Assembly (NCBI GenBank): GCA_014860575.1
Contig: JACZJK010000035.1
Span: forward strand, 67,175 to 131,174
Reading direction: 5' to 3'
Length of the DNA stretch: 64,000 bases
Source: Bacteroidales bacterium
GTDB taxonomy: Bacteria > Bacteroidota > Bacteroidia > Bacteroidales > JAAYJT01
Shown: positions 1 to 64,000 of the stretch, piece by piece
Layout: the number at the start of each line of letters is the position of its first letter
Numbering within the stretch: position 1 is the stretch's first letter
Made by a program: the position numbers and the translations under genes
Notes under the pieces: model-generated
What the model was told of the DNA's origin: nothing
Seen by the model: only the letters and a program-made list of their open reading frames with translations
Databases searched by the model: none

Positions 1-3
1 CTT

Positions 4-648
4 TTGCAAATGAATGACACACTGCATATTGGACGCGGAAAGGAAAACCATTTGGTTGTAAAAGACGAAAAGGTGAGCAGCAATCATTGCTGCATCAAAA
101 AGCTTTCCGCTAATGAATTTATTGTTGAGGATTTGGGAAGCAGTAACGGCACATTCTTAAATGGCAAGAGAATAATGCGGGCGGCCCTGACAGAAACCCA
201 TACGTTGTGCCTTGCTTCTTATGCTGTTGAACCCAAATTCATTTTATCATCTTTCGATCACGTTACGCTGAAAAAAGGCGTAGCTTATGAAGATCTTATC
301 AAACAGGAACATATCTTTCATGATTTTGCGAACCTGAAGATGATTTATGATCAATACCAGAAAGAAAAGCGCAGGATTATGAAAAGCAATACGCTAAAAA
401 GTACCGGCCTCCGGGCAGGACTGTCGTTTATTCCTGTGGTTGGTGTTGCACTCGGCATCTTATCAACGGGAGTTACAGGTAATGTCCAGGAGCAGTTAAT
501 GGAACTGGAAGAAACATTTAAAAGAAATTATATCTGCCCCGGTTGCTTTAAGTTCTTAGGTGCCGAACCGTTTGAGAATATGGAGAAAAGGGGCTTTTGC
601 CACGCCTGCAAAACAAAATGGAAGCGAAAACCAATAATATTAAAGTGA
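4..648 (+). CDS. FHA-domain protein with a central hydrophobic segment and a C-terminal 4-Cys zinc ribbon
   Basis: The frame is open to window position 1 (TTG at 4; ATG at 10 gives MNDTLHIGRG), so the 5' end may be cut. FHA hallmarks are HIGRGKENHLVV, VSSNHCCI and DLGSSNGTFLNGKRI. There is a hydrophobic run AGLSFIPVVGVALGILSTGV and a CPGC-x17-CHAC motif near the C-terminus. Confidence 0.8.
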   Translation: MQMNDTLHIGRGKENHLVVKDEKVSSNHCCIKKLSANEFIVEDLGSSNGTFLNGKRIMRAALTETHTLCLASYAVEPKFILSSFDHVTLKKGVAYEDLIKQEHIFHDFANLKMIYDQYQKEKRRIMKSNTLKSTGLRAGLSFIPVVGVALGILSTGVTGNVQEQLMELEETFKRNYICPGCFKFLGAEPFENMEKRGFCHACKTKWKRKPIILK

Positions 649-671
649 ACAACAAGCTAAAATCAAATATT

Positions 672-1790
672 ATGAGCACAGAAAAAACCAATGCCGGCAA
701 AGATCTTTCGTTTGTGAACCCTGAACCAAATGAAAGACTGTTAGATCCAAAAACAGGAAAAACCATCAGCAGGAAGAAGTCACTCTTCATGGCAGGTGGC
801 GCAATGGCTGCAGGAGCAGTGTTAGGCGATTTTTCACAGAGTCAGGAAATTACTGAAATATTACTTGATAGTGATGGCGATGGGGTTGCTGATTCTACGT
901 TAACTGATGAAAACAATGATGGTGTTTTTGAGGTTGAGACATCACTTAGTGAAGATAATGCACAGCAAACCGAAACCCAGGCGCAACCGTGGAACCCAGG
1001 TACTGCTCCAATGGCCGGTTCAGGAACTGTAAGCGACAACATGTCTTTTTCCGAAGCATTTTCAGCCGCCCGCGAAGAACTTGGAGCTGGTGGAGTTTTT
1101 GCCTGGCAAGGGCAGTACTACAACACTTTCTATGCAGAAGAACTGGATGACAACAACCAACCTGTTGTTGATTATCCAACAACAGACTATCATGGTTTGC
1201 CACAAGTTGATTTCAATGAGAATGCTGCTGAGTCAATACATGATGAAGGCGGGTTTGAGAGTGCAGATACAGATTCTGGTTCTGACCTTGACCCTCAGGC
1301 GCTGGCTGCAGACCTGGACATGGATGGGAATGTAGATGCGGTTTTTGTTGATCTGAACCTTGATGGAAGCGCAGATGTCATCTACACCGATATTAACCAG
1401 GATGGCCAGATTACAGAGGATGAATTTATTATTATTCATGATCCTGCTGACCTTGTAATTCCTGAAACCCCATCGGATGGTTCAATGATGTCAGTTGATA
1501 CGAACGCTGATGGAATTGACGATATGCTGCTGGCCGATGTTGACTCCGATCAGGTTGCCGATATGCTTGGTGTTGATGCAAACAGGGATCAGCTTATTGA
1601 TGAAAGCGAAATCAGTGTCCTTAATGCGGAAGCTATGGAGGATACATCATTTGGCCCAGCTGAAATAGAATACTCGGGTGAGGTTTCAGTGGATATGCCG
1701 GAAGATGTATCCGATGAAATGCTTGACAGCATGGATGATGATTTGTCAAGCCTCGAAGATAACTTTGATGAAATCAATGAGTGGTCGTAA
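672..1790 (+). CDS. Membrane-anchored poly-acidic protein with DxDxDG-type (calcium-binding-like) repeats
   Basis: The track ORF starts at 597, inside the upstream gene. The first ATG after that gene's stop is 672 (MSTEKTNAGK). RKK is followed by the hydrophobic helix LFMAGGAMAAGAVLG. By my reading the remaining ~310 aa contain no Lys and only two Arg, and are dominated by D/E with DSDGDG, DENNDG, DLDMDG, DLNLDG, DINQDG and DTNADG motifs. Confidence 0.75.
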   Translation: MSTEKTNAGKDLSFVNPEPNERLLDPKTGKTISRKKSLFMAGGAMAAGAVLGDFSQSQEITEILLDSDGDGVADSTLTDENNDGVFEVETSLSEDNAQQTETQAQPWNPGTAPMAGSGTVSDNMSFSEAFSAAREELGAGGVFAWQGQYYNTFYAEELDDNNQPVVDYPTTDYHGLPQVDFNENAAESIHDEGGFESADTDSGSDLDPQALAADLDMDGNVDAVFVDLNLDGSADVIYTDINQDGQITEDEFIIIHDPADLVIPETPSDGSMMSVDTNADGIDDMLLADVDSDQVADMLGVDANRDQLIDESEISVLNAEAMEDTSFGPAEIEYSGEVSVDMPEDVSDEMLDSMDDDLSSLEDNFDEINEWS

Positions 1791-1803
1791 TTTATTCTGA
1801 CTT

Positions 1804-2319
1804 ATGCAACTCAAATGCTCCAAGTGCCAGAAGGTTAATGTTATTGCCGACGATAAGCTGCCAAAGGACAAGGAAAAGGCCATGGTAAAATGCCCTGCAT
1901 GCCAGCAGGTTCTTGTGTTCACAATTCCAGCGGCATTAAGAAAATCAACTGTTCAGGATGAGAAAACCGTGATCAGTGGCGGACAAACCATCCATCAGCG
2001 CCCGATACTCTGGCATGCAAACGATGGCACGGAATACAATCTGGAAAAGGGTATTAATATCATTGGCCGTGAGGCTGATATTTCATTTCCAAACGATCGC
2101 TACATCAGCCGTAAACATTGCGTTATAGAGGTTATAGAGAAATATGGTGAAATGCAATGCATCCTTACCGACGACGGAAGTTTATCATCAAGTGGTGAAC
2201 CCAGCACCAACGGCACTTTCCTCAACGATCTCAGGTTAACCCGCTATGACAAACTTTTTCTGAACCACGGTGATAAGATCAGGGTCGGGCGCACGGAATT
2301 TCTTTTCAAAAATGACTAA
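1804..2319 (+). CDS. Zinc-ribbon + FHA domain protein
   Basis: N-terminal CSKC-x21-CPAC ribbon. C-terminal FHA hallmarks are INIIGREADISF, ISRKHCVIEV, STNGTFLND and GDKIRVGRTEFLF. It starts 13 nt after the previous stop. Confidence 0.85.
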   Translation: MQLKCSKCQKVNVIADDKLPKDKEKAMVKCPACQQVLVFTIPAALRKSTVQDEKTVISGGQTIHQRPILWHANDGTEYNLEKGINIIGREADISFPNDRYISRKHCVIEVIEKYGEMQCILTDDGSLSSSGEPSTNGTFLNDLRLTRYDKLFLNHGDKIRVGRTEFLFKND

Positions 2320-2334
2320 CGAGACCATCATTCC

Positions 2335-3927
2335 ATGATAGGAGAAAAAATACATCATTACAGAATTACCCGTTTGATTGGCGAAGGCGGCATGGCTTCG
2401 GTGTATGAGGCATTGCACGAGAAATTGCAATCGAAAGTAGCAATCAAAGTGCTGAACCCCATACTCACTGCCAACGCGAATATCCGCCAACGGTTCGAAA
2501 ACGAGGCACGTTTCATGGCCGGCTTAAACCACGCTAATATTACACGGGTGATTGATTATGAAGAACGCCCCGATTTGCTAGCCATTGTAATGGAATTCCT
2601 TGAAGGGGAAGACCTGAATGTAATCATTAAAAAGCATGGCCCCATGCCGCTGACAGAAGCTATTCCCATCTTCCTGCAGGCATTGGATGCGTTTGAGTAT
2701 GCACATCAGAAAGGGATTGTTCATCGTGACGTTAAACCTTCAAATATTTTTATAAAATCTTCGGGTACCGCAAAGATCCTTGACTTTGGGATCGCAAAGA
2801 TCGTTGGCGGTGCTGATGACATGACCGTAACCGGAACCCAGATGGGAACTCCCGTTTACATGAGTCCTGAACAGGTAAATACCGATAAAAACATTGATCA
2901 TCGCAGCGATATTTATTCCCTTGCTGTTACGCTTTATTACATGCTGAATGGCAAACCGCCTTATGATGTGACAACCACATCGAGTTTCCAGATTTATACC
3001 CGCATCGTCCACGAACCATTGCCATTGCTGGGCCGTTTCCCGGAGATTGACGAAATCCTGAAAACAGCCACCCATAAGGATCGCACTTTAAGGTATCAAA
3101 CATGCAGGGATTTTAAGCTTGCGCTGATTGAAGCCACACAGACACCAAACTCTGCTCTGGATAAACAAATCACACTTCCTGCTATTGATGATGATAAAAC
3201 TATGATTGATGATGGGTCGGATACCTATAGTAGTAAACAGGGCAAGAATGAAGTTAAGGGAAAGCATGTGGCGCAGAAGAAAGATCCGGTTAAGGTAGAA
3301 GGCAACAACACGATCAATAAGCCTCAGAAAACAAATAAGACAATTTTTGTCCTGGCTGTATTGCTGGGCTTGTTGGCGCTAATAATTATTCTTTGGCGAA
3401 CCGTTGGGCCTTTTGAATCACACACTGCTGATTTGGCGCGCCAGGATAGCATTCGTGTTGCTGACAGTTTGAATAAGGTCAGGGATGAAATACGAAACCG
3501 AAGAATAGCCGATAGCCTAGGGGTTCAGGATAGCATACAATCCATAATTAATGATTCAGTAAATAGAATAAGGGATATTTACCTGGGTGATCACCTTTTC
3601 AGTTGCTATTTTATCGGTAGTGATGAGCAGTTTGGGAAGGTTACAATACAGGAAGCGAACGGGGTGTTCAATTTGAACGGCAGGCATGAGCACCAAGGCA
3701 ATTCTGTTAAGATTGAAGGAACCATTAAAGTCCTTTCCTTACGAAAGTTTGAATTCACTGGAACAATCACATCCAATAATAAATCGGAGTCTAATGCTTC
3801 CTGCACATGGAACGGTACTACTGTATTCTGGGCATCAGGTTCAAGAAGGTACTGGCGAACTCAAGATCATAATTGTTTTAGTCATACCGGAGATATGGAT
3901 ATCTATTTTAACAGATCTGGCACTTAG
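2335..3927 (+). CDS. Hanks-type Ser/Thr protein kinase, single-pass membrane protein with an unknown C-terminal ectodomain
   Basis: GEGGMASVYEA..VAIKVL (ATP site), HRDVKPSNIF (catalytic loop), DFGIAK and GTPVYMSPEQ. One hydrophobic helix IFVLAVLLGLLALIIILW lies after a K/Q-rich linker. The last ~165 aa have no motif I recognise. Confidence 0.9.
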   Translation: MIGEKIHHYRITRLIGEGGMASVYEALHEKLQSKVAIKVLNPILTANANIRQRFENEARFMAGLNHANITRVIDYEERPDLLAIVMEFLEGEDLNVIIKKHGPMPLTEAIPIFLQALDAFEYAHQKGIVHRDVKPSNIFIKSSGTAKILDFGIAKIVGGADDMTVTGTQMGTPVYMSPEQVNTDKNIDHRSDIYSLAVTLYYMLNGKPPYDVTTTSSFQIYTRIVHEPLPLLGRFPEIDEILKTATHKDRTLRYQTCRDFKLALIEATQTPNSALDKQITLPAIDDDKTMIDDGSDTYSSKQGKNEVKGKHVAQKKDPVKVEGNNTINKPQKTNKTIFVLAVLLGLLALIIILWRTVGPFESHTADLARQDSIRVADSLNKVRDEIRNRRIADSLGVQDSIQSIINDSVNRIRDIYLGDHLFSCYFIGSDEQFGKVTIQEANGVFNLNGRHEHQGNSVKIEGTIKVLSLRKFEFTGTITSNNKSESNASCTWNGTTVFWASGSRRYWRTQDHNCFSHTGDMDIYFNRSGT

Positions 3928-4006
3928 TTGCTTAAAATTCAAAGCTTGCCAAGATATTACCGTTTTTTACTAACAATCAGGATTTGGAGAAAAGGAGACC
4001 GCAAAA

Positions 4007-4639
4007 ATGTTTAAGCAAATCAGAGATATGCTTGATAATGCTCAAAGGCTTGCTGAAGCAGAAACAGCGGCAGCAAATCCAATAGTTTCTAACGACCCTA
4101 AGATAAATTTCGAAGAACTAGTCAAGTTATCTGAAATCAAAAATTCGCGTTTTAAGATTGCAGGTGATGCCCAGCAATTTGAAATTATCTGCAAACCGGA
4201 TTATTTTATTGTATTGCTCTGGGCAGTATTTATCTTCTATGTACCGGTTCGTTCAATCATTGAACAGAGCTTTGATTCAACCAATCTGATTGTAATGTTT
4301 GTTTTACTGGGTGTAATGCTTTTTTACTATAAGTATGCCAATACTACCTACATTATTATTGTTGACAGTCATCAAAAACTAATGTTGTTAAAAAGCAATG
4401 ATCCGGTAGGAAGAATTCTAAGACCCGAAATAGTTATTGAATTCAGGGACTTTACTGATTTTTCAGTTAAGCGTATCTTTACCAAAATGAAAGGTACAAC
4501 CCGCCAATACTGCAAGGTATATATTCATTCTAAAAATGATAAATTAGCGCTCATTTACCTCCCTGATGAACAGCTTAACGTTGTTGACCACAAATTATTT
4601 ATAGCTAACCTGAAAAGCATTTTAAAGCATCATATCTGA
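4007..4639 (+). CDS. Hypothetical 2-TM membrane protein
   Basis: 210-aa ORF, co-directional, 80 nt after the kinase. Two hydrophobic helices (YFIVLLWAVFIFYVPV, LIVMFVLLGVMLFYY). No recognisable catalytic motif. Confidence 0.6.
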   Translation: MFKQIRDMLDNAQRLAEAETAAANPIVSNDPKINFEELVKLSEIKNSRFKIAGDAQQFEIICKPDYFIVLLWAVFIFYVPVRSIIEQSFDSTNLIVMFVLLGVMLFYYKYANTTYIIIVDSHQKLMLLKSNDPVGRILRPEIVIEFRDFTDFSVKRIFTKMKGTTRQYCKVYIHSKNDKLALIYLPDEQLNVVDHKLFIANLKSILKHHI

Positions 4640-4761
4640 TTTTGTTTTTTACCAGTTTTGCAAACCGCTAAAATTACTTTTGCCAGCAGTTTGTCACTTT
4701 ACGGTGAAGGCATAATTTTTCTGTTTAAAAAATGCACATTCCCTCACATTAAATCTGTTTG

Positions 4762-4769
4762 TATCTTTG
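4762..4769 (+). promoter_or_regulatory. Candidate Bacteroidota -7 promoter box (TATCTTTG) for the regulator gene
   Basis: Exact match to the TAnnTTTG consensus, 34 nt upstream of ATG 4803. It overlaps the TTG at 4767 that the ORF track used as the start. Confidence 0.4.
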
Positions 4770-4802
4770 AACCTGCTTAAATCACCGATTTGGTTCAAAC
4801 CG

Positions 4803-7679
4803 ATGCTGACCAGGAAAAGGGCACATAGTTTAAGGATAAACACTCTCAACCTTGGGTTGCTTATTCCTTTTCTGGTAATTCACAGCCTTTTTTATTCTCA
4901 AAGCCCTTATCACATAACCAATTATAAAAAATCTGATTATGGCGCTGCCAATCAGAATTGGGATATTGACCTTGATGCCAACGGCAACGTTTTTATTGCC
5001 AATCATAAAGGCTTGCTCAGTCTTTCAGGTTCGCATATTTCCCTGAACGAACTTCCAGGCAAAACTATTATCCGCTCGGTAGCATCCATCAATAACAGGA
5101 TTTATACTGGTTCTTTCGAGGAATTTGGTTATTGGGAAAATGATGAGAACGGTCAGTTGCATTACTATTCGTTAGTTCCGTTGCTTACTGGTGATTCGTT
5201 GCTGAATGATGAGATTTGGAAAATTGTAAATGTGGGAGACCAAATCTATTTCCAGAGTTTTGGGAAATTGCTTTGTTACGAAAACCATCGTGTCAGCTCC
5301 ATAACAATTCCGGGTTCCATGATGTTCTTGATCAAATGCAACGAAAGACTTTTTGCCCAGCAAATTGATGGTGGACTTTACGAAATCATAGACAAACAGC
5401 TAATTTTTATTGAAGGAAGCCAGATATTCAGCGAAACGGAAATTAAGGCGATATTGCCATTGGAGAACGGCAGGTTTATAATAGGAACAAGTTCCCGTGG
5501 GCTCATACTTTTTGACGGCCTGGATTTTCAGGAGTGGGAGATTCCGGTTTCAGAGCAACTTAAAGCCTTTAAGATCAACAACGGGATCAGGATTGGCGAC
5601 CGGCTGATTTTTGGAACAATCTTGAATGGCGTTTTTATTCTCAGCCTCGATGGCGAACTCGTTTATCATATCAACACAGCAACATCACTTCAAAATAATA
5701 CTGTGCTGGCAGTTCATGGAGACGCTGACAACAATCTTTGGGTAGGGCTTGATAAAGGCTTTGATTATATTGCATTCAATACCCCCCTTGTAACTTACAT
5801 CGAATCAGCGGAAAGTTTTGGAACCGTTTATGCTGCTTGTCTTTTTAAGAACACACTTTACGTTGGAACCAACCAGGGAATTTATTATTTCAGTATGTAT
5901 GCTGATGGGTTGCTATATAACAAAAAGTTTCTCAACGGATCACAGGGACAGGTTTGGTTCATCAATATAATTGATGGGGCTCTCTACTGTGGGCTAAATG
6001 ATGGCACATACCTGATAAAGGACAATGAGCTGACTCCTGTGAGCAACGTCAGCGGAGGTTACAATCTAAAGCATGCCACATTGCATGATGAGCAATTCAT
6101 GATTCAGAGTACATATAGCGACCTAGTGGTTTATAGTAAACAAAATGTAACCTGGATGCAAAGCCATACTATGGCTGGATTTGGAGCTCCGGCGCGCTTT
6201 CTTGAAATGGATCATACCGGAAACATTTGGCTGGGGCATACCATAGCAGGCTTGTATTTGGTTCAGCCGAACGCTGGATTAGATACAGCTATGCTTGTAC
6301 TCAAACCAGGCATCGAACATGGCATCCATGATAATTGGAACCATATTTACAAAGTTGACAACAGAATTATTGTACCAACCGGCCAAGCCTTGCTGCAATG
6401 GGATGCCATTCAAAACAAAATGGTTCCATACCATGAACTTGCAATGCAGCTTGAAGGATTTGAAGCATCGCATACAATCCTTTCGGCAGGGCCAGGTAAA
6501 TACTGGTTCATAAAAGAAAACGAAGTCGGTTTTTTCGAGATCCGGTTTGGTAAGGCCGAACTGTTGTATCGCTTGCTTCCGCAGATGTACAGCCTGAGCA
6601 TGGTGGAGGATTATGAAAACATCGTAGCGCTCAATGACAGCCTGCAACTTATTTGCCTTGAGAATGGTTTTTCTATTCTGAACCTTCAGCGTTTGAACCG
6701 GCTACCTGACTTAAACGCACCACCGCTGATCAGCGAGGTCGTTTTCTGGAAAACCTCAGAAAATAAGATACGGTACAAACCTGACACCGACTCGAAAAAG
6801 CAGTTTAAACATAGTCATAATAACCTGCAGTTTATCTTTTCAGCGCCCGGCCCAGTTGGCAAAAAGAAGTACTTCCAGTATAAACTACATAGTTTTGATA
6901 TAGATTGGAGCGATTGGATCACTACATCGGAAATCACTTACAACCGCCTGCCTCCCGGGTCTTATACATTCATGTTACGAACACTTACAAACCAGGGAGT
7001 GATCACACAAAATGCACAGGTTTCAATAAAGATAAGGCCACCCTGGTACCTCTCGTATTTTTCATTTGCGTTTTATGTGCTGTTTTTTGTTGGCCTTGTT
7101 TGGTTAATAAGGCTCAATTACCTGCGGAGAAACTGGAAAAACCAGGAGGAGATACTTCGCAAGGAACAAGAGAAAATTCTGCTTCAAAAAGAACAGGCCG
7201 AAAGTGAGGTCATACGATTAAGTAACGAAAAGCTGCAATCTGAAATAATGTTGAAGAATTCGCAACTTGCCAACAGTACGATGGCGTTGTTAAGAAAGAA
7301 CGAATTGCTGGGCAATTTGCAGGAAGAGTTAAACCGGCAAAGGGAAGAACTCGGGCAAAGACTTCCCAGGAAATATTTCATGCGTATTAACCGATTGATT
7401 GAAAACAGTTTTAAGAGCGACCAGGAATGGGAAGTGTTTGAAAAACTTTTCGACCAGGCTCATGAGAATTTCTTCCAGCGACTCAAATCTGATTACCCTG
7501 GCCTTACCCCAAGCGATCTCAGGCTTTGTGCTTACCTGCGCCTGAATTTATCATCAAAGGAAATTGCCCCATTGCTTAATATCTCAGTAAGAGGGGTTGA
7601 GGAGCGGCGATACCGTTTACGTAAACGCCTTCATCTGGCATCAGAACAAAATCTTATAGAATTTATACTTGCTTACTGA
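4803..7679 (+). CDS. Transmembrane one-component regulator: propeller-repeat sensor + Y_Y_Y domain + TM + coiled coil + LuxR/GerE HTH
   Basis: N-terminal hydrophobic anchor, then ~650 aa of propeller-like repeats. A Y_Y_Y-type segment (YFQYKLHSFDIDWSDW..YNRLPPGSYTF) is followed by the TM helix FSFAFYVLFFVGLVWLI and a heptad-rich stretch. The C-terminal HTH reads LTPSDLRLCAYLRLNLSSKEIAPLLNISVRGVEERRYRLRKRL. I see no histidine-kinase H-box, ATPase or receiver motifs. Confidence 0.8.
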   Translation: MLTRKRAHSLRINTLNLGLLIPFLVIHSLFYSQSPYHITNYKKSDYGAANQNWDIDLDANGNVFIANHKGLLSLSGSHISLNELPGKTIIRSVASINNRIYTGSFEEFGYWENDENGQLHYYSLVPLLTGDSLLNDEIWKIVNVGDQIYFQSFGKLLCYENHRVSSITIPGSMMFLIKCNERLFAQQIDGGLYEIIDKQLIFIEGSQIFSETEIKAILPLENGRFIIGTSSRGLILFDGLDFQEWEIPVSEQLKAFKINNGIRIGDRLIFGTILNGVFILSLDGELVYHINTATSLQNNTVLAVHGDADNNLWVGLDKGFDYIAFNTPLVTYIESAESFGTVYAACLFKNTLYVGTNQGIYYFSMYADGLLYNKKFLNGSQGQVWFINIIDGALYCGLNDGTYLIKDNELTPVSNVSGGYNLKHATLHDEQFMIQSTYSDLVVYSKQNVTWMQSHTMAGFGAPARFLEMDHTGNIWLGHTIAGLYLVQPNAGLDTAMLVLKPGIEHGIHDNWNHIYKVDNRIIVPTGQALLQWDAIQNKMVPYHELAMQLEGFEASHTILSAGPGKYWFIKENEVGFFEIRFGKAELLYRLLPQMYSLSMVEDYENIVALNDSLQLICLENGFSILNLQRLNRLPDLNAPPLISEVVFWKTSENKIRYKPDTDSKKQFKHSHNNLQFIFSAPGPVGKKKYFQYKLHSFDIDWSDWITTSEITYNRLPPGSYTFMLRTLTNQGVITQNAQVSIKIRPPWYLSYFSFAFYVLFFVGLVWLIRLNYLRRNWKNQEEILRKEQEKILLQKEQAESEVIRLSNEKLQSEIMLKNSQLANSTMALLRKNELLGNLQEELNRQREELGQRLPRKYFMRINRLIENSFKSDQEWEVFEKLFDQAHENFFQRLKSDYPGLTPSDLRLCAYLRLNLSSKEIAPLLNISVRGVEERRYRLRKRLHLASEQNLIEFILAY

Positions 7680-7681
7680 TC

Positions 7682-7728
7682 TTCGAATCCTCTCATCTGC
7701 CGAAAGTCAACTCAGATTCGAATTTTTT
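7682..7728 (+). terminator. Possible intrinsic terminator after the regulator gene
   Basis: TTCGAATC (7682-7689) pairs perfectly with GATTCGAA (7715-7722) and is followed by TTTTTT (7723-7728). The 25-nt loop is large, so confidence is modest. Confidence 0.4.
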
Positions 7729-7904
7729 CCTCTAAGTAGTTCTATTTATCCTATTGTCATTTCCACATTAGAAATTTAACAACGTGCATGTTATAGGCAT
7801 TATTTGAGTATTGATGTGGTAATGATGAGGTGTATTTTACTGTTCGTTTTCCAATGATGTATACTAGATGATTGCCATTTCTTGACTTTAACTTTAATTA
7901 AGTG

Positions 7905-7912
7905 TAACTTTG
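7905..7912 (+). promoter_or_regulatory. Candidate -7 promoter box (TAACTTTG) upstream of the SusC-like gene
   Basis: Matches TAnnTTTG inside a 310-nt AT-rich intergenic region, 79 nt upstream of ATG 7991. Confidence 0.4.
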
Positions 7913-7990
7913 CTAAATTGCTGAAAATCTGAAAAAAATTGTAATGTTTATTGTTTTTAACAAGCCAAAGTCATTTAAAACAACTAAATT

Positions 7991-10900
7991 ATGCAGAATA
8001 AATACATACTTAAATTCTTCTCCCGATGCACAGTATTAGTGTTCATCCTTTTATTAGGGATGCAGTCGTTCAGCCAGCGTATTGTGAGCGGAACCGTTAC
8101 AGCTTCTGATACCGGAGAAACTTTGCCGGGCGTAAATGTAATTGTTAAAGGAACTTCCATTGGAACATCAACGGATATCAACGGTTCATTTCAGCTCGAA
8201 GTTATGCCTGGCGAGCAGGTACTGGTTTTTTCATTCATTGGCTACATTGATCAGGAAGTAGTTGTTGGCAACCAGCAGAATATAAATGTGGTACTTGAAA
8301 TCAGTAGCACCCAACTCGAGGAATTTGTTGTGATCGGTTATGGAACGCTGCGCAAAAGCGATTTAACGGGTGCGGTTAGTTCATTGAAGGCGGAAGACAT
8401 CCGGAAAATAACGGCGATTCACCCGGAAAAAGCCCTTCAGGGTAAAGTAACTGGTGTACAGGTAACAACTACTTCCGGAGCGCCCGGAGCAGGCGCTGCG
8501 GTTCGAATCAGGGGTGTGGGCACTTTTAACAATTCCGCCCCGATTTTTGTGGTGGATGGAATGATCCTCGATGATATTTCTTTTTTGAATTCCGGCGATA
8601 TCGAATCAATGGAGGTTCTTAAAGATGCCTCGGCAACCGCCATTTATGGTTCGCGGGGAGCAAATGGTGTTATTCTGATCCAAACCAAGAAAGGTTCTGT
8701 TGATCAGGAAAAACCTTCTTTCAGTTTCTCCAGTGAGTATGGAATTCAAAGACTTGCAAAAAAAATTGAACTGCTCAGCGGCCGGGAGTTTGCAATCATA
8801 AGCAATGAAATCAGGCCAGGTTCGTACAATAATGTGGATATGGTTCCCAATACTGATTGGCAGGATCTGATTTTTCAAACAGCGCCGGTTCAGAACCATC
8901 AGCTTTCTATAACGGGAGCTACGAACATCTCTCAGTATTATTTTGGAATTGGATTGTTTCAACAGGATGGCATTATTCCAAAATCGAACTACCAGCGCAT
9001 TACGCTTAAACTCAATAATACCTACAACCTGTCGAAATATTTCAGGTTGGGGAACAACATTACTGTAGCTCCTTATGATCAACGCAATGCCCCCAATGCA
9101 ACTTATGCAGTTTACCGGGCCCAGCCTTTACTTGAGCCTTATTACAGCGACGGAAGTTTTGGGGTTGTGTACAATGTCGGGAACCCATTGGCCGATCTTG
9201 AGTATTCTAATAATTACAACAGTGGGGTTCGCGGTGTTGGCAATCTTTATGCTGAAGCAAACCCGATTGATGGGATCACACTAAAATCAAGTTTTGGCAT
9301 TGACGCTACATTTAGTAAATCAAAAAGCTTTACACCGGCATATACGGTATATAATCCTGACGGGACTGCCTCCCAACAGTTCAATGAATTCAGCGATCTC
9401 TTCAAAGGGACCGGTGAAAATAGTAGTTGGTTGTGGGAGAACACGGTTTCATACGATAAGCGTATCAGCAAGCATAACATCAATGCAGTTGCCGGTTATA
9501 CAATGCAGAAGACCCGCTCAGAATCTTATGGGCTCTCAGGGCAGAACTTAATTCGTGATAACCCTGATTTCTGGTACATCGCACCTCAATACATCATGGA
9601 TGAAGCTAACAATATCAATATGCTGCAAAGCATCTCTAATAATGTTGATCTAAACCAGAATTACTCAATGATCTCTTACCTTTTCCGGGCTAATTATAGT
9701 TATGATAACCGGTTCATTGGTACCGTAACATTTCGCCGTGATGGTTCTTCCAAGTTCAGCCAGGAAAACCGTTATTCAAACTTTCCTTCTTTTGCCTTGG
9801 GCTGGAATATATCAAATGAGCAATTCATGCAATCATTTGGCCTCATTTCAAACCTGAAACTACGGGCAAGCTGGGGAAAGATCGGTAACGAAAAGATACA
9901 ATATTTCGATCGGTATGCCAGGGTTGAATCCGGCCTTTTAGTTATTTTGTCCGATCCCGATGCCGCTTATCCTGCTGCCAGCTACTTTAGCAGCGGCAAC
10001 CCCGATCTGGTATGGGAAACTACAACCCAAACCGATATTGGATTGGAAGTTGGTATGCTCAACAACCGTTTAACCGGTGAATTTGACTACTACCACCGTA
10101 TAACTGACGACATTCTGATCTTACTCTCAAATCCCGGCCATGTGGGCAATGGGCAGGGTGTAAAGGTGCGTTACAATGCTGCGTCGGCATTGAACCGTGG
10201 TGTTGAGATGAATATACGCTGGCGTGAAAAAGTGGGCGACTTCACTTATAGTGTTGGTGTTCTGGGAACCAGCATTCATAATGAAGTACTCTCAATTGGA
10301 GGTGCAAGCGGAGTAGATTCTGTTTTAATTGGCGGCGGGCTGGCTAATGGACAGCAAGTTACTTTAAGCCGTGTTGGCCTGCCAATCGGAGCATTCTATG
10401 GGTATCAGACCGATGGAATTTTTCAGGACCAGGCCGAGCTGAATGCTTACCCGCACATGTCGCTTGCCGGAGTAGGTGATCTTCGTTTTGTGGATGTAAA
10501 CAACGATGGCCAAATCAATGGTTTGGACAGGACTTATATTGGATCACCAATTCCGAAATATATCTATGGCTTCAATTTCGAAATCCAATACAAAACCATT
10601 GACTTCTCAGTTGATATTCATGGACAAAGCGGGAATGAGATATTCAATGGCAAAGATGTAGTGCGACCCGACCCTTATAACTTTGAGAAAACCGTCTGGG
10701 ACCGCTGGACTGGACCGGGTACAAGTACAACTGAACCACAGCCTTCATTTGGCGGTTACAATTACACGCCTTCTGATCGCTTTATACAGGATGGCTCCTT
10801 TGTTCGCCTGCGAAATATCCAGCTTGGATATACATTGCCTGAATCCCTGACCAACAGGGTCGCAATGCAGCAGGTCAGAATTTATGTAAAAGGCACTAAT

Positions 10901-11032
10901 ATTTATACACAGTCTAAATACACCGGATATACACCTGAAATAGGTGGTCACGATGTGTTGTCGAACGGGATTGACACTGGAGTTTACCCGATTTCTGCCG
11001 TGTATTCTGTTGGTATTAATGTTACATTTTAA
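7991..11032 (+). CDS. SusC/RagA-family TonB-dependent outer-membrane transporter
   Basis: Signal peptide. Carboxypeptidase-regulatory-like domain (VSGTVTASDTGETLPGVNVIVKGTSIGTSTDINGSF) and plug region (VVIGYGTLRKSDLTGAVS). Long barrel ending ..GINVTF. A SusD-like gene follows 11 nt later. Confidence 0.95.
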   Translation: MQNKYILKFFSRCTVLVFILLLGMQSFSQRIVSGTVTASDTGETLPGVNVIVKGTSIGTSTDINGSFQLEVMPGEQVLVFSFIGYIDQEVVVGNQQNINVVLEISSTQLEEFVVIGYGTLRKSDLTGAVSSLKAEDIRKITAIHPEKALQGKVTGVQVTTTSGAPGAGAAVRIRGVGTFNNSAPIFVVDGMILDDISFLNSGDIESMEVLKDASATAIYGSRGANGVILIQTKKGSVDQEKPSFSFSSEYGIQRLAKKIELLSGREFAIISNEIRPGSYNNVDMVPNTDWQDLIFQTAPVQNHQLSITGATNISQYYFGIGLFQQDGIIPKSNYQRITLKLNNTYNLSKYFRLGNNITVAPYDQRNAPNATYAVYRAQPLLEPYYSDGSFGVVYNVGNPLADLEYSNNYNSGVRGVGNLYAEANPIDGITLKSSFGIDATFSKSKSFTPAYTVYNPDGTASQQFNEFSDLFKGTGENSSWLWENTVSYDKRISKHNINAVAGYTMQKTRSESYGLSGQNLIRDNPDFWYIAPQYIMDEANNINMLQSISNNVDLNQNYSMISYLFRANYSYDNRFIGTVTFRRDGSSKFSQENRYSNFPSFALGWNISNEQFMQSFGLISNLKLRASWGKIGNEKIQYFDRYARVESGLLVILSDPDAAYPAASYFSSGNPDLVWETTTQTDIGLEVGMLNNRLTGEFDYYHRITDDILILLSNPGHVGNGQGVKVRYNAASALNRGVEMNIRWREKVGDFTYSVGVLGTSIHNEVLSIGGASGVDSVLIGGGLANGQQVTLSRVGLPIGAFYGYQTDGIFQDQAELNAYPHMSLAGVGDLRFVDVNNDGQINGLDRTYIGSPIPKYIYGFNFEIQYKTIDFSVDIHGQSGNEIFNGKDVVRPDPYNFEKTVWDRWTGPGTSTTEPQPSFGGYNYTPSDRFIQDGSFVRLRNIQLGYTLPESLTNRVAMQQVRIYVKGTNIYTQSKYTGYTPEIGGHDVLSNGIDTGVYPISAVYSVGINVTF

Positions 11033-11043
11033 ACCCCGCGATC

Positions 11044-12519
11044 ATGAAAAAAATAGGATACATACTCGTTGCACTTAGCTTATCAGTCCTCGTGGGTTGT
11101 GAGGATTTTCTTGACATCAATCCGCAGGGAGAACTGACCCAGGAAGCATTTCCGATAAATCAGGCCGATGCGCTGCTAGCTACCAATGCAGCTTATTCAA
11201 CACTTCGTAGTTGGAATTATCATTCAGGAGGTTTTCCGATCCTCGATATTATGTCGGATGATACACATAAAGGAAGTAACCCAAACGATGGTTTGAACAC
11301 CGTGGGGCCTTATGATAATTTCACTCACACTCCTACACAGGACGGCCTCGACCGCTGGTGGGCCTCATTATACCAGGGCATCAAACGCGCTAACGTAGTG
11401 GTTGAAAAGGTGCCTGAGCTAGAAATGGATAACAATTTAAAGAACCGCTATATTGGCGAGGCCAGGTTTTTGCGCGGTTTGTATTATTTCGATCTTGTAA
11501 GGGCTTGGAGTGGCGTACCACTGGTAACTACTACTGTAGTGCCTCTCCAGCTTCCGCGTGCAAGCGTTCAGGAAGTATATGATCTTGTAGAGCAGGATCT
11601 TTTATTTGCTGTGAGCAACTTACCCGAAAAGAGCGGTTACAGCGCCAATGATTTGGGCCGTGCTTCAAAAGGGGCAGCCAGGGCATTGCTGGCCAGGTTC
11701 TATCTTTTTAAAGGCGATTTTGTGAACGCTGAAAAATATGCACTTGAGGTAATTCAATCAAATGAATATGACCTTGAACCGAACTTTGAAGACGCCAATG
11801 GCAAAAATGGCGAGCATGGTGTTGAGTCTGTTTTTGAGATAGGCGCTATGGAAACCGAAGGTGCAGTTGGAAATCAGTATGCCAATACACAAGGCGTTCG
11901 TGGAACACCGAACCGTGGATGGGGTTTTAACCGTCCTTCGCTCAATCTGCGCAATGCATTTGAAGAGGATGATCCGCGTTTGAAACTCACAATCATTGAT
12001 CTTGGAGACGAAATTGATGGTATTTTGATACTGGGCGATGGTACAACTCCTGATGAAACCTTTGATGAGCAGGGAAATTTGGTTGAAGTAGAATGTTACA
12101 ACCGCAAAGTGTGGATTCCGGGAACTTCAACCAATACCCAATTTGGCCATAACCGACGTTTGATCAGATTTTCTGATGTACTATTAATGGCCGCCGAAGC
12201 GCTGAACGAGAATGGCAAACCAGGCGAAGCATTGTTACATCTTAACGAGGTTCGTAATAGAGCGCGGCACGGCAACGGTGAAATTTTGCCTGATATCACA
12301 ACAACCAATAAAGATGAACTTCGCGATCTGATCCTTTTCGAACGCAGGGTAGAACTGGCTATGGAAGGACACCGATTCTGGGATCTTGTAAGAACCGGAA
12401 AAGCACCCCAGTTGTTGGGCCCTCTTGGATACCAGCAAGGCAAACATGAACTACTTCCAATTCCGCAAAATGAGATTGACATTTCGCAGGGATCATTATC
12501 ACAGAATACGAACTGGTAA
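11044..12519 (+). CDS. SusD/RagB-family nutrient-binding outer-membrane lipoprotein
   Basis: Lipobox LVGC followed by EDFLD, which is typical of the SusD N-terminus. The size (491 aa) and the position directly after SusC fit. Confidence 0.9.
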   Translation: MKKIGYILVALSLSVLVGCEDFLDINPQGELTQEAFPINQADALLATNAAYSTLRSWNYHSGGFPILDIMSDDTHKGSNPNDGLNTVGPYDNFTHTPTQDGLDRWWASLYQGIKRANVVVEKVPELEMDNNLKNRYIGEARFLRGLYYFDLVRAWSGVPLVTTTVVPLQLPRASVQEVYDLVEQDLLFAVSNLPEKSGYSANDLGRASKGAARALLARFYLFKGDFVNAEKYALEVIQSNEYDLEPNFEDANGKNGEHGVESVFEIGAMETEGAVGNQYANTQGVRGTPNRGWGFNRPSLNLRNAFEEDDPRLKLTIIDLGDEIDGILILGDGTTPDETFDEQGNLVEVECYNRKVWIPGTSTNTQFGHNRRLIRFSDVLLMAAEALNENGKPGEALLHLNEVRNRARHGNGEILPDITTTNKDELRDLILFERRVELAMEGHRFWDLVRTGKAPQLLGPLGYQQGKHELLPIPQNEIDISQGSLSQNTNW

Positions 12520-12574
12520 GCAGTTATTAGAATCAACATAAAAACCAATTAATCATTCATTAAAAATTATCATT

Positions 12575-13852
12575 ATGAAAAAATTTACTCTTCTTTTAGT
12601 TGCGATGCTGGCAGTGGCCGGCATATCACGTGCTCAAATGGTCGAAGACTTTGAGCATATTAATTTAAATATGATGCTTGGTGGAGCTGATGACAATAGT
12701 ACCATGACGATTGTTCCAAATCCGGATCCAAGTGGTATAAACGTCAGTTCACATGTCGTGAAATTTGATCGTAGCCAGCATGGTGTGCCCTGGGGTGGAT
12801 TCTGGTCATCCTTGCCCGAACCACTTGACCTGACTGTTAATAAGTATGTGCATGTGCGTGTATGGAAGCCACGGATCAGCCCACTGAGGTTTAAAATTGA
12901 AGGAGGCCCCGGCGCAAATACTGAAGTTGCCAGTATGAACCCCCAAACTCTCACTGAAGAATGGGAAGATATCGTTTTTGATTTTTCAGGCGTTACCGGC
13001 GAATGGAATGTAGTAGTCTTTATGCCCGATTTCGAAGATCCTCTGACATTAGAGGATGACATTGTGATCTATTTTGACTACATCATGGTAAATAACGACC
13101 CAACTCCCGGCAGCGCTGCTGCATATGTTGTTGAAGATTTTGATCACATCCAATTGAACCTTATGCTTGGTGGAGCCGATGACAACAGCAGTATGACGGT
13201 TGTTGGTAATCCAGATCCAACTGGTATTAACGAAAGCGGACACGTTGTGAAATATGAACGCAGTCAGCACGGCGTTCCATGGGGAGGTTTCTGGTCTGCG
13301 CTGCCAGCACCTCTTGACCTGACTGATAATAAGTTTGTTTATGTAAAAGTATGGAAACCACGTATCAGCCCTCTTAGATTTAAGGTTGAAGGTGGACCAA
13401 GTGCCAACCTGGAAATTGGCAGCATGTATCCTCAAACCCTTACAGGGGAATGGGAAGAGATTGTTTTCGATTTTTCTGAAAAAACTGGCAGCTGGAACGT
13501 AATTGCTTTTATGCCCGACTTTGAAGATCCACTCACCCTGACTGATGATATTGTTATTTATTTTGACGACATCAGGGTTGGGGGAGATCCTTTATTTACT
13601 TATGAGCCAGACAAGGCAAATCAACTGCAAGTGTATCCAAACCCTGCAAGTGATTTTATAACAATTAGAAATTCAGAAAAAATACAAACTGTTGAGATTT
13701 ACGATCTGGCTGGCAGACTTATGTATTCTGCCAACACGCAGACACTTGAATCTCAGGTGGATGTTTCTGATTTGAATCAGGGTATCTACATTCTTCGAGT
13801 TACTGCCAATAACACTCCGCTCAATACTAAAATAAATATTATGCGTTTTTAA
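12575..13852 (+). CDS. Secreted non-catalytic protein: two tandem CBM-like (jelly-roll) units + T9SS C-terminal sorting domain
   Basis: Signal peptide (..AGISRAQ). Two 151-aa units are about 77% identical (117/151 by hand alignment). The C-terminal T9SS-type tail reads VYPNPASDFITI ... GIYILRV. No catalytic motif recognised. Confidence 0.8.
   Translation: MKKFTLLLVAMLAVAGISRAQMVEDFEHINLNMMLGGADDNSTMTIVPNPDPSGINVSSHVVKFDRSQHGVPWGGFWSSLPEPLDLTVNKYVHVRVWKPRISPLRFKIEGGPGANTEVASMNPQTLTEEWEDIVFDFSGVTGEWNVVVFMPDFEDPLTLEDDIVIYFDYIMVNNDPTPGSAAAYVVEDFDHIQLNLMLGGADDNSSMTVVGNPDPTGINESGHVVKYERSQHGVPWGGFWSALPAPLDLTDNKFVYVKVWKPRISPLRFKVEGGPSANLEIGSMYPQTLTGEWEEIVFDFSEKTGSWNVIAFMPDFEDPLTLTDDIVIYFDDIRVGGDPLFTYEPDKANQLQVYPNPASDFITIRNSEKIQTVEIYDLAGRLMYSANTQTLESQVDVSDLNQGIYILRVTANNTPLNTKINIMRF
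12638..13579 (+). repeat. Intragenic tandem duplication (2 x 453 nt units, 489-nt period)
   Basis: Unit 1 is 12638-13090 (MVEDFEHINLNMMLGGADDN...IVIYFDYIMV). Unit 2 is 13127-13579 (VVEDFDHIQLNLMLGGADDN...IVIYFDDIRV). They are joined by a 12-aa linker, NNDPTPGSAAAY. Confidence 0.95.
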
Positions 13853-13893
13853 GTAATAATTCTAACTAATCATTCAATTTTAAACTAAGTAGT

Positions 13894-15144
13894 ATGAAAA
13901 GAAAGCAGTTTTTTTTAATTCCTCTGGCAGCGTTGGCCATTACAGCAATGGTTTTCACCGCCTGTAAGAAAGATGATGATCCAAAGGATCTTACTTTGGA
14001 AACCCTAGTTGCTGGTACAATAGATCTTAATGCGGCTGTGGCGCCGACCACTGTTCCTCTGGAGCCGACCATTGTTGCTACATTCAGCACAGAAATTGAT
14101 CCGGCGACAGCAATTCCTGCAAACATTACACTAACACAGAATTATGACAATACCGACATTGAACTCACAATCACCGTTGCAGGTAAAAGCATAACTGTTG
14201 TTCCTAAAACAGTACTTGGAAGCGGAACACTCTATGACCTGAAGTTTAAAGCAGGCCTTAAATCAACCGAGGATAAATTCATGACAGAAGTTTCACGTAA
14301 TTTCACCACCGAAGGCACTTTTGCCCCTGCGGGTGTAATTGCTCATTGGACTTTTGAAGACAATGCCAACGATGTAGCAGGTTCATACAATCCAGCTGCC
14401 AACGGCATTGTTGACATAGCTTATGTTGCATCACGCAATGCTGCTGCAGGCAAAGCTGCAGATTTTAACGGAACCAGCAGTATCATTGAGATTCCCAATG
14501 GCGACGTATTAATTAATACAAAGGATTTTACTATATCATTCTGGGTAAAGGCCATGGATCAGGGCAAAGGGCATTTTGTTATTGGCCTGGGCGCATTCTA
14601 TGGTTTGCAGTTCGAGATGTTTGGGGGTCTTGACGGAGCTAAATTTGCCATCCGCTATGAACTGGAAGATGGCACAACAGCCGGTGAAGACATGTGGTTT
14701 CCAAGCGATGCAACTTTTAATGGAAATGGTGGCTGGCAGGGATGGGACTTTGCTAAAGCAATTGCCCCTGCCGATATGATTTCAATGCTTAAAGAAAAGT
14801 GGCTGCATGTAATTTATACCTATGATGGTGATGCTAAAAAAGCAACTTTGTATTACAACGGCGAGAAAATGAAAAGTTTCGATTTCAATCTCTGGCCTGA
14901 TGGCGACGCCAAGCGTGGAGTTAAAGGTATGAAATACGATGGCGCTATGCCCGATGTAAATAATGACCTTGCATTTGGGTTCATCCAGTCAAGAGCCGGA
15001 TCAATGTGGGCTAACGAACCATGGGGTGGTTATACCTTCCCTGAAGCTAACCACTTCAAAGGTCAGCTCGACGATATCAGGATCTACCACAAAGTTTTAA
15101 CTCCAGCGGAAATTCTGTTGATGTACAACTCAGAAAAACCGTAA
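13894..15144 (+). CDS. Surface lipoprotein candidate: Ig-like (SbsA/Big_5-type) domain + LamG/concanavalin-type lectin domain
   Basis: Lipobox FTAC followed by the acidic KKDDDPKD. The N-terminal Ig-like domain resembles that of the next gene. LamG-type motifs are HWTFEDNANDVAGS, FTISFWVKA and GQLDDIRIYHKVLTPAEI. Confidence 0.75.
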   Translation: MKRKQFFLIPLAALAITAMVFTACKKDDDPKDLTLETLVAGTIDLNAAVAPTTVPLEPTIVATFSTEIDPATAIPANITLTQNYDNTDIELTITVAGKSITVVPKTVLGSGTLYDLKFKAGLKSTEDKFMTEVSRNFTTEGTFAPAGVIAHWTFEDNANDVAGSYNPAANGIVDIAYVASRNAAAGKAADFNGTSSIIEIPNGDVLINTKDFTISFWVKAMDQGKGHFVIGLGAFYGLQFEMFGGLDGAKFAIRYELEDGTTAGEDMWFPSDATFNGNGGWQGWDFAKAIAPADMISMLKEKWLHVIYTYDGDAKKATLYYNGEKMKSFDFNLWPDGDAKRGVKGMKYDGAMPDVNNDLAFGFIQSRAGSMWANEPWGGYTFPEANHFKGQLDDIRIYHKVLTPAEILLMYNSEKP

Positions 15145-15167
15145 GGTATGGTTTTAGTTAGGAATGT

Positions 15168-15195
15168 GGAGGGGCGAGCCTAGGCTCACCCCTCC
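15168..15195 (+). terminator. GC-rich hairpin between the LamG gene and the first GH144-like gene
   Basis: GGAGGGGCGAGCC / GGCTCACCCCTCC pair with one C:A mismatch around a central palindrome GAGCCTAGGCTC. There is no U-tract, so it may be an attenuator or processing site rather than a classical terminator. Confidence 0.35.
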
Positions 15196-15212
15196 TTCAT
15201 TAATACTGAAAA

Positions 15213-17198
15213 ATGGCAAACGGCTCCAGGCTAATCATCTTTCTATTTATACTTTTCTCTGCCTTATCCTGCAAAAAAGACAATGGCGACCCAACTGACC
15301 CGGGAACATTGCAATTAATAAGGGTAAGAGCGGGCAATACCACACTGTCACATACACAGAGCACTTCAAATATTCCTGTAAGCAGCATTTTTTATATTGA
15401 ATTCAGCAGTGCTGTAGATACTGCATCGGCCAGAGAAAATATTGCAATTGTAAATACTGAAAGTGACCAAACAATAGGTGCCACAACTTCATTTTCAAAT
15501 GAGAATAAAACGGTGATGCTAACTCCCAACAGCGCTCTTGAAAATTCTGTTACCTACAAAGTTGCAATTTCATCTGAGATAAAGGGTGCAGATAAGCAGA
15601 CCTTCCCAGGAATTGAGTATCCTTTTATGACAGAGGTCGGAACGCTAACCATACAATTAGTTACACTAAATGGTGTAAACTTCAACATTGCAGCAGAAAT
15701 AAAGAACATTGATTTTGATGCAATTGAATTGGTAATTACCTTTTCCGAAAGCCTTGATCTGAATAATTTTCAAAACCATTTTTCATTCTACCCCGGTTTT
15801 GGTTTCAATACAGTTCTTTCTGGTGATCACAAAACGATTACGATCACAAACAATGCAAACCTTGACTACTACTCAAAATACACATTCAATATTTCCCCGA
15901 ATCTGACCGCTCTGAATGGATTTAAGTTCGCCGGCTTTTCAAAACCTTTTTACACAGGCCTTGATCCTACACCGAAATTTCCTCCTATCAGCGATGAGGA
16001 TCTGCTCACGTTGGTCCAAGAACAATCATTTAAATATTTCTGGGACTTTGCTCACCCGGTTAGCGGACTGGCACGCGAGCGGAATTCATCGGGAAATACT
16101 GTAACCATTGGGGGAAGCGGTTTTGGAGTGATGGCAATTTTGGTCGGAATAGAACGTGGGTTTATTTCTCGTGTTGAAGGTGTAAACCGTCTCAATCAAA
16201 TTGTAGATTTCTTAACAGCCGCCGACCGCTTCCATGGTGTTTGGCCACATTGGATGAATGGCAATACCGGGCAAACCATTGCTTTCAGCACAAAAGACAA
16301 CGGCGGCGATCTGGTTGAAACCTCATTCATGGCCGCAGGCCTGTTAACAATTCGTCAGTATTTGGATCCCAATGCTTATTTTGAAGGCTTGCTCTTCAAC
16401 AAGATCAATGTCTTACTCAATGAAATAGAATGGTCGTGGTACACCCGTGGCGGACAAAACGTATTGTACTGGCATTGGTCGCCAAACTATGGCTGGGATA
16501 TGAACATGCAGGTGAGGGGATACAATGAAGCCCTCATTACTTATTTTATGGCCGCCACATCCTCAACTTTTCCGATTGAACCCTCAGTATATCACCAGGG
16601 TTGGGCACGTTCCGGAAATATCAACAACGGTAAAAGCTTTTATGGAATTCCTCTTCCGGTGGGCTATGACTTCGGTGGGCCACTTTTCTTTGCCCATTAC
16701 TCGTTTCTTGGTCTGAACCCAACCAACCTGATTGATCAGTATGCCAACTACTGGACACAGAATGTGAACCATACACTCATCAACCGGCAGCATTGCATTG
16801 AAAATCCTTATAACCATATCGGCTATGATGCAGATTCCTGGGGTCTAACCGCAAGCGACGATCCCTGGGGTTACCTTGCACATGAACCAACTCCTGCAAG
16901 GGACAACGGTACCATTACCCCAACTGCTGCCCTGTCGTCAATGCCATACACCCCCGAAGAATCAATGCAGGCGATGCAACATTTCTATTCGATCCTTGGA
17001 GATAAATTATGGGGCGAATATGGCTTTTATGATGCCTTCAATCCGGGTCAGGGATGGTGGGCAAATTCATACCTGGCAATTGACCAGGGTCCCATCATTG
17101 TAATGATTGAAAACTACCGGACCGGCCTTTGCTGGGATCTGTTCATGTCAGCGCCTGAAGTGCAGGCTGCGATGGATAAGCTGGGGTTTTCAAATTAG
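15213..17198 (+). CDS. Lipoprotein: Ig-like domains + GH144-like (PF10091/DUF3131 glucoamylase-like) domain, candidate surface endo-beta-1,2-glucanase
   Basis: Lipobox ALSC followed by the acidic KKDNGDPTD, then ~250 aa of Ig-like repeats. The C-terminal domain has FKYFWDFAHPVSGLARER, GGSGFGVMAILVGIERG, WGEYGFYDAFNP and IDQGPIIVMIENYRTGLCW. I associate this pattern with the glucoamylase-like family that CAZy classes as GH144. Confidence 0.7.
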   Translation: MANGSRLIIFLFILFSALSCKKDNGDPTDPGTLQLIRVRAGNTTLSHTQSTSNIPVSSIFYIEFSSAVDTASARENIAIVNTESDQTIGATTSFSNENKTVMLTPNSALENSVTYKVAISSEIKGADKQTFPGIEYPFMTEVGTLTIQLVTLNGVNFNIAAEIKNIDFDAIELVITFSESLDLNNFQNHFSFYPGFGFNTVLSGDHKTITITNNANLDYYSKYTFNISPNLTALNGFKFAGFSKPFYTGLDPTPKFPPISDEDLLTLVQEQSFKYFWDFAHPVSGLARERNSSGNTVTIGGSGFGVMAILVGIERGFISRVEGVNRLNQIVDFLTAADRFHGVWPHWMNGNTGQTIAFSTKDNGGDLVETSFMAAGLLTIRQYLDPNAYFEGLLFNKINVLLNEIEWSWYTRGGQNVLYWHWSPNYGWDMNMQVRGYNEALITYFMAATSSTFPIEPSVYHQGWARSGNINNGKSFYGIPLPVGYDFGGPLFFAHYSFLGLNPTNLIDQYANYWTQNVNHTLINRQHCIENPYNHIGYDADSWGLTASDDPWGYLAHEPTPARDNGTITPTAALSSMPYTPEESMQAMQHFYSILGDKLWGEYGFYDAFNPGQGWWANSYLAIDQGPIIVMIENYRTGLCWDLFMSAPEVQAAMDKLGFSN

Positions 17199-17317
17199 TG
17201 ACAATACTACGTGAAAACTAAGTGCATTGATGGTTGAAAAATCATCAATCTGCACAACTTCATTGACACAAATGGAACTGATAAGAACGCATTTGAAAAA
17301 CTATTAATCCAAAGACT

Positions 17318-18703
17318 ATGAAGAAGATATTTACTTTGTTTTTAATCGCATTATCAGTGTCTGCCTGCAACCAACCAAATCAAGTAGTGTTTAAATCGCA
17401 TGGGAAAATAGATTACCCATTATCACAGGCTGATGAACTCATGCTCGATTCTATACAGAAGAAAACATTTCTCTTCTTTGTGAATGAACAGCATCCTGAA
17501 TGGGGTATTGTGAAAGACCGCTCTGCTGACTGGGCGCCATCAAGCATAGCTTCCACAGGATTTGGTATTCCATGTTTCGCAATTGGAGTAGAAAGAAATT
17601 GGATTGCACGGGAAGAAGCAGCGCAAATAGTGCTCTACATGCTAAATTTCTTTTACAATTCTGAGCAGAGCACTGACGCGCTGGCAACAGGCTACAAAGG
17701 ATTTTATTATCACTTCCTAACGATGGACACCGGAGAACGTGAGTGGGATTGCGAACTTTCCTCGATTGATACCGGCTTGCTGATGATGGGGATCATATTT
17801 GCGCGTAATTATTTCAATGCAGACAATAAAACTGAAAAGCAAATTCGCTCACTTGCCAGTAAACTAATTGACCGACTGGAATGGAATTTCCTGGACATGC
17901 CAGCCGAAAGCCAGCATCCCCATACGATTTCAATGGGCTGGGATCCCGAAGAAGGTTTGCATAGCTGGGGTTGGACGGGGTATAATGAAGCGCTGTTCCT
18001 ATATGTGCTGGCCGCCGGTACCGGAATGGAAAATGTTGAAAGAAGCTATAATTCATGGTTATCAACATACAAATGGAATACTCCTTATGAAGGCCTTTCG
18101 CATGTTGCTTTCCCTCCATTGTTCGGTCATCAGTTTTCGCAGGCATTTATTGATTACCGCGGCCTTGTTGATTCATACATGAAAGAAAAAGGCATTGACT
18201 ATTTCGAAAATTCGCGCCGTGCAACCTATGTTCAGCAACAATACGCCATTGAAAACCCACATGGCTGGGTCGGTTATGATTCGCTTTGCTGGGGTGTAAC
18301 TGCAAGTGATGGACCCACAGAGATTCATAATTTCGATGACAAAGAATTTTTAGGGTATGCAGGCAGGGGAGCTGCCGGACCTGAGTACAATTATTTTGAT
18401 GATGGAACCATCGCTCCTTATGCATCGCTTTCATCCTTGCCGTTTGCACCCGAAATTGTTCTTCCAACCATTCATTCCATGATTGAGAAGCACGGCGACA
18501 GCATCTGGGGCAAATACGGATTCTACGATGCTTTCAATCCAACAGCCAAATGGGTGAATGATGATTTTATCGGCATCGCCCAGGGTCCTATGCTTATCAT
18601 GATTGAAAATTTCAGAACCGGCCTGGTCTGGGATTATGTGATGAAAGATCCTGTTATCCAGGATGGATTGAATAAGCTGGGCTATGAATACATGGGCAAG
18701 TAA
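17318..18703 (+). CDS. Lipoprotein, GH144-like catalytic domain only (paralog of 15213-17198)
   Basis: Lipobox VSAC followed by the non-acidic NQPNQ. Motifs are colinear with the upstream paralog: SIASTGFGIPCFAIGVERNW, WGKYGFYDAFNP and IAQGPMLIMIENFRTGLVW. Confidence 0.7.
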   Translation: MKKIFTLFLIALSVSACNQPNQVVFKSHGKIDYPLSQADELMLDSIQKKTFLFFVNEQHPEWGIVKDRSADWAPSSIASTGFGIPCFAIGVERNWIAREEAAQIVLYMLNFFYNSEQSTDALATGYKGFYYHFLTMDTGEREWDCELSSIDTGLLMMGIIFARNYFNADNKTEKQIRSLASKLIDRLEWNFLDMPAESQHPHTISMGWDPEEGLHSWGWTGYNEALFLYVLAAGTGMENVERSYNSWLSTYKWNTPYEGLSHVAFPPLFGHQFSQAFIDYRGLVDSYMKEKGIDYFENSRRATYVQQQYAIENPHGWVGYDSLCWGVTASDGPTEIHNFDDKEFLGYAGRGAAGPEYNYFDDGTIAPYASLSSLPFAPEIVLPTIHSMIEKHGDSIWGKYGFYDAFNPTAKWVNDDFIGIAQGPMLIMIENFRTGLVWDYVMKDPVIQDGLNKLGYEYMGK

Positions 18704-18735
18704 ATTTTTAAAACGATGTCCCATGAGAATATACT

Positions 18736-18797
18736 GCGAAGGCGCAAAGACGCGGGGAAATTTAAAGTCTTTGCGCCTTCGCGCCTTAGCGGTTTAA
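18736..18797. repeat. Palindromic GC-rich intergenic element, copy 1
   Basis: Perfect 16-bp stem: GCGAAGGCGCAAAGAC (18736-18751) pairs with GTCTTTGCGCCTTCGC (18767-18782), with a 15-nt loop. The 24-nt core CGCCTTCGCGCCTTAGCGGTTTAA (18774-18797) is identical to 26598-26621. Confidence 0.85.
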
Positions 18798-18806
18798 AAC
18801 ATTAGA

Positions 18807-21800
18807 ATGATGAAGAAATTTGCACTCTCTACATTATTGTTTTTAATGACAACGGTCGGTTTGGCTCAGATCCAAACGCTTGATCAGTTTGAAAACAAAT
18901 CCGGCTGGGATTTTATACAGTCCGATGGAGTTGATCTCAACCTCTCAGTAGACAAAGGATTAAGCGATAATGCACTCCGCTTTGATTATGATTTCACAAA
19001 AGGAACCGGCTACGGGGGCATCCAGAAATTGTTTCCGATTGACCTGCCCGAAAACTATGAGTTTACCTTTTATTTGAAAGCCGAATCGCCGGCAAACAAT
19101 TTTGAGGTTAAATTTATTGATAGCAGCGGCGACAATGTCTGGTGGGTGAATAACCGCAATTATGATTTCCCGGAAGAATGGAAAAAAATCACAATTAAAA
19201 AAAGGCATATCGGATTTGCCTGGGGTCCCACCGATGACCGTGACTTAAAACGCATTGACCGGATTGAGTTTACAATTGCCTCTTTCGTTGGCGGCAAAGG
19301 CACAATCTGGATTGATGATCTCAAATTTAAGCCGCTTCCGCCCGAAACAGCTACTTATCCTGATCCCATTGTAACTGCCTCTTCATCGCATCGTAATCAC
19401 CAACCCGCGCTTATCCTCGACGATTCAAAGGAATCTTCATGGCTGAGCCGTAAGCGTAAAAATCAGTTTGTGCATTTTGATTTTCGAACCCAGAGGGAAT
19501 TTGGTGGCCTACAGATTACGTGGGAAAAGGATCTTCGCGCCAAAAGCTTTGAAATACTTGTTTTCGATGACAATCAATCCTGGGAGAAAGTTTACTCAGT
19601 CAGATCAAATCATGGAGATGTAAGCTTCATAAGAATGCCTGAAACCGAAGCCAGATATTTAAAGATTAATCTTTTAGATGGGGCTACAAAGAACAGGTTC
19701 GGGATTGCTGAAGTCAATTTTCTAGACATAAAAAGCGCTATGTCAGCCAATGATTTTCTCAGATACACTGCTCAGAATTCTACCGCAGGTGATTATCCGC
19801 GCTATTTTCTTGAGCAGGCTTCGTACTGGACTGTAACAGGCGTTAACAACGATATGAAAGAAGCCATGATCAATGAAGATGGAATGGTTGAGGTGGATAA
19901 AGCCCTGTTTTCAATTGAACCAATGATAATATCCGGTGGCAAACTCTATAACTGGAACAATGTACAATCAAACCAATCTTTGAATTATTTTGAAGATGAT
20001 GGCGGGCTTGGTTTCACACCATCAGTAAGCTGGCTTTACGATGATATAAATTTTGTGACAGGGATTTCTGCCAGCGGAGAAGCCAATGTTGATTCCCGCC
20101 TGAATATTGCTTACTCATTCACCAACACTTCAGGCCAAACGAAGGATTTCGAGTTTTATTTGCTGGTACGGCCATTCCAGGTGAATCCTTATTACCAGTT
20201 TTTGAACCTCGAGGGCGGCGCTGGTAAAATTCATTCGATCCGTGGACCGGAAAAAGGTAGGGCAATTACCGTTGATAAGAAGAAACTGTTCTCTACCATA
20301 GATTATGATCATTTCGGGGCATTTGCTTTTGATGCTGGCAACGTAGTTGATTTTATCCGGAATGGCGAAATTCCTTACAGGACTTCTGCCACTGATCCGC
20401 AAGGGCTGGCAGGTGGAGTGATGAAATATATTATGAGACTGAATCCCGGCGAGCGCAAGGAATTCTTTGTAGTAGTCCCGTTTTATGATCCTGTTCCTGA
20501 GAACCACGAAATAAGCAACGAAATAATTGCAGAATATTTCAGACAATCTACCGGGTTCTGGAGAAATCGGGTGGACCACATTAAATTCAACCTGCCCGAA
20601 TCGGCTGACAGGATTGTAAATGCCTATAAATCGAACCTTGCCTATATATTGATCAACCGCGATAAAGCCGGGATCCAACCCGGTTCGCGTTCGTACGAGA
20701 GAAGCTGGATACGTGATGGATCGCTTACTTCATCGGCGCTGTTAAAATCAGGAATTGTTGAAGAGGTGAAAGACTTCATCAACTGGTATGCCGATCACCA
20801 GTACGAAAGTGGCAAAGTTCCCTGTGTTGTGGATTTTCGCGGGCCCGATCCGGTTCCCGAGCACGATAGCCACGGCCAACTGATTTATCTGATCCGTGAA
20901 TATTTCAACTTCACAAAGGACACAGCCTTTCTGCGATCAAAAAATGAAAACGTTTTAATGGCAGTAGAGTACATTGAATCGTTAATTGCCGAAAGATCAA
21001 CCGACCATTTCAAATTCGGCAACGACAGCATCCGGGCTTATTACGGCCTGGTTCCGGAATCCATCAGTCATGAAGGCTATTCCGAAAAACCCATGCACTC
21101 CTATTGGGATAATTTTTTTATCATGAAAGGTTTAAAAGATGCGGTTGAAATCCAGAAGATTCTTGGCGAGCAAGAGCATTACGAAAGCATTGCAAAAACA
21201 CGCGACACTTTCAGGGAAAACCTGTACAATTCCTTTAAATTGGCGATGAAAACCAGGAACATTGATTACCTCCCCGGTTGTGTTGAGCTTGGCGATTTTG
21301 ATGCCACATCAACAACCATCGCCTTAACACCATGCAACGAACTGAATAATCTTCCCCGGCCGGAGGTTTATAATACCTTCGAAAGGTATTACAAGTATTT
21401 CAGGACCCGACGAGACGGTGAAATTGAATGGATCAATTACACCCCTTACGAGACGCGCCTGATAGGTTCTTACATCATTTTGGATCAACCGGAAAGGGCG
21501 CATGCATTAATTGATTTTTTCCTCGACGATCAGCGGCCTCAGGGTTGGCATCATTGGGCCGAAGTTGTTTGGAAAGATTACCGCATTCCGCGATTTATAG
21601 GCGATATGCCACATACCTGGGTCGGCAGCGACTTCATCAATGCCATCCGCTCAATGTTTGTTTATGAAAATGAGTACGATGAATCGCTTGTACTCGCGTC
21701 GGCGCTTTACCAGGATTGGATTGATTCACCTGAAGGAATTTCGGTTGAGAACCTTCCGACCTATTATGGTGAAATCTCATTTTCAATTAAGAAGGAAAAG

Positions 21801-21983
21801 TCGCGCTACCACTTCTCAATTTATGGTGATGCGAACCTTCCCGCCAATGGAATTAAAATCAGGAATTTCAACAGTTTGTTAATGCCTGAAAAAATCACCA
21901 TCAATGGTATTGAGACCCATGATTTTAATGAAAGGGAGATTTCGGTAAGGGAATTTCCTGCAGAAGTAATTGTTTATTATTAA
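18807..21983 (+). CDS. Secreted multidomain protein: CBM-like jelly roll + F5/8 type C (discoidin)-like domain + GH15-like (alpha/alpha)6 region, candidate uncharacterised glycosidase
   Basis: Signal peptide (..TTVGLAQ). The N-terminal ~160 aa are a sandwich-like domain ending WIDDLKFKP. The discoidin-like segment reads PALILDDSKESSWLS ... RYLKINLLDG..FGIAEVNFLD. The C-terminal half has SYERSWIRDGS, which resembles the YxxxWxRD motif of GH15. Confidence 0.55.
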   Translation: MMKKFALSTLLFLMTTVGLAQIQTLDQFENKSGWDFIQSDGVDLNLSVDKGLSDNALRFDYDFTKGTGYGGIQKLFPIDLPENYEFTFYLKAESPANNFEVKFIDSSGDNVWWVNNRNYDFPEEWKKITIKKRHIGFAWGPTDDRDLKRIDRIEFTIASFVGGKGTIWIDDLKFKPLPPETATYPDPIVTASSSHRNHQPALILDDSKESSWLSRKRKNQFVHFDFRTQREFGGLQITWEKDLRAKSFEILVFDDNQSWEKVYSVRSNHGDVSFIRMPETEARYLKINLLDGATKNRFGIAEVNFLDIKSAMSANDFLRYTAQNSTAGDYPRYFLEQASYWTVTGVNNDMKEAMINEDGMVEVDKALFSIEPMIISGGKLYNWNNVQSNQSLNYFEDDGGLGFTPSVSWLYDDINFVTGISASGEANVDSRLNIAYSFTNTSGQTKDFEFYLLVRPFQVNPYYQFLNLEGGAGKIHSIRGPEKGRAITVDKKKLFSTIDYDHFGAFAFDAGNVVDFIRNGEIPYRTSATDPQGLAGGVMKYIMRLNPGERKEFFVVVPFYDPVPENHEISNEIIAEYFRQSTGFWRNRVDHIKFNLPESADRIVNAYKSNLAYILINRDKAGIQPGSRSYERSWIRDGSLTSSALLKSGIVEEVKDFINWYADHQYESGKVPCVVDFRGPDPVPEHDSHGQLIYLIREYFNFTKDTAFLRSKNENVLMAVEYIESLIAERSTDHFKFGNDSIRAYYGLVPESISHEGYSEKPMHSYWDNFFIMKGLKDAVEIQKILGEQEHYESIAKTRDTFRENLYNSFKLAMKTRNIDYLPGCVELGDFDATSTTIALTPCNELNNLPRPEVYNTFERYYKYFRTRRDGEIEWINYTPYETRLIGSYIILDQPERAHALIDFFLDDQRPQGWHHWAEVVWKDYRIPRFIGDMPHTWVGSDFINAIRSMFVYENEYDESLVLASALYQDWIDSPEGISVENLPTYYGEISFSIKKEKSRYHFSIYGDANLPANGIKIRNFNSLLMPEKITINGIETHDFNEREISVREFPAEVIVYY

Positions 21984-22006
21984 CGTTTCCGCCAGCATTT
22001 TTTACT

Positions 22007-24100
22007 ATGAACGAACAGAAAGAAGGCAGAGTAAAGCATGTTTTAGCAGAAGATAGAATCCCTTTCCCACAACTGGCAGCTTATGGTGCAGGCGGAATCA
22101 TTCCCATTGCCCTCTTTAACATAGCCGGGATACTCGTTGGTTTGATGGGCAATATTAGTTTGGGGCTCAGCGCTTTCTGGCTGGGAGTTATTTTAATCAT
22201 ACCCCGTTTGTGGGATGCAGTTTCCGATCCCATTATCGGCCATATGTCAGACAATACCCGTACTCGCTGGGGACGTCGTCGACCATATTTGCTGATAGGC
22301 GGAATCCTGGTAGCATTCTTTTTTGTTGTAATCTGGTGGATTCCCAAAGGTGATATGGTGAGGGTTTGGTTCCCGTCAGAGGCGGGCTTCCAGGCTTTCC
22401 AACTTGTTTACATCTTGGTCGCGCTCCTGCTGTTTTATACTGCCTGCACCATTTTTGAGATCCCACACGGCGCACTTGGTATGGAGATGACCACCGACCA
22501 ACATGAGCGCACCCGGCTTTTCAGTGCCAAAAGCTTTGTCGGTAATCTTTTTGCAATGAGTACACCCTGGCTCTTTGCCCTGGCAAGCCTGGAAATTTTT
22601 AGAGGACCCGGAGGCAATGAGGCTGATGGCATGCGCTATGTTTCCATACTTATCGCAGCCATCCTGATCCCACTCTCGTTCTGGTGGTTCTTTACATTGC
22701 GTGAACCAGGATTCAAACGTGTGAAGAAACAGGCGAAGACGCCTTTCTGGAAAGATGTAAAACACACCGCCAGCAACAGGAATTTTATCATGCTGACGTT
22801 AACGATCTTTACCTTGGCCATGGGATTTAATTTCGTGAACCTGCTGGGGTCGTACATTCCTATTTTTTACATTTTCGGAGGAGATAAAGTTGCAGGGGCA
22901 TATTTGCTTGGAATAAATGGCACTATCTGGGCCATCACAGGGGTGCTGGCTGTATTCCCCCTTAACTGGATCAGTCCGAAACTGGGTAAACGAAAAACCC
23001 TCTCAATTGCAATTTTACTCATGTGCCTCGCGCAACTCTCCAAAATCTTCGCCTATAACCCTCAATATCCTTACCTGATTATTATTCCCACAGTTTTACT
23101 TTCAGCCGGGATGCTGTTTTTCTTTACCCTGGGTTCTTCAATGGTGGGCGATATTTGCGACGAAGATGACCTGAAAACGGGTACACGCACCGAAGGCAGT
23201 TATTATTCTATTTTCTGGTGGTTTATTAAAATGGGAACCGCTTTGGCCAGCTTTGTTGCCGGAGCGCTAATCGTATTTACAATGTTCGACGAAACCCAGG
23301 TTACCAGGGTTGACAGCCTGCAGGGGAGCATCAGGGAAATGCAGGTCAAGGTGCAGGATTGGGGAAGCGCTCAATCACTCATGGGAACCAATACTGAGCT
23401 GATTGAAAAAGCAAAAATACAGACTGCGGAAGCGTTGGCAGAATCACAAACATATGCAATTTATCTTGAGAAGGAATTGCTGAGACAGCCTGAAATGTCG
23501 GGTAAAAAAATAGCTACCTACGAAAGCCAGAAAAAAGACATGTTGGCAAACATCCTTACAGCCACCAACTCCAACATGAATGAGTTGGAACAATTACAGT
23601 CGCGTTTACAAAACATAACATTACCGGCTGATGAAGTTCTTGCCAAATCAATTACAGAAGAGGCAATCACCCTTACATTGCAAACCAGGCTTAACAAAGC
23701 AAGAATGAATTCATTTGAGCTAATGCTGCACCTTGAAGCCAGGGCAATGAAAACAAAAAAGAGCGAAGAACACTATCAGGAACTGATGGAAAACATGCTG
23801 GGCGTAAATAACCGGCTTGCCAATCTGAACACTGCATTGCCACTCGAAAAGCTTGATCAGGAGCTAAGCGTTGTTGAAGACGAAATTGTAGAACTCACAC
23901 AGCAATCGCCATATACCTTGTTTATGATGCGCGCGGTAGAAATAGGGCTGCCATTGCTGTTGAGTATCTTTTCTGTTTTCTTTTTACTGCGTTACTCGCT
24001 AACTGAAAAACGATCCAGCGAAATTAAGGCACTTCTCAAGCAAAGAAACAAGGAAAGACGGGATGAGGAGGACAATGCCAATGGAACAATTATGGCTTAA
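22007..24100 (+). CDS. GPH-family (MFS_2) glycoside:cation symporter with a ~208-aa coiled-coil-like insertion before the last TM helix
   Basis: GPH signature WDAVSDPIIGHMSDNTRTRWGRRRPYLLIG. Repeated hydrophobic helices run up to aa ~426. A hydrophilic heptad-rich segment is encoded by 23285-23908. One final helix follows (TLFMMRAVEIGLPLLLSIFSVFFLL), then a charged tail. Confidence 0.8.
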   Translation: MNEQKEGRVKHVLAEDRIPFPQLAAYGAGGIIPIALFNIAGILVGLMGNISLGLSAFWLGVILIIPRLWDAVSDPIIGHMSDNTRTRWGRRRPYLLIGGILVAFFFVVIWWIPKGDMVRVWFPSEAGFQAFQLVYILVALLLFYTACTIFEIPHGALGMEMTTDQHERTRLFSAKSFVGNLFAMSTPWLFALASLEIFRGPGGNEADGMRYVSILIAAILIPLSFWWFFTLREPGFKRVKKQAKTPFWKDVKHTASNRNFIMLTLTIFTLAMGFNFVNLLGSYIPIFYIFGGDKVAGAYLLGINGTIWAITGVLAVFPLNWISPKLGKRKTLSIAILLMCLAQLSKIFAYNPQYPYLIIIPTVLLSAGMLFFFTLGSSMVGDICDEDDLKTGTRTEGSYYSIFWWFIKMGTALASFVAGALIVFTMFDETQVTRVDSLQGSIREMQVKVQDWGSAQSLMGTNTELIEKAKIQTAEALAESQTYAIYLEKELLRQPEMSGKKIATYESQKKDMLANILTATNSNMNELEQLQSRLQNITLPADEVLAKSITEEAITLTLQTRLNKARMNSFELMLHLEARAMKTKKSEEHYQELMENMLGVNNRLANLNTALPLEKLDQELSVVEDEIVELTQQSPYTLFMMRAVEIGLPLLLSIFSVFFLLRYSLTEKRSSEIKALLKQRNKERRDEEDNANGTIMA

Positions 24101-24117
24101 ATTGAAAATCTTTGAAA

Positions 24118-26547
24118 ATGAATTTTAGTATTAAGGAAAATAACTTTTACCTGGATAATAAAAAGGTCTTTCTCAATTCAGGTGAGATCCATTATTTCAG
24201 GGTTAAGCGTGAGTTATGGAACACTCACCTTGAAGCAGCAAAAGAAGCCGGGCTCGCAGCGGTAAGTTCTTACGTGCCCTGGGCCTGGCATGAGCCTGAT
24301 GAGGGCGTATTTGATTTTGATGGAACCACATTGCCTGAACGCGATCTCAAAGGCTGGCTGAAATTATGCAAGGATTTTGGTCTGACCTGCATTTTGAAAC
24401 CCGGCCCTTATATACTTGCCGAATTCCGCGGCGCCGGTCTTCCATATTGGTTCCTGAACAAATATGGAGAAGCGTTGAGAATGCATAACAGCAGGGGAGA
24501 AGCAGTTCCGAGCGATGGTGTAAGCCTGTTCCACCCTGGATATATCGAAAGTGTTACCCATTGGTATAATCATATTATGCCTTTTATTCGGGAGCATGAA
24601 ATCTCAAATGGCGGGCCGGTGATCATGATGCAGATTTGCAATGAAATTGGTTTGTTCTCATGGCTCGCACATCAGGCTGATTACAGTGAGGATATCAGGC
24701 AGCGGTTTATAAAATACCTTGAAAGCAGGTTTGCCAACATTGAAAAAGTGAATTCATTGTGGGGAACCAATTTCAATGATTTTGAGCATATTGCTTTACC
24801 ACCCGATGGCAAACTTCCGTACGAATCAAAAGGAGATCGCAGCCGTGATTACGAATGGCATTCCTTCTGGCGCATGTATTACGCTGAATACCTCAAAATG
24901 CTTGCGCAGATGGCCAGGGTACATGGCGTTACGGTTCCTTTTTATCACAACCTGCCGGGCTGGATTTACGGGCATGGATATGAGTTTCCGGTGAATATTA
25001 CAATGTATGAGGAATTGTACAGGGAAAAGAGCGATATCATTTTCGGGGTTGATCATATTCCTGAGTTCATGTCGCACTGCAACATGCACGACGACCGGAT
25101 TATTAATGATATAACCATTGCAATGCAGGGAAACAAACCATTGTTTGCTGCGGAATTTCAGAGCGGTTCACGCGAATACCATGTGGTTACGAACCCACGT
25201 GAAATGGAACTTTTTTACAAAGCCAGCATTGCCAATGGACTGACCGGCTGGAATTACTACATGTTCTCACAGGGGCGCAACCCGGAGAAAATGGGCTACT
25301 CAGGCGATACATTTTATTGGTTCACACCATTGACTGCCGAAGGGGAGCGTACAAGCGCGTTTTCATTGGTTCAGCGAATGAGCAAACTCATCAAAACAAA
25401 TGAAAGCCTCATTCTCGAAGCAAAACGTCAATCCGAAATATGTGTGTTGTTCTACCCTCCCTATTATGCTACAGAACTGGAAAGGCCTGAAGAAGGAGCA
25501 TCCGGACTAAAGTTTTCTTATTCTGCCATTCGCAGGCCTGCATATTTTGATGGTTTGCTGAAAGCACTGCAGGTTCTGAATGTAGATTATGACATGCTTG
25601 ACCTGACGAAAACTACTGCTGCTGAGTTAAATAAATACAAACAGGTTTGGGCATTTTGCACCGATGAAATGAATTCAGGGGATCAGCAAACCATGATTAA
25701 CTATGTTGCCGCAGGTGGAAATTTGGTAATCTTCCCGAACCTGCCCAACCGGGAAATGTCACAAAAACCCTGCGCAATTATCCGGGATGCATTGTCAGTT
25801 AAACCCTTAGGAGTCGAAACCATTGATTCGCCTCTTATTGATGTTTTTAGTTTAAGCGATATCAAATGTGCGAACCCGCAAATCGTTTATCCCGAAGAAA
25901 CATTTACGTCTGATGAAGTAATTGCCCGAACACTGAAGGGCAGTGTTTGCGGTTTTTCAAAATCGCATAAAAAAGGCAGGATAATTCATCTGGGAACATG
26001 GATTGGGTTCGACACCGAAGGACACAAACCGATTTACGAAGCTTTACTGGAAACATCGGGAGCAAGACTTCGGAAAGCATCGTCAGACAACGATTTCATA
26101 ACGGTAAGGCAACGATTTACCGATGAAAATTCCGCGATGCTGTTTGTCGGAAATTATTATAATGAAGAGCAAACCGGAACAGTAACCTATACGCATCCAG
26201 GCAGCCATGAAACTATAACGATACCGTTTTCAGGCAAAGCAACTTTGTGGCCGGCTTTATATGCTGTTCTGACCCCAATATGCATGCAAATGGGAGAAGG
26301 ACTGACGATACTTCACAGCACATCCGGTATCCTGGCGATTGAAACAAAGGAATCTATAACTGAAATCACAGTTTTCGGAGATCGCGACCTGGCAGGGGAA
26401 ATCGTTTTTGAAGGCGAGAATTTGGCTCAGATCAATTCGATTACCATTGACGATGAACCGGTTAAAATGCTAAGCAGTGGGAAGCGGATTGTAGTTAATT
26501 ATCCGCACAAGCACAGAGAAGAATTTGTCATCCGTCTTAATTTTTAA
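24118..26547 (+). CDS. Cytoplasmic GH35-like clan GH-A enzyme (beta-galactosidase fold; true specificity uncertain)
   Basis: No signal peptide. Motifs are GEIHYFRV..ELW, SSYVPWAWHEPDEGVFDFDG, ILKPGPYILAEFRGAGLPYWF and GGPVIMMQICNEIG (NE acid/base position). The track start is TTG 24112; I prefer ATG 24118. Confidence 0.7.
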   Translation: MNFSIKENNFYLDNKKVFLNSGEIHYFRVKRELWNTHLEAAKEAGLAAVSSYVPWAWHEPDEGVFDFDGTTLPERDLKGWLKLCKDFGLTCILKPGPYILAEFRGAGLPYWFLNKYGEALRMHNSRGEAVPSDGVSLFHPGYIESVTHWYNHIMPFIREHEISNGGPVIMMQICNEIGLFSWLAHQADYSEDIRQRFIKYLESRFANIEKVNSLWGTNFNDFEHIALPPDGKLPYESKGDRSRDYEWHSFWRMYYAEYLKMLAQMARVHGVTVPFYHNLPGWIYGHGYEFPVNITMYEELYREKSDIIFGVDHIPEFMSHCNMHDDRIINDITIAMQGNKPLFAAEFQSGSREYHVVTNPREMELFYKASIANGLTGWNYYMFSQGRNPEKMGYSGDTFYWFTPLTAEGERTSAFSLVQRMSKLIKTNESLILEAKRQSEICVLFYPPYYATELERPEEGASGLKFSYSAIRRPAYFDGLLKALQVLNVDYDMLDLTKTTAAELNKYKQVWAFCTDEMNSGDQQTMINYVAAGGNLVIFPNLPNREMSQKPCAIIRDALSVKPLGVETIDSPLIDVFSLSDIKCANPQIVYPEETFTSDEVIARTLKGSVCGFSKSHKKGRIIHLGTWIGFDTEGHKPIYEALLETSGARLRKASSDNDFITVRQRFTDENSAMLFVGNYYNEEQTGTVTYTHPGSHETITIPFSGKATLWPALYAVLTPICMQMGEGLTILHSTSGILAIETKESITEITVFGDRDLAGEIVFEGENLAQINSITIDDEPVKMLSSGKRIVVNYPHKHREEFVIRLNF

Positions 26548-26621
26548 CCGCTAAGGCGCAAAGACGTAAAGAAAAGGCTATTTCATAAAAATCCATACGC
26601 CTTCGCGCCTTAGCGGTTTAA
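26546..26621. repeat. Palindromic GC-rich intergenic element, copy 2
   Basis: 14-bp perfect stem: AACCGCTAAGGCGC (26546-26559) pairs with GCGCCTTAGCGGTT (26605-26618), with a 45-nt loop. It shares AAGGCGCAAAGACG and the 24-nt core (26598-26621) with copy 1. Confidence 0.85.
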
Positions 26622-26634
26622 TCTCTTTTCAACT

Positions 26635-29600
26635 ATGAACATTATAAACCAATCAGGGCTCACCGTTAAATTCCTTGGAAATGGCTCAATCAAAAGTTTT
26701 GAAGCAGATCCCATCAGGATCAGCCTTAAAGAAACAACGCCTTTTTCAAAACCGGGAGCCAATATCTACCTTAGAAAAAGGTCAAAACCCATTGAGTTCA
26801 TAGCCCTCCTCGGACCCGAAAGCAATAGTCGGTTTAAAGTTTCCGGCGAGACTTTGATTGCCGGCGGCATCTGGCAGGGTATTGAATATCTTTGCTCACT
26901 CCGGCTTTCGCCGAAAAGTCTGAGCTGGCAGTTCATGATCGAAATCAACAACAAATCTGATGAAGAGGTCGAGCTTGATTTAATTTATGTGCAGGACATT
27001 GGATTGAAACCAATCAATTCAGGGCTGATCAATGAATATTATGTAAGCCAATACCTCGAAAGACGAATCCTTGAAGATCAAACCTTTGGCTCAGTAATAT
27101 GTTGCCGCCAGAATATGAAAGAAGCCATTGGCAATCCTTGGTTCATGATGGCTTGCGAAAATGGCGCTGTTGCAGGAAGCACGGATGGCATGCAGTTTTA
27201 TGGCAAAACTTACCGGGAAACCGGGATTCCTGAAGGTTTGATTATAGAAAGGCTGGGGGGCGAGTATGCCGGTGAATCATCTGTTGTTGTTTTGCAGGGA
27301 AAACCCTTCAAACTTGCTATAGGAGAAAATTTTAAGAGTGTTTTTTTTGCTACTTATTTGCACGATCACCCAAAGGCTTCATCAGAAGACGATCTGGGCC
27401 GCTTAGCCACCCTGAAATCGGAATTTGATATTAAGAATCCTTCCGGTAGTCCTGGCGAATGGTTAGCACCGGAAAAAAACATCTTCAATACTTCCGCTTT
27501 TTTCCCTGTTGAAGATTTAAATGATGTCGAACTGAACCAGTTTTTTGGCAACGAACGGCGACATCCTGAAAAAGTGGATGGCCGCTTATTGTCGTTTTTC
27601 AGCAAAGAGAACAGGCATATTGTACTCAGGGCAAAAGAGTTGCTTGCCGACCGGCCTCATGGCCATATCATGCAGGCCAAAGCCGGACTGGTACCTGATG
27701 AAAACATCGTATCCACCACTGCTTTTATGTTTGGTGTTTTCAATTCGCATCTTACACAGGGAAATACAAATTTCAATACACTGCTATCCATTTGCACGAG
27801 CCAGTTTAATCTTTCGCCAGAATCAGGCCAACGGATTTTTGTTGAAATAAATGACACACTCTATTTGCTTGGAGTTCCCTCCGCGTTTGAAATTGGCTTG
27901 AACCATTGCCGCTGGATTTATAAGCATGGCAAGTACTGCTTCCAGGTTCGAACCTGGACATCTAAATCAGCCCCACAGGTGAATATGGATGTCAAGGTTC
28001 TCAGGGGTGATGATGTGAGATTTATAATTACGCATGATTTTGATGGTTTGAACGGCTGGAAAGCTTTTACCGGAAACAACAATGGCGAATATATTTTCAG
28101 GCCAAAGCCAGATAGCATGATAGCCGGAAAATTTCCAGAAGCACAATTCCGGATAAGGGTTCAAAGCGAGAATGCTGAATTTTCGGCGAACGATAATGAA
28201 GTCTTTTACGGTAATGACAAGAGCTTATCTGATTCAAAGTACGTGCTGGATGTCAGGACAACTTCTGCGTTTTGTATGAGTTTTCTTGCTGAAGTAGGTT
28301 GCGAAGCCGAAATGATTCAGTTTGAAAACGCCGATGAACAGTGGCTCTCCGATTGCATTGATGCCGGTTTTGCATGGCAGGGCTTAAGTTTGAACCTATC
28401 TCTTGAAAGTCAACAGAAAGATGTTTTAGCTATTCGTGAAATCTTACCCTGGTATGGCATGAACGCTTTGACCCATTTTCTGACCCCATACGGCCTCGAA
28501 CAGTTCAGCGGCGCTGCCTGGGGAACACGCGATGTTGCCCAGGGGCCGGTTGAGTTGTTGCTGTGCCTGCAAAAATATGATGAAGCCAGGCAAGTTTTGC
28601 GCATTATCTTCTCGAACCAAAACCCTGATGGCGGCTGGCCGCAATGGTGGATGTTCGATAGCTATCACAACATCAGGGCGCATGATTCCAACGGCGATGT
28701 GGTTTACTGGTGCATCATAGCGCTTGCTAATTATGTCAAAGTTACCGGCGATACACGCATCCTTGACGAAGTACTCCCTTATTATCATCAAAACGGAATT
28801 AATGCTGCTGAAAAAACTTCACTCAGCGAGCACATGAACAGGCTGATCAATATGATTACCGGATCATTTATCCCGGGCACCGCGCTTGTGCCCTTTGGTG
28901 GCGGCGACTGGAATGATTCTTTACAACCTGTTAGTGAGCAACTCGCTCAACGCATGATCTCAAGCTGGACGGTAGAAATGAACTACCAGGCTTTTAAGGA
29001 TTATCAGCAGGTATTTATAAGAACCGGACAGACTGAAAAAGCCGGCGAACTGGCTCAGATTAGCGAAAGGATCAAATCTGATTTTAACAAATATCTTGTA
29101 AAAGATGGCGTGGTAGCAGGATATGGACTGGTGGAAAAAAATGGCAACATCAGTGTTTTGCTTCACCCGACTGATACCACAACCGGAATCCAATACAGTA
29201 TTTTACCCATGGAACGTGGCATACTCAGTGAAATCTTTACCAAAGAACAGGCCTTGCATCACCAGGATTTAATTGAAAAGCACCTGAAAGGCCCCGATGG
29301 CGCCCGCCTCATGGATCGCCCACTCAAATATAAAGGAGGCATTCGAACAATTTTTCAAAGAGCTGAAAGCAGTACTTTCTTTGGCCGCGAAATTGGCCTT
29401 ATGTATATGCATGAACATATCCGTTATGCAGAGTCATTGGCCCGCACGGGCAATGCCGATGCGTTTGTGAAAGCGCTTCGGCAGGCAATCTCGGTGGCTT
29501 ACAGGGATATTGTGGATTGTGGTGATATCCGCCAGGCAAATTGTTATTACAGCAGTTCAGATGTTGCTTTCAAAAGCAGGTATGAAGCTGATGAGCTTTA

Positions 29601-29979
29601 TGATAAGATTGCGGCTGGCAACATCACAGTCAGAGGTGGCTGGCGGGTGTATTCAAGTGGGCCGGGTATTTATATCGGGCTGATAATTTCAAAATTACTG
29701 GGCCTACGGATTGAATCTGATTATGTGATCCTTGACCCGGTTATGCCGTTTGCGTTTAGCGGGCTAAATGTTTCAATGAAATTTCTGAGCCATGACGTAA
29801 GGTTCAGATATAGAATAGAAGAAAACAACCACAGCCCGAAAACTGTTTTCATCAATATGCATCCTGTTGAGTTCACAAAAGAAGCAAATCCATACAGGAA
29901 TGGTGGTGTGATGATCCGCAAGGAAGCGTTTATCAAGATGTTGCATCAGGCATCAAACGAAATTGAAATTATCTTATAA
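26635..29979 (+). CDS. Cytoplasmic GH94-like glycoside phosphorylase (candidate 1,2-beta-oligoglucan phosphorylase)
   Basis: No signal peptide; 1114 aa. The (alpha/alpha)6-type region has AAWGTRDVAQGPVELL, NPDGGWPQWW and FGGGDWNDSLQP. GDWND is the catalytic-Asp motif I associate with GH94 phosphorylases. Confidence 0.65.
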   Translation: MNIINQSGLTVKFLGNGSIKSFEADPIRISLKETTPFSKPGANIYLRKRSKPIEFIALLGPESNSRFKVSGETLIAGGIWQGIEYLCSLRLSPKSLSWQFMIEINNKSDEEVELDLIYVQDIGLKPINSGLINEYYVSQYLERRILEDQTFGSVICCRQNMKEAIGNPWFMMACENGAVAGSTDGMQFYGKTYRETGIPEGLIIERLGGEYAGESSVVVLQGKPFKLAIGENFKSVFFATYLHDHPKASSEDDLGRLATLKSEFDIKNPSGSPGEWLAPEKNIFNTSAFFPVEDLNDVELNQFFGNERRHPEKVDGRLLSFFSKENRHIVLRAKELLADRPHGHIMQAKAGLVPDENIVSTTAFMFGVFNSHLTQGNTNFNTLLSICTSQFNLSPESGQRIFVEINDTLYLLGVPSAFEIGLNHCRWIYKHGKYCFQVRTWTSKSAPQVNMDVKVLRGDDVRFIITHDFDGLNGWKAFTGNNNGEYIFRPKPDSMIAGKFPEAQFRIRVQSENAEFSANDNEVFYGNDKSLSDSKYVLDVRTTSAFCMSFLAEVGCEAEMIQFENADEQWLSDCIDAGFAWQGLSLNLSLESQQKDVLAIREILPWYGMNALTHFLTPYGLEQFSGAAWGTRDVAQGPVELLLCLQKYDEARQVLRIIFSNQNPDGGWPQWWMFDSYHNIRAHDSNGDVVYWCIIALANYVKVTGDTRILDEVLPYYHQNGINAAEKTSLSEHMNRLINMITGSFIPGTALVPFGGGDWNDSLQPVSEQLAQRMISSWTVEMNYQAFKDYQQVFIRTGQTEKAGELAQISERIKSDFNKYLVKDGVVAGYGLVEKNGNISVLLHPTDTTTGIQYSILPMERGILSEIFTKEQALHHQDLIEKHLKGPDGARLMDRPLKYKGGIRTIFQRAESSTFFGREIGLMYMHEHIRYAESLARTGNADAFVKALRQAISVAYRDIVDCGDIRQANCYYSSSDVAFKSRYEADELYDKIAAGNITVRGGWRVYSSGPGIYIGLIISKLLGLRIESDYVILDPVMPFAFSGLNVSMKFLSHDVRFRYRIEENNHSPKTVFINMHPVEFTKEANPYRNGGVMIRKEAFIKMLHQASNEIEIIL

Positions 29980-30060
29980 CGATCATTGAGCCTTTGATTG
30001 ATGCCGGTGAAAGCTTCAAATCTAAATGATAACAAAATTCTGACATGAAAGAAATTTGAG

Positions 30061-32355
30061 ATGAAGATAAAATTAATATTGACAGCGCTGCTTTTAGCTC
30101 TCATGATCTTATCCTTTTCTCAGAAGAAGGAACCTGTGGCCGGTTCCGAAATGGATGCATTGATAAATGAACTTATGCAGCGCATGACCATGGAAGAAAA
30201 GATCGGGCAACTCAATCTGCTGCCTGGTTATGAAGATATAGTCACTGGAGAGGCGACTTCGTCAGAAATAGGAAAAAAAATACTGGAGGGCAAAGTAGGC
30301 GCTGTATTCAATCTGCGAACCTTAGGAAAAATACGTGAGATGCAACGCATTGCGGTTGAAGAAAGCAGAAATAAAATCCCGCTTATGTTTGGCCTGGATG
30401 TCATTCATGGTTACCGTACGGTTTTCCCTATTCCACTGGGACTGGCTGCAAGTTTTGACATGGATCTGATTGAGCGAAGCGCAAGTATAGCGGCTAGTGA
30501 GGCAACTGCCGACGGCTTATGCTGGAATTTTTCTCCAATGGTTGATCTTACCCGTGATCCCCGCTGGGGTCGCATCGCCGAAGGTTTTGGTGAAGACCCT
30601 TACCTCGGTTCCCGCTTCGCAGAAGCATTCGTAAGAGGTTATCAGGGGGATGATCTTTCGAAAAATAACACAATGATGGCTTGTGTAAAGCATATGGCTT
30701 TGTATGGCGCTGCTGAGAGTGGCCTTGACTACAACACCACCGATATGAGCCGCTTGCGTATGTTCAATGAGTATTTTCCACCTTATCTGGCTGGAATCAG
30801 GGCTGGCGCCGGAAGCGTAATGACCTCCTTCAATGAGGTTGATGGAATTCCTGCATCAGGAAATCGTTGGCTGCTGACTGAAGTTTTGCGCGATAATTGG
30901 GGTTTTGACGGTTTCGTGGTAACCGATTATACTGCCGTTAATGAAATGATGATGCATGGCGTCGGCGATCTTCAAACTGTTTCGGCAATGGCTTTAAAAG
31001 CAGGAGTGGATCTGGATATGGTTGGTGAAGGCTTCTTAACAACACTCGGAAAATCATTGGAAGAAAAAAGGATTACGCCTTATCAGATTGATCAGGCATG
31101 CCGCAGAATACTGGAAGCCAAATATAAACTCGGATTATTCCACGATCCATACAGGTATTGTTACGAAGAGCGCTCAGAAACTGAAATTTTCACCGAAGAA
31201 AATAATCGCATTGCCAGGGAACTGGCTGCACAAACCTTTGTTTTGCTCAAAAATGAAGGACAAATATTGCCGCTTAAACCCCAGGGAAAAATAGCACTGA
31301 TAGGGCCACTGGCTGATAGTCGCATGAATATGGCAGGCACGTGGAGTGTGGCCGTTGATCATAATCAATCAATAACAGTTCTGGAAGGATTCAGAGATGC
31401 GGTGGGCAACATGGCAAATGTTTATTATGCCAAAGGTGCCAATATTACCGACGACCCAAAACTTGACCAAAGGTCAGCAGTGCGGCGAATGCCAACGATT
31501 GATACAATAAGAACTCCTGAACAATTAAGGGATGAAGCTGTAGCGCTTGCAGCAGAATGCGACGTTGTTTTAGCGGTGATGGGTGAATCAGCTGAAATGA
31601 GCGGCGAAAGCAGCAGCCGTACTGATTTGCAGCTTCCCGGCAGCCAGCGCGAACTGCTCAAAGCTTTAATGAATACGGGTAAACCTTTAGTATTGGTTGT
31701 GTTCGCAGGCCGCCCATTAATTCTGGATTGGGAAAAGGAAATTATTCCTGCGATCCTGAATGTATGGTTTGGAGGAACCCAAAGCGGAAATGCTATTGCA
31801 GATGTTGTTTTTGGCAAAGTCAATCCCTCTGCCAAACTACCTGTAACTTTTCCACGAAGTGTAGGACAAATCCCAATATATTACAATCATAAAAACACCG
31901 GACGCCCTCTGGATGATGATGAGTGGTTTAAAAAGTTCCGGACCAATTATCTTGATATTCCCAATGAACCTTTATGGCCTTTTGGTTATGGCCTGAGCTA
32001 TACAAATTTTGATTACGGGAAAGTTGTACTCGACAAAACAGAGTTTAGCGAAGGACAAGAGCTGAAGGCGAGCATTAATGTCAGAAATAGCGGTAGTTAC
32101 GATGGTGCCGAAGTGGTGCAGCTTTATATACGAGATATGGTTGGTAGCATCACCCGTCCGGTGAAAGAACTGAAAGGATTTCAAAAAGTGCACCTGAAAG
32201 CAGGCGAACAAAAAACAATAACTTTTACTGTTCAGACAGAAGACCTGGCTTTCTATCACGATGACATGAGTTTTTTTGCTGAAAAAGGAGAATTCATTCT
32301 AATGATTGGCAGTAATTCAAGCGATACGCAAGCAATAGGCTTTTCTTATAAATGA
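30061..32355 (+). CDS. Periplasmic GH3 beta-glucosidase
   Basis: Signal peptide. GH3 motifs are KIGQLNLL, RDPRWGRIAEGFGEDPYL, KHMALYGA and GFDGFVVTDY (nucleophile Asp). There is a C-terminal fibronectin-like domain. Confidence 0.9.
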   Translation: MKIKLILTALLLALMILSFSQKKEPVAGSEMDALINELMQRMTMEEKIGQLNLLPGYEDIVTGEATSSEIGKKILEGKVGAVFNLRTLGKIREMQRIAVEESRNKIPLMFGLDVIHGYRTVFPIPLGLAASFDMDLIERSASIAASEATADGLCWNFSPMVDLTRDPRWGRIAEGFGEDPYLGSRFAEAFVRGYQGDDLSKNNTMMACVKHMALYGAAESGLDYNTTDMSRLRMFNEYFPPYLAGIRAGAGSVMTSFNEVDGIPASGNRWLLTEVLRDNWGFDGFVVTDYTAVNEMMMHGVGDLQTVSAMALKAGVDLDMVGEGFLTTLGKSLEEKRITPYQIDQACRRILEAKYKLGLFHDPYRYCYEERSETEIFTEENNRIARELAAQTFVLLKNEGQILPLKPQGKIALIGPLADSRMNMAGTWSVAVDHNQSITVLEGFRDAVGNMANVYYAKGANITDDPKLDQRSAVRRMPTIDTIRTPEQLRDEAVALAAECDVVLAVMGESAEMSGESSSRTDLQLPGSQRELLKALMNTGKPLVLVVFAGRPLILDWEKEIIPAILNVWFGGTQSGNAIADVVFGKVNPSAKLPVTFPRSVGQIPIYYNHKNTGRPLDDDEWFKKFRTNYLDIPNEPLWPFGYGLSYTNFDYGKVVLDKTEFSEGQELKASINVRNSGSYDGAEVVQLYIRDMVGSITRPVKELKGFQKVHLKAGEQKTITFTVQTEDLAFYHDDMSFFAEKGEFILMIGSNSSDTQAIGFSYK

Positions 32356-32377
32356 TTAGTATTTACGGCAGGTTTTT

Positions 32378-32385
32378 TACATTTG
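32378..32385 (+). promoter_or_regulatory. Candidate -7 promoter box (TACATTTG) upstream of the sugar-porter gene
   Basis: TAnnTTTG match in the 120-nt gap after the GH3 gene, 91 nt upstream of ATG 32476. Confidence 0.35.
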
Positions 32386-32475
32386 TCTTTTCAATACACT
32401 TGATGACCCGTTTTTCCAGCTTCCATTAGCTAACAGGATTTAAGTATTCGAAATTGAACATTAATACTGAATTAC

Positions 32476-33912
32476 ATGAATCAGAAAGAACCAGTCAGTT
32501 TTCACCCACCTGCGATTAATCATGCCCGGGTGATCGGCCTTTCAGTTGTTGCAGCCTTGGGTGGCTTTCTTTTCGGTTTCGACAGCGGGGTAATCAATGG
32601 TACAGTAGGTGCGCTGCAACAAGCCTTTAATTCCGATGCAGTTGGCACAGGCTTTAATATTGCTTCTATGCTATTGGGTTGTGCAGCAGGCGCTTTTTTT
32701 GCCGGAACACTGGCCGATAAAATTGGCCGTAAATACACCCTGCTGATAGCTGCTGTTGCTTTCATTGTCAGCGCCTGGGGTTCAGGGATTGCAGATGGTT
32801 CAACAGAATTTGTTATTTTTCGTGTGCTTGGAGGACTTGCCGTGGGCGCTGCCAGTATTATTGCTCCAGCCTATATTGGAGAAATAGCTCCCTCACATAT
32901 TCGGGGCAGATTGATTTCGCTTCAGCAACTTGCCATTGTGCTAGGTTTGTTCATGGCTTTTTTCTCCAATTACAATATTGCCAATGCTGCAGGTGGCGCA
33001 TCCGGAGCGTTTTGGTGGGGATTCAATGCCTGGCAGTGGATGTTCTGGATTGAAATTATTCCTGCATCACTTTTCTTCATCTTTTTATTCTTCATACCCG
33101 AATCACCCCGCTACCTTGTTGCTGCAGGTAAAGATGAAAAAGCCAGGAAAATAATTGCCAGCCTCACTGATGAGGAAACAGCAAGGATGCAGGTTGAAGA
33201 AATAAAGCTCACAGTTTTTCGCGAACGCAAGCCAAGACTTTCAGATATTATCAATCCGGCCAGTGGAAAGATCCATCCCATTGTGTGGATAGGAATTGCC
33301 CTTGCCGCTTTGCAGCAGTTTACCGGTATCAATGTTGTGTTTTATTATGGTTCAGTATTATGGCAAGCCGCTGGCTTTACTGAAGCCGACGCCTTGCTGA
33401 CCAATGTAATCAGTGGTTCGGTAAACGTGTTTTTCACTTTTGTGGCGATTGCTTTGGTTGACAAAGTTGGCCGCAAACCATTGTTGCTTGTAGGTGCGTT
33501 AGGACAAGCCGTGACCCTCGGAATTTTAGGTTTGATTTTCGCTTTCGGCGCAAAGGATGCTTCAGGCGGACTTGAATTAACCGGCAAAAGTGGTGTGATT
33601 GCGCTGGTGGTGGCTAACCTTTATATTGCTTTCTTCGCAACCACATGGGGGCCGGTAATGTGGGTGATGCTCGGCGAAATGTTCCCTAATAAATTCAGGG
33701 GAGCAGCACTTGCTGTTGCTGGTTTGGCCCAATGGGGCTCCAACTTCCTGATTACAATTTCTTTCCCGATCCTTCTTACATCCATCGGGCTTGGAATTTC
33801 GTATGGCATTTACGCCGCTTTTGGCTTGCTGGCATTTTGGGTCGTAAAGCGTTATGTTACGGAAACCAAGGGCCGAACGCTTGAGGAAATATCTATGGAT
33901 GAAGCCGGTTAA
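32476..33912 (+). CDS. MFS sugar porter (monosaccharide:H+ symporter)
   Basis: Sugar-porter signatures are GFLFGFDSGVING, GRKYTLL, PESPRYL and TETKGRTLEEI. About 12 hydrophobic segments. Confidence 0.9.
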   Translation: MNQKEPVSFHPPAINHARVIGLSVVAALGGFLFGFDSGVINGTVGALQQAFNSDAVGTGFNIASMLLGCAAGAFFAGTLADKIGRKYTLLIAAVAFIVSAWGSGIADGSTEFVIFRVLGGLAVGAASIIAPAYIGEIAPSHIRGRLISLQQLAIVLGLFMAFFSNYNIANAAGGASGAFWWGFNAWQWMFWIEIIPASLFFIFLFFIPESPRYLVAAGKDEKARKIIASLTDEETARMQVEEIKLTVFRERKPRLSDIINPASGKIHPIVWIGIALAALQQFTGINVVFYYGSVLWQAAGFTEADALLTNVISGSVNVFFTFVAIALVDKVGRKPLLLVGALGQAVTLGILGLIFAFGAKDASGGLELTGKSGVIALVVANLYIAFFATTWGPVMWVMLGEMFPNKFRGAALAVAGLAQWGSNFLITISFPILLTSIGLGISYGIYAAFGLLAFWVVKRYVTETKGRTLEEISMDEAG

Positions 33913-33948
33913 CTTTACAATTCAAAAACTTTAATCAACCTCAGAAAA

Positions 33949-34758
33949 ATGAAGACCTGGATTTCGATATTATTGAGTAGCTCAATAATAATTGTCCTTT
34001 TAACTGTACTATTCAATTATCCGGTTAAGGCTCAAATTGCCAGAAATTTTGAACCGAGGGTCTATCACAACAATATCGACAGCTTGCCATACCGGATTAT
34101 GTTTCCTGAAAATTTTGACCCGTTACTGAAATACCCCCTGATCCTGTTTTTGCATGGTGCAGGTGAACGCGGAAACAACAATGAAAGCCAGTTAATACAC
34201 GGTGGCAGGTTTTTCGCTTCCGATACCAACAGGCAAAATTATCCCTCAATTGTAGTTTTTCCGCAATGTCCTGCTGATAGTTATTGGGCCAATGTCAATT
34301 TTTCTTTCGATCCTGAAGGCAAGCGTTCTTTTAGTTTCGATCCGTCTGGCGAACCAACGTTGCCGTTGCAACTCGTTATGCAGTTGCTTGACTCTATGCT
34401 GAACCAGAGCTGGGTAGATAAAGATCGGTTTTATCTGGGCGGACTTTCCATGGGCGGAATGGGCACCTTCGAGTTGCTGTACCGCAAACCCGAAGTTTTT
34501 GCAGCAGCCTTTCCAATTTGTGGCGGAGGAAACCCGGATCTGATCAACGAAAAAGTAAAATCAGTTGAAATATGGGCTTTCCACGGCCAGGATGATCCGG
34601 TAGTTCTGCCTGAACTTTCCGTAAAAATGATAGCGGCAGTCGAAAAAGCCGGTAGCAAAACCAAACTGACCCTTTATCCCGATGTCGGACATAACGCCTG
34701 GGATCATGTTTTCCTGGAACCGGAATTACTTCCCTGGCTTTTCTCGGTTCGCAGGTAG
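33949..34758 (+). CDS. Secreted alpha/beta-hydrolase esterase (carboxylesterase / predicted-peptidase family)
   Basis: N-terminal hydrophobic signal or anchor. LILFLHGAGERGNNN, nucleophile elbow GLSMGGMG, later FHGQDDPVV and GHNAW, consistent with a Ser-Asp-His triad. Confidence 0.75.
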   Translation: MKTWISILLSSSIIIVLLTVLFNYPVKAQIARNFEPRVYHNNIDSLPYRIMFPENFDPLLKYPLILFLHGAGERGNNNESQLIHGGRFFASDTNRQNYPSIVVFPQCPADSYWANVNFSFDPEGKRSFSFDPSGEPTLPLQLVMQLLDSMLNQSWVDKDRFYLGGLSMGGMGTFELLYRKPEVFAAAFPICGGGNPDLINEKVKSVEIWAFHGQDDPVVLPELSVKMIAAVEKAGSKTKLTLYPDVGHNAWDHVFLEPELLPWLFSVRR

Positions 34759-34762
34759 CTGA

Positions 34763-34991
34763 CCAAAGCTCAAAGCTCAAAATCCAAAGTTCAAAGTGCA
34801 AAGCCCAAAATCCAAAACCCAGAGTACACATTCAAAATAGCTTAAGTTTGAAGATTTACGAATCTTAAATCTGGAATTTTGAATTAACAAATCCATTACT
34901 CCATCACTCCATCACTCCAAATTTATCCGCTGAAGCTTTAGCGTAAGCGGACTCCAAACCAATCAACCAATCGACTAATTTACTAATCAAC
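34763..34991. repeat. Intergenic blocks of degenerate 7-8 nt stutter repeats
   Basis: 34763-34820 has about eight tandem NNCAAAG-type units (ccaaag ctcaaag ctcaaaat ccaaag ttcaaag tgcaaag cccaaaat ccaaaac). 34895-34918 reads attactcc atcactcc atcactcc. 34960-34991 reads caatcaac caatcgac taatttac taatcaac. Confidence 0.85.
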
Positions 34992-35020
34992 CAAAAAACC
35001 ATTTGTTTCCAAACTTTTTC

Positions 35021-35028
35021 TATCTTTG
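35021..35028 (+). promoter_or_regulatory. Candidate -7 promoter box (TATCTTTG) upstream of the SDR gene
   Basis: TAnnTTTG match with a TTTG at 35002-35005. It lies 147 nt upstream of ATG 35175, which implies a long leader. Confidence 0.35.
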
Positions 35029-35174
35029 GCCGCCTTCTTTCGGAGTGTTTTTCTGAAGGCTTTAATTACCTGTTTATCAAAACCAAAAGTACAGTCAGCC
35101 GTAACCCCCGGTTCTGATTGAGAATTTCTACATTTGGCTGCTGATCTTTAGGTAACATCATCAAAAGGAGAAAA

Positions 35175-35939
35175 ATGAACAAAACAGTACTGATCACAGG
35201 TGCAAGCAGTGGTATTGGCGAAGCTGCCGCTGGTATCTTTGCCAAAAACGGTTTTAAACTCATCATTACAGGCCGCCGCCACGACAAGCTTGAAAATCTT
35301 GCCGCCAACCTTCGAAAGCTATTCAATATTGAGGTGCTGACGCTTTGCTTTGATGTCAGAGACCATCATGCCTGCAATGTTGCTATCGGCAACCTTCCGG
35401 AAGAGTGGCGTAGCATTGATATCCTTATTAACAATGCTGGTCTTTCACTCGGACTCGATCCCATTCACGAAGGCGATATGGATGACTGGGAAACAATGAT
35501 TGATACCAACATCAAAGGACTTTTGTACATGACCCGGCAGATTGCTCCAGGCATGGTTGAACGCGGTAAAGGCCATATTATCAATATTGGCTCCATTGCC
35601 GGCAAAGAAGTGTATCTGAAAGGCAATGTTTATTGCGCAACCAAGCATGCCGTTGATGCGCTTACACAGGCTATGCGAATGGATTTGCTACCGCACGGTA
35701 TCAAGGTAACACAAGTTGCACCCGGTGCTGTGAACACAGAATTTTCAAAAGTGCGTTTTCATGGCGATCATGAACGTGCTGAACACGTTTACGACGGGTT
35801 CGAACCACTAAAGGCTGAAGACATAGCCGAGGTAATCTGGTTTGCAGCATCCCGCCCCGATCATGTGAACATCAATGATATTTTGGTGATGCCAACCGCT
35901 CAGGCCAGTGCATCGCAGATTTTCAGAAAAACAGAATAA
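35175..35939 (+). CDS. SDR-family NAD(P)-dependent oxidoreductase
   Basis: TGASSGIGEAAA cofactor motif, NNAG, and the catalytic YCATKHAV (YxxxK). Confidence 0.85.
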   Translation: MNKTVLITGASSGIGEAAAGIFAKNGFKLIITGRRHDKLENLAANLRKLFNIEVLTLCFDVRDHHACNVAIGNLPEEWRSIDILINNAGLSLGLDPIHEGDMDDWETMIDTNIKGLLYMTRQIAPGMVERGKGHIINIGSIAGKEVYLKGNVYCATKHAVDALTQAMRMDLLPHGIKVTQVAPGAVNTEFSKVRFHGDHERAEHVYDGFEPLKAEDIAEVIWFAASRPDHVNINDILVMPTAQASASQIFRKTE

Positions 35940-36000
35940 AGCAGAAATATAACCATCATTAACTGTTATGGGTATTGGATTTTCAGAAAAAATGGCTTTT

Positions 36001-36053
36001 GTTTAGAAAGTTTATAAGTGTAGAGGTTTAGGATGTTTAGACGGTTTAGAATA
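36001..36053. repeat. Intergenic degenerate 8-9 nt stutter repeat block
   Basis: gtttagaaa gtttataa gtgtagag gtttagga tgtttagac ggtttagaa. Confidence 0.8.
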
Positions 36054-36117
36054 AGCATCTAATTAGTAATCATCCTGTTCATCTTACCCGTTAGTCACAT
36101 TAACTAAAACAAACAAA

Positions 36118-37908
36118 ATGAGCACCAACGTCACCCGCATCTTTGACATCCTGCCCTGGATGAAGGAAAACTATTCTCACCGCGATTCCATGCTTGCAGG
36201 CAAGGAAGACGGAACATGGATCACCTACAATGTTAAACAGTACATTGAGCATTCTTATAATGTTGCTTACGGATTATTAGTCCTGGGCATCAAACCGGGC
36301 GATAAAATTGCTACCATTACCAACAACCGCCCCGAGTGGAATTTTCTGGATATGGGCATCATGATGGCCGGCGCTGTGCATGTTCCGGTGTATCCTACCA
36401 TCAGCGAATCGGATTACAAATACATTCTCACGCATGCCGAAGTGAAATACGTTTTTCTTGCAGGCAAGGACCTGCTCAGGAAAATAGAACATATTCTCCC
36501 TGAGGTTCCCACGCTGAAAGGGATTTACACTTTTAAAAAGCTCAATGAACATCCACATTTCCCTCAACTCCTTGAGCTGGGAAAGCACAATCCCGCTGCC
36601 GAAAAGATAGAAGCCATAAAAGCCGGCATCAACCCTAATGATGTGGCTACAATTATATACACATCAGGAACAACAGGGAACCCCAAAGGTGTGATGCTTT
36701 CACATAACAACATTATAAGCAACCTGATGTCGGTACGGCATATTCCGCCATTAACCGGCGAAGACAAAGCCTTGAGCTATTTGCCGCTATGCCATATCTA
36801 CGAGCGTATGATCAACTATGTGTGGCAATACGTGGGCGCAAGTATCTATTATGCTGAAAGCATGGCAACTATTGGTGACAATATGCGGGAAATTAAGCCT
36901 CAGCTTATGTCAACCGTGCCGCGCCTGCTTGAAAAAATCTTTGACCGGATTATGGCAACCGGCCGCAAGCTGAAAGGCATCAAGCGCATGTTCTTTTTCT
37001 GGGCAGTGAACCTCGGTTACCGATACGAACTCGACCGCGCCAATGGCTGGTTCTATCATCTGCAGTTAAGTATCGTTGATAAACTTGTTTTTTCGAAATG
37101 GAGGGCTGCTACCGGCGGAAATCTGAATGTGATGGTTTCCGGAGGTGCCGCCTTACAGCCCCGCTTGTCGAGGGTTTTCTGGGCTGCCGGTATATCGGTG
37201 CTTGAAGGCTATGGCTTAACCGAAACCTCACCTGTAATAGCCGTTGGCCATTTCGGTAAAAACGGCTTTAAGTTTGGAACCGTTGGACCACCGTTGGAAG
37301 GTGTTCAGGTCAAAATTGCCGAAGATGGCGAAATCCTTTGTAAAGGTCCCAACGTGATGCTTGGCTATTACAAAGAACCGGAAATGACCAGAGCATGTTT
37401 TGATGAAGAGGGTTGGTTCCGCACAGGCGATGCAGGCCTTATTGAACCACAGGGGCAGGTTCGGATTACAGGCCGGAAGAAAGCTATTTTTAAAACCTCG
37501 ATGGGAAAATACATCAACCCTGAACAGATGGAAAATACTTTCAAGGAATCATCTTTTATTGACAGTATCCTTGTGATTGGTGAGAACCAGAAGTTTGCTG
37601 CTGCTTTGGTAGTTCCCGACTTCGTCCACCTGAAATCATATTGCGCTATCAAAGGAATTCCGTATACCACCAATGAGGAAATGGTGTCCAATTCAACATT
37701 GCGGAAACGTTTTCAGGTTGAAATTGATAAATACAATGCCCGGTTTGGATCGCACGAGCAGATCAAACAATTTGTGCTGATCGGCAATGAATGGACGGTG
37801 GATAGTGGCGAACTAACGGCTTCCCTGAAAATGCGCCGGGGTTATATTATTGAAAAATACAGCGATCTGATCAATAAAATATTCAAGTGTTCGGGCACTA
37901 AAGAATAG
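36118..37908 (+). CDS. Long-chain fatty-acid--CoA ligase (AMP-forming), paralog 1
   Basis: IIYTSGTTGNPKGVMLSH (AMP-binding motif), GYGLTETSP, WFRTGDAG; 596 aa. Confidence 0.85.
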   Translation: MSTNVTRIFDILPWMKENYSHRDSMLAGKEDGTWITYNVKQYIEHSYNVAYGLLVLGIKPGDKIATITNNRPEWNFLDMGIMMAGAVHVPVYPTISESDYKYILTHAEVKYVFLAGKDLLRKIEHILPEVPTLKGIYTFKKLNEHPHFPQLLELGKHNPAAEKIEAIKAGINPNDVATIIYTSGTTGNPKGVMLSHNNIISNLMSVRHIPPLTGEDKALSYLPLCHIYERMINYVWQYVGASIYYAESMATIGDNMREIKPQLMSTVPRLLEKIFDRIMATGRKLKGIKRMFFFWAVNLGYRYELDRANGWFYHLQLSIVDKLVFSKWRAATGGNLNVMVSGGAALQPRLSRVFWAAGISVLEGYGLTETSPVIAVGHFGKNGFKFGTVGPPLEGVQVKIAEDGEILCKGPNVMLGYYKEPEMTRACFDEEGWFRTGDAGLIEPQGQVRITGRKKAIFKTSMGKYINPEQMENTFKESSFIDSILVIGENQKFAAALVVPDFVHLKSYCAIKGIPYTTNEEMVSNSTLRKRFQVEIDKYNARFGSHEQIKQFVLIGNEWTVDSGELTASLKMRRGYIIEKYSDLINKIFKCSGTKE

Positions 37909-37931
37909 TTGATTTCGAGCCGGGCTTTTCC

Positions 37932-37939
37932 TATCTTTG
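37932..37939 (+). promoter_or_regulatory. Candidate -7 promoter box (TATCTTTG) upstream of the second acyl-CoA ligase gene
   Basis: TAnnTTTG match 43 nt upstream of ATG 37982. Confidence 0.4.
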
Positions 37940-37981
37940 ACTTCTCTTTGAACCTCATCAAAGAGTCTTTGTCAGATTATT

Positions 37982-39760
37982 ATGGGTGCCATGACCCGCA
38001 TATTTGATTTGCTCGAACTCTACCGTGTAAAGTATGCTGCACGGGAAATTGTTTTTGCAGGAAAAGAAGCTGAAACCTGGCAAACCTTTTCTGCTGCTGA
38101 TTATTCGCGGATTTGTGATCAAGTAAGTGCAGCTTTGCTGGCACTTGACATGACGAAAGGCACCAAAGTGGCCACCATCATGAATAATTGCCCAGAATGG
38201 AATTTTCTTGATATGGGCCTGATGCAGATCGGGGCAGTGCAGGTTCCTATATATCCTACCATTTGCAACGATCATTTCGCTTATATTTTTGAACATGCCG
38301 ACATCGAATATGTATTTCTCTATGATGCTGGAATTTATGGCTGTGTGCAGGATGTTATCAGCAAATTTCCACAAATCAAAAATGTTTTTTCGATAAAGAA
38401 GGTGGATGGTCTTAAGCATTGGAAGGAATTCCTTGCACTGGGTAAAGACATAACCGATACTCATAAAATTCGTTCCATCAGCCAGCAAATACAACCCGAT
38501 GATTTGGCCACCATTATTTATACTTCAGGAACCACCGGAACCGGAAAAGGCGTCATGCTTTCGCATCGGAATTTTGTAAGCAATTTTATGGCCGCCCAGC
38601 AAATCCTTGCACCCAAAGGCGTGACAGTTACGTTGAGTTTTTTGCCTCTATGCCACGTATATGAACGCATGTTGAACTATGTTTATCAATATCTTGGGAT
38701 CCGAATTTATTATGCCGCAAACATGGATAACCTTGCCGAAACTATGCGTGAGGTCAGACCCGAAATAATCTGTGCAGTTCCAAGAATGCTTGAAAAAATT
38801 TTCGATCGAATCGTGGTTCGTGGTAGGGGCTTGAAACAACCCAGGCGTACTATGTTTTTCTGGGCTTTTAACCTTGCTGTGCGCTATCAGTTGTATGGCG
38901 CCAAAGGTTGGAATTATGAATTCAGACGTTATTTTGCTGATCTGCTCGCTTATCGCAAATGGCGGCAGGCTCTCGGAGGCCGATTGCGATATGTGGTTTG
39001 CGGTGGCGCCAGCCTGAGGCCCCGGATTGCCAAATTTTTCTGGGCTGCAGGCATACAGGTGGTTGAAGGGTATGGACTTACTGAAACTTCACCTGTTATT
39101 GCGGTGGGAACCTTTGAACCTGGCGGATTGAAATTTGGAACGGTCGGACCACCATTGGATGGAGTGGAGGTAAAAATCGCGGAAGACGGAGAAATTCTCT
39201 GTCGTGGCCCCAACGTCATGCTTGGGTACTATAAAGACGATGTCCTTACCCGCGAAGCCATTGATGATGAAGGTTGGTTTCACACCGGTGATGTCGGTAC
39301 GCTTGATGAAGGAAAATACGTTAAAATAACGGATCGGAAAAAAGAGATATTCAAAACTTCAGGTGGGAAGTACATTGCTCCCCAGGTGATTGAGAACCGG
39401 GTCAAAGAATCAGAATTCATTGAAAATATTATCGTAATCGGCGAAAACCGGCATTTCCCTGCGGCACTCATCGTTCCGGCATTTGAGCACCTGAAATCAT
39501 GGTGCGAAGTCAAGGGAATTGATTATCAAGATAGTGAGCAAATAGTTTTAAACCATCAGGTAATTGCCAGAATTGGAAAGGAAGTCGAAAAAGTCAATTA
39601 CTTTCTTGGAAAGACTGAACAGATCAAGCAATTCGGGTTAATCGGCCATGAATGGAAGGTTGAATCCGGCGAGCTTTCACCCACGTTAAAATTGCGGAGG
39701 AAATTTATTCTCAGAAAATATGCTGGTATGATTCATGATATTTACCATGGTCAGCGATAA
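37982..39760 (+). CDS. Long-chain fatty-acid--CoA ligase (AMP-forming), paralog 2
   Basis: IIYTSGTTGTGKGVMLSH, GYGLTETSP, WFHTGDVG. It is colinear with paralog 1 along the full length. ATG 37991 is an alternative start. Confidence 0.85.
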   Translation: MGAMTRIFDLLELYRVKYAAREIVFAGKEAETWQTFSAADYSRICDQVSAALLALDMTKGTKVATIMNNCPEWNFLDMGLMQIGAVQVPIYPTICNDHFAYIFEHADIEYVFLYDAGIYGCVQDVISKFPQIKNVFSIKKVDGLKHWKEFLALGKDITDTHKIRSISQQIQPDDLATIIYTSGTTGTGKGVMLSHRNFVSNFMAAQQILAPKGVTVTLSFLPLCHVYERMLNYVYQYLGIRIYYAANMDNLAETMREVRPEIICAVPRMLEKIFDRIVVRGRGLKQPRRTMFFWAFNLAVRYQLYGAKGWNYEFRRYFADLLAYRKWRQALGGRLRYVVCGGASLRPRIAKFFWAAGIQVVEGYGLTETSPVIAVGTFEPGGLKFGTVGPPLDGVEVKIAEDGEILCRGPNVMLGYYKDDVLTREAIDDEGWFHTGDVGTLDEGKYVKITDRKKEIFKTSGGKYIAPQVIENRVKESEFIENIIVIGENRHFPAALIVPAFEHLKSWCEVKGIDYQDSEQIVLNHQVIARIGKEVEKVNYFLGKTEQIKQFGLIGHEWKVESGELSPTLKLRRKFILRKYAGMIHDIYHGQR

Positions 39761-39822
39761 GTAGTAGATTCATCAGTATTTTGCCTCAAACGCTGTTCGG
39801 TAAAGCCAAAGATATTTTCACC

Positions 39823-40821
39823 CTAATGCAAAATCTTATAAATCATCTCCCGCATCAACTCGCCTTCTGTTGTTGATTCGTTGTTGATTCCTTTGGCGCG
39901 TATGTCGTATTCACGAAGAACAGAAATAATGTTCGAGAGCTTGTCGAAGCTAATGTTACGTGCAGCTTCCTGGTATTCTTTAACAACGAATGGATGAACC
40001 CCTAAAGCAGTTGCCGCATTCTGTTGCGATTTATCAGCGAGCTGGTGATAAATCAACAGTTTTATAAAATACTGGTAAAGGAAAGGAATTACCTTCAGCA
40101 ATGGATTTTCTTTGAGATTGGCAGAGAAATAATGAATGATCATATTCGCCTTCAGAATGTTCTTCTGGCCAATTGCCCTCTGGAGTTCAAATACATTATA
40201 ATCCTTGCTGATGCCAATGTTCTGCTCAATGAGTGCTTCATCAATTGCAACACCGGGTTTCAGGTTAATGAGCATTTTGTCGAGCTCATTCACGATTTTT
40301 CCCAGGTTAGTGCCAAGAAACTCGGTGAGTAAAATGCTAGCCTTTGGAGTAATGGAAGCAGATTTTCCTTTCAGATAAGCAGTGATCCAATCCGGGATTT
40401 TATTATCATAAATTTTAGGGGATTCAAAGAAAACGCCTTTTTCTTTAAGCTTCTTGGCTAGCTTGGTTCGCCCGTCAAATTTTTTGTATTTGTAAGAAAT
40501 GACAAGGATGGTACTATCGAGCGGTTTTTCAAGATATTGCTCAAGACCCTCAAAGTCTTCAATATCCTGTGCTTCGCGAACACTCACAACAAAATGACTT
40601 GCCATCATAGGATAGCGTTTGCAGTTGCTTACAATGGTTGGCACATTGGTGTCCCGCCCGTAAAGCACCAACTGATTGAATTCCCTCTCTCCTTCATTGA
40701 GGATATTTTCCTCGATGAAATCAGATATTGCATCAATGTAATAGGGTTCGTCACCTGTAAGAAAATATACAGGATGGTAGATTCGCTTCTTTAGGTTCGC
40801 GATGATATCGTTGTAATTCAT
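39823..40821 (-). CDS. holA: DNA polymerase III subunit delta
   Basis: N-terminus ..YHPVYFLTGDEPYYIDAISDFIEENIL and length 332 aa are typical of HolA. Confidence 0.8.
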   Translation of the reverse strand: MNYNDIIANLKKRIYHPVYFLTGDEPYYIDAISDFIEENILNEGEREFNQLVLYGRDTNVPTIVSNCKRYPMMASHFVVSVREAQDIEDFEGLEQYLEKPLDSTILVISYKYKKFDGRTKLAKKLKEKGVFFESPKIYDNKIPDWITAYLKGKSASITPKASILLTEFLGTNLGKIVNELDKMLINLKPGVAIDEALIEQNIGISKDYNVFELQRAIGQKNILKANMIIHYFSANLKENPLLKVIPFLYQYFIKLLIYHQLADKSQQNAATALGVHPFVVKEYQEAARNISFDKLSNIISVLREYDIRAKGINNESTTEGELMREMIYKILH

Positions 40822-40844
40822 TTACCCTTGTAATCTTAAACTGA

Positions 40845-41618
40845 TTAATCGAAGCGCAGGTGTTTCACGGTGAGGCCATCGTTGATAAGCTGGTGCAGTG
40901 AGTCAATGCCAATCCTGATATGATCTTCAACAAAAGTTTCTGACACCATTTTATCACTTGCCTCAGTTTTAATCCCCGATGAGATCATCGGTTGATCAGT
41001 AATCAGCAGCAAAGCGCCTGTTGGAATAGCATTGGCGAACCCAACCGAGAATAAAGTGGCAGTTTCCATATCCACTCCCATGCACCTGATGGATAAAAGA
41101 TAGTCCTTGAAATGTTCATCAAATTCCCATACCCGGCGGTTGGTTGTATAAATGGTGCCTGTCCAGTAATCCTTTTTATGATCCCTGATGGTAGTAGAAA
41201 CAGCTTTTTGCAGGCTGAAGGCAGGCAATGCCGGTACCTCGGGCGGAAAATAGTCATTGGAAGTTCCTTCGCCACGGATGGCGGCAATTGGCAGGATAAG
41301 ATCACCCAGTTGATGCTTGACTTTTATACCGCCGCATTTACCAAGGAACAAACATGCTTTTGGTTGAACCGCACTCAATAAATCCATAATCGTTGCAGCA
41401 TTGGCACTGCCCATTCCAAAGTTGATCATTGTGATCTGATCCGCTGTAGCGCTGGGCATTGGCCGTGTTGAGCCTTTTACCGACACATTGTTCCATTGTG
41501 CAAAAAGTTCCAGGTAACTGTTAAAGTTTGTAAGCAGAATGTATTGCCCGAATTCTTCGAGTGAGGTGCCCGTATAGCGCGGCAACCAGTTGTTTACGAT
41601 TTCCTGTTTTGTTTTCAT
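40845..41618 (-). CDS. amn: AMP nucleosidase (short Bacteroidota form, nucleoside phosphorylase fold)
   Basis: LPRYTGTSLEEFGQYILLTNFNSYLELFA, then PNP/UDP-type motifs (GKCGGI, GVDMETATLF). Confidence 0.75.
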   Translation of the reverse strand: MKTKQEIVNNWLPRYTGTSLEEFGQYILLTNFNSYLELFAQWNNVSVKGSTRPMPSATADQITMINFGMGSANAATIMDLLSAVQPKACLFLGKCGGIKVKHQLGDLILPIAAIRGEGTSNDYFPPEVPALPAFSLQKAVSTTIRDHKKDYWTGTIYTTNRRVWEFDEHFKDYLLSIRCMGVDMETATLFSVGFANAIPTGALLLITDQPMISSGIKTEASDKMVSETFVEDHIRIGIDSLHQLINDGLTVKHLRFD

Positions 41619-41712
41619 CTGATCGGCTTATTTATTTCCCGCAATGCCCGAAAGGCAAAAATAGGTGATTTAAAAAAACTATTTACTTTTATCTTTTTAT
41701 TAATAGGAATAA

Positions 41713-42174
41713 ATGGATCTTCCAACACTCAACCTTCCTGCGGTTACTTCCAGCATTCGAACAATTGATGGCTGCACCGAAATATTTGATCCGATCAGAA
41801 AAGTATTTGTTGTATTAACCCCTGAAGAATGGGTCAGGCAGCACTTTATCAATTACCTGGTTTCTGACAGACTCTTTCCGGCCGGATTGATAGCAATTGA
41901 AAAGCAGATCAGGGTGAACCGCATGAGCAAACGCTTCGATATTGTTGCCCATTTTCCAACCGGCCAGCCTGCCATGATTGTTGAATGTAAAGCTCCATCT
42001 GTAAAAATTAGCCTGGAAACATTTAACCAGGCCTTACGCTATAACCTTTCACTCAATATTCATTATTTGGCTCTTACAAACGGACTTACACACTTTTGCT
42101 TCAGGCTGAATTATAATGATAAAACCAGCCGGCAGTTGGATCATATTCCGAGTTACCAGGAAATTGTCGGCTAA
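41713..42174 (+). CDS. Stand-alone HsdR N-terminal (restriction-endonuclease-like) domain protein
   Basis: EEWVRQHFINYL .. RFDIVA .. MIVECKAP pattern (D..ExK-like core); 153 aa. Confidence 0.65.
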   Translation: MDLPTLNLPAVTSSIRTIDGCTEIFDPIRKVFVVLTPEEWVRQHFINYLVSDRLFPAGLIAIEKQIRVNRMSKRFDIVAHFPTGQPAMIVECKAPSVKISLETFNQALRYNLSLNIHYLALTNGLTHFCFRLNYNDKTSRQLDHIPSYQEIVG

Positions 42175-42180
42175 CATAGC

Positions 42181-42275
42181 AAAGACGCAAGTTCCAAGCC
42201 CCAAGCTCAAAATCCAAAATCGTCAATCCCTCGTCCCCCGCCCTCGTCCCATAAATACTCCCCGCTCTAAACTCT
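42181..42275. repeat. Intergenic degenerate heptamer stutter block
   Basis: caagttc caagccc caagctc aaaatc caaaatc gtcaatc cctcgtc ccccgc cctcgtc .. It contains AAGCTCAAAATCCAAA (42203-42218), identical to 34773-34788. Confidence 0.8.
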
Positions 42276-42325
42276 GCTTTAGCATATTGATTTTTTTGTA
42301 CTTTTACCCCCTACAAATCCTGTGT

Positions 42326-44104
42326 ATGACTTTAATTCACCCCGATGAGTTTGCCAAAGCATTATCACTTCAAAAGATAGGCTTAAAGTCTCTTGCAGTG
42401 CCATTGATGAAGTTGTTCAGGGTTCAGCGGTTGAATAAAATCTACCAGCGGTTCAGCCATTATAAAGGCCTTGAATTCCTGGATGTTTGTCTTGATGAGT
42501 TGCAGGTAACGTACGATGTTCCTGTCAACGATTTTAAAAATATTCCTCTTTCAGGGCCGGTTGTTTTTGTGGCAAACCATCCTTACGGAGGCCTTGACGG
42601 ATTATTACTTATAAGAATCATCGCAGGTATCCGCACCGATCTGAAGGTCATGGCAAATTATATTTTGAAGAATGTAAAACCACTTGAGGATTTTATATTG
42701 CCTGTTGATCCGTTTGAGAGAAAAGACAGTGCACAAAAGAGCATTATCGGAGTAAAAAGTTCACTCGATGTGCTTATGAAGGGCGGAAGCCTGGCTATTT
42801 TTCCGGCTGGAGAGGTATCATCTTTTCATTCCAATACAAAACGCATTACTGATAAAGCCTGGAACCCAATGATTGGAAAATTGGTTGCCAAATCGGGCGC
42901 TAAGGTTGTTCCATTATATTTTGGCGGTAGCAATAGCCTTCTCTTTAATTTGCTGGGCATGATCCACCCCAGGCTTCGTACCGCACGTCTGCCATCAGAA
43001 CTGCTTAACAAGAAACGGTTTGCGGTAAAAATCAGGATAGGAAAACCAATCTCTGCTGACGATATTGCTGAGTTTACTGACAATACCCAACTCATGCGGT
43101 TCTTAAGGGCCAAAACGTATGCATTGGCAACTTCGCTTGAGGTTAAGAAGCATTACTTTACAATTCCACTTCGTGCCAAGGCAACACCTGAGCAGATCAT
43201 TGCCCCCGTTGAACAATCATTGCTAGAAGAGGAAATCGCTAAAATACGAGTAAGTGATCTCATGATTGAATTTCAGGATTTTGAACTCTATTTATCAGAA
43301 TCAGTTGATATTCCAAATATCCTAAGAGAAATAGGGCGCTTGCGTGAAGTTACTTTCCGCGAAGTTGGCGAAGGAACCAACCGCGCCATTGATATTGATG
43401 AATACGATCTCTATTACCACCACCTTTTCATTTGGTCCAAATCAGAAAAGCGGCTCATTGGCGCATACAGGATTGGCAAAGGCAATGACCTTTTCAATAA
43501 ATACGGGGTCAAAGGCTTTTATATAAGCACGCTGTTCAACATTCACCGGAAAATGAATCCCATTCTACGTCAATCTGTAGAGCTTGGCCGTTCATTTATA
43601 ATAAAAGAATATCAACAAAAAGTATTTGTGCTGCTGCTTTTGTGGCGGGGAATACTTACCTTTATCCGGCGCAATCCCGAATACCGCTATCTGATTGGCC
43701 CGGTTAGCATCAGTAATCATTTTCTTAAAATATCAAAAGCTTTGCTTGTGCATTATATCAAAAAGAATTTTTACGACCACGAAATGGCAAATTATGTTTC
43801 GGCGAAAAAAGAATTCAAAGTGAGGCTTTCAAATTTGGATACTGAAATCCTGTTGATGCACGACAAATCGGTTTTTATGAAAAGCATTGATGATATTATT
43901 TCGGAACTTGAACCTGAAGGCTTCAAAACACCTGTGCTGCTAAAAAAATATCTTAAACAGAACGGGCGGATCATTGGGTTCAATATTGACCCAAAATTCA
44001 ATAATGCCCTCGACGGATTTATTGTTATGGACATACGCGATACCCCTGAAGAAACACTCCAGATGCTTGAGAAACAGGCTTCCGCTTCTGAGAGACCATG
44101 TTAA
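42326..44104 (+). CDS. Bifunctional acyltransferase, OlsF-like (LPLAT/PlsC-type O-acyltransferase + OlsB/GNAT-type N-acyltransferase), aminolipid synthesis
   Basis: The track ORF (42116) runs through the repeat block; the first plausible start is ATG 42326 (MTLIHPDEF). The N-terminal half has the HX4D motif NHPYGGLDG and FPAGEVS. The C-terminal half has RLREVTFREVGEGTNRAIDIDEYDLYYHHLFIW, typical of OlsB-like N-acyltransferases. Confidence 0.7.
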   Translation: MTLIHPDEFAKALSLQKIGLKSLAVPLMKLFRVQRLNKIYQRFSHYKGLEFLDVCLDELQVTYDVPVNDFKNIPLSGPVVFVANHPYGGLDGLLLIRIIAGIRTDLKVMANYILKNVKPLEDFILPVDPFERKDSAQKSIIGVKSSLDVLMKGGSLAIFPAGEVSSFHSNTKRITDKAWNPMIGKLVAKSGAKVVPLYFGGSNSLLFNLLGMIHPRLRTARLPSELLNKKRFAVKIRIGKPISADDIAEFTDNTQLMRFLRAKTYALATSLEVKKHYFTIPLRAKATPEQIIAPVEQSLLEEEIAKIRVSDLMIEFQDFELYLSESVDIPNILREIGRLREVTFREVGEGTNRAIDIDEYDLYYHHLFIWSKSEKRLIGAYRIGKGNDLFNKYGVKGFYISTLFNIHRKMNPILRQSVELGRSFIIKEYQQKVFVLLLLWRGILTFIRRNPEYRYLIGPVSISNHFLKISKALLVHYIKKNFYDHEMANYVSAKKEFKVRLSNLDTEILLMHDKSVFMKSIDDIISELEPEGFKTPVLLKKYLKQNGRIIGFNIDPKFNNALDGFIVMDIRDTPEETLQMLEKQASASERPC

Positions 44105-44177
44105 TTGCTGCTTACCAGTTCGTTACAATAGTCATGAATAAAAATCTGCAATTACGGATTGAATGAATAAAAAATTA

Positions 44178-44185
44178 TAAATTTG
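44178..44185 (+). promoter_or_regulatory. Candidate -7 promoter box (TAAATTTG)
   Basis: TAnnTTTG match 24 nt upstream of ATG 44209. Confidence 0.4.
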
Positions 44186-44208
44186 CGCGTACATTAAAAT
44201 CTGACATC

Positions 44209-44805
44209 ATGAACCGATTAATCTTCCGCATTGTATTAACATTGATAATCATTGTTCTTGGATACCTTATTATTGAAAGCATTATGAATCCCGTACGGTT
44301 TCAGAAAGAACTTGATCACCGTAAAGAAGTTGTCGTGGACAGGTTGAAGGACCTGAGGTCAATCCAGTTGACTTATCGCTCATTAAATAATGAATACGCT
44401 GGCAACTTTGATACATTGCTTCTTTTTTTAAAGAATACACAAATCCCGGTAGTAAAAATAGTTCCTGATCCCACCGATACAACTTTTACAAGAACCATCC
44501 GGGATACAATTAATTATATCCTTGCTGCCGATTCGCTCCTAAAAATGGCGAATTATCCTGTTGATTCTCTTCCCTACATTCCTTTTTCCGAAGGTAAGAA
44601 GTTTGAACTCAACGCAGGAAAGATTGACCGCGGAGGTGTGATGGTAAATGTGTTTGAAGCCAAAGCTCATTACAATACCTTTCTGCTTGGCATGAATGAT
44701 CAGTTACTTAGAAACCTTGCTTCATCAGAAACTCAGATTGGACGATACCCCGGGCTTAAATTAGGCTCTATGAACGACCCATCCACCGATGGTAACTGGG
44801 AATAA
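44209..44805 (+). CDS. Hypothetical N-terminally anchored protein
   Basis: 198-aa ORF with one N-terminal helix (IVLTLIIIVLGYLII). No motif recognised. It is tightly followed by the next two genes. Confidence 0.6.
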   Translation: MNRLIFRIVLTLIIIVLGYLIIESIMNPVRFQKELDHRKEVVVDRLKDLRSIQLTYRSLNNEYAGNFDTLLLFLKNTQIPVVKIVPDPTDTTFTRTIRDTINYILAADSLLKMANYPVDSLPYIPFSEGKKFELNAGKIDRGGVMVNVFEAKAHYNTFLLGMNDQLLRNLASSETQIGRYPGLKLGSMNDPSTDGNWE

Positions 44806-44819
44806 AGATGTAATAATCA

Positions 44820-45704
44820 ATGGCTGAGATTACGCCGTTTCATCGGTTCGTTGACCCCGGGCTCAATTATTTGTTTACCAACAACTTTGATTTATCCATC
44901 CGAATTTTACCGGATGGATTCGTTTTTACAGTTTTTGATACCCTGAAAACCAAGTTTATCTGCCTCGAAGAATATCGTTATCCTGATACGGCTATTTTGC
45001 GATCCGTTTATGGATCAAAGGAATTTTGCATTTGGCTTGAGTATGTTTTTGTTCAGTCCTATCTGCTGCAGGAACATTATAACAAGGTAAGTATTTTAAC
45101 AGGTGGATTCAAATTTACTCTGATGCCGGGCCCTTTGTTTGATCCAACAAATGCCAGAAAATACCTTGGCTTCAATCATGCGATCCAGGATGAGGATGCT
45201 GTTTATTATGACATGATCAAAGCTCCTGAAGCTTGTTTAGTGTTTTCTGTTCCCTCCGGGTTAAATGAATGGATTAGAAATCACTATCCCGGTTCACGCC
45301 AACTTCACAGTTGTGGATCGCTCATCCGGAGTTTTTACTTACAATGTAAAGGCAGTAGTCCGGCTACAAGAATTTTGGCCAATGTTCAGGGTGATACGAT
45401 TGACATCATCATTTTTAAAGGTTCTGACTTCCAGTTCTGCAATTCCTTCCATTATACATCACAAACGGATTTATTATATTATCTGCTGTTTGTGATGGAA
45501 CAACTTAAAATCAATACCGAAGAATCCCCCCTGTATTTATCGGGGATCGTAGAAAATGAAAGCGAGCTATATAGACTTCTTGCTACTTATTTCCGATTTG
45601 TTGGCTTTATCCCGGATGCTGAAGACAGGAAATTCAGTCCCAGCTTCGATCACGCGCCTTTGCCCCGTTATTTCGACCTTTTAAATGTATCGTTATGCGG
45701 ATAA
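44820..45704 (+). CDS. Hypothetical protein (probably the Bacteroidota DUF3822 family that usually precedes rsmD)
   Basis: 294 aa, no TM. It overlaps the rsmD start by 10 nt. The family call rests on remembered synteny and size, not a search. Confidence 0.5.
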   Translation: MAEITPFHRFVDPGLNYLFTNNFDLSIRILPDGFVFTVFDTLKTKFICLEEYRYPDTAILRSVYGSKEFCIWLEYVFVQSYLLQEHYNKVSILTGGFKFTLMPGPLFDPTNARKYLGFNHAIQDEDAVYYDMIKAPEACLVFSVPSGLNEWIRNHYPGSRQLHSCGSLIRSFYLQCKGSSPATRILANVQGDTIDIIIFKGSDFQFCNSFHYTSQTDLLYYLLFVMEQLKINTEESPLYLSGIVENESELYRLLATYFRFVGFIPDAEDRKFSPSFDHAPLPRYFDLLNVSLCG

Positions 45705-46252
45705 TCAGAGGATCACATCGTGGAAAGCAAATTGTTGCGCCCAGGTCGTTTCCAGTAAGACCAACAACTGATTATGCCAAGGAAGGCCTGTTTAATATTC
45801 TTGAGCCAACATTTGATTTTGAAAGCCTTGAAGTCCTTGATCTTTTTGCCGGAACGGGAAGCATCTCCTACGAATTTGCCTCGCGAGGATGCAAAGCAGT
45901 TACAGCAGTTGACAGCAACAAACAATCCACTCGTTTTATAACTCAGATTGCTGACGAGCTTTCTTTAAAAAATCTTAAAGTTATTTGTACCGATGTCTTC
46001 AGGTTGGTCATGAGCAATAAAAAGCCTTACGGTCTTATTTTTGCCGATCCGCCTTACACACTCGAAAACCTTTCCGATCTCCCGGGGCTCATATTAAATG
46101 CGCGCATGCTCTACCATGAAGGCTGGCTGGTGCTTGAACATTCCAGTGTATATGACTTTTCCGGGAACCCATATTTTATCGAGCACCGGAAATACGGGGA
46201 GGTGAATTTCAGTTTTTTTGAGTTTCTAATTCCTGCTCAGCAAAACAGCTAA
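45695..46252 (+). CDS. rsmD: 16S rRNA (guanine966-N2)-methyltransferase
   Basis: MRIIRGSHRGKQI..P....RPTTDYAKEGLFNIL, the SAM motif DLFAGTGSISYEFASRG, and FADPPY. Confidence 0.85.
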   Translation: MRIIRGSHRGKQIVAPRSFPVRPTTDYAKEGLFNILEPTFDFESLEVLDLFAGTGSISYEFASRGCKAVTAVDSNKQSTRFITQIADELSLKNLKVICTDVFRLVMSNKKPYGLIFADPPYTLENLSDLPGLILNARMLYHEGWLVLEHSSVYDFSGNPYFIEHRKYGEVNFSFFEFLIPAQQNS

Positions 46253-47209
46253 ATTTCCGGCAATTAACCTGTGTTCAGGGTAGGCACTTTTGGTTCTGAT
46301 AGTTTCTAAAAGCGATAAAATACTATGCTTTGAATAACCGGGATTGGCAAGCAAATCGGGTATGTTTTTTAAAAGCACCAGTTCTCTCAGTTGTCTGTCA
46401 TGCAGCAATTTGTCCTTGTCAAGCACATTCATCATGCTTTTGTAAGCATCAGGTGATTCAAATGCCTTTAAAAGTTGGTTGCGGTCGAACAATCGGGATG
46501 CAGTAAGGTATTTTGCAAAATAATCGTTGAAGAAGTCCATATAAGCCATATGGCTGTATAGAATTTCCTGGTTCAGAAGATAAGTATCTGCAATTGCATC
46601 CCGACCCTTTGCCCGCGCCATCAGTTCAAGCGATGCTATGTTGAACCTGAGCAAATCATTAAACCATGCATTGTTGATCCCCGGAAAACGATTGTAGATT
46701 TCAGTGACATATTGCTGCACTAAACGGCCGTCGCGCTGTCGTAAGATGGTATGTGCATGTTCGGCCATAAACCCATCATGGAAAATATAGAAATCATTTA
46801 CCAGGCTGTTAAGTTCAAACCGCCATGGGCTGACAATTTCAATTTGAAGGGCTGGAATCTGAAATGGCGCTATCTCCTTGTTACGGAGGCTTCTGTCTAA
46901 TAGACCAGAAATTTTTAAGTTATAGGTTTTGCCGGGTTCGAGAATAATTTCGCCTTTCTGTATTCCTATTTTTAAGATGGCGATAGTGGTTGTTTTTAAA
47001 TCTGCTCTGATCTCAAACATCCCTGCCTGCCCGATGTTGGTTTCTGCCAGAGGCATTTCGGTGTTGGTAATAAAATCGGAATATACAATCAACTCAATCT
47101 TTAAGCCCGATGCCCCTTGTACCGAACCTCTTATTGTTACAGGCTCAGCCAACGCGATGGCGCTTGTAATGATTGACAGAAATATGAATGTTATGCGAAC
47201 CAGGATCAT
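46226..47209 (-). CDS. Hypothetical secreted protein
   Basis: 327-aa ORF with a signal peptide (..TSAIALAEP). An N-terminal beta-sandwich-like part is followed by a helical part. No thioredoxin or catalytic motif. Confidence 0.6.
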   Translation of the reverse strand: MILVRITFIFLSIITSAIALAEPVTIRGSVQGASGLKIELIVYSDFITNTEMPLAETNIGQAGMFEIRADLKTTTIAILKIGIQKGEIILEPGKTYNLKISGLLDRSLRNKEIAPFQIPALQIEIVSPWRFELNSLVNDFYIFHDGFMAEHAHTILRQRDGRLVQQYVTEIYNRFPGINNAWFNDLLRFNIASLELMARAKGRDAIADTYLLNQEILYSHMAYMDFFNDYFAKYLTASRLFDRNQLLKAFESPDAYKSMMNVLDKDKLLHDRQLRELVLLKNIPDLLANPGYSKHSILSLLETIRTKSAYPEHRLIAGNLAVLLSRN

Positions 47210-47222
47210 TAAAAACCAAACT

Positions 47223-47687
47223 TTATTTTTGAATGCTTATTGCATCGGGTAAGAAGGCCGCAGGATCGCCACCATGACGGATAATATCTCTTACTATTGA
47301 GGAAGTAATGGCAGTGTATTCAGGCATGGTAAGCAAAAACACGGTTTCGGTTTCAGGCAGCATTTGTTTATTCATTTGGCCAATGCTTCTTTCGAACTCA
47401 AAATCGGCGGAAGTTCGCAGGCCACGCAGTATGTATTGAGCATTCACCTCCTTGCAGAAATCTATCGTAAGGCCTGTAAACGACCTTACACTTACGTTGG
47501 GATATGACTCAAAAACCTTCCCGATCCATTCCAGGCGCTGCTGCACCGGAAAGAAACTCTGCTTTTCTGAATTTAATCCAATGGCAATAATGATTTCATC
47601 AAAAAGGCCGATGGCTCGTAAAATCACGTTCTCATGACCCTTGGTAATTGGGTCGAATGAGCCTGGAAACACTGCTATTTTCTTCAT
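47223..47687 (-). CDS. coaD: Phosphopantetheine adenylyltransferase
   Basis: An internal ATG at 47687 gives MKKIAVFPGSFDPITKGHENVI (T/HxGH motif). The 30-codon upstream extension in the track has no homology signal. Confidence 0.9.
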   Translation of the reverse strand: MKKIAVFPGSFDPITKGHENVILRAIGLFDEIIIAIGLNSEKQSFFPVQQRLEWIGKVFESYPNVSVRSFTGLTIDFCKEVNAQYILRGLRTSADFEFERSIGQMNKQMLPETETVFLLTMPEYTAITSSIVRDIIRHGGDPAAFLPDAISIQK

Positions 47688-47733
47688 TGTGATAAATTTA
47701 ATGACCCCGGCGAAAACCAGGGAAAACATTTCA

Positions 47734-48381
47734 TTAAAGTTCCCATGGAGTATGTGTTGTAACAAATTCTTTAGCAAGTTGCTGTAAGCTGGCGTAGGTG
47801 TTATTTATCTTTTCTTTTATCGAAGTATCAGTAGCCCATTCAACTTCTGTGATGCCTTCTTCCAACTGTGGGGTTAGAGGGCAATCCGGACTTTCAACGC
47901 CCATCTTATACCAATGCGAAGTTTTAAGAATAAATTTATTTTTCTCGCGGTAGGCATGACGGGTAATACCTAATGCCCTGGTGATATATAGATTTTTAAG
48001 CCCGGTTTCTTCGCTCACCTCCCTGATGGCGGCCTCCTCCATGCTTTCATTACCGTTAGGTTTGCCTTTCGGCAAATCCCAACGCTTATGTCTTAATATC
48101 CAAAGCATTCCTTTGTCCGGATGATAAACAATGCCACCGCCAGTAACTATTGATGTGAAGAAAGATTCAAAATCCTTACGCAACAAATCAAAGTTTTTAG
48201 TGTTTATGATGATCAATTCCCTGGCCTCATCATTACTTTCGAACTCATGAATAATGCGCCCGAAATCTGGTGTGCCGGAAACAATAAGATGCTGGGTTCC
48301 TACCGGTAATTTAGTTTCAGGAACTTGATCAGTTAAGGTCACCGGTTTTTCGTTGATAAAAACTTTATACATTTGCTGCAT
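47734..48381 (-). CDS. NUDIX hydrolase with an N-terminal extension
   Basis: Nudix box GKPNGNESMEEAAIREVSEETGL. The alternative start MYKVF is at 48372. Confidence 0.8.
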   Translation of the reverse strand: MQQMYKVFINEKPVTLTDQVPETKLPVGTQHLIVSGTPDFGRIIHEFESNDEARELIIINTKNFDLLRKDFESFFTSIVTGGGIVYHPDKGMLWILRHKRWDLPKGKPNGNESMEEAAIREVSEETGLKNLYITRALGITRHAYREKNKFILKTSHWYKMGVESPDCPLTPQLEEGITEVEWATDTSIKEKINNTYASLQQLAKEFVTTHTPWEL

Positions 48382-49027
48382 GAAAAATAATGAAGAAACT
48401 GCTCTGGCAACTGCCGATTTTCTACTGCAAATTAAAGCAATAAAGCTGGATATTAGTAAACCATTTACATGGGCCTCAGGAATAATCTCACCTATCTACT
48501 GCGATAACCGCAAAACTTTATCCTATCCCAAAATCAGAACCTATATCCGCCAGGAACTGGTTAAAATAATCCACGAACAGTTTGGCACCATTGACCTGAT
48601 TGCAGGCGTTGCAACAGGAGCAATTGCACAGGGAGCTCTCGTAGCCCAGGATCTCGGTTTGCCTTTTGCCTACGTACGCTCATCAAAAAAAGAACATGGC
48701 CTTACAAGCCAGATTGAGGGTGTGGTTGAGTCAGGGCAATCAGTTGTTGTTGTTGAGGATTTGGTTTCAACCGGTCAAAGCAGCCTGAATGCCGTAAGCG
48801 CGTTGAAAGAAGCCGGCTGTAATGTGAAAGGAATGGTTGCAATATTTACTTATGGGCTTAAGGAAGCTGAGAGTAATTTCAACAAAGCCCAGGTGCCGCT
48901 ATACACTCTTACCAATTACGAGGCGCTCATTCAAAAGGCTATCGAGCGGGAATATATCAAAGAATCTGACCTGAAAACACTTATCAAGTGGAAAGATAAT
49001 CCTTCAGCCTGGGGCAGGGCAGAATAA
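48380..49027 (+). CDS. pyrE: Orotate phosphoribosyltransferase
   Basis: ATG 48380 gives MKNNEETALATADFLLQIKAIKL..FTWASGIISPIYCDNR. The PRPP loop is VVVVEDLVSTGQSS. Confidence 0.9.
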   Translation: MKNNEETALATADFLLQIKAIKLDISKPFTWASGIISPIYCDNRKTLSYPKIRTYIRQELVKIIHEQFGTIDLIAGVATGAIAQGALVAQDLGLPFAYVRSSKKEHGLTSQIEGVVESGQSVVVVEDLVSTGQSSLNAVSALKEAGCNVKGMVAIFTYGLKEAESNFNKAQVPLYTLTNYEALIQKAIEREYIKESDLKTLIKWKDNPSAWGRAE

Positions 49028-49037
49028 CACCCTTATT

Positions 49038-49442
49038 ATGCATATTAAAAGCGAAGCTCAAATCATTGATAAACCAGCCAGCGAAGTATATTCGTTTATT
49101 AAGGATTTCAGGAATTTCGAACACCTAATGCCACCACAGGTTCAAAACTACAAAGCAAGTTATGATGAGTGCAGTTTTGAAATCAGCGGTATGGGAAGTG
49201 TTTGGCTTGAAATGAATGAGCGTGTCGAAGATACCAGGGTAATGGCTTCTTCTACTGGGAACACTGCCATAAAATTCGACCTGATTGTGAACCTTTCCAT
49301 GCAAAGCCCTGGTCAATGTATGGCAATTGCTGAACTCAATGCCGATTTAAGCACGATGCTTTCAATGATTGCCAGGAAGCCGCTTAACAATTTTATTAAC
49401 ATGATGGTTGAAAAACTGAAAGAGGTTCTTGAAACTTCCTGA
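49038..49442 (+). CDS. SRPBCC (START/polyketide-cyclase-like) family protein
   Basis: 134 aa. The N-terminus ..IDKPASEVYSFIKDFRNFEHLMP is typical of SRPBCC. Confidence 0.55.
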   Translation: MHIKSEAQIIDKPASEVYSFIKDFRNFEHLMPPQVQNYKASYDECSFEISGMGSVWLEMNERVEDTRVMASSTGNTAIKFDLIVNLSMQSPGQCMAIAELNADLSTMLSMIARKPLNNFINMMVEKLKEVLETS

Positions 49443-49471
49443 TCCGGCAAATAAGATTCGTAGATTCTTTT

Positions 49472-50218
49472 TCAAATTACGTGCTTTACTTCATTCAGAT
49501 CGCAAGATAATTTCCTGCCTTGCAGGGTTTCCAACTCAAGATGTCCGAACTCCCCAATTCCTGTTATTTTGGCTTTTATTGCCTGTCCCTTGTATACAAA
49601 ATCCGAAAGCATTCCAAAACGGTAGAGTGAGCCAATATAATCCTGGTCAATTTTGGTATACTTTTTTTCGAGTAACTGCTTAAACCGTATTTCAATGTAA
49701 TGACACAGCATCTTCAAACACAATTCCAGATCGTAGTGTATGCCACTAATCATTTTTAAAGAAACTGGGTTGGGAGCATCGCTCAGGAAAACAGTTTGGT
49801 TTACGTTTATGCCAACACCTAATATTGTCCATGTAATTTTCTCTCCCAAAATAGTATTGTTAATTAGGATGCCAGCAATTTTTCTATTGTTGCAATAAAT
49901 ATCGTTTGGCCATTTGATCCTGATATCAGAATCAGTGAGATGAGCTTGCACAAAATCCTTTAATGCCAGTGAAGCCATTTTATTAAGCAAAAACTGCTTT
50001 GAAGAAGGAAGTCCGGTAGGTTGAACCACAATGCTGAAAGTGAGATTTTCGCCTGCCCGGCTTTCCCAGCGATTTTGATTCTGCCCTTTCCCTTCTGTTT
50101 GTTCCAGGGCGTTGATTACCATTCCATTAACAGCCTCATTACGCGAAATCACTTCTGCGGCATGCGTATTGGTTGAAGAAACACTTTGAACGTGTATGAT
50201 TGGTGATCCGATTTTCAT
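49472..50218 (-). CDS. birA: Biotin--[acetyl-CoA-carboxylase] ligase (no N-terminal HTH)
   Basis: GKGQNQNRWESRAGENLTFS (a variant of the GRGRxGRxW motif); 248 aa. Confidence 0.8.
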   Translation of the reverse strand: MKIGSPIIHVQSVSSTNTHAAEVISRNEAVNGMVINALEQTEGKGQNQNRWESRAGENLTFSIVVQPTGLPSSKQFLLNKMASLALKDFVQAHLTDSDIRIKWPNDIYCNNRKIAGILINNTILGEKITWTILGVGINVNQTVFLSDAPNPVSLKMISGIHYDLELCLKMLCHYIEIRFKQLLEKKYTKIDQDYIGSLYRFGMLSDFVYKGQAIKAKITGIGEFGHLELETLQGRKLSCDLNEVKHVI

Positions 50219-50265
50219 TAATATAGCTTGATTTTAAATAGCTCAGTTGGCATGCTGAAATTCAT

Positions 50266-50273
50266 TACTTTTG
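50266..50273 (+). promoter_or_regulatory. Candidate -7 promoter box (TACTTTTG) upstream of rsfS
   Basis: TAnnTTTG match 20 nt upstream of ATG 50293. Confidence 0.4.
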
Positions 50274-50292
50274 CACTGGCAAAGTAAACAAA

Positions 50293-50670
50293 ATGATCAG
50301 AAAAAAGATTAAAATTTCATCATCAAAGTTAGCCGAATCTATCATTGAGGGAATCAGGGAGAAAAAGGGTTCAAAAATTATTACTATGAACCTGAGTAAA
50401 ATTAAAAATGCAATTTGCAACCAGTTTGTGATTTGCCACGCCAATTCGCGAACCCAGGTTGAAGCAATCGCACACGGCCTGCAGGAACATGTTAAGAAAG
50501 AGCTTGGCGTTCGTCCCTGGCACAGCGAAGGATTTGAAAATGCTGAATGGATTCTCATTGATTATGCTGATGTTGTAGTACATGTTTTCCAGCCTCAGAT
50601 AAGAGAACACTATAAACTCGAAGAATTATGGGCCGATGCTGAACTAAAAGAATACGATTCTGTTGAGTAA
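50293..50670 (+). CDS. rsfS: Ribosome silencing factor
   Basis: FVICHANSRTQVEAIA .. WILIDYADVVVHVF .. REHYKLEELW. Confidence 0.85.
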   Translation: MIRKKIKISSSKLAESIIEGIREKKGSKIITMNLSKIKNAICNQFVICHANSRTQVEAIAHGLQEHVKKELGVRPWHSEGFENAEWILIDYADVVVHVFQPQIREHYKLEELWADAELKEYDSVE

Positions 50671-50717
50671 AATCTGCCCTATCAATAATACTGACTATCT
50701 CGAAACCTTATTATAAA

Positions 50718-52760
50718 ATGGCTACCAAAGAGAAGAAGAAAACTGAAAAGACTCCGGCTGATCCGCCATCAAAAAATTTGAAACCCAAGTTCAATCTGTA
50801 TTGGGTGTATGCTGCACTTGCTGTGCTGTTTATTCTAATGTGGGTGAGCAACTGGGATACGAGTCCCAAAGAAGTAAACTGGGGTGAATTTCGTGAGATG
50901 CTTGCCAACCAGGATGTTGAAAAAATTGTGGTTGTAAACCGTGAGATTGCCGAAATTTATATAAAAAATGATAAGCTGACACTGGATCGTTACGAAGGTG
51001 TCCGCGAAGAAGGAACTACCACTTCCAGGCCGCATTACCAGCACATTATTGGTTCATACGATTCTTTCAAGGAAGATGTTGAAAAGGTTCAGGAAGGTCT
51101 TCAGAACCCTGTCTATCTCATAAATGAAAACAGGCGGAAATGGGGCGATGCAATGGGATGGGCTTTCCCGCTTATCCTTCTCGTTGTTGTTTGGTTGTTT
51201 ATCATGCGCATGATGACCCGTGGAGCCGGCGGCGGTCAGATTTTCAATATCGGCAAGTCGAAAGCCCAGCTTTTTGACCGGGATTCGAGTGTAAGCATTA
51301 ACTTCAACGATGTTGCCGGCCTTGAGGAGGCCAAGGTTGAGGTAATGGAAATTGTTGAATTTCTAAAACATCCTGAAAAATACAAAGATTTGGGTGGCAA
51401 GATCCCCAAAGGAGCATTGCTGGTCGGGCCTCCGGGAACAGGAAAAACCCTGCTTGCCAAAGCCGTGGCTGGCGAGGCAAAAGTTCCTTTCTTCTCAATT
51501 TCAGGTTCTGAATTTGTTGAAATGTTTGTTGGGGTGGGCGCATCGCGTGTGCGTGATCTTTTCAAGCAGGCCAAAGAAAAAGCCCCTTGTATCATCTTTA
51601 TTGATGAAATTGACGCCATAGGAAGGGCCCGTGGCAAGAACCCATTAACCGGGTCGAACGATGAAAGAGAAAATACTCTCAATCAGTTGCTTACTGAGAT
51701 GGACGGCTTTTCGAGCAATACAGGAGTAATCATACTTGCTGCAACAAACCGTGCCGATATTTTGGATCGTGCATTAATGCGTGCCGGCCGCTTCGACCGC
51801 CAGATTCACGTTGAACTGCCCGACCTGGAAGAACGCCTTGCTATTTTCAAGGTTCACATCCGTGATTTGAAGATGGAACCCGGACTCGATCTGGGCTTTC
51901 TTGCAAGACAAACTCCCGGTTTTTCGGGCGCTGACATCGCCAATGTTTGTAATGAATCGGCACTTATTGCCGCGCGCCGAAACAAGAAACAGATTGAAAA
52001 GCAGGATTTCCTTGATGCCATTGACCGCATCGTAGCCGGCCTTGAAAAACGCAGTAAATTTATCTCCCCTCAGGAAAAGAAAGTAATTGCTTTTCATGAA
52101 GCCGGGCACGCCGCCATTAGCTGGATGCTTGAGTATGCTCATCCTCTTGTTAAAGTTACAATCATCCCGCGCGGTAAATCGTTGGGCGCTGCATGGTATT
52201 TACCTGAAGAACGCCAGATTACAACTTACGAGCAACTCTTTGACGAGATGACTGCCGCTTTGGGTGGCCGTGCTGCTGAATTGATCATTTTCAACAAGGT
52301 TTCAACCGGTGCGCTGAATGATCTTGAAAAAGTTACCAAACAGGCTTATGCAATGGTAACATACTTCGGATTGAATGAAAAGATCGGAAACATCAGTTTC
52401 TACGATTCAAGTGGCCAGCAGGAATATATGCTGGGTAAACCCTATAGTGAAGCAACCGCCCAGACAATTGACGAAGAAGTCAGCATAATGATTAAAAAGG
52501 CCTTTGAGCGGGCAAAAACAATTCTTACAGAAAATAGGCTTAAGCTAGAGCAACTTGCCGAATTGCTACTGAAAAATGAGGTAATCTTCCGCGAAGATGT
52601 AGAGTCAATTTTTGGCAAAAGACCTTATGATGAGCCAGCACATGTAATAAACGAAAATGGTGATCCGGTTGTAACAATTCTACCGGTTCCAGTTGTAGAT
52701 CCACCAAAAGTTCCGGACACAGAAATAGCAAAAGACAAACCCTCTGATAAAAAAGTGTAA
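50718..52760 (+). CDS. ftsH: ATP-dependent zinc metalloprotease FtsH
   Basis: Walker [14 protein letters not shown], the AAA second region of homology, and the zinc site HEAGHA. Two N-terminal TM helices. Confidence 0.95.
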
Positions 52761-52778
52761 GCCTAAGCTACTGATATA

Positions 52779-53426
52779 ATGGACGAAAGCACCACCAGGG
52801 AGAAAGTATTGAAGCGTGTCAGGAATGCGCTCATCAGTAAAACTGCGAACCCATACCCCGATATTGATATGGGAGCTGCAGTGTATGAACCCATTACCGA
52901 AGCCCTGGATATCACTTTTGCTGAAGAATTAACAAAAGTTGGAGGGAAATTCATCTACTGTGAGAACATGGATGAAATGCTTTCAACACTTAATCTTTTG
53001 GTTCAGACCAACAATCTTCAACCGCTTTACTGCAGCAACATTGAATTATCCCGGATGCTGGTTCAGGCTGATGTTCCGGTTGAGAGCGATATCAAAACAG
53101 TTCAGGATCTTCGCGCATCAATTACTTATTGTGAATTTCTTGTTGCCCGGCTTGGCAGTATCATGGTATCATCACGATCAGGCCCGGGTCGGATAGTTAA
53201 TATTTTGCCCGATGTGCACATTGTAATAGCCCGCACCAGTCAATTGGTTCCGGAAATAAAGCATGCGTTCACAGCCTTAAAAGAAAAATATCCTCAACGC
53301 CTCCCATCAATGGTCAGTTTTATTACCGGCCCCAGCCGCACTGCGGATATAGAGAAAACACTTGTTATGGGAGCACATGGACCTAAAGAACTATATGTTT
53401 TTCTGGTAGACGATATTAACACATAA
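52779..53426 (+). CDS. LUD-domain (LutC/YkgG-like) protein
   Basis: 215 aa. The N-terminus ..REKVLKRVRNAL and the overall size resemble LutC-family proteins; this is a weaker motif call. Confidence 0.55.
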   Translation: MDESTTREKVLKRVRNALISKTANPYPDIDMGAAVYEPITEALDITFAEELTKVGGKFIYCENMDEMLSTLNLLVQTNNLQPLYCSNIELSRMLVQADVPVESDIKTVQDLRASITYCEFLVARLGSIMVSSRSGPGRIVNILPDVHIVIARTSQLVPEIKHAFTALKEKYPQRLPSMVSFITGPSRTADIEKTLVMGAHGPKELYVFLVDDINT

Positions 53427-53432
53427 CATGTT

Positions 53433-53639
53433 ATGCTAGAAGGAAGATGGATACAGGTTTATGGATCATCAGATGCTTTTCAGGTGGAAGTGATCAAAGG
53501 CTTACTAACCGAGCACCACATTGAATGTGTTGTCGTGAATAAGAAGGATTCACTATATCTTGTCGGAGAAGTGGAATTATACGTAAACGTTGAAGATGCC
53601 TTCCAGGCCAATCAGCTAATCAGTGAATCGAATCCATGA
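53433..53639 (+). CDS. Small DUF2007-like (putative signal-transducing) protein
   Basis: 68 aa, overlapping the cdsA start by 4 nt. The pattern VYGSSDAFQVEVIKGLLTEHHIECVV resembles DUF2007. Confidence 0.5.
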   Translation: MLEGRWIQVYGSSDAFQVEVIKGLLTEHHIECVVVNKKDSLYLVGEVELYVNVEDAFQANQLISESNP

Positions 53640-54460
53640 AGCCTGCCAATTTTCGAACCCGCACATTAACAGCATTGGTTTTTGGTGTTTTAATGGTTGG
53701 TTCAATTATTCTTGGATCCCATTATTTTGCTTTTCTTATGCTTGTCACATCCTATTTGGGAATCAAAGAGTTTTATAATCTTGTTAGCCCGGAATCTTCT
53801 GCAAAATCAAGGCAAGCAGGGGCATTTATTGGAATTTTGACTTTCGTAATAATATTTGCATTCAATGCTAACTTGATACAAGGGAAATGGCTTTGGTCAT
53901 TTCCGGTATTACTCACTTTCCCTTTCCTGATTGCAATGTTTGATAAAATTGGTAATCCAGTTCAAACCATTGGGGCTACGCTGGCCGGTATTGTTTTCAT
54001 TTTTGTGCCACTATCCCTGTTTGCCTCACTCCTTATTGTTGGCGATAAGATTGCCGGCATTTCAGGGAAGGGAATTGTACTTATTTTTTTGCTGATACTT
54101 TGGGTCTACGATTCTGCTGCTTATATAATCGGGTCGTGGCTTGGGAAACATAAACTTTTTGAACGCCTGTCGCCAGGAAAAACCTGGGAAGGAACCCTGG
54201 GTGGCATGGTCATTGGAGGAGGAGCAGCCTTGGTCATATCAACATTTTATACTCAGATTCCATTTTACCATTGGCTGACCATCGCGTTTCTTATTATGGT
54301 TTCCGGTACAATGGGAGACTTATGCGAATCAATGCTTAAGCGGAAGGCTAGGGTCAAAGACAGCGGAAGTCTGCTTCCGGGCCATGGTGGAATTCTTGAT
54401 CGCTTTGATGCCATGTTATTGTCAGCGCCGGTTGCTTATTTGTATATTGTTCTATTTTAA
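53636..54460 (+). CDS. cdsA: Phosphatidate cytidylyltransferase
   Basis: C-terminal signature SMLKRKARVKDSGSLLPGHGGILDRFD. Multi-TM protein. Confidence 0.85.
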   Translation: MKPANFRTRTLTALVFGVLMVGSIILGSHYFAFLMLVTSYLGIKEFYNLVSPESSAKSRQAGAFIGILTFVIIFAFNANLIQGKWLWSFPVLLTFPFLIAMFDKIGNPVQTIGATLAGIVFIFVPLSLFASLLIVGDKIAGISGKGIVLIFLLILWVYDSAAYIIGSWLGKHKLFERLSPGKTWEGTLGGMVIGGGAALVISTFYTQIPFYHWLTIAFLIMVSGTMGDLCESMLKRKARVKDSGSLLPGHGGILDRFDAMLLSAPVAYLYIVLF

Positions 54461-54505
54461 GCGTAGAGTTTAACTTTTACGCCATTGTTTAATTTAATTT
54501 CTGAA

Positions 54506-55162
54506 ATGAAAGTTCATACTGAAGGATATAAAATTATTTTGCTGACGCTGGTTGGAGTAGCCATCCTGGTATCAGCCGTAATCATTGTTTTTAAATTACT
54601 AGGCTGGATCGAAGTTATGCTGGCCGTAGCCGGTTTGTTGCTGGTTTTAGCAACGGCATTATTTTTCAGGGTTCCAACCCGAAGTGCAGCCTATGCCGAA
54701 GGTAAAATCTTTAGCGGCGCCGATGGGAAGGTAGTTGTGGTAGAAGATGTGTGGGAAGATGAGTATTTCAAGAGTAAACGCAAACAGGTTTCTGTTTTTA
54801 TGAGCGTTACTGATGTGCATGTAAATTTTGCCCCGCTTACAGGCGAGGTTAAATACTTTAAGCACCATCCTGGCAAATACTTGTTTGCATGGCTGCCAAA
54901 AGCATCAACTGAAAATGAGAAAACCACCCTTGTGATTGATAACCCGGTATTTGGCCCTGTTATGGTGCGTCAGATTGCTGGTGCTTTTGCGCGTCGTATT
55001 GTTTGCCACCCTCGTGAAGGGGATAAGGTTACTCAGGGGTCTGAGTTCGGAATCATTAAATTTGGTTCGAGGGTAGATATTTTTTTACCGCTTCATGCAA
55101 ATGTGAAAGTTAAACCCAATCAGCATGTTAGGGGTGCTGAAACCCTGATTGCAACGATATAA
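54506..55162 (+). CDS. psd: Phosphatidylserine decarboxylase (short form)
   Basis: ATG 54506 (the track uses TTG 54485). Two N-terminal TM helices. The self-cleavage-type motif is IKFGSRVDIFLP. Confidence 0.8.
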   Translation: MKVHTEGYKIILLTLVGVAILVSAVIIVFKLLGWIEVMLAVAGLLLVLATALFFRVPTRSAAYAEGKIFSGADGKVVVVEDVWEDEYFKSKRKQVSVFMSVTDVHVNFAPLTGEVKYFKHHPGKYLFAWLPKASTENEKTTLVIDNPVFGPVMVRQIAGAFARRIVCHPREGDKVTQGSEFGIIKFGSRVDIFLPLHANVKVKPNQHVRGAETLIATI

Positions 55163-55219
55163 TGAACGTTTTAACAAATCATTAACATTTATAAAATTCA
55201 AAAATCTGCGAAAAGACCT

Positions 55220-55227
55220 TACTTTTG
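55220..55227 (+). promoter_or_regulatory. Candidate -7 promoter box (TACTTTTG) upstream of the Cys-rich small protein gene
   Basis: TAnnTTTG match 28 nt upstream of ATG 55255. It lies inside the track's longer ORF (55225), which supports the shorter start. Confidence 0.4.
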
Positions 55228-55254
55228 CTTCATAACACTAAAAAACGAAATCCT

Positions 55255-55587
55255 ATGAAAAAGAAAATCACCTTATTATTCTCATTCATTGCACTGGTTG
55301 CTTTTATCACCGTAAACGCACAGTCACCAAAAACTGACAAGAAATCTGTTAAAGTTGAACAGACAGTTGAAAAGAAAGCTTCAGAACCATGTTGCGAAAC
55401 CAAAGGACATACAACTGCTGCTAAAGAAGCCAAATCAGGTTGCTGTACTTCAGGTTCAGATGTAAAAGCCGAAACCACCGGTGGCGAAGCCAAAGCTGGT
55501 TGTGCTACAGCCGGAAAAACTTGCGGTGGTTGCTCATCAAAGACATCAACCCAGTCAGCAGAATCAGTGCCAGTGCCAAAGCGCTAA
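55255..55587 (+). CDS. Small secreted Cys-rich protein (CC..CC..C..CxxC)
   Basis: Signal peptide MKKKITLLFSFIALVAFITVNAQ. The ~87-aa mature part is rich in K, A, T, G and S and has 7 Cys: EPCCETKG, SGCCTSG, AGCATAGKTCGGC. Confidence 0.65.
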   Translation: MKKKITLLFSFIALVAFITVNAQSPKTDKKSVKVEQTVEKKASEPCCETKGHTTAAKEAKSGCCTSGSDVKAETTGGEAKAGCATAGKTCGGCSSKTSTQSAESVPVPKR

Positions 55588-55607
55588 GCAATCCTGCTTG
55601 ATATTAT

Positions 55608-55641
55608 AAAAAAAGGCTAGCCGAAATGGCTGGCCTTTTTT
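55608..55641 (+). terminator. Rho-independent terminator
   Basis: An A-run, then a 9-bp stem AGGCTAGCC / GGCTGGCCT (one G:U pair), a 5-nt loop GAAAT, then TTTTTT. It lies 21 nt after the stop of the Cys-rich gene. Confidence 0.75.
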
Positions 55642-55657
55642 GTTGCTTGTAAGGAAA

Positions 55658-55810
55658 CTGTAATACAAGTAATACAGTGATACAGTGATGCAGCGATTCT
55701 GTGATGGGTTCTGGTGGCTGAGCTTCCCGAAGACTGGAGAACTGGAGTGATGGAGTAATGGAGAACAGGAGTAATTTACAAGACTGCTAACTGCTATTGC
55801 CTACTGCTAC
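55658..55810. repeat. Intergenic degenerate 7-9 nt stutter blocks
   Basis: gtaatacaa gtaatacag tgatacag tgatgcag cgattctg .. ; agactggag aactggag tgatggag taatggag aacaggag ; actgcta actgcta ttgccta ctgctac. Positions 55744-55762 are the exact reverse complement of 34892-34910. Confidence 0.85.
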
Positions 55811-56397
55811 TCAACAGAAAGTGTGAGATCAAAGATTGCCTCAAAAACCATTTCTCCATTGATCAGAAGTTGATAACTGAAAGTGCTGAGATCTTCAGCA
55901 AGGATCACATTCCACTGGCGAACCCGCTCATCATTTAATAATTCGTTGGTGTAATCATCCCCGGGAAAGCGCTGGATAAATGCAGAGCCACTGCCATCAG
56001 CATAGCCGCCGTACAATGTCAGATCCTCGGGTGTGCCGTCTTCATGACGATGATCATGACGGAATCGCAGGCCTTCTTCGTCGGCGAAGAACATCCAGGT
56101 ACGTGAGCGGTCTTCATCGAGGTGGAATGGAATGTGCACTTTATCATGTTCGCATACGGTTACATGCATCATGAATTTTTTATCCGCCCAGCTGTCTCTT
56201 CCGGGCAATGAGAATGTTTCTTTTCCTTCAAATGATTTTCCGCAAAGGCTGGCTAAGTTATCAAGAAAGGCTTGTTCAGCTTCAGTCAGAACCGTTTCTG
56301 TTTCTGCTTGCTTTTCTGAAGCTTGTTCTTTTGGTGCCATCTGTCCGCAGGCGGCTGCAAAAAAGATGACTGCAAGGAAGAAAATGTTTTTTTTCAT
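55807..56397 (-). CDS. Hypothetical lipoprotein
   Basis: Lipobox FAAAC then GQ. 196 aa, rich in His, Asp and Glu (HDHRHEDGTPED). No family recognised. Confidence 0.6.
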   Translation of the reverse strand: MKKNIFFLAVIFFAAACGQMAPKEQASEKQAETETVLTEAEQAFLDNLASLCGKSFEGKETFSLPGRDSWADKKFMMHVTVCEHDKVHIPFHLDEDRSRTWMFFADEEGLRFRHDHRHEDGTPEDLTLYGGYADGSGSAFIQRFPGDDYTNELLNDERVRQWNVILAEDLSTFSYQLLINGEMVFEAIFDLTLSVE

Positions 56398-56436
56398 AAG
56401 AATGAAGTTTTAGGTTAAGGTTTATTGTATCTGTTT

Positions 56437-57138
56437 TTAAAGAATGTTGCGAAGCTCATAAAGAGAATCTATGGTATGCGTAGCGCCGGATTCATCGAAA
56501 TGTTTACCAAAAGTCACAAGCACCTGGTCAATGCCGGCCTCTTTTGCCCCTTTTACGTCAGTCTCAGGTTCATCGCCGATGTAGATACTGCTGCTGGCTT
56601 CCGCGCCCGCCTTTTTTAATGCGTAATGAAAAATTTCAGGGTTGGGTTTCTTACAACCGGCTTCTTCCGATGTGACCACAAGTGGAAAATATTGTTCCAA
56701 TGCGGCATGGCGGATCTTAACGAACTGGATCTCATCGAAACCATTGGTTATTAGCCCCAGCTTATATTTTTGTTTCAGTTCGTTGAGTAATTCCAAAGCC
56801 CCATCCATCAATGTTGTCTTGGTCGGGCTGATGCGGATATAATCGGCCGCAATTTGTTTTGCGAGTTCAGGGTTTGTAATGCCAAAATCACCAAGAGTGA
56901 GATTAAACCGGTGATAACTTAGAAAATCTTTCTCAATCAAACCTTTTTTGTACTGATCCCAAAGCGACTTGTTATGGTTAACATACACCTTCATAAATGC
57001 ATCAATGGCTGGAATAGTGGAATACATTTGCCGGTGCGTGGCTAAAATTTCATCAAATGTGAGGCGGTTATTTGTATCAAAATCCCAGAGAGTGTGATCG
57101 AGGTCGAAGAAAACGTGAGTGTATTTTTTGTGAGCCAT
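56437..57138 (-). CDS. HAD-superfamily hydrolase (YjjG-like nucleotidase subfamily)
   Basis: HAD motif I is FFDLDHTLWDF. Later motifs are GLITNG and YIGDEPETDVKGA. Confidence 0.7.
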   Translation of the reverse strand: MAHKKYTHVFFDLDHTLWDFDTNNRLTFDEILATHRQMYSTIPAIDAFMKVYVNHNKSLWDQYKKGLIEKDFLSYHRFNLTLGDFGITNPELAKQIAADYIRISPTKTTLMDGALELLNELKQKYKLGLITNGFDEIQFVKIRHAALEQYFPLVVTSEEAGCKKPNPEIFHYALKKAGAEASSSIYIGDEPETDVKGAKEAGIDQVLVTFGKHFDESGATHTIDSLYELRNIL

Positions 57139-57237
57139 AGAAGATAAGGGATAATTAAATTCCTGATGATGGTTGGAACAGCAAAGTTAACAATTTGAAA
57201 GAGGAGGCAGTCCCAAATCTTTCGGTTTATAGTTTTT

Positions 57238-57315
57238 TGTCATTCTGAACGAAGTGAAGAATCTGTTTTACAATTAAATGAAGATCCTTCTCCGCCGCGG
57301 CGGATCAGGATGACA
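57238..57315. repeat. Imperfect inverted repeat element (TGTCATYCTGA .. GAAGRATC arms)
   Basis: The left arm is tgtcattctgaacgaagtgaagaatc (57238-57263). The right arm is gatccttctccgccgcggcggatcaggatgaca (57283-57315). TGTCAT/ATGACA ends pair, and the right arm holds a perfect 12-nt palindrome CCGCCGCGGCGG (57291-57302). Confidence 0.7.
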
Positions 57316-57345
57316 AGATTCTACCATTTGAGACAGCGGCTTTCC

Positions 57346-58317
57346 CTACTGAAGAGGGTGCTTAAACCTTTTGCCTTGCCAACTGTCTTTTTCTTCCAGT
57401 TTTTTTTCGATCATAGTCAGGATCTGATCCGTGCGTAAATTGCCCCAATCGGGTGCGATCCGGTAACGCGGTGGTACTTCGGCTGTGAAACGTTCGATGA
57501 CCATTTGAGGGGGCAATAGCTCGATATATGTGATCATAAAATCAACATATTCTTCAAGAGAGAAAAGATGGAATTTTTCGGGATTCCGGAGGTAATCGTT
57601 TTCCAACGCCGTATTCTTTAAAATCTGCAACTGGTGGAATTTGATAGTATCAACCGGAAGTTGGGCTATTGTATTGGCCTGATCCAAAATCTGATGCCGG
57701 CTTTCACCGGGCAAGCCAATGATAAAATGAGCGCCTGTTTTTAATCCGCGCTTCCGCGATTCTTCCAATGCCCAAACAGCCTGCTCAAAAGTATGCCCAC
57801 GATTGACGGCTTGCAATGTTTCATTGTTGCATGATTCGATCCCGTATTCAATAATGATATAATAATTTTCTGCCAGACCAGCCAGATAATCAAGTTTTTC
57901 AGGGTTCACACAATCGGGCCGGGTTCCTATCACAAGCCCGATTACGTCAGGCATGGCAAGCGCTTCTTCATAAAGTGTTTTCAGTTGCGATAAGGGGGCG
58001 TGGGTGTTTGAAAATGCCTGGAAATAAGCAAGGTATTTACTGCTCCGGCGATATCGCTTTTTGTGAAACTCAATTCCCTCGGTAAGTTGTTGAGCTATTG
58101 ATTTTTCAGGCTGGCAATAGGAAGGGTTGAAGGCATCGCTGTCGCAAAATGTACAACCACCCGTGGAAATAGTTCCATCGCGGTTCGGACAGGAAAAACC
58201 TGCATCGAGCGAGAGTTTCTGAACCCTGGCACCAAATACTTTGCGGATATGCTCACTGTAAGCATTGAAGCGGCGCGAATGCCCCCAGGGGTATAACCTT
58301 ACAGGAGTTCCGCTCAT
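57346..58317 (-). CDS. Radical SAM protein, TIGR01212 (YhcC-like) family
   Basis: RVQKLSLDAGFSCPNRDGTISTGGCTFCD cluster motif; 323 aa. Its start codon overlaps the upstream stop (ATGA). Confidence 0.85.
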   Translation of the reverse strand: MSGTPVRLYPWGHSRRFNAYSEHIRKVFGARVQKLSLDAGFSCPNRDGTISTGGCTFCDSDAFNPSYCQPEKSIAQQLTEGIEFHKKRYRRSSKYLAYFQAFSNTHAPLSQLKTLYEEALAMPDVIGLVIGTRPDCVNPEKLDYLAGLAENYYIIIEYGIESCNNETLQAVNRGHTFEQAVWALEESRKRGLKTGAHFIIGLPGESRHQILDQANTIAQLPVDTIKFHQLQILKNTALENDYLRNPEKFHLFSLEEYVDFMITYIELLPPQMVIERFTAEVPPRYRIAPDWGNLRTDQILTMIEKKLEEKDSWQGKRFKHPLQ

Positions 58318-59486
58318 CGTTTAAAAACTTTTTTCCTTGCGATCCCGTCTTTCGAAACCAGCATGACGACATACGCGCCTTTTTGCCACGAACGCGTGTC
58401 AATCTCGCACTGAGAACCGTTTTGAAGCAATGCCTTATGCATCTCTTGTCCCAGGCTGTTCCAGACAATGATGCTGTCGTAGGGCATCCCGACCGGGAAT
58501 TCGACAATAATATTGCTGCGGAATGGGTTCGGAAAAATCCGGAAGGAAGGCTCATCTTTTTGGATACTGGCGGAAAGTGTATTCCAGTCCATCAGGTAAT
58601 CAATGCGCAATGAGGATTGCAATGAATCCTGAAAAATCTGCCAGGAACCGGCATTGTTTTTCAGCATGAAATCAAAGTAAAGGCTCAGAAAATCAAGCGT
58701 TACGGATTGTTGCTGCTCACGGTTGATCAGTGGCTGTGGAATGCAGGAAGCTTCGCCCAAAGAGCACAAAAAATTATAATCGGCAAAATAGCAATGCCCT
58801 CCGCCAAAAATATCAATGATGATTTTCTGTTGCGATGCCGTTGCTTCATACATTGGATACTGGTGCTGAATAGGCGGGGTCACACAATCAAATTCGCCGG
58901 CAAAAAGAAGCGTGGGAATATTTACGTTCGCAGCTGCCTGTATCGAAGAAGGATTGGTATTTGCCGCAGCAAAAGTGACCATCGTTGTTGGTTCAGCATT
59001 ATTTTCGCAAGCCAGAAATGCAGCGCCACCGCCCATGGAATGGCCCATGATTGCAGAGGTTTCAGCAACGGCTTCATAAAACAAAGAAGTTTCATCCAGG
59101 TTCTCTGTTTTCATTTTCGAAATGATAAAAGCCAGGTCAAGGCCAAAATTCAGATGACTTGGTGAAATTGATCCTTCGGTTGTTGGAAAAGCAAGAATAT
59201 AGCCTTTGGGAACCAAATCCAACCAAAGAAACTCGTATGCTGTGTGAACCATCACAAAACCATGCCCGAAAGCAATCACAGGAAATTCGCCGCTTGCAAG
59301 CGGAACGTTTTGGCCCGCAGTTTCAGCAGGATAGTAAATATTGGTATTAATAACACGGTTGTTTCTTTCCGGATCAATAAAATTGACAGAAGTGCTGCCA
59401 ATGCTGAAATTTTGTGCTGCAACAGATAGTGCTGCAAAGGCAAGAAGCAGAAGAAGGAAGAGCTTTTTCATTGAAAGCATATTCAC
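58314..59486 (-). CDS. Secreted cutinase/PETase-like (dienelactone-hydrolase-fold) esterase with a T9SS C-terminal sorting domain
   Basis: Signal peptide (..ALSVAAQ). IYYPAE, PVIAFGHGF, nucleophile elbow IMGHSMGGGAAF, IPTLLFAGEFDCVTP (Asp) and FGGGHCYF (His) align by eye with the IsPETase/LCC triad blocks. The C-terminal tail reads FRIFPNPFRSNIIVEF ... GAYVVMLVS. The start could be any of the Met residues in MNMLSMKK. Confidence 0.7.
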   Translation of the reverse strand: MNMLSMKKLFLLLLLAFAALSVAAQNFSIGSTSVNFIDPERNNRVINTNIYYPAETAGQNVPLASGEFPVIAFGHGFVMVHTAYEFLWLDLVPKGYILAFPTTEGSISPSHLNFGLDLAFIISKMKTENLDETSLFYEAVAETSAIMGHSMGGGAAFLACENNAEPTTMVTFAAANTNPSSIQAAANVNIPTLLFAGEFDCVTPPIQHQYPMYEATASQQKIIIDIFGGGHCYFADYNFLCSLGEASCIPQPLINREQQQSVTLDFLSLYFDFMLKNNAGSWQIFQDSLQSSLRIDYLMDWNTLSASIQKDEPSFRIFPNPFRSNIIVEFPVGMPYDSIIVWNSLGQEMHKALLQNGSQCEIDTRSWQKGAYVVMLVSKDGIARKKVFKR

Positions 59487-59541
59487 GGTTTGGTTTTACA
59501 ACCAGCCAAAGGTAGTAAATTTGTGTTGAGCTATTCTCTAG

Positions 59542-59618
59542 TTATAAACCACTAAGGCACTGGGGGCACCAGGATTCACTTAGTGTTTCTCAATGATCCT
59601 AGTGTCTGAGTGGTAAAA
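59542..59618. repeat. Diverged copy of the palindromic intergenic element
   Basis: ttataaaccactaaggcac (59542-59560) is the reverse complement of gtgccttagtggtttataa. That differs at 3 of 19 positions from gcgccttagcggtttaaaa (18781-18799). ACCACTAAG (59548-59556) pairs with CTGAGTGGT (59606-59614) with one mismatch. Confidence 0.55.
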
Positions 59619-59629
59619 AATTTATTTAC

Positions 59630-61189
59630 TCAGATCGCATAATACATCTCCGCTCCCGGCCCAATTGGCAAGCCGAGCGTTATCCATAGAATGAGCAAGG
59701 CTAGCCATACAATCAAAAATACAATAGTGTAAGGCAGCATGGTGGCAATAATGGTTCCGATTCCTGAACGCTTATCGTATTTTTCAACAAAGGCAACTAT
59801 CAGTGCGAAGTAGGACATCATGGGAGCAATGATGTTAGTTACACTGTCGCCCACCCGGTAAGTTAATTGTGTGAACTCCGGAGAATATCCGAGGAGCATA
59901 AACATTGGAATAAAAACCGGTGCCATGATGGCCCATTTGGCTGAGGCGCTGCCAATCACAAGGTTAATAATTGCAGCAAGCAGCACCAGGCTGATCATGA
60001 GCGGTATTCGTCCCATGCCAACTGAGCCGATAAGATCGGCGCCTTTTACAGCTGTAATCAGCCCCAGGTTGGTCCAGTTGAAATAAGCTACAAATTGTGC
60101 AGCAAAAAATACGAGCACGATATAGGTTCCCAATGTTGACATGGATTTGCCCATGCCATTGATGACGTCATGATTGCTTTTTAATGTTTTAGCCCCGATC
60201 CCATAAGCAATACCTAATATACCGGCAGTAATAAAAATGATGGCAACAATGCCCGACATAAACGGAGATCGTAACAGACTTCCGGTTTCCTGGTTTCGCA
60301 GAAAGCCGGTAAAAGGAATGCTATCCCATATACCAGCGTTTATTGGAAAAACTCCCCAAAGCATGATCAACACGAGTACTGCCAAAGTAATATATGTGTA
60401 TCTGAGCCCTTTTTTTTCATCGGTGGTAAGTTGGCTGAGGGTTTCTGGTTTTGCTGTTCCTTTATAGGTTCCCAGCCTCGGTACAATGATTTTTTCAGTC
60501 ACCCATGTTCCGGCGGCGGCGATGAAAAAAGTGCTTACAAACATGAAATAATAGTTGGCAGCTGGGTTGACTTCATAGCTGGGATCAACAATATGTGCTG
60601 CTTCTTCTGAAAGCCCGGCAAGCAAAGGGTCAATGGTTCCAAGCAAAAGGTTCGCACTGTAACCCCCCGAAACGCCTGCAAAAGCTGCCGCGATGCCCGC
60701 GATCGGATTTCGCCCGACTGCCAGGAAAATCATGCCACCCAAAGGAACTAGTACCACATAGCCAACTTCGCTGGCGGTATTTGAGAGAATGCCTGTAAAT
60801 ACGATTGCAAAAGTGAGGAAACGTTTGGGAGCTGCAAGCACAAGATTTCGCAGAGCCGTTGACATGAGTCCACTGGATTCCATGATGCCAATTCCCAACA
60901 ACGCCACCAGAACTGTTCCAAGCGGAGCGAAACTGGTGAAATTGGTAACCATTTTAGTAATAATCAGGTGTAAACCGTGCACTGTCATCAGGCTGACGGT
61001 TTCAATTTTCTCGCCCGTTCCCGGATGGATCACTGAAAAATCAAAAAGGCTGACGATGCCTGAAAGCAGGATCACAAAACCTGCAAACATGGCAAACAAT
61101 GTAGCTGGGTGGGGAAGCTTGTTTCCGACTCTTTCAACACCGCCAAGAAAGCGTGAGATAAAGCCCGAAGATTTGTCAGGTTTGATCAT
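59630..61189 (-). CDS. AbgT-family transporter (p-aminobenzoyl-glutamate / antimetabolite efflux family)
   Basis: The N-terminus ..[23 protein letters not shown] is typical of AbgT/MtrF. 519 aa, multi-TM. Confidence 0.85.
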
Positions 61190-61362
61190 AGGGTATTTTT
61201 AAACTGTTACGCTAAAACAAACATAAAAACCAGGCTATTGTTGACTCATTCATGAATTTGTTGTTTTGCCTCTTGCGCTGAGGACTCACTTTCACTACCT
61301 TTACAACCTCATTTTTAAGAATTTTAAGTATTCATCAATTATTCACCCAAACTATTAAAGTT

Positions 61363-61659
61363 ATGATAAAAGAGGAAACGGCCCGGCAACTTGTGAGCAG
61401 GGCACTTAAAACAATTGCCGATTTTGATGGCGAAATTGATAAGTATTCAACGGCACATTTGCATGAATTGCAAATTGATGCATTCTTAACAGCCTTGAGT
61501 AAGTTTGTTGCAGAAGAACCTGTCGTTGATAACGATGGGAACACACGCCCGGATTTGAAATACCGGGTTTCCCTTTCTCGTGTTTTGTTTAACAAGTGGA
61601 CGACTTTTGGGGATTGCATCATACATCTTGTTAAGAAAAGTTCTATATCAAGGGTTTAA
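61363..61659 (+). CDS. Hypothetical small protein
   Basis: 98-aa ORF ending 12 nt before the next gene. No motif recognised, so coding status is uncertain. Confidence 0.4.
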   Translation: MIKEETARQLVSRALKTIADFDGEIDKYSTAHLHELQIDAFLTALSKFVAEEPVVDNDGNTRPDLKYRVSLSRVLFNKWTTFGDCIIHLVKKSSISRV

Positions 61660-61671
61660 GAATATGCAACT

Positions 61672-62871
61672 ATGAAACAAATATTATATACGGCGGCAAT
61701 TTTCCTTTGCTGTGCAACATGTTTGCCGGCTCAGACAAATTTGAAAATAAACTCAGTAGAAGCTGATATTGATACTTTTTCTGATATACCCTCTCTGGAG
61801 GTCAGGGTAAATTTTAAAATTCCCGGCAATGATTCAATTGATGCTTTTAATGCTTTAGGTGGTGATGAGGTTAGGCTTTCATCACTGAAGTACTGGGCAG
61901 TAATGTTTGGTGAAAACTATAAAACCACAATGAGTTTAACTACTTCAGGTTTCAGTGTTTTCTATGAACTGGAGGCTGGCCCTGTTTTGCAATTGCTGAA
62001 TTCAGAACCTGGCAGTTTCTATCTTGAAGCTAAAAATGATTTGAAGTTCTTAACAAAAAACAAAGATACGCTAACGCTGGAAATCAATGAGCTGAGATCA
62101 GCAAGTAAGGGTAAAATTGGTCTTTCTGTTGAGCAGATTGATGAAGTGCTGGCTACGTTAGCTGGCAATCTGACGCGTTACCGCAACTTCTTCAACTTAG
62201 GTTTTGACCCACAGGCAGAAGATTTCACATTAAGCCTTGACTATTTGTATTCAAAGCCCTACAAGATTGAGAATATCGGGCTTTACTTTTTTTCTGAAGG
62301 CCGGCTAAGTACTTTCAGTGCTGATACACTCAATTACTTCAAAATCTATCCAATTAATGCAAATTTGTGGGAAGATAAATTAATGCGATATCATGTAGTT
62401 GCCTCAAGCGGTTTAGAGGCCGACCAGATTTTCAGCAATGCAAGAATAAATGTCAATCTGAATATTGAAAGCATCATCCCTAACCTGGTGAACCTCACCT
62501 ACGGGCACGACAGGTTACGCCTGAAACCTGTGGTAGCGGCGGGTATAAGTTATTACAACCAGATAAAAGTCCCTGATGAATCCCTCAAGCAAAATGCCTT
62601 CCTGCTCTCCGGCGAAATCTATTATTATATTCCTGTCATGGAAGCGTATTATTTCCTGGTGCATGCCAAAACATTTTACGATACCGGAAGGGAAAAAGCA
62701 GTAGCATGGGATTATCATGCCTCCGTTGCACTGGGTCTTGAGCTAAAATCAGCCCCTGCCACTATCATCGCCAAATACGCTTTCGGCGCCAACGAAATCA
62801 CCTTCGAGCACAACGACCAATTGCTGATTGGCTTTGCGATGGATTTGTTTGGGGAGAGAGGGGGGAGGTGA
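61672..62871 (+). CDS. Hypothetical secreted protein, possible outer-membrane beta-barrel
   Basis: Signal peptide (..CLPAQ). The C-terminal third alternates hydrophobic residues and aromatic residues sit near the end (LLIGFAMDLF). No family recognised. Confidence 0.55.
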   Translation: MKQILYTAAIFLCCATCLPAQTNLKINSVEADIDTFSDIPSLEVRVNFKIPGNDSIDAFNALGGDEVRLSSLKYWAVMFGENYKTTMSLTTSGFSVFYELEAGPVLQLLNSEPGSFYLEAKNDLKFLTKNKDTLTLEINELRSASKGKIGLSVEQIDEVLATLAGNLTRYRNFFNLGFDPQAEDFTLSLDYLYSKPYKIENIGLYFFSEGRLSTFSADTLNYFKIYPINANLWEDKLMRYHVVASSGLEADQIFSNARINVNLNIESIIPNLVNLTYGHDRLRLKPVVAAGISYYNQIKVPDESLKQNAFLLSGEIYYYIPVMEAYYFLVHAKTFYDTGREKAVAWDYHASVALGLELKSAPATIIAKYAFGANEITFEHNDQLLIGFAMDLFGERGGR

Positions 62872-62915
62872 TTGGAGTTGGTTGAAGTTGGCAATGATTA
62901 ATCGAATTGGATGAG
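62872..62915. repeat. Short degenerate stutter block
   Basis: gattggag ttggttga agttggca atgattaa tcgaattg, which resembles the reverse complement of the caatcaac/caatcgac block at 34960-34991. Confidence 0.4.
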
Positions 62916-63095
62916 TTTTGTGAACGACCTTTGTTTAACCACCTTAGCGGATTTATTCCGCTTTATTGCATGACTGTTTCGCCAGTGCGGACTTCGTCAC
63001 TTTCTACAGAGACAAAAGCCAACGCGGCGCAACAACGACTAAATTACCACCAAGCCCTGCTATTGTAGCAATATCATATTAATGTACAGTTGTTA

Positions 63096-63983
63096 TCATT
63101 TTCCTGTCAGAAGTTCAGTTATTTTAAGTCCAACTCCTATTACAAATTGAGATTTTAATTTTGACGGTTCACTTGTTAAGTTGACTGGCATAGTATAACC
63201 TAGATAAGCGTAACCACCTAAATCAATCAACGGGCCAACCGAAAAGTCCTGAAAATAGTATGAATTGTCTGTTGTTGAGTTTGTAGCGTTTGCTATTGTA
63301 TAATTCAAAGTACCGGAAATCCCAATATAAAAATTTTGATTAATATTGTATTTTCCACCTAATGCAAGTCCAATAGGCATTGCTGTAAATAATATACCAT
63401 TTGCACTTCTGTCAAAAGATGTTGAATACATATTAATTGGTAACCATAAACCAAATTTGTTATTAGCAAAATTATAAGCTTGCCAACCATTAATATATTT
63501 GAAGTATCTTTTAAATATTTGACTATTGTTCAATTTTATCTCAATCTCAATAACTTCCTCATTCTTCGGGTTGTCACCTAATCTATTGAGATCTATTAAA
63601 ATGTAGGTTCTATCAAGTGTAAATGTACTTGGTATTATGTCAGCCGGTCTGTTACCACTCATTTCCTTTAATGAAATTGTTTGAATGCCTACATTTTGGT
63701 TTTGAATAAAATTGCTGTTGTTATCAATAAACTGAATTATCAAATAATGTGATTTAACTGCACTATGGTCAAATTCAATTCCCCCTTTTATATTTAAATA
63801 ATTGGGGTCATCTTGGAGCAAAGTCACATAAGTTGAATCATCCTTGCTTAAAGGAATATTCGTGATAAAATTTTCTTTAAGATAGTCTCGTTTGACTAAT
63901 AGGACTTTACAATCTTTGACTTGTCCTACTGCACTATAAGATATAAAAAGTGTCATTACAAATGTTAGTAATTTGTTTGGCAT
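63096..63983 (-). CDS. Hypothetical secreted protein in an AT-rich region, possible beta-barrel C-terminal half
   Basis: Signal peptide (..YSAVGQ). N- and I-rich composition. The C-terminal half has alternating patterns (FYIGISGTLNYTI, GYAYLGYTMPVNL, FVIGVGLKI). The DNA is visibly more AT-rich than the rest of the window. Confidence 0.55.
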   Translation of the reverse strand: MPNKLLTFVMTLFISYSAVGQVKDCKVLLVKRDYLKENFITNIPLSKDDSTYVTLLQDDPNYLNIKGGIEFDHSAVKSHYLIIQFIDNNSNFIQNQNVGIQTISLKEMSGNRPADIIPSTFTLDRTYILIDLNRLGDNPKNEEVIEIEIKLNNSQIFKRYFKYINGWQAYNFANNKFGLWLPINMYSTSFDRSANGILFTAMPIGLALGGKYNINQNFYIGISGTLNYTIANATNSTTDNSYYFQDFSVGPLIDLGGYAYLGYTMPVNLTSEPSKLKSQFVIGVGLKITELLTGK

Positions 63984-64000
63984 GTTATTTTCGATTTATG

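Follow-up and report, generated by a model that had tools for sequence, protein, structure and literature searches.

The window analysed here, a 64,000-nucleotide stretch of a Bacteroidales contig, contains two PF10091 proteins, a 1,2-beta-oligoglucan phosphorylase homologue (SOGP) with all four SOGP domains, a GH3 protein and a homologue of the beta-1,2-glucosyltransferase IaSGT, and a BguR-type regulator opens the locus. The IaSGT homologue is the GH35-like protein encoded downstream of the transporter under study (E=2e-154). The co-location of this transporter with GH144, SOGP (GH94) and related enzymes identifies the locus as an SGL/SOGP cluster for beta-1,2-glucan utilisation. The order of GH144, the 1058-aa protein, the transporter, the GH35-like protein and SOGP is kept in 39 to 41 of 43 loci, whose hosts are mostly Bacteroidales MAGs (Table 1). 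The symporter is the only inner-membrane candidate for oligosaccharide import in the locus, and synteny alone points to an oligosaccharide as its substrate. Transporters bearing the insert described below are confined to beta-1,2-glucan loci.

Table 1. Features of the transporter gene, its insert and the neighbouring genes (positions in the window)
Feature	Positions	Strand	Basis or remark
GH144-type (PF10091) lipoprotein	17318..18703	+	syntenic in 41/43 loci
1058-aa signal-peptide protein with F5/8 type C domain, directly upstream of the transporter	18807..21983	+	syntenic in 39/43 loci
Whole gene, 697-aa GPH/MFS_2-type symporter with insert	22007..24100	+	single ORF, stop codon included
Membrane core TM1-TM11 (aa 21-426)	22067..23284	+	hydropathy, AF2 helices, MelB alignment
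Native remnant of loop XI-XII (aa 427-440, FDETQVTRVDSLQG), periplasmic by homology	23285..23326	+	MelB alignment, conservation
True insertion (aa 441-633), orphan all-alpha domain, predicted periplasmic	23327..23905	+	excision alignments, AF2, profile searches
Helix 1 (aa 429-452), ends at invariant W452	23291..23362	+	DSSP on AF2, conservation
Helix 2 (aa 462-491), conserved A476, Y483, L487, K489, E490	23390..23479	+	DSSP on AF2
Helix 3 (aa 500-535), most variable helix	23504..23611	+	AF2, conservation
Helix 4 (aa 543-582, 40 residues), most conserved part of the insert	23633..23752	+	AF2, conservation
Helix 5 (aa 587-606), begins with invariant E-H589-Y590 motif	23765..23824	+	AF2, conservation
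Helix 6 (aa 613-631), runs via Q633-x-P635-Y636 into TM12	23843..23899	+	AF2, conservation
TM12 (aa 635-662)	23909..23992	+	hydropathy, AF2, conservation
Basic C-terminal tail (aa 663-697), predicted cytoplasmic	23993..24097	+	8 K+R in 35 residues
GH35-like protein, IaSGT homologue, without signal peptide	24112..26547	+	syntenic in 41/43 loci
SOGP-type (GH94) 1,2-beta-oligoglucan phosphorylase homologue, without signal peptide	26635..29979	+	syntenic in 40/43 loci

The transporter gene is uninterrupted and intact, and its product matches Pfam MFS_2 (PF13347) with 215.9 bits against a gathering cutoff of 27 and MelB (4M64) with E=3.9e-14. The AF2 model resembles MFSD2A and MelB, with TM-scores on the target of 0.64 to 0.73. 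The membrane core includes the GPH loop 2-3 signature DPIIGHMSDNTRTRWGRRRPY (aa 74-94), which aligns with the MelB loop 2-3 motif; WDAVSDPIIGHMSDNTRTRWGRRRPY is aligned with a 26-residue stretch of MelB, and TIFEIP is aligned with TIMDIP of MelB. In the alignment, D70, D74 and E151 correspond to the MelB cation-site residues D55, D59 and D124 (helices II and IV), the position of MelB N58 is occupied by Ser, and loop 1-2 (MGNISL) is invariant. The assignment to the GPH type made in the original prediction is thus upheld. Within that type, sequence scores place the protein in a divergent GPH-like subfamily, since it stays below the curated cutoff of the NCBIfam model TIGR00792 'gph' (231.35 bits) even when the insert is excised (166.6 bits intact, 177.4 after excision). 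The MelB equivalog NF007749, with a cutoff of 456 bits, gave 114.8 bits for the intact protein and 127.7 for the excised one, which sets the protein apart from melibiose permease orthologues. Outside the MFS core, neither PTS_EIIA nor any other Pfam or NCBIfam family matched, and the protein does not qualify as a LacS-type carrier with a IIA domain.

Boundaries, fold and conservation of the insert

The Kyte-Doolittle profile showed hydrophobic helices up to aa 428, none from 429 to 636, one at 637-666 and then a K/R-rich tail, which is the layout first read from the sequence. Hydropathy and the AF2 helices agree on 11 TM helices before the insert and one after it, 12 in total. The hydrophilic all-alpha segment between TM11 and TM12 covers aa 427-634, to which positions 23285-23908 of the window correspond exactly. 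However, the insertion relative to MelB is shorter (aa 441-633), because aa 427-440 belong to the native XI-XII loop: this remnant, FDETQVTRVDSLQG, is nearly invariant and aligns with YTPNVAQSAQTLQG of MelB. In the intact transporter the MFS_2 match spans aa 49-442 and ends short, at profile position 401 (25-401/427). When aa 441-633 are excised in silico, it extends to 25-427/427 and rises from 215.9 to 222.6 bits, the TIGR00792 alignment becomes full-length (30-437/437), and the MelB alignment reaches residue 431. Recovery of an end-to-end alignment upon excision indicates a clean insertion in loop XI-XII. TM12, aligned to MelB helix XII once the insert is removed, is nearly invariant and carries R642 and E645 close to its periplasmic end; the tail follows the conserved pattern RYSLTEKRSxEIKxLLKQRN. 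Removing the insert computationally leaves the MFS alignment undisturbed.

Modelled alone, the insert is predicted with high confidence (AF2 pLDDT 87.7, pTM 0.86; all five models between 85.9 and 87.7), and in the full-length model it keeps a pLDDT of 80-92, with short breaks at 425-428 and 632-634. In the predicted structure, six main helices, each 19-40 residues long and separated by loops, pack into a compact bundle that is joined to TM11 and TM12 by linkers of 3-4 residues. A soluble insertion ahead of the last TM helix had been read from the sequence, and the confident fold, the constant length, the dN/dS of 0.24 and the 70/70 intact orthologues support a large, structured and conserved domain at this place. 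The description 'coiled-coil-like' holds for the helical, heptad-patterned character of the segment but not for its overall shape, which the AF2 model gives as a six-helix bundle and not as one long coiled coil. A long two-stranded coiled coil, that is, a heptad rod of about 100 residues, was considered and rejected, given six short helices in a compact arrangement with a pTM of 0.86. Heptad a/d occupancy per helix varied from 0.44 to 1.00, with 0.44-0.71 in helices 1-4 and values up to 1.0 in helices 5 and 6. These stripes would suit an oligomerisation domain, in which heptad helices of neighbouring protomers pair to form a transporter dimer, and the GPH member LacS works as a dimer according to literature listed in PMC8154325. 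Nevertheless, the insert monomer is predicted to fold compactly by itself (pTM 0.86), so the hydrophobic stripes appear to find their partners within one chain, and we regard dimerisation through the insert as rather improbable.

No relative of the insert in sequence or fold was found in Pfam, NCBIfam or the PDB. The periplasmic four-helix-bundle sensors of the 4HB_MCP/TorS type gave no Pfam match, and in the Foldseek search the TorS sensor appeared only at E=0.62 with a TM-score of 0.17. Among 1.84 billion representatives, 48 matches were obtained, all of them fragments or orthologues of the transporter. On the structural models, the insert is an independently folding, lineage-specific all-alpha domain of about 193-195 residues and 23 kDa.

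The architecture is remarkably constant in the family. The best 120 homologues have lengths of 681-712 aa, save one of 603 aa; the insert measures 209-211 aa in 60 of the 65 aligned sequences and 188 aa in 63 of the 70 orthologous genes. A natural short variant, P0136, has an insert of 114 aa. Reference genomes yielded 70 orthologous genes, every one of them intact and of the same architecture. Identity among homologues is 89-90% in the core versus 49% in the insert, and dN/dS is 0.05 in the core versus 0.24 (maximum 0.40) in the insert. The insert is therefore under purifying selection; its dN/dS, five times that of the core, is what is expected of a peripheral element and not of a mechanistically central one. 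These results bear on whether two genes were fused by a frameshift or a neutral low-complexity spacer was retained; the original prediction had named a frameshift between two separate genes and a common, functionless linker as outcomes fatal to it. Apart from the weaker conservation of the insert (49% versus 89% in the core), nothing speaks for an artefact or a functionless linker. The single ORF and 70/70 intact orthologues rule out a two-gene artefact for practical purposes, and the near-invariant length, the dN/dS of 0.24 and the confident AF2 fold contradict a functionless linker. The alignment of TM12 and the tail to MelB solely upon removal of the insert also counts against this explanation, which we consider extremely improbable in either form.

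Conservation of the insert is highest in helices 4 and 5 and where the domain meets TM11 and TM12. The family consensus of helix 4 includes LTLQTKLEKARMNSFELM, and the E-H589-Y590 motif of helix 5 is retained even in divergent high-GC variants. Invariant polar and aromatic residues are W452, Y483, E490, K564, E571, H589 and Y590, and many conserved positions resemble heptad-core residues. Conservation increases weakly toward the presumed membrane-proximal end (Spearman rho 0.21), and the bundle varies most at its distal tip. Aromatic residues make up 4.7% of the insert versus 15.3% of the core, and the net charge of the insert is not conserved (-11 to +8).

Sidedness of the insert and its possible partners

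The predicted topology has twelve TM helices with cytoplasmic N- and C-termini. Its seven 'in' segments together hold 34 K+R residues, and the five short 'out' loops hold 4. The basic C-terminal tail aligns with the cytoplasmic tail of MelB. Since the insert lies between TM11 and TM12, in a loop that is periplasmic in the MelB topology, we strongly infer from homology and the positive-inside count that it faces the periplasm. Any partner protein must then also be periplasmic, which corrects the topological logic of the locus. This bears directly on the suggestion that the insert is a cytoplasmic loop holding GH35-like or GH94-like enzymes at the site of import. The tight linkage of the transporter gene to those of the GH35-like protein and SOGP, and their joint movement, would suit a tether. 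However, the carrier is predicted to be N-in with 12 TM helices, and an insert that follows TM11 and precedes TM12 would be on the other side of the membrane from these enzymes, because the GH35-like protein and SOGP have no signal peptide; the charge count and the basic tail agree with this arrangement. We therefore consider a cytoplasmic tether very improbable.

Docking of a periplasmic partner, for substrate channelling or transporter-coupled sensing, is a different matter. GH144a/b, the 1058-aa protein and GH3 each carry a signal peptide or lipobox and so would share the compartment of the insert. Candidates include a GH144 or GH3 enzyme, the 1058-aa F5/8 type C protein, the periplasmic sensor of the BguR-like regulator and the SusC/TonB machinery. 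Helical bundles often mediate protein contacts; in addition, the 1058-aa protein is encoded directly upstream in 39/43 loci and a BguR-type regulator begins the locus. Nevertheless, divergent and apparently transferred copies retain just the GH144-like, transporter, GH35-like and SOGP genes, or transporter and SOGP. No homologue of the 1058-aa protein was detected with the copies on contigs labelled Verrucomicrobiae or Limnocylindrales or with the high-GC soil copy, and the full insert is kept in all of these. Similarly, neither SusC nor SusD was found within about 10 kb of the divergent or transferred copies, nor in the region examined in locus L048. The divergent GH144-like gene is the only constant periplasmic neighbour across the divergent copies, and variability within the bundle is greatest at the distal tip. 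Docking is an unlikely explanation. The persistence of the insert in copies with few neighbours argues instead for a function intrinsic to the transporter.

Candidate roles at the mouth of the carrier

The symporter may be the dedicated inner-membrane importer of the beta-1,2-glucan system. In this scheme, sophoro-oligosaccharides would arise through the action of SusC/D in the outer membrane and GH144 glucanases in the periplasm, the symporter would take them up, and cytoplasmic SOGP phosphorylase and the IaSGT-like GH35 protein would process them. The insert would be positioned over the C-terminal half of the transporter on its periplasmic face and could act in cis on the outward-facing mouth, capping it, forming a vestibule or strengthening the extracytoplasmic gate while the carrier goes through alternating access. 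By analogy with EL7 of QacA, described below, we tentatively favor, at slightly less than even confidence, a periplasmic element that caps or gates a beta-1,2-gluco-oligosaccharide symporter in cis. More broadly, a regulatory, docking or oligomerisation role for the insert is possible.

The nearest parallel is QacA, in which EL7, the last extracellular loop of an MFS protein, forms a helical hairpin whose contact with EL1 is needed for transport and which is conserved only in a sub-clade (PMC10425836). Both proteins have a helical insertion in the final extracytoplasmic loop. However, QacA is a 14-TM drug:H+ antiporter (DHA2 MFS) with an EL7 of about 25 residues, whereas the protein studied here is a 12-TM sugar symporter with a six-helix domain of about 193 residues, and the two share no sequence similarity. 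The insert is about eight times the size of EL7, seemingly beyond the needs of a gate brace, which counts against a cap or gate, as do the weak membrane-proximal conservation gradient (rho 0.21), the dN/dS five times that of the core and the short variant P0136.

Alternatively, the bundle could be a built-in substrate-capture domain, binding beta-1,2-gluco-oligosaccharides and passing them to the symporter in place of the soluble binding protein of ABC importers in other phyla. For the characterised clusters of Ignavibacterium album and Listeria, the importer is held to be an ABC transporter equipped with a sophoro-oligosaccharide-binding protein, which brings beta-1,2-gluco-oligosaccharides to cytoplasmic SOGP and SGT enzymes (PMC8861115). 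That importer holds the same pathway position as the symporter, but it is ATP-driven with a separate binding protein, whereas here a secondary carrier and a fused periplasmic domain form one polypeptide. The status of the symporter as sole inner-membrane candidate for these oligosaccharides, the seven invariant polar and aromatic residues of the insert and the restriction of the domain to beta-1,2-glucan loci would all be in keeping with capture. On the other hand, the domain is unlike any known carbohydrate-binding fold in Pfam, NCBIfam or the PDB, it is poor in aromatic residues relative to the core, and many of its conserved positions look like heptad core. Classic sugar binding and an electrostatic function are both made less likely by the low aromatic content and the non-conserved charge. 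Substrate capture is therefore also unlikely, to about the same degree as docking.

A bolder combination of these ideas, that the insert is a fused receptor that captures beta-1,2-gluco-oligosaccharides or docks the enzyme producing them for delivery to the carrier, seems to us a long shot. If true, the protein would be a single-polypeptide, 'binding-domain-dependent' secondary transporter, doing the job of the separate binding protein in ABC, TRAP and TTT importers; both its fold for glycan recognition and its way of linking substrate capture to an MFS carrier would be new.

Compared with MelB and the GPH family (TC 2.A.2; MFS_2), the transporter shares the 12-TM MFS fold, the loop 2-3 signature, the cation-site acids and the basic tail, but its loop XI-XII, about 10 residues long in MelB, is extended by about 193 residues. 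GPH carriers of the LacS/RafP type, with a fused IIA(Glc)-like domain, also combine a GPH carrier with about 160-200 additional soluble residues. In LacS the extra domain is a PTS-regulated beta-sandwich at the cytoplasmic C-terminus and can be recognised from its sequence; in contrast, the insert is internal, all-alpha, predicted to be periplasmic and an orphan without a Pfam match. Bacterial MFS carriers are known to be decorated by cytoplasmic fusions at the C-terminus or by hairpins as short as EL7 of QacA, and to our knowledge they almost never bear large folded extracytoplasmic domains. Mammalian PepT1 and PepT2 have such a domain between TM9 and TM10, as cited in PMC8154325 and PMC8565842. 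Like the insert, it is large, folded and extracytoplasmic, and it interrupts a loop in the C-domain of its MFS symporter; unlike it, the PepT domains are eukaryotic, immunoglobulin-like and beta, and occupy a different loop in a different MFS family.

An orphan domain of about 193 residues thus appears fixed in the putative importer of beta-1,2-glucan catabolism, a recently recognised pathway, across hundreds of mostly uncultured Bacteroidales species. Should the insert gate, select or capture oligosaccharides, this would account for the ability of a secondary carrier to deal with substrates for which other phyla rely on ABC transporters. The insert would then also be a tractable module for work on the influence of accessory domains on alternating access. 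The insert moves with the cytoplasmic enzymes upon horizontal transfer.

A conserved domain inserted in loop XI-XII

Loop XI-XII of the symporter, a GPH-type carrier dedicated to a beta-1,2-glucan system, is cleanly interrupted by an orphan domain that is both folded and conserved. The symporter gene is one unbroken frame of 697 codons, in which window positions 23285-23908 map exactly to aa 427-634. Hydrophobic helices run to aa 428, the hydropathy scan found no hydrophobic helix across aa 429-636, and one more helix (637-666) is followed by a K/R-rich tail, while the Pfam MFS_2 match of the intact protein (aa 49-442, 215.9 bits) stops at profile position 401 of 427. The original prediction of a long hydrophilic stretch before a last TM helix and a charged tail is thus borne out. 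So is the GPH identity that it proposed, as the protein passes the MFS_2 test, shows acidic residues where MelB has D55, D59 and D124, and contains the GPH loop motif; its top NCBIfam family is TIGR00792 'gph'. A LacS-type IIA fusion was rejected.

Salmonella MelB (4M64) residues 36-408 aligned to aa 51-439, a stretch that takes in helix XI and enters the XI-XII loop, with FDETQVTRVDSLQ positioned over YTPNVAQSAQTLQ. After aa 441-633 were excised in silico, the MFS_2 alignment reached position 427/427 with the score rising to 222.6 bits, the MelB alignment extended through helix XII to residue 431, and TIGR00792 was aligned over 30-437/437. This recovery of full alignments therefore separates a native loop, an inserted block and an ordinary GPH C-terminus (Table). 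Even after excision, the transporter falls below both the NCBI curated GPH and MelB cutoffs, which marks it as a divergent GPH-like subfamily.

Table. Features of the locus and of the transporter
Feature	Locus order	Window position (nt)	Strand	Transporter position (aa)	Basis
Reg_prop/Y_Y_Y regulator	1	4767-7679	+		
SusC and SusD	2				
T9SS-tailed protein	3				
LamG protein	4				
Two PF10091 (GH144-type) proteins	5				
1058-aa F5/8-C protein	6	18807-21983	+		
Transporter	7	22007-24100	+		
GH35-like protein	8	24112-26547	+		
SOGP-type GH94 phosphorylase	9				
GH3	10				
Second MFS sugar porter	11	32476-33912	+		
Native XI-XII loop				427-440	MelB alignment, excision
Inserted block		23327-23905	+	441-633	excision
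Ordinary GPH C-terminus (TM12 + tail)				after inserted block	excision
Six insert helices				429-452, 462-491, 500-535, 543-582, 587-606, 613-631	AlphaFold2
MRAVE segment of TM12		23927-23941		641-645	

AlphaFold2 modeling of the whole transporter from an alignment of 65 sequences gave a mean pLDDT of 70, the insert being more confident than the core (80-92 over aa 500-620) and separated from TM11 and TM12 by breaks of 3-4 residues. Modeled alone, the insert reached a pLDDT of 87.7 (range over five models, 85.9-87.7) and a pTM of 0.86. The predicted structure is a compact helical bundle, so that the description as coiled-coil-like stands for the heptad patterning of the helices but not for a single long coiled coil. 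A canonical coiled coil was accordingly rejected, and the insert is not recognizable as a periplasmic four-helix-bundle sensor.

Mean identity among homologues was 49% in the insert versus 89-90% in the membrane core, and the insert measured 209-211 aa in 60/65 sequences. Furthermore, all 70 orthologous genes recovered from reference genomes were intact, with segment 445-632 exactly 188 aa long in 63 of them, and in 224 gene pairs the Nei-Gojobori method put dN/dS at 0.24 in the insert (maximum, 0.40) against 0.05 in the core. The domain that these values describe is peripheral, and purifying selection on it is real but relaxed. Intact orthologues, near-constant length, dN/dS and a confident fold therefore exclude a functionless linker as well as a frameshift artefact. 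Conservation is concentrated at the two junctions (F427 to G440 and Q633-x-P635-Y636), with further conserved positions at W452 and Y483/L487/E490, in helix 4 (L556 to K579) and at the invariant pair H589-Y590.

A whole-protein search returned 3,169 matches, the best 120 of which were 681-712 aa long, except one of 603 aa, and 71-92% identical. When 185,579 species, each represented by a single genome, were scanned with a pattern, 272 matches were confirmed. Among the best 80 of these, almost all from MAGs, the insert was spanned in every case, and the labels were Bacteroidales, Lentimicrobiaceae, Draconibacterium/Prolixibacteraceae and Marinilabiliales, with three Verrucomicrobiae or Limnocylindrales. 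Public records annotate the protein simply as 'MFS transporter' or 'GPH family symporter', and our literature searches found no published description of the inserted domain. Among the homologous representatives, a 332-aa fragment (P0136; seen in three member sequences, on a contig of 2.9 kb) has an apparently natural short insert of 114 aa, in which helix 1 and helices 4b-6 are retained and helices 2-3 are missing. In two others (P0184 and P0186), the last insert helices, TM12 and tail follow unrelated N-terminal sequence, which in one case resembles a portion of a TonB-dependent receptor barrel; chimeric assembly or an artefact of gene calling is the probable cause.

The beta-1,2-glucan locus and its reduced forms

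The transporter lies in a canonical polysaccharide utilization locus (PUL). In 43 related loci with full flanks, its neighbors were the second GH144-type protein (GH144b, 41/43), the 1058-aa protein (39/43), the GH35-like protein (41/43) and SOGP, the 1,2-beta-oligoglucan phosphorylase (40/43). A cassette on a 3.04-Mb contig labeled Verrucomicrobiae (L048, 1-20885) is cut to a GH144-like gene that is divergent and lies on the minus strand, the transporter (71% identical to that of the window), the GH35-like gene and SOGP. It adjoins a DDE_5 transposase amid housekeeping genes, with Mur ligase and Sdh genes on its flanks and no SusC or SusD within ~10 kb, and looks like horizontal transfer of a minimal unit without SusC/D. 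On a high-GC soil metagenome contig (L081, 1-2578), SOGP directly follows a divergent, Ala/Arg-rich transporter with no GH35-like gene between. An in-frame TAA at nt 91-93 (GS*YS versus GSYYS in relatives), a sequencing error or pseudogene, explains why this transporter was called as a 287-aa fragment. Synteny and reduced cassettes thus make the transporter a fixture of beta-1,2-glucan catabolism, with a glucanase and the cytoplasmic enzymes as constant companions.

The GH35-like protein, which has a TTG start and a C-terminus ~90-120 residues longer than that of the beta-1,2-glucosyltransferase IaSGT (PDB 7VKW), is a close homologue of this enzyme (E=2e-154), and a beta-galactosidase identity was therefore rejected. 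The 1058-aa protein, whose gene lies directly before that of the transporter on the upstream side in 39/43 loci, has a signal peptide and no sequence relative in the PDB; its sole Pfam match, at aa 189-300, is to the F5/8 type C domain. It is a candidate uncharacterized periplasmic beta-1,2-glucan-active enzyme or binding protein. A BguR-type membrane-spanning one-component regulator has recently been reported alongside GH144 beta-1,2-glucan PULs (bioRxiv 10.64898/2026.01.10.698779). The 970-aa regulator fits this type because its Pfam matches are Reg_prop and Y_Y_Y only, kinase and receiver domains being absent; its ORF as listed begins with TTG, and the true start may differ. The second MFS carrier, a 478-aa member of the Sugar_tr family, is probably a monosaccharide porter specific to its locus, since it is absent within 10 kb of the transporter in all 43 related loci.

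Membrane side and possible role of the insert

The insert has eleven TM helices before it and one after, and K+R residues number 34 on seven predicted cytoplasmic segments versus 4 on five short opposite loops. The full-length model matches MelB and MFSD2A structures (TM-score, 0.64-0.73). Both solved structures have cytoplasmic termini and a periplasmic loop XI-XII. Together, these observations argue strongly that the insert is periplasmic. Lipoprotein-type leaders were found in both GH144-type proteins and SusD and a signal peptide in GH3, while the GH35-like protein and SOGP showed none in the same check. Consequently, the proposal that the insert tethers these two cytoplasmic enzymes fails on topology.

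The putative substrates of the transporter are sophoro-oligosaccharides. In the characterized Ignavibacterium album cluster, the import step was attributed to an ABC transporter that has a sophoro-oligosaccharide-binding protein (PMC8861115). Substrate capture by the insert is unlikely, given its low content of aromatic residues and the lack of a carbohydrate-binding fold. Docking of a periplasmic partner is similarly doubtful, as the 1058-aa protein and SusC/D are disfavored in that role by the reduced cassettes. An oligomerization domain seems improbable, the self-contained monomer fold weighing weakly against dimerization, and non-conserved charge argues against an electrostatic role.

We tentatively favor a cap or gate that would act in cis at the transporter's periplasmic mouth, a possibility somewhat short of even. 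Very short linkers join the insert to TM11 and TM12, conservation within it is highest at the junctions and in the helices nearest the membrane by connectivity, and the insert is unchanged where trackable periplasmic PUL-specific partners are missing. To our knowledge, the only documented parallel, which also favors a cap or gate, is EL7 of QacA. The likeness is positional and of the works-like kind, as the insert is ~8 times larger and its carrier comes from a different MFS family. In the last extracellular loop of QacA, EL7 forms a helical hairpin whose contact with EL1 is needed for transport (PMC10425836). A transporter with such an insert is unusual and experimentally tractable, although the effect may be modest.

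Near the periplasmic end of TM12, Arg642 and Glu645 are invariant, within a motif (MMR.VEIGLP) kept even in the most divergent variants, whereas MelB helix XII is purely hydrophobic there. These residues may form part of an interface with the inserted domain.

Follow-up and report, generated by a model that had tools for sequence, protein, structure and literature searches.

Two kinds of enzymes that act on fragments of beta-1,2-glucan, and their co-occurrence with GH144 endoglucanases, were published between 2014 and 2022. The 1,2-beta-oligoglucan phosphorylases (SOGPs; GH94, EC 2.4.1.333) include LpSOGP (Cphy_0694; PDB 5H3Z) and LiSOGP (Lin1839) (PMC5309861, PMC3960220), and they act only on sophoro-oligosaccharides (Sopn) with a degree of polymerization of at least 3 (PMC5309861). 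In Firmicutes, SOGP genes lie in clusters that also encode an ABC transporter and a cytoplasmic GH3 beta-glucosidase, which hydrolyzes sophorose (Sop2). The other enzyme is IaSGT (IALB_1185), a GH35 beta-1,2-glucosyltransferase from Ignavibacterium album (PDB 7VKW-7VL5 and 7X87; Kobayashi et al. 2022, PMC8861115). IaSGT prefers Sop2 as the donor, disproportionates Sopn by transferring single glucose units, does not hydrolyze, and lacks beta-galactosidase activity (PMC8861115). It makes poor use of Sopn as the acceptor: with Sop2 alone, it has a Km of 120 mM and a kcat/Km of 0.07 s-1 mM-1, and aryl- and alkyl-glucosides surpass Sop2 as acceptors by 30-800 times (PMC8861115). The GH144 endoglucanases (SGL) produce Sop2-5 (PMC12102758). 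Related loci of Bacteroidetes, from Chitinophaga pinensis (CpSGL) and Bacteroides thetaiotaomicron (BT_3567), encode SusC/D, a GH144 endoglucanase, and periplasmic GH3 homologues; in the papers that we consulted, the characterized examples end in periplasmic hydrolysis. The locus that we studied has these components as well, but a cytoplasmic branch is added, with a symporter, a GH35-like protein, and a GH94-like protein. Because a 2022 paper had already described both the GH35 activity and a GH144/GH94 gene cluster in which it occurs (PMC8861115), this branch is less novel than a first-pass annotation of the DNA had implied.

We analyzed a 64-kb stretch of DNA (the window) from an uncultured member of the Bacteroidales. 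Its SusC-like and SusD-like genes adjoin each other and share a strand with the glycoside hydrolases, as in a Sus-like polysaccharide utilization locus, and every gene from 7991 to 34758 is on the + strand (Table 1). The locus is a beta-1,2-glucan locus: the two GH144 homologues match CpSGL (661-aa protein; 5GZH, E 5e-153) and XcSGL (461-aa protein; 8XUL, E 1e-102) and the GH3 protein matches periplasmic BT_3567 (5XXL, E 6e-291). The GH3 protein also matches Lin1840 (E 1e-165). These matches agree with the glucan setting proposed in the first-pass annotation, which was also exact in its coordinates for a GH35/GH94 pair directly downstream of a symporter: the symporter gene ends 17 nt upstream of the GH35 gene.

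Table 1. Features of the beta-1,2-glucan locus, with positions in the window
Feature	Position	Strand	Evidence or remark
SusC-like TonB-dependent transporter	7991-11032	+	Pfam
SusD-like lipoprotein	11044-12519	+	Pfam; lipobox
Two GH144 endo-beta-1,2-glucanase homologues, 661 aa and 461 aa	15213..18703	+	Both lipoproteins (lipoboxes)
Conserved secreted protein, 1058 aa	18807..21983	+	Predicted CBM11-like, CBM32, supersandwich, alpha/alpha barrel
GPH-family (MFS_2) oligosaccharide:cation symporter, 697 aa	22007..24100	+	Pfam MFS_2 E 1e-63; TIGR00792 gph E 7e-49
GH35 beta-1,2-glucosyltransferase homologue (SGT-like), 809 aa, no signal peptide	24118..26547	+	PDB match, residues, model
Imperfect palindrome, 26-nt arms, filling the GH35-SOGP spacer	26543..26621	+	RNA MFE -31.9 kcal/mol, z -5.8
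SOGP-type GH94 homologue, 1114 aa, no signal peptide	26635..29979	+	Pfam, LpSOGP match, residues
GH3 beta-glucosidase with signal peptide (periplasmic), hydrolytic parallel route	30061..32355	+	Pfam GH3 N/C/Fn3
Sugar_tr-type MFS monosaccharide transporter	32476..33912	+	Pfam Sugar_tr E 3e-117

The GH35-like protein is homologous to IaSGT, which is its top solved homologue (7VKW/7VKX; E 2e-154, 518 bits, 35-37% identity); the scores are 235 bits for GlmA glucosaminidases and no more than 98 bits for beta-galactosidases. Its open reading frame starts at an ATG. There is an in-frame TTG two codons 5' of this (at 24112), and the preceding stop excludes a longer N-terminus. The acid/base motif noticed in the first-pass annotation (ICNEIG) is present in the translation. 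The predicted catalytic residues are the acid/base E176 and the nucleophile E346 (Glu176 and Glu343 in IaSGT), and 15 of the 16 functional residues of IaSGT are identical. The exception is a change from Val to Leu in the aglycone pocket, which here consists of L100, L179 (V179 in IaSGT), F180, and L183. All of the subsite -1 residues (Y52, E102, N175, N275, and Y378) are retained, with Asn rather than the Asp of GlmA at 175, and Arg349 of subsite +1 corresponds to R352. Among the homologues that we examined from both clades, Y52, L100, E102, N175, E176, F180, L183, N275, G278, W279, D309, E343, R349, Y378, and Y397 (IaSGT numbering) are invariant, while V179 is Val or Leu. An AlphaFold2 model (pLDDT 87.4) aligns with 7VKY in Foldseek with a target-normalized TM-score of 0.94 and an rmsd of 2.3 A, and it has the three-domain fold: a TIM barrel, a Rossmann-like domain, and a C-terminal beta domain. 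The protein differs from IaSGT in that it belongs to a separate Bacteroidales subclade of ~810 aa, instead of the ~707-aa clade, and its C-terminal domain is larger and GlmA-like. From these similarities, we infer that it would transfer single glucose units from Sop2 or Sopn, forming beta-1,2 bonds, without hydrolysis. Against this inference, identity to IaSGT is only 35-37%, and transfer versus hydrolysis is not a property that sequence reveals.

The 1114-aa protein is homologous to SOGP-type GH94 phosphorylases, and for both proteins, the E-values for homology are far beyond chance. It is nearly the same length as LpSOGP (1113 aa) and has the same four domains in Pfam (SOGP_N, E 2e-51; SOGP_2nd, E 2e-56; Glyco_hydro_94, E 1e-13; SOGP_4th, E 1e-10), including the extra N-terminal domain (Ndom1). 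In SOGPs, the duplicated N-terminal domain makes the enzyme monomeric. The open reading frame starts with ATG, and residues 4-1103 align with LpSOGP (E 9e-182; 38.7% identity over the catalytic half). Across the alignment, 16 of 17 functional residues are identical, and these are also conserved in 66 orthologues. In LpSOGP numbering, the catalytic Asp760 corresponds to D761 (predicted; within GGGDWND), and R630, D631, W758, and E917 of subsite -1 correspond to R632, D633, W759, and E919; these five are invariant in all 67 sequences. The phosphate-site residues Y922, H924, S1005, and S1006 correspond to Y924, H926, S1007, and S1008, and the SOGP-specific residues of subsites +1/+2 (N138, Y141, Q621, R907, R916, and Y1004) correspond to N133, Y136, Q623, R909, R918, and Y1006. 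Of the two small residues that leave room for subsite +2, Ala626 is kept and Gly623 is replaced by Ser, which is still small (43 of the 67 sequences have Ser and 24 have Gly). The domains and residues bear out the SOGP-like assignment made in the first-pass annotation from the size and the GGGDWND motif, and the protein is predicted to release glucose-1-phosphate from Sopn with a degree of polymerization of at least 3 in a phosphate-dependent reaction. The known SOGPs differ in that identity is ~39% and in that the host here is a Gram-negative member of the Bacteroidales with SusC/D and MFS import.

Kyte-Doolittle hydropathy shows no hydrophobic segment at the N-terminus (first 37 residues) of either protein. 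The best 10-residue means are 0.26 (GH35-like) and 0.56 (GH94-like), as compared to 2.3-3.3 for SusC, SusD, both GH144 proteins, the 1058-aa protein, and the GH3 protein, so the two stand apart from the other enzymes of the locus, as had been claimed. Since the only beta-glucosidase of the locus (GH3) has a signal peptide, the 64-kb window encodes no other cytoplasmic enzyme to dispose of Sop2; there could be a cytoplasmic beta-glucosidase elsewhere in the genome. Sophoro-oligosaccharides are presumably imported into the cytoplasm by the GPH symporter, and the pair probably finishes the breakdown of these beta-1,2-glucan fragments inside the cell. The first-pass annotation had described cytoplasmic phosphorolysis as unusual for Sus-type systems, which overstates its rarity. 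Symporter-fed cytoplasmic phosphorylases are indeed a minority in Sus-type loci, but they are known, for example in the GH130 mannan pathway of Bacteroides fragilis. The locus also keeps the ordinary periplasmic route, with the signal-peptide-bearing GH3 protein and the Sugar_tr-type transporter, which presumably takes up the glucose that is freed in the periplasm.

We compared 80 other species-level genomes and counted only informative loci. The symporter gene immediately precedes the GH35 gene in 75 of 76 loci, and the SOGP gene, encoded on the same strand, immediately follows it in 70 of 72, with a median spacer of ~19 nt. Synteny of the 1058-aa protein holds in most of the 80 related loci and extends to those of Ignavibacteria. 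IaSGT resembles the GH35-like protein in its surroundings as well as in its active site and lack of a signal peptide: its gene lies among GH144 genes and adjoins the same ~1060-aa discoidin-domain protein. But in that genome an ABC transporter follows the gene, whereas here an MFS symporter precedes it. Also, a four-domain SOGP immediately follows the GH35 gene here, while the GH94 of Ignavibacteria is a different 791-aa, two-domain type whose gene does not adjoin that of SGT. Therefore, the function of SGT is not strictly SOGP-dependent.

In the pathway that we propose, surface and periplasmic GH144 endoglucanases would cut beta-1,2-glucan to Sop2-5, which would enter the cytoplasm via the GPH symporter. 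There, the inverting, SOGP-type GH94 enzyme would convert the non-reducing-end glucose of Sopn (n of at least 3) to alpha-glucose-1-phosphate and halt at Sop2. The retaining, IaSGT-type GH35 enzyme would use Sop2 as the donor, freeing the glucose at the reducing end and attaching the remaining one to another Sop2 or to Sopn. This disproportionation (2 Sop2 -> Sop3 + Glc) would regenerate the substrate of SOGP, and because Sop3 would be recycled to the phosphorylase, the net reaction would be Sop2 + Pi -> Glc + Glc-1-P. At the cytoplasmic end of the locus, then, SOGP and SGT may together constitute a "sophorose phosphorylase," a proposal for which we see the case as evenly balanced. Family membership, conserved active sites, the lack of signal peptides, and strict adjacency of the genes are observed, whereas the activities, transfer in preference to hydrolysis, and the use of Sopn over another glucoside as the acceptor in vivo are inferred. 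The term "transglycosylation/phosphorolysis module" from the first-pass annotation is the right description.

A parallel is the handling of maltose by MalQ (amylomaltase) and MalP (maltodextrin phosphorylase) of Escherichia coli. MalQ, a cytoplasmic transglycosylase, frees glucose and extends short oligosaccharides that are not substrates of the phosphorylase, and MalP then shortens the extended oligosaccharides to sugar-1-phosphate. The two systems are not homologous (GH77 and GT35 on alpha-1,4 bonds versus GH35 and GH94 on beta-1,2 bonds), so the likeness would be one of analogy and not of membership. As a beta-1,2 counterpart of MalQ/MalP in environmental Bacteroidales, the two-enzyme cycle would require the ~810-aa subclade to have evolved a usable affinity for sophoro-oligosaccharides as acceptors, and we favor this as the physiological role of GH35 beta-1,2-glucosyltransferases only tentatively, at somewhat less than even confidence. 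If it is correct, anaerobes would recover all but one of the glucosyl units of beta-1,2-glucan as glucose-1-phosphate without a cytoplasmic beta-glucosidase.

The difficulty for the cycle lies in the acceptor. The clade of the GH35-like protein strictly conserves both the +2-blocking Glu102 and the hydrophobic aglycone pocket; together with the poor use of Sopn by IaSGT, this suggests that something other than a sophoro-oligosaccharide may be the natural acceptor. Instead, the same enzymes and first steps might operate without a cycle, with another cytoplasmic glucoside (alpha or beta, with a hydrophobic or small aglycone) as the acceptor, so that the Sop2 left by SOGP would end up in sophorosides or in an elongated glucoside primer, with glucose as a by-product. 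The Km values of IaSGT, which are 0.02-0.4 mM with alkyl and aryl glucosides but 120 mM when Sop2 is both donor and acceptor, fit this idea, as does its authors' model, in which the GH94 enzyme supplies IaSGT with Sop2 as the donor; and the invariance of the pocket (L100, V/L179, F180, and L183) and of E102 in the homologues examined from both clades suggests that the pocket is under selection. Yet the conserved locus contains no candidate acceptor or gene for making one, the acceptor would be needed in stoichiometric amounts to dispose of all of the Sop2, and a symporter-GH35-SOGP order that is all but obligate within a catabolic locus points more to carbon recovery than to glycoside synthesis. 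We consider this alternative unlikely, although it carries real weight. A cytoplasmic beta-1,2-glucosidase (sophorase) is more doubtful still: the ~810-aa subclade might hydrolyze the Sop2 left by SOGP to two glucoses, as the GH3 enzyme Lin1840 does in the Listeria SOGP cluster. Identity to IaSGT is just 35-37%, the larger C-terminal domain resembles that of the GlmAs (the nearest other relatives, which are hydrolases), and in known SOGP clusters, the partner of the phosphorylase is a Sop2-hydrolyzing beta-glucosidase (PMC4757417). But all of the -1/+1 subsite and pocket residues are as in IaSGT, except for the one change from Val to Leu, and IaSGT hydrolyzes at under 0.01 U/mg; the sequence gives no sign of a switch to hydrolysis.

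It is very improbable that the GH94 enzyme is synthetic in vivo, making beta-1,2-oligoglucans (such as an osmolyte or storage glucan) from glucose-1-phosphate. SOGP reactions can run in either direction and serve for preparative synthesis (PMC3960220, PMC11975218), but this gene lies within a SusC/D locus that also encodes endoglucanases, importers, and a beta-glucosidase, and the locus has no glucan exporter or gene for supplying glucose-1-phosphate. We give even less credence to the GH35-like protein being an ordinary beta-galactosidase or exo-beta-glucosaminidase that is in the glucan locus by accident. GenBank and JGI do name it a beta-galactosidase (MBE0662727.1 in GenBank), the GH35 and GH42 models of Pfam match it, and its top NCBIfam match is exo-beta-D-glucosaminidase. 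However, that match scores 263 bits against an equivalog cut-off of 1500, NCBIfam GH35_fam scores 33 bits against a cut-off of 500, and beta-galactosidase structures align over the first ~200 residues only. Also, the amino-group-binding Asp of GlmA (Asp178 in TkGlmA) is replaced by Asn175, the GH35 gene has the same position across 80 beta-1,2-glucan loci, and IaSGT is inert on pNP-beta-Gal and lactose. The grouping with IaSGT thus supports the earlier suspicion that a beta-galactosidase annotation would be wrong. The phosphorylase is a "hypothetical protein" in GenBank. Behind the two database labels are relatives of a characterized GH35 beta-1,2-glucosyltransferase and a characterized GH94 1,2-beta-oligoglucan phosphorylase.

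Two smaller features are worth recording. Hydropathy indicates that the symporter has a ~200-aa helical insert (residues ~446-640) ahead of its final transmembrane helix. Also, the orthologous loci, with spacers of ~10-20 nt, lack the palindrome that separates the GH35 and SOGP genes here; this palindrome forms an inverted and direct repeat with 18735-18797, and it is a genome-specific repeated element that lies outside the conserved module.

Every gene of the sugar locus in the window (4767-34758) lies on the + strand. The two GH144 proteins of the locus resemble CpSGL and XcSGL, which are biochemically proven endo-beta-1,2-glucanases, and the GH3 protein resembles BT_3567, a periplasmic beta-glucosidase that acts on sophoro-oligosaccharides (see table). 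Judging from these similarities, this is a beta-1,2-glucan utilisation locus, in agreement with the first-pass annotation, which had assigned it to glucan use. That annotation also described a GH35-like and a GH94-like gene right after the symporter gene; both open reading frames are present, and their translations contain the motifs ICNEIG and GGGDWND. Scans of positions 17000-35500 gave 47 promoter-like sites versus 35 expected, using a tool without a Bacteroidetes promoter model, and 22 terminator-like sites versus 20 expected.

Features of the sugar locus and its surroundings (positions within the window)
Feature	Length (aa)	Position	Strand	Remarks
Reg_prop/Y_Y_Y regulator		within 4767-34758	+	
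SusC-like and SusD-like proteins		within 4767-34758	+	clear signal peptide or lipobox each
Two accessory surface proteins		within 4767-34758	+	
T9SS-tailed surface protein	425	12575-13852	+	one of the two accessory surface proteins; internal 300-nt direct duplication, 12618-13406 (+), 74% identity, copies 489 nt apart
Two GH144 proteins			+	match CpSGL (5GZH, E 5e-153) and XcSGL (8XUL, E 1e-102)
Palindromic element		18735-18797		
Discoidin-domain protein	1058	18807-21983	+	secreted; between GH144 gene and symporter
MFS_2/GPH symporter	697	22007-24100	+	ends 17 bases before GH35-like gene
GH35-like gene	809	24118-26547	+	ATG at 24118; stop codon ends at 26547
Palindromic element		26543-26621		
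GH94-like gene	1114	26635-29979	+	ATG at 26635
GH3 protein		after GH94-like gene	+	matches BT_3567 (5XXL, E 6e-291), also Lin1840
Sugar_tr monosaccharide transporter		after GH3 gene	+	
Esterase (secreted alpha/beta-hydrolase)		33949-34758	+	last locus gene
Tandem array		34764-34845		14-nt period, CAAAG-rich, just 3' of esterase gene; related copy at 42180-42219, 7.4 kb off
AMP-binding (acyl-CoA-synthetase-like) paralogues	596 and 592	36118-39760	+	in tandem, right after sugar locus
Palindromic element, weak		~59545-59560		

As the first-pass annotation had reported, the pair differs from the other enzymes of the locus in lacking signal peptides. In a simple hydropathy test, the maximum 10-residue Kyte-Doolittle mean at the N-terminus was 0.26 for the GH35-like protein and 0.56 for the GH94-like protein (no hydrophobic stretch), whereas the SusC, SusD, T9SS-tailed, LamG, GH144 (both), 1058-aa, GH3, and esterase proteins have clear signal peptides or lipoboxes, with values of 2.3-3.5. 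Because they have no signal peptides, both proteins are predicted to be cytoplasmic. A signal peptide overlooked through a wrong start can be excluded, as there are in-frame stops 2 and 0 codons 5' of the respective ATGs. (The GH35-like gene has an alternative TTG two codons 5' of its ATG, and the in-frame stop ahead of the TTG excludes a longer N-terminus.)

Among proteins of solved structure, the closest to the GH35-like protein is IaSGT (IALB_1185), the GH35 beta-1,2-glucosyltransferase of Ignavibacterium album (518 bits, E 2e-154). Archaeal exo-beta-glucosaminidases score 222-235 bits, and beta-galactosidases score at most 98 bits, with alignments confined to the first ~200 residues. An AlphaFold model (51 input sequences; pLDDT 87.4, pTM 0.89) fits the IaSGT structures with a target-normalised TM of 0.94, an rmsd of 2.3 A, and E 7e-70, and is less close to the exo-beta-glucosaminidase GlmA (TM 0.82-0.85) and to GH42 enzymes. 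The placement of both proteins of the pair is by ranking of bit scores and by clade alignments. In IaSGT, the acid/base is E176 and the nucleophile is E343; Y52, E102, N175, N275, and Y378 form subsite -1; R349, G278, W279, and D309 form subsite +1; L100, V179, F180, and L183 form the aglycone pocket; and Y397 is also listed (PMC8861115). We aligned the window protein with 119 homologues from the Bacteroidales clade and 120 from the Ignavibacteria clade; every one of the listed residues is invariant save V179, which is Val or Leu (Leu in the window protein). At position 175, where the window protein and IaSGT have Asn, glucosaminidases have Asp. Overall identity to IaSGT is just 35-37%, and the window protein belongs to a distinct clade of ~810 aa (versus ~707 aa in the IaSGT clade), with a GlmA-like C-terminal beta domain that is bigger than in IaSGT.

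The GH94-like protein contains all four Pfam domains that are specific to 1,2-beta-oligoglucan phosphorylases, or SOGPs (SOGP_N, SOGP_2nd, GH94 catalytic, and SOGP_4th). Its alignment with LpSOGP (5H3Z, 1113 aa; E 9e-182) spans the full length, with 38.7% identity in the catalytic half. We mapped the functional residues of LpSOGP (PMC5309861) onto the window protein. In LpSOGP numbering, it keeps the catalytic acid D760 (the final D of GGGDWND); R630, D631, W758, and E917 of subsite -1; Y922, H924, S1005, and S1006 of the phosphate site; and N138, Y141, Q621, A626, R907, R916, and Y1004 of subsites +1/+2. The sole changed position is G623, which is Ser in the window protein; of 67 aligned sequences (the window protein and 66 orthologues), 43 have Ser there and 24 have Gly, and the remaining positions are all invariant. 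The earlier proposal that this protein is of the oligoglucan phosphorylase type agrees with these features, and we consider it a putative SOGP.

When one genome per species was scanned, at least 571 genomes turned out to encode relatives of the GH35-like protein. For synteny, we took the best 80, nearly all of them environmental Bacteroidales MAGs, and placed the window proteins by tblastn. In these loci, the block of GH144, 1058-aa protein, symporter, GH35, and SOGP is kept in order and orientation. Of the 72 loci with enough sequence, 70 have the SOGP gene immediately 3' of the GH35 gene and in the same orientation (median spacer ~19 nt), and the symporter gene lies immediately 5' of the GH35 gene in 75 of 76. 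The same symporter-GH35-SOGP block, at ~69% protein identity, is found in three MAGs labelled Verrucomicrobia (L007, L013, and L014) and one labelled Saccharimonadales (L016); these labels are probably binning or taxonomy errors rather than true occurrences. The transglycosylase gene is not always accompanied by an SOGP: in three Ignavibacteria loci, the IaSGT-clade gene lies between genes for a ~1060-aa protein and a GH144 protein, followed by an ABC transporter, and just one of the three has a GH94 gene, a non-adjacent one of a shorter type (791 aa). Because this arrangement differs, we regard the symporter-GH35-SOGP operon as a Bacteroidales form of a type of cluster that was already known.

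From family membership, active-site conservation, the absence of signal peptides, and operon-like conservation, we infer a route through the symporter, the SOGP, and the GH35 enzyme. The first-pass reading of the pair as a cytoplasmic transglycosylation/phosphorolysis module is supported. GH144 endoglucanases release Sop2-5, where Sop2 is sophorose (PMC12102758), and phosphorolysis by SOGP is restricted to a DP of at least 3, so that Sop2 is left over (PMC5309861). IaSGT acts on Sop2-5 by disproportionation, moving one glucose unit at a time; Sop2 is its preferred donor, and glucose is released (PMC8861115). In the proposed cycle, sophoro-oligosaccharides (Sopn) would be imported via the symporter; the SOGP would convert Sopn to Glc-1-P and Sop2; and the GH35 enzyme would convert two Sop2 to Sop3 and glucose, with Sop3 re-entering the SOGP, for a net reaction of Sop2 + Pi -> Glc + Glc-1-P. 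Since the sole beta-glucosidase of the locus is periplasmic, no other locus enzyme could dispose of cytoplasmic Sop2. The MalQ/MalP pathway handles maltose in a like manner, and the cycle would resemble it in function.

The chief weak point of the closed cycle is the kinetics of IaSGT, whose Km for Sop2 doubling as acceptor is 120 mM and for which alkyl and aryl glucosides are much better acceptors (PMC8861115). E102 and the hydrophobic pocket, which are behind IaSGT's poor use of Sopn acceptors, are kept in the window protein. Given these kinetics and residues, we give the closed cycle about an even chance. The same two points favour another glucoside as the true acceptor of the GH35 enzyme, which we nevertheless consider rather unlikely. 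That the GH35 protein is a hydrolytic sophorase seems less probable still; IaSGT does not hydrolyse Sop3 (PMC8861115). A plain beta-galactosidase, which is what the public name would suggest, or a glucosaminidase is rejected as very improbable: the score hierarchy, Asn175, the NCBIfam cut-offs, and the synteny are all contrary. IaSGT is inactive on pNP-beta-Gal and lactose (PMC8861115). We give as little credence to a biosynthetic reading.

Both kinds of enzyme had been published before, SOGP in 2014 and 2017, the GH35 transglycosylase in 2022. The latter paper noted that the cluster of IaSGT also contains a GH94 homologue and proposed that Sop2 from this homologue feeds IaSGT; it left the in vivo role of IaSGT unsettled because sophoro-oligosaccharides are poor acceptors in vitro (PMC8861115). 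The tight gene coupling now provides a concrete, testable hypothesis for that role. A search of the accessible literature for a Bacteroidales locus combining GH144, GH35, and GH94 found no such description, only the I. album paper. What is new is the ~810-aa GH35 subclade, which is not yet characterised; the near-obligate association of this subclade, inside a SusC/D locus, with an SOGP of four domains and with an MFS symporter; and the cycle hypothesis. The public names of both proteins are wrong or empty across the clade: in GenBank, the GH35-like protein is a "beta-galactosidase" (MBE0662727.1), a label that the first-pass annotation had rightly distrusted, and the GH94-like protein is "hypothetical protein IH597_09685" (MBE0662728.1). 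NCBIfam, too, lacks adequate models for the two proteins. Galactan use predicted for such MAGs from their CAZymes would therefore be misleading.

The first-pass annotation had called cytoplasmic phosphorolysis unusual for Sus-type systems. This is only partly right: it is a minority design, but an already known one (for example, GH130 in mannan utilisation by Bacteroides), and the window locus also retains the usual periplasmic GH3 route along with a separate monosaccharide transporter. Beta-1,2-glucans reach soils, sediments, and waters as cyclic glucans and as the osmoregulated periplasmic glucans of Proteobacteria. The presence of this locus type in hundreds of uncultured Bacteroidales species (the at least 571 genome matches) suggests widespread ATP-saving scavenging by phosphorolysis.

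The most interesting leftover, which we rate above the pair itself, is the 1058-aa protein. Its gene has the same place in most of the best 80 Bacteroidales loci, and a counterpart adjoins the SGT gene in Ignavibacteria also. Some database members of its group (P0270 and P0339) are fused to GH144. It has no recognisable catalytic family, and a PDB sequence search found homologues for its CBM32 and CBM11-like N-terminal domains only. An AF2 model (pLDDT 68) has a supersandwich and an alpha/alpha barrel, with weak fold matches to GH94, GH116, and GH65; pLDDT is below 50 over residues 817-947 of the helical barrel, so the GH94/GH116-like matches are a mere lead. The protein is a candidate for an undescribed enzyme family active on beta-1,2-glucan.

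In the symporter, the MFS_2 match stops at residue 442 (profile position 401 of 427), residues 446-640 form a stretch (~200 aa) that is charged and prone to helix formation, and one more transmembrane helix follows (643-661). The stretch is thus an apparent insert before the last helix, not a tail, and it is conserved, with full-length matches in related loci. The duplication in the T9SS-tailed protein indicates two repeated domains.

The GC-rich palindromic element (core GCGCCTTAGCGGTTTA) fills two intergenic spacers of the operon and forms hairpins with an MFE of -32 to -33 kcal/mol (z -5.8 and -3.8). A conserved regulatory element of the pair can be excluded: the hairpin between the GH35 and SOGP genes recurs as a repeat in the other spacer and is missing from orthologous loci, where the two genes nearly abut. 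The element is therefore probably a genome-specific REP/MITE-like insertion.

Secreted alpha/beta-hydrolase esterases like that of the window recur in the beta-1,2-glucan loci of Bacteroidales as well as of Ignavibacteria (L083, 19821-20564; L084, 9245-9976), and one Ignavibacteria locus has a PhoD phosphatase. Natural cyclic and periplasmic glucans bear succinyl or phosphoglycerol substituents, and we speculate that these enzymes could strip them.
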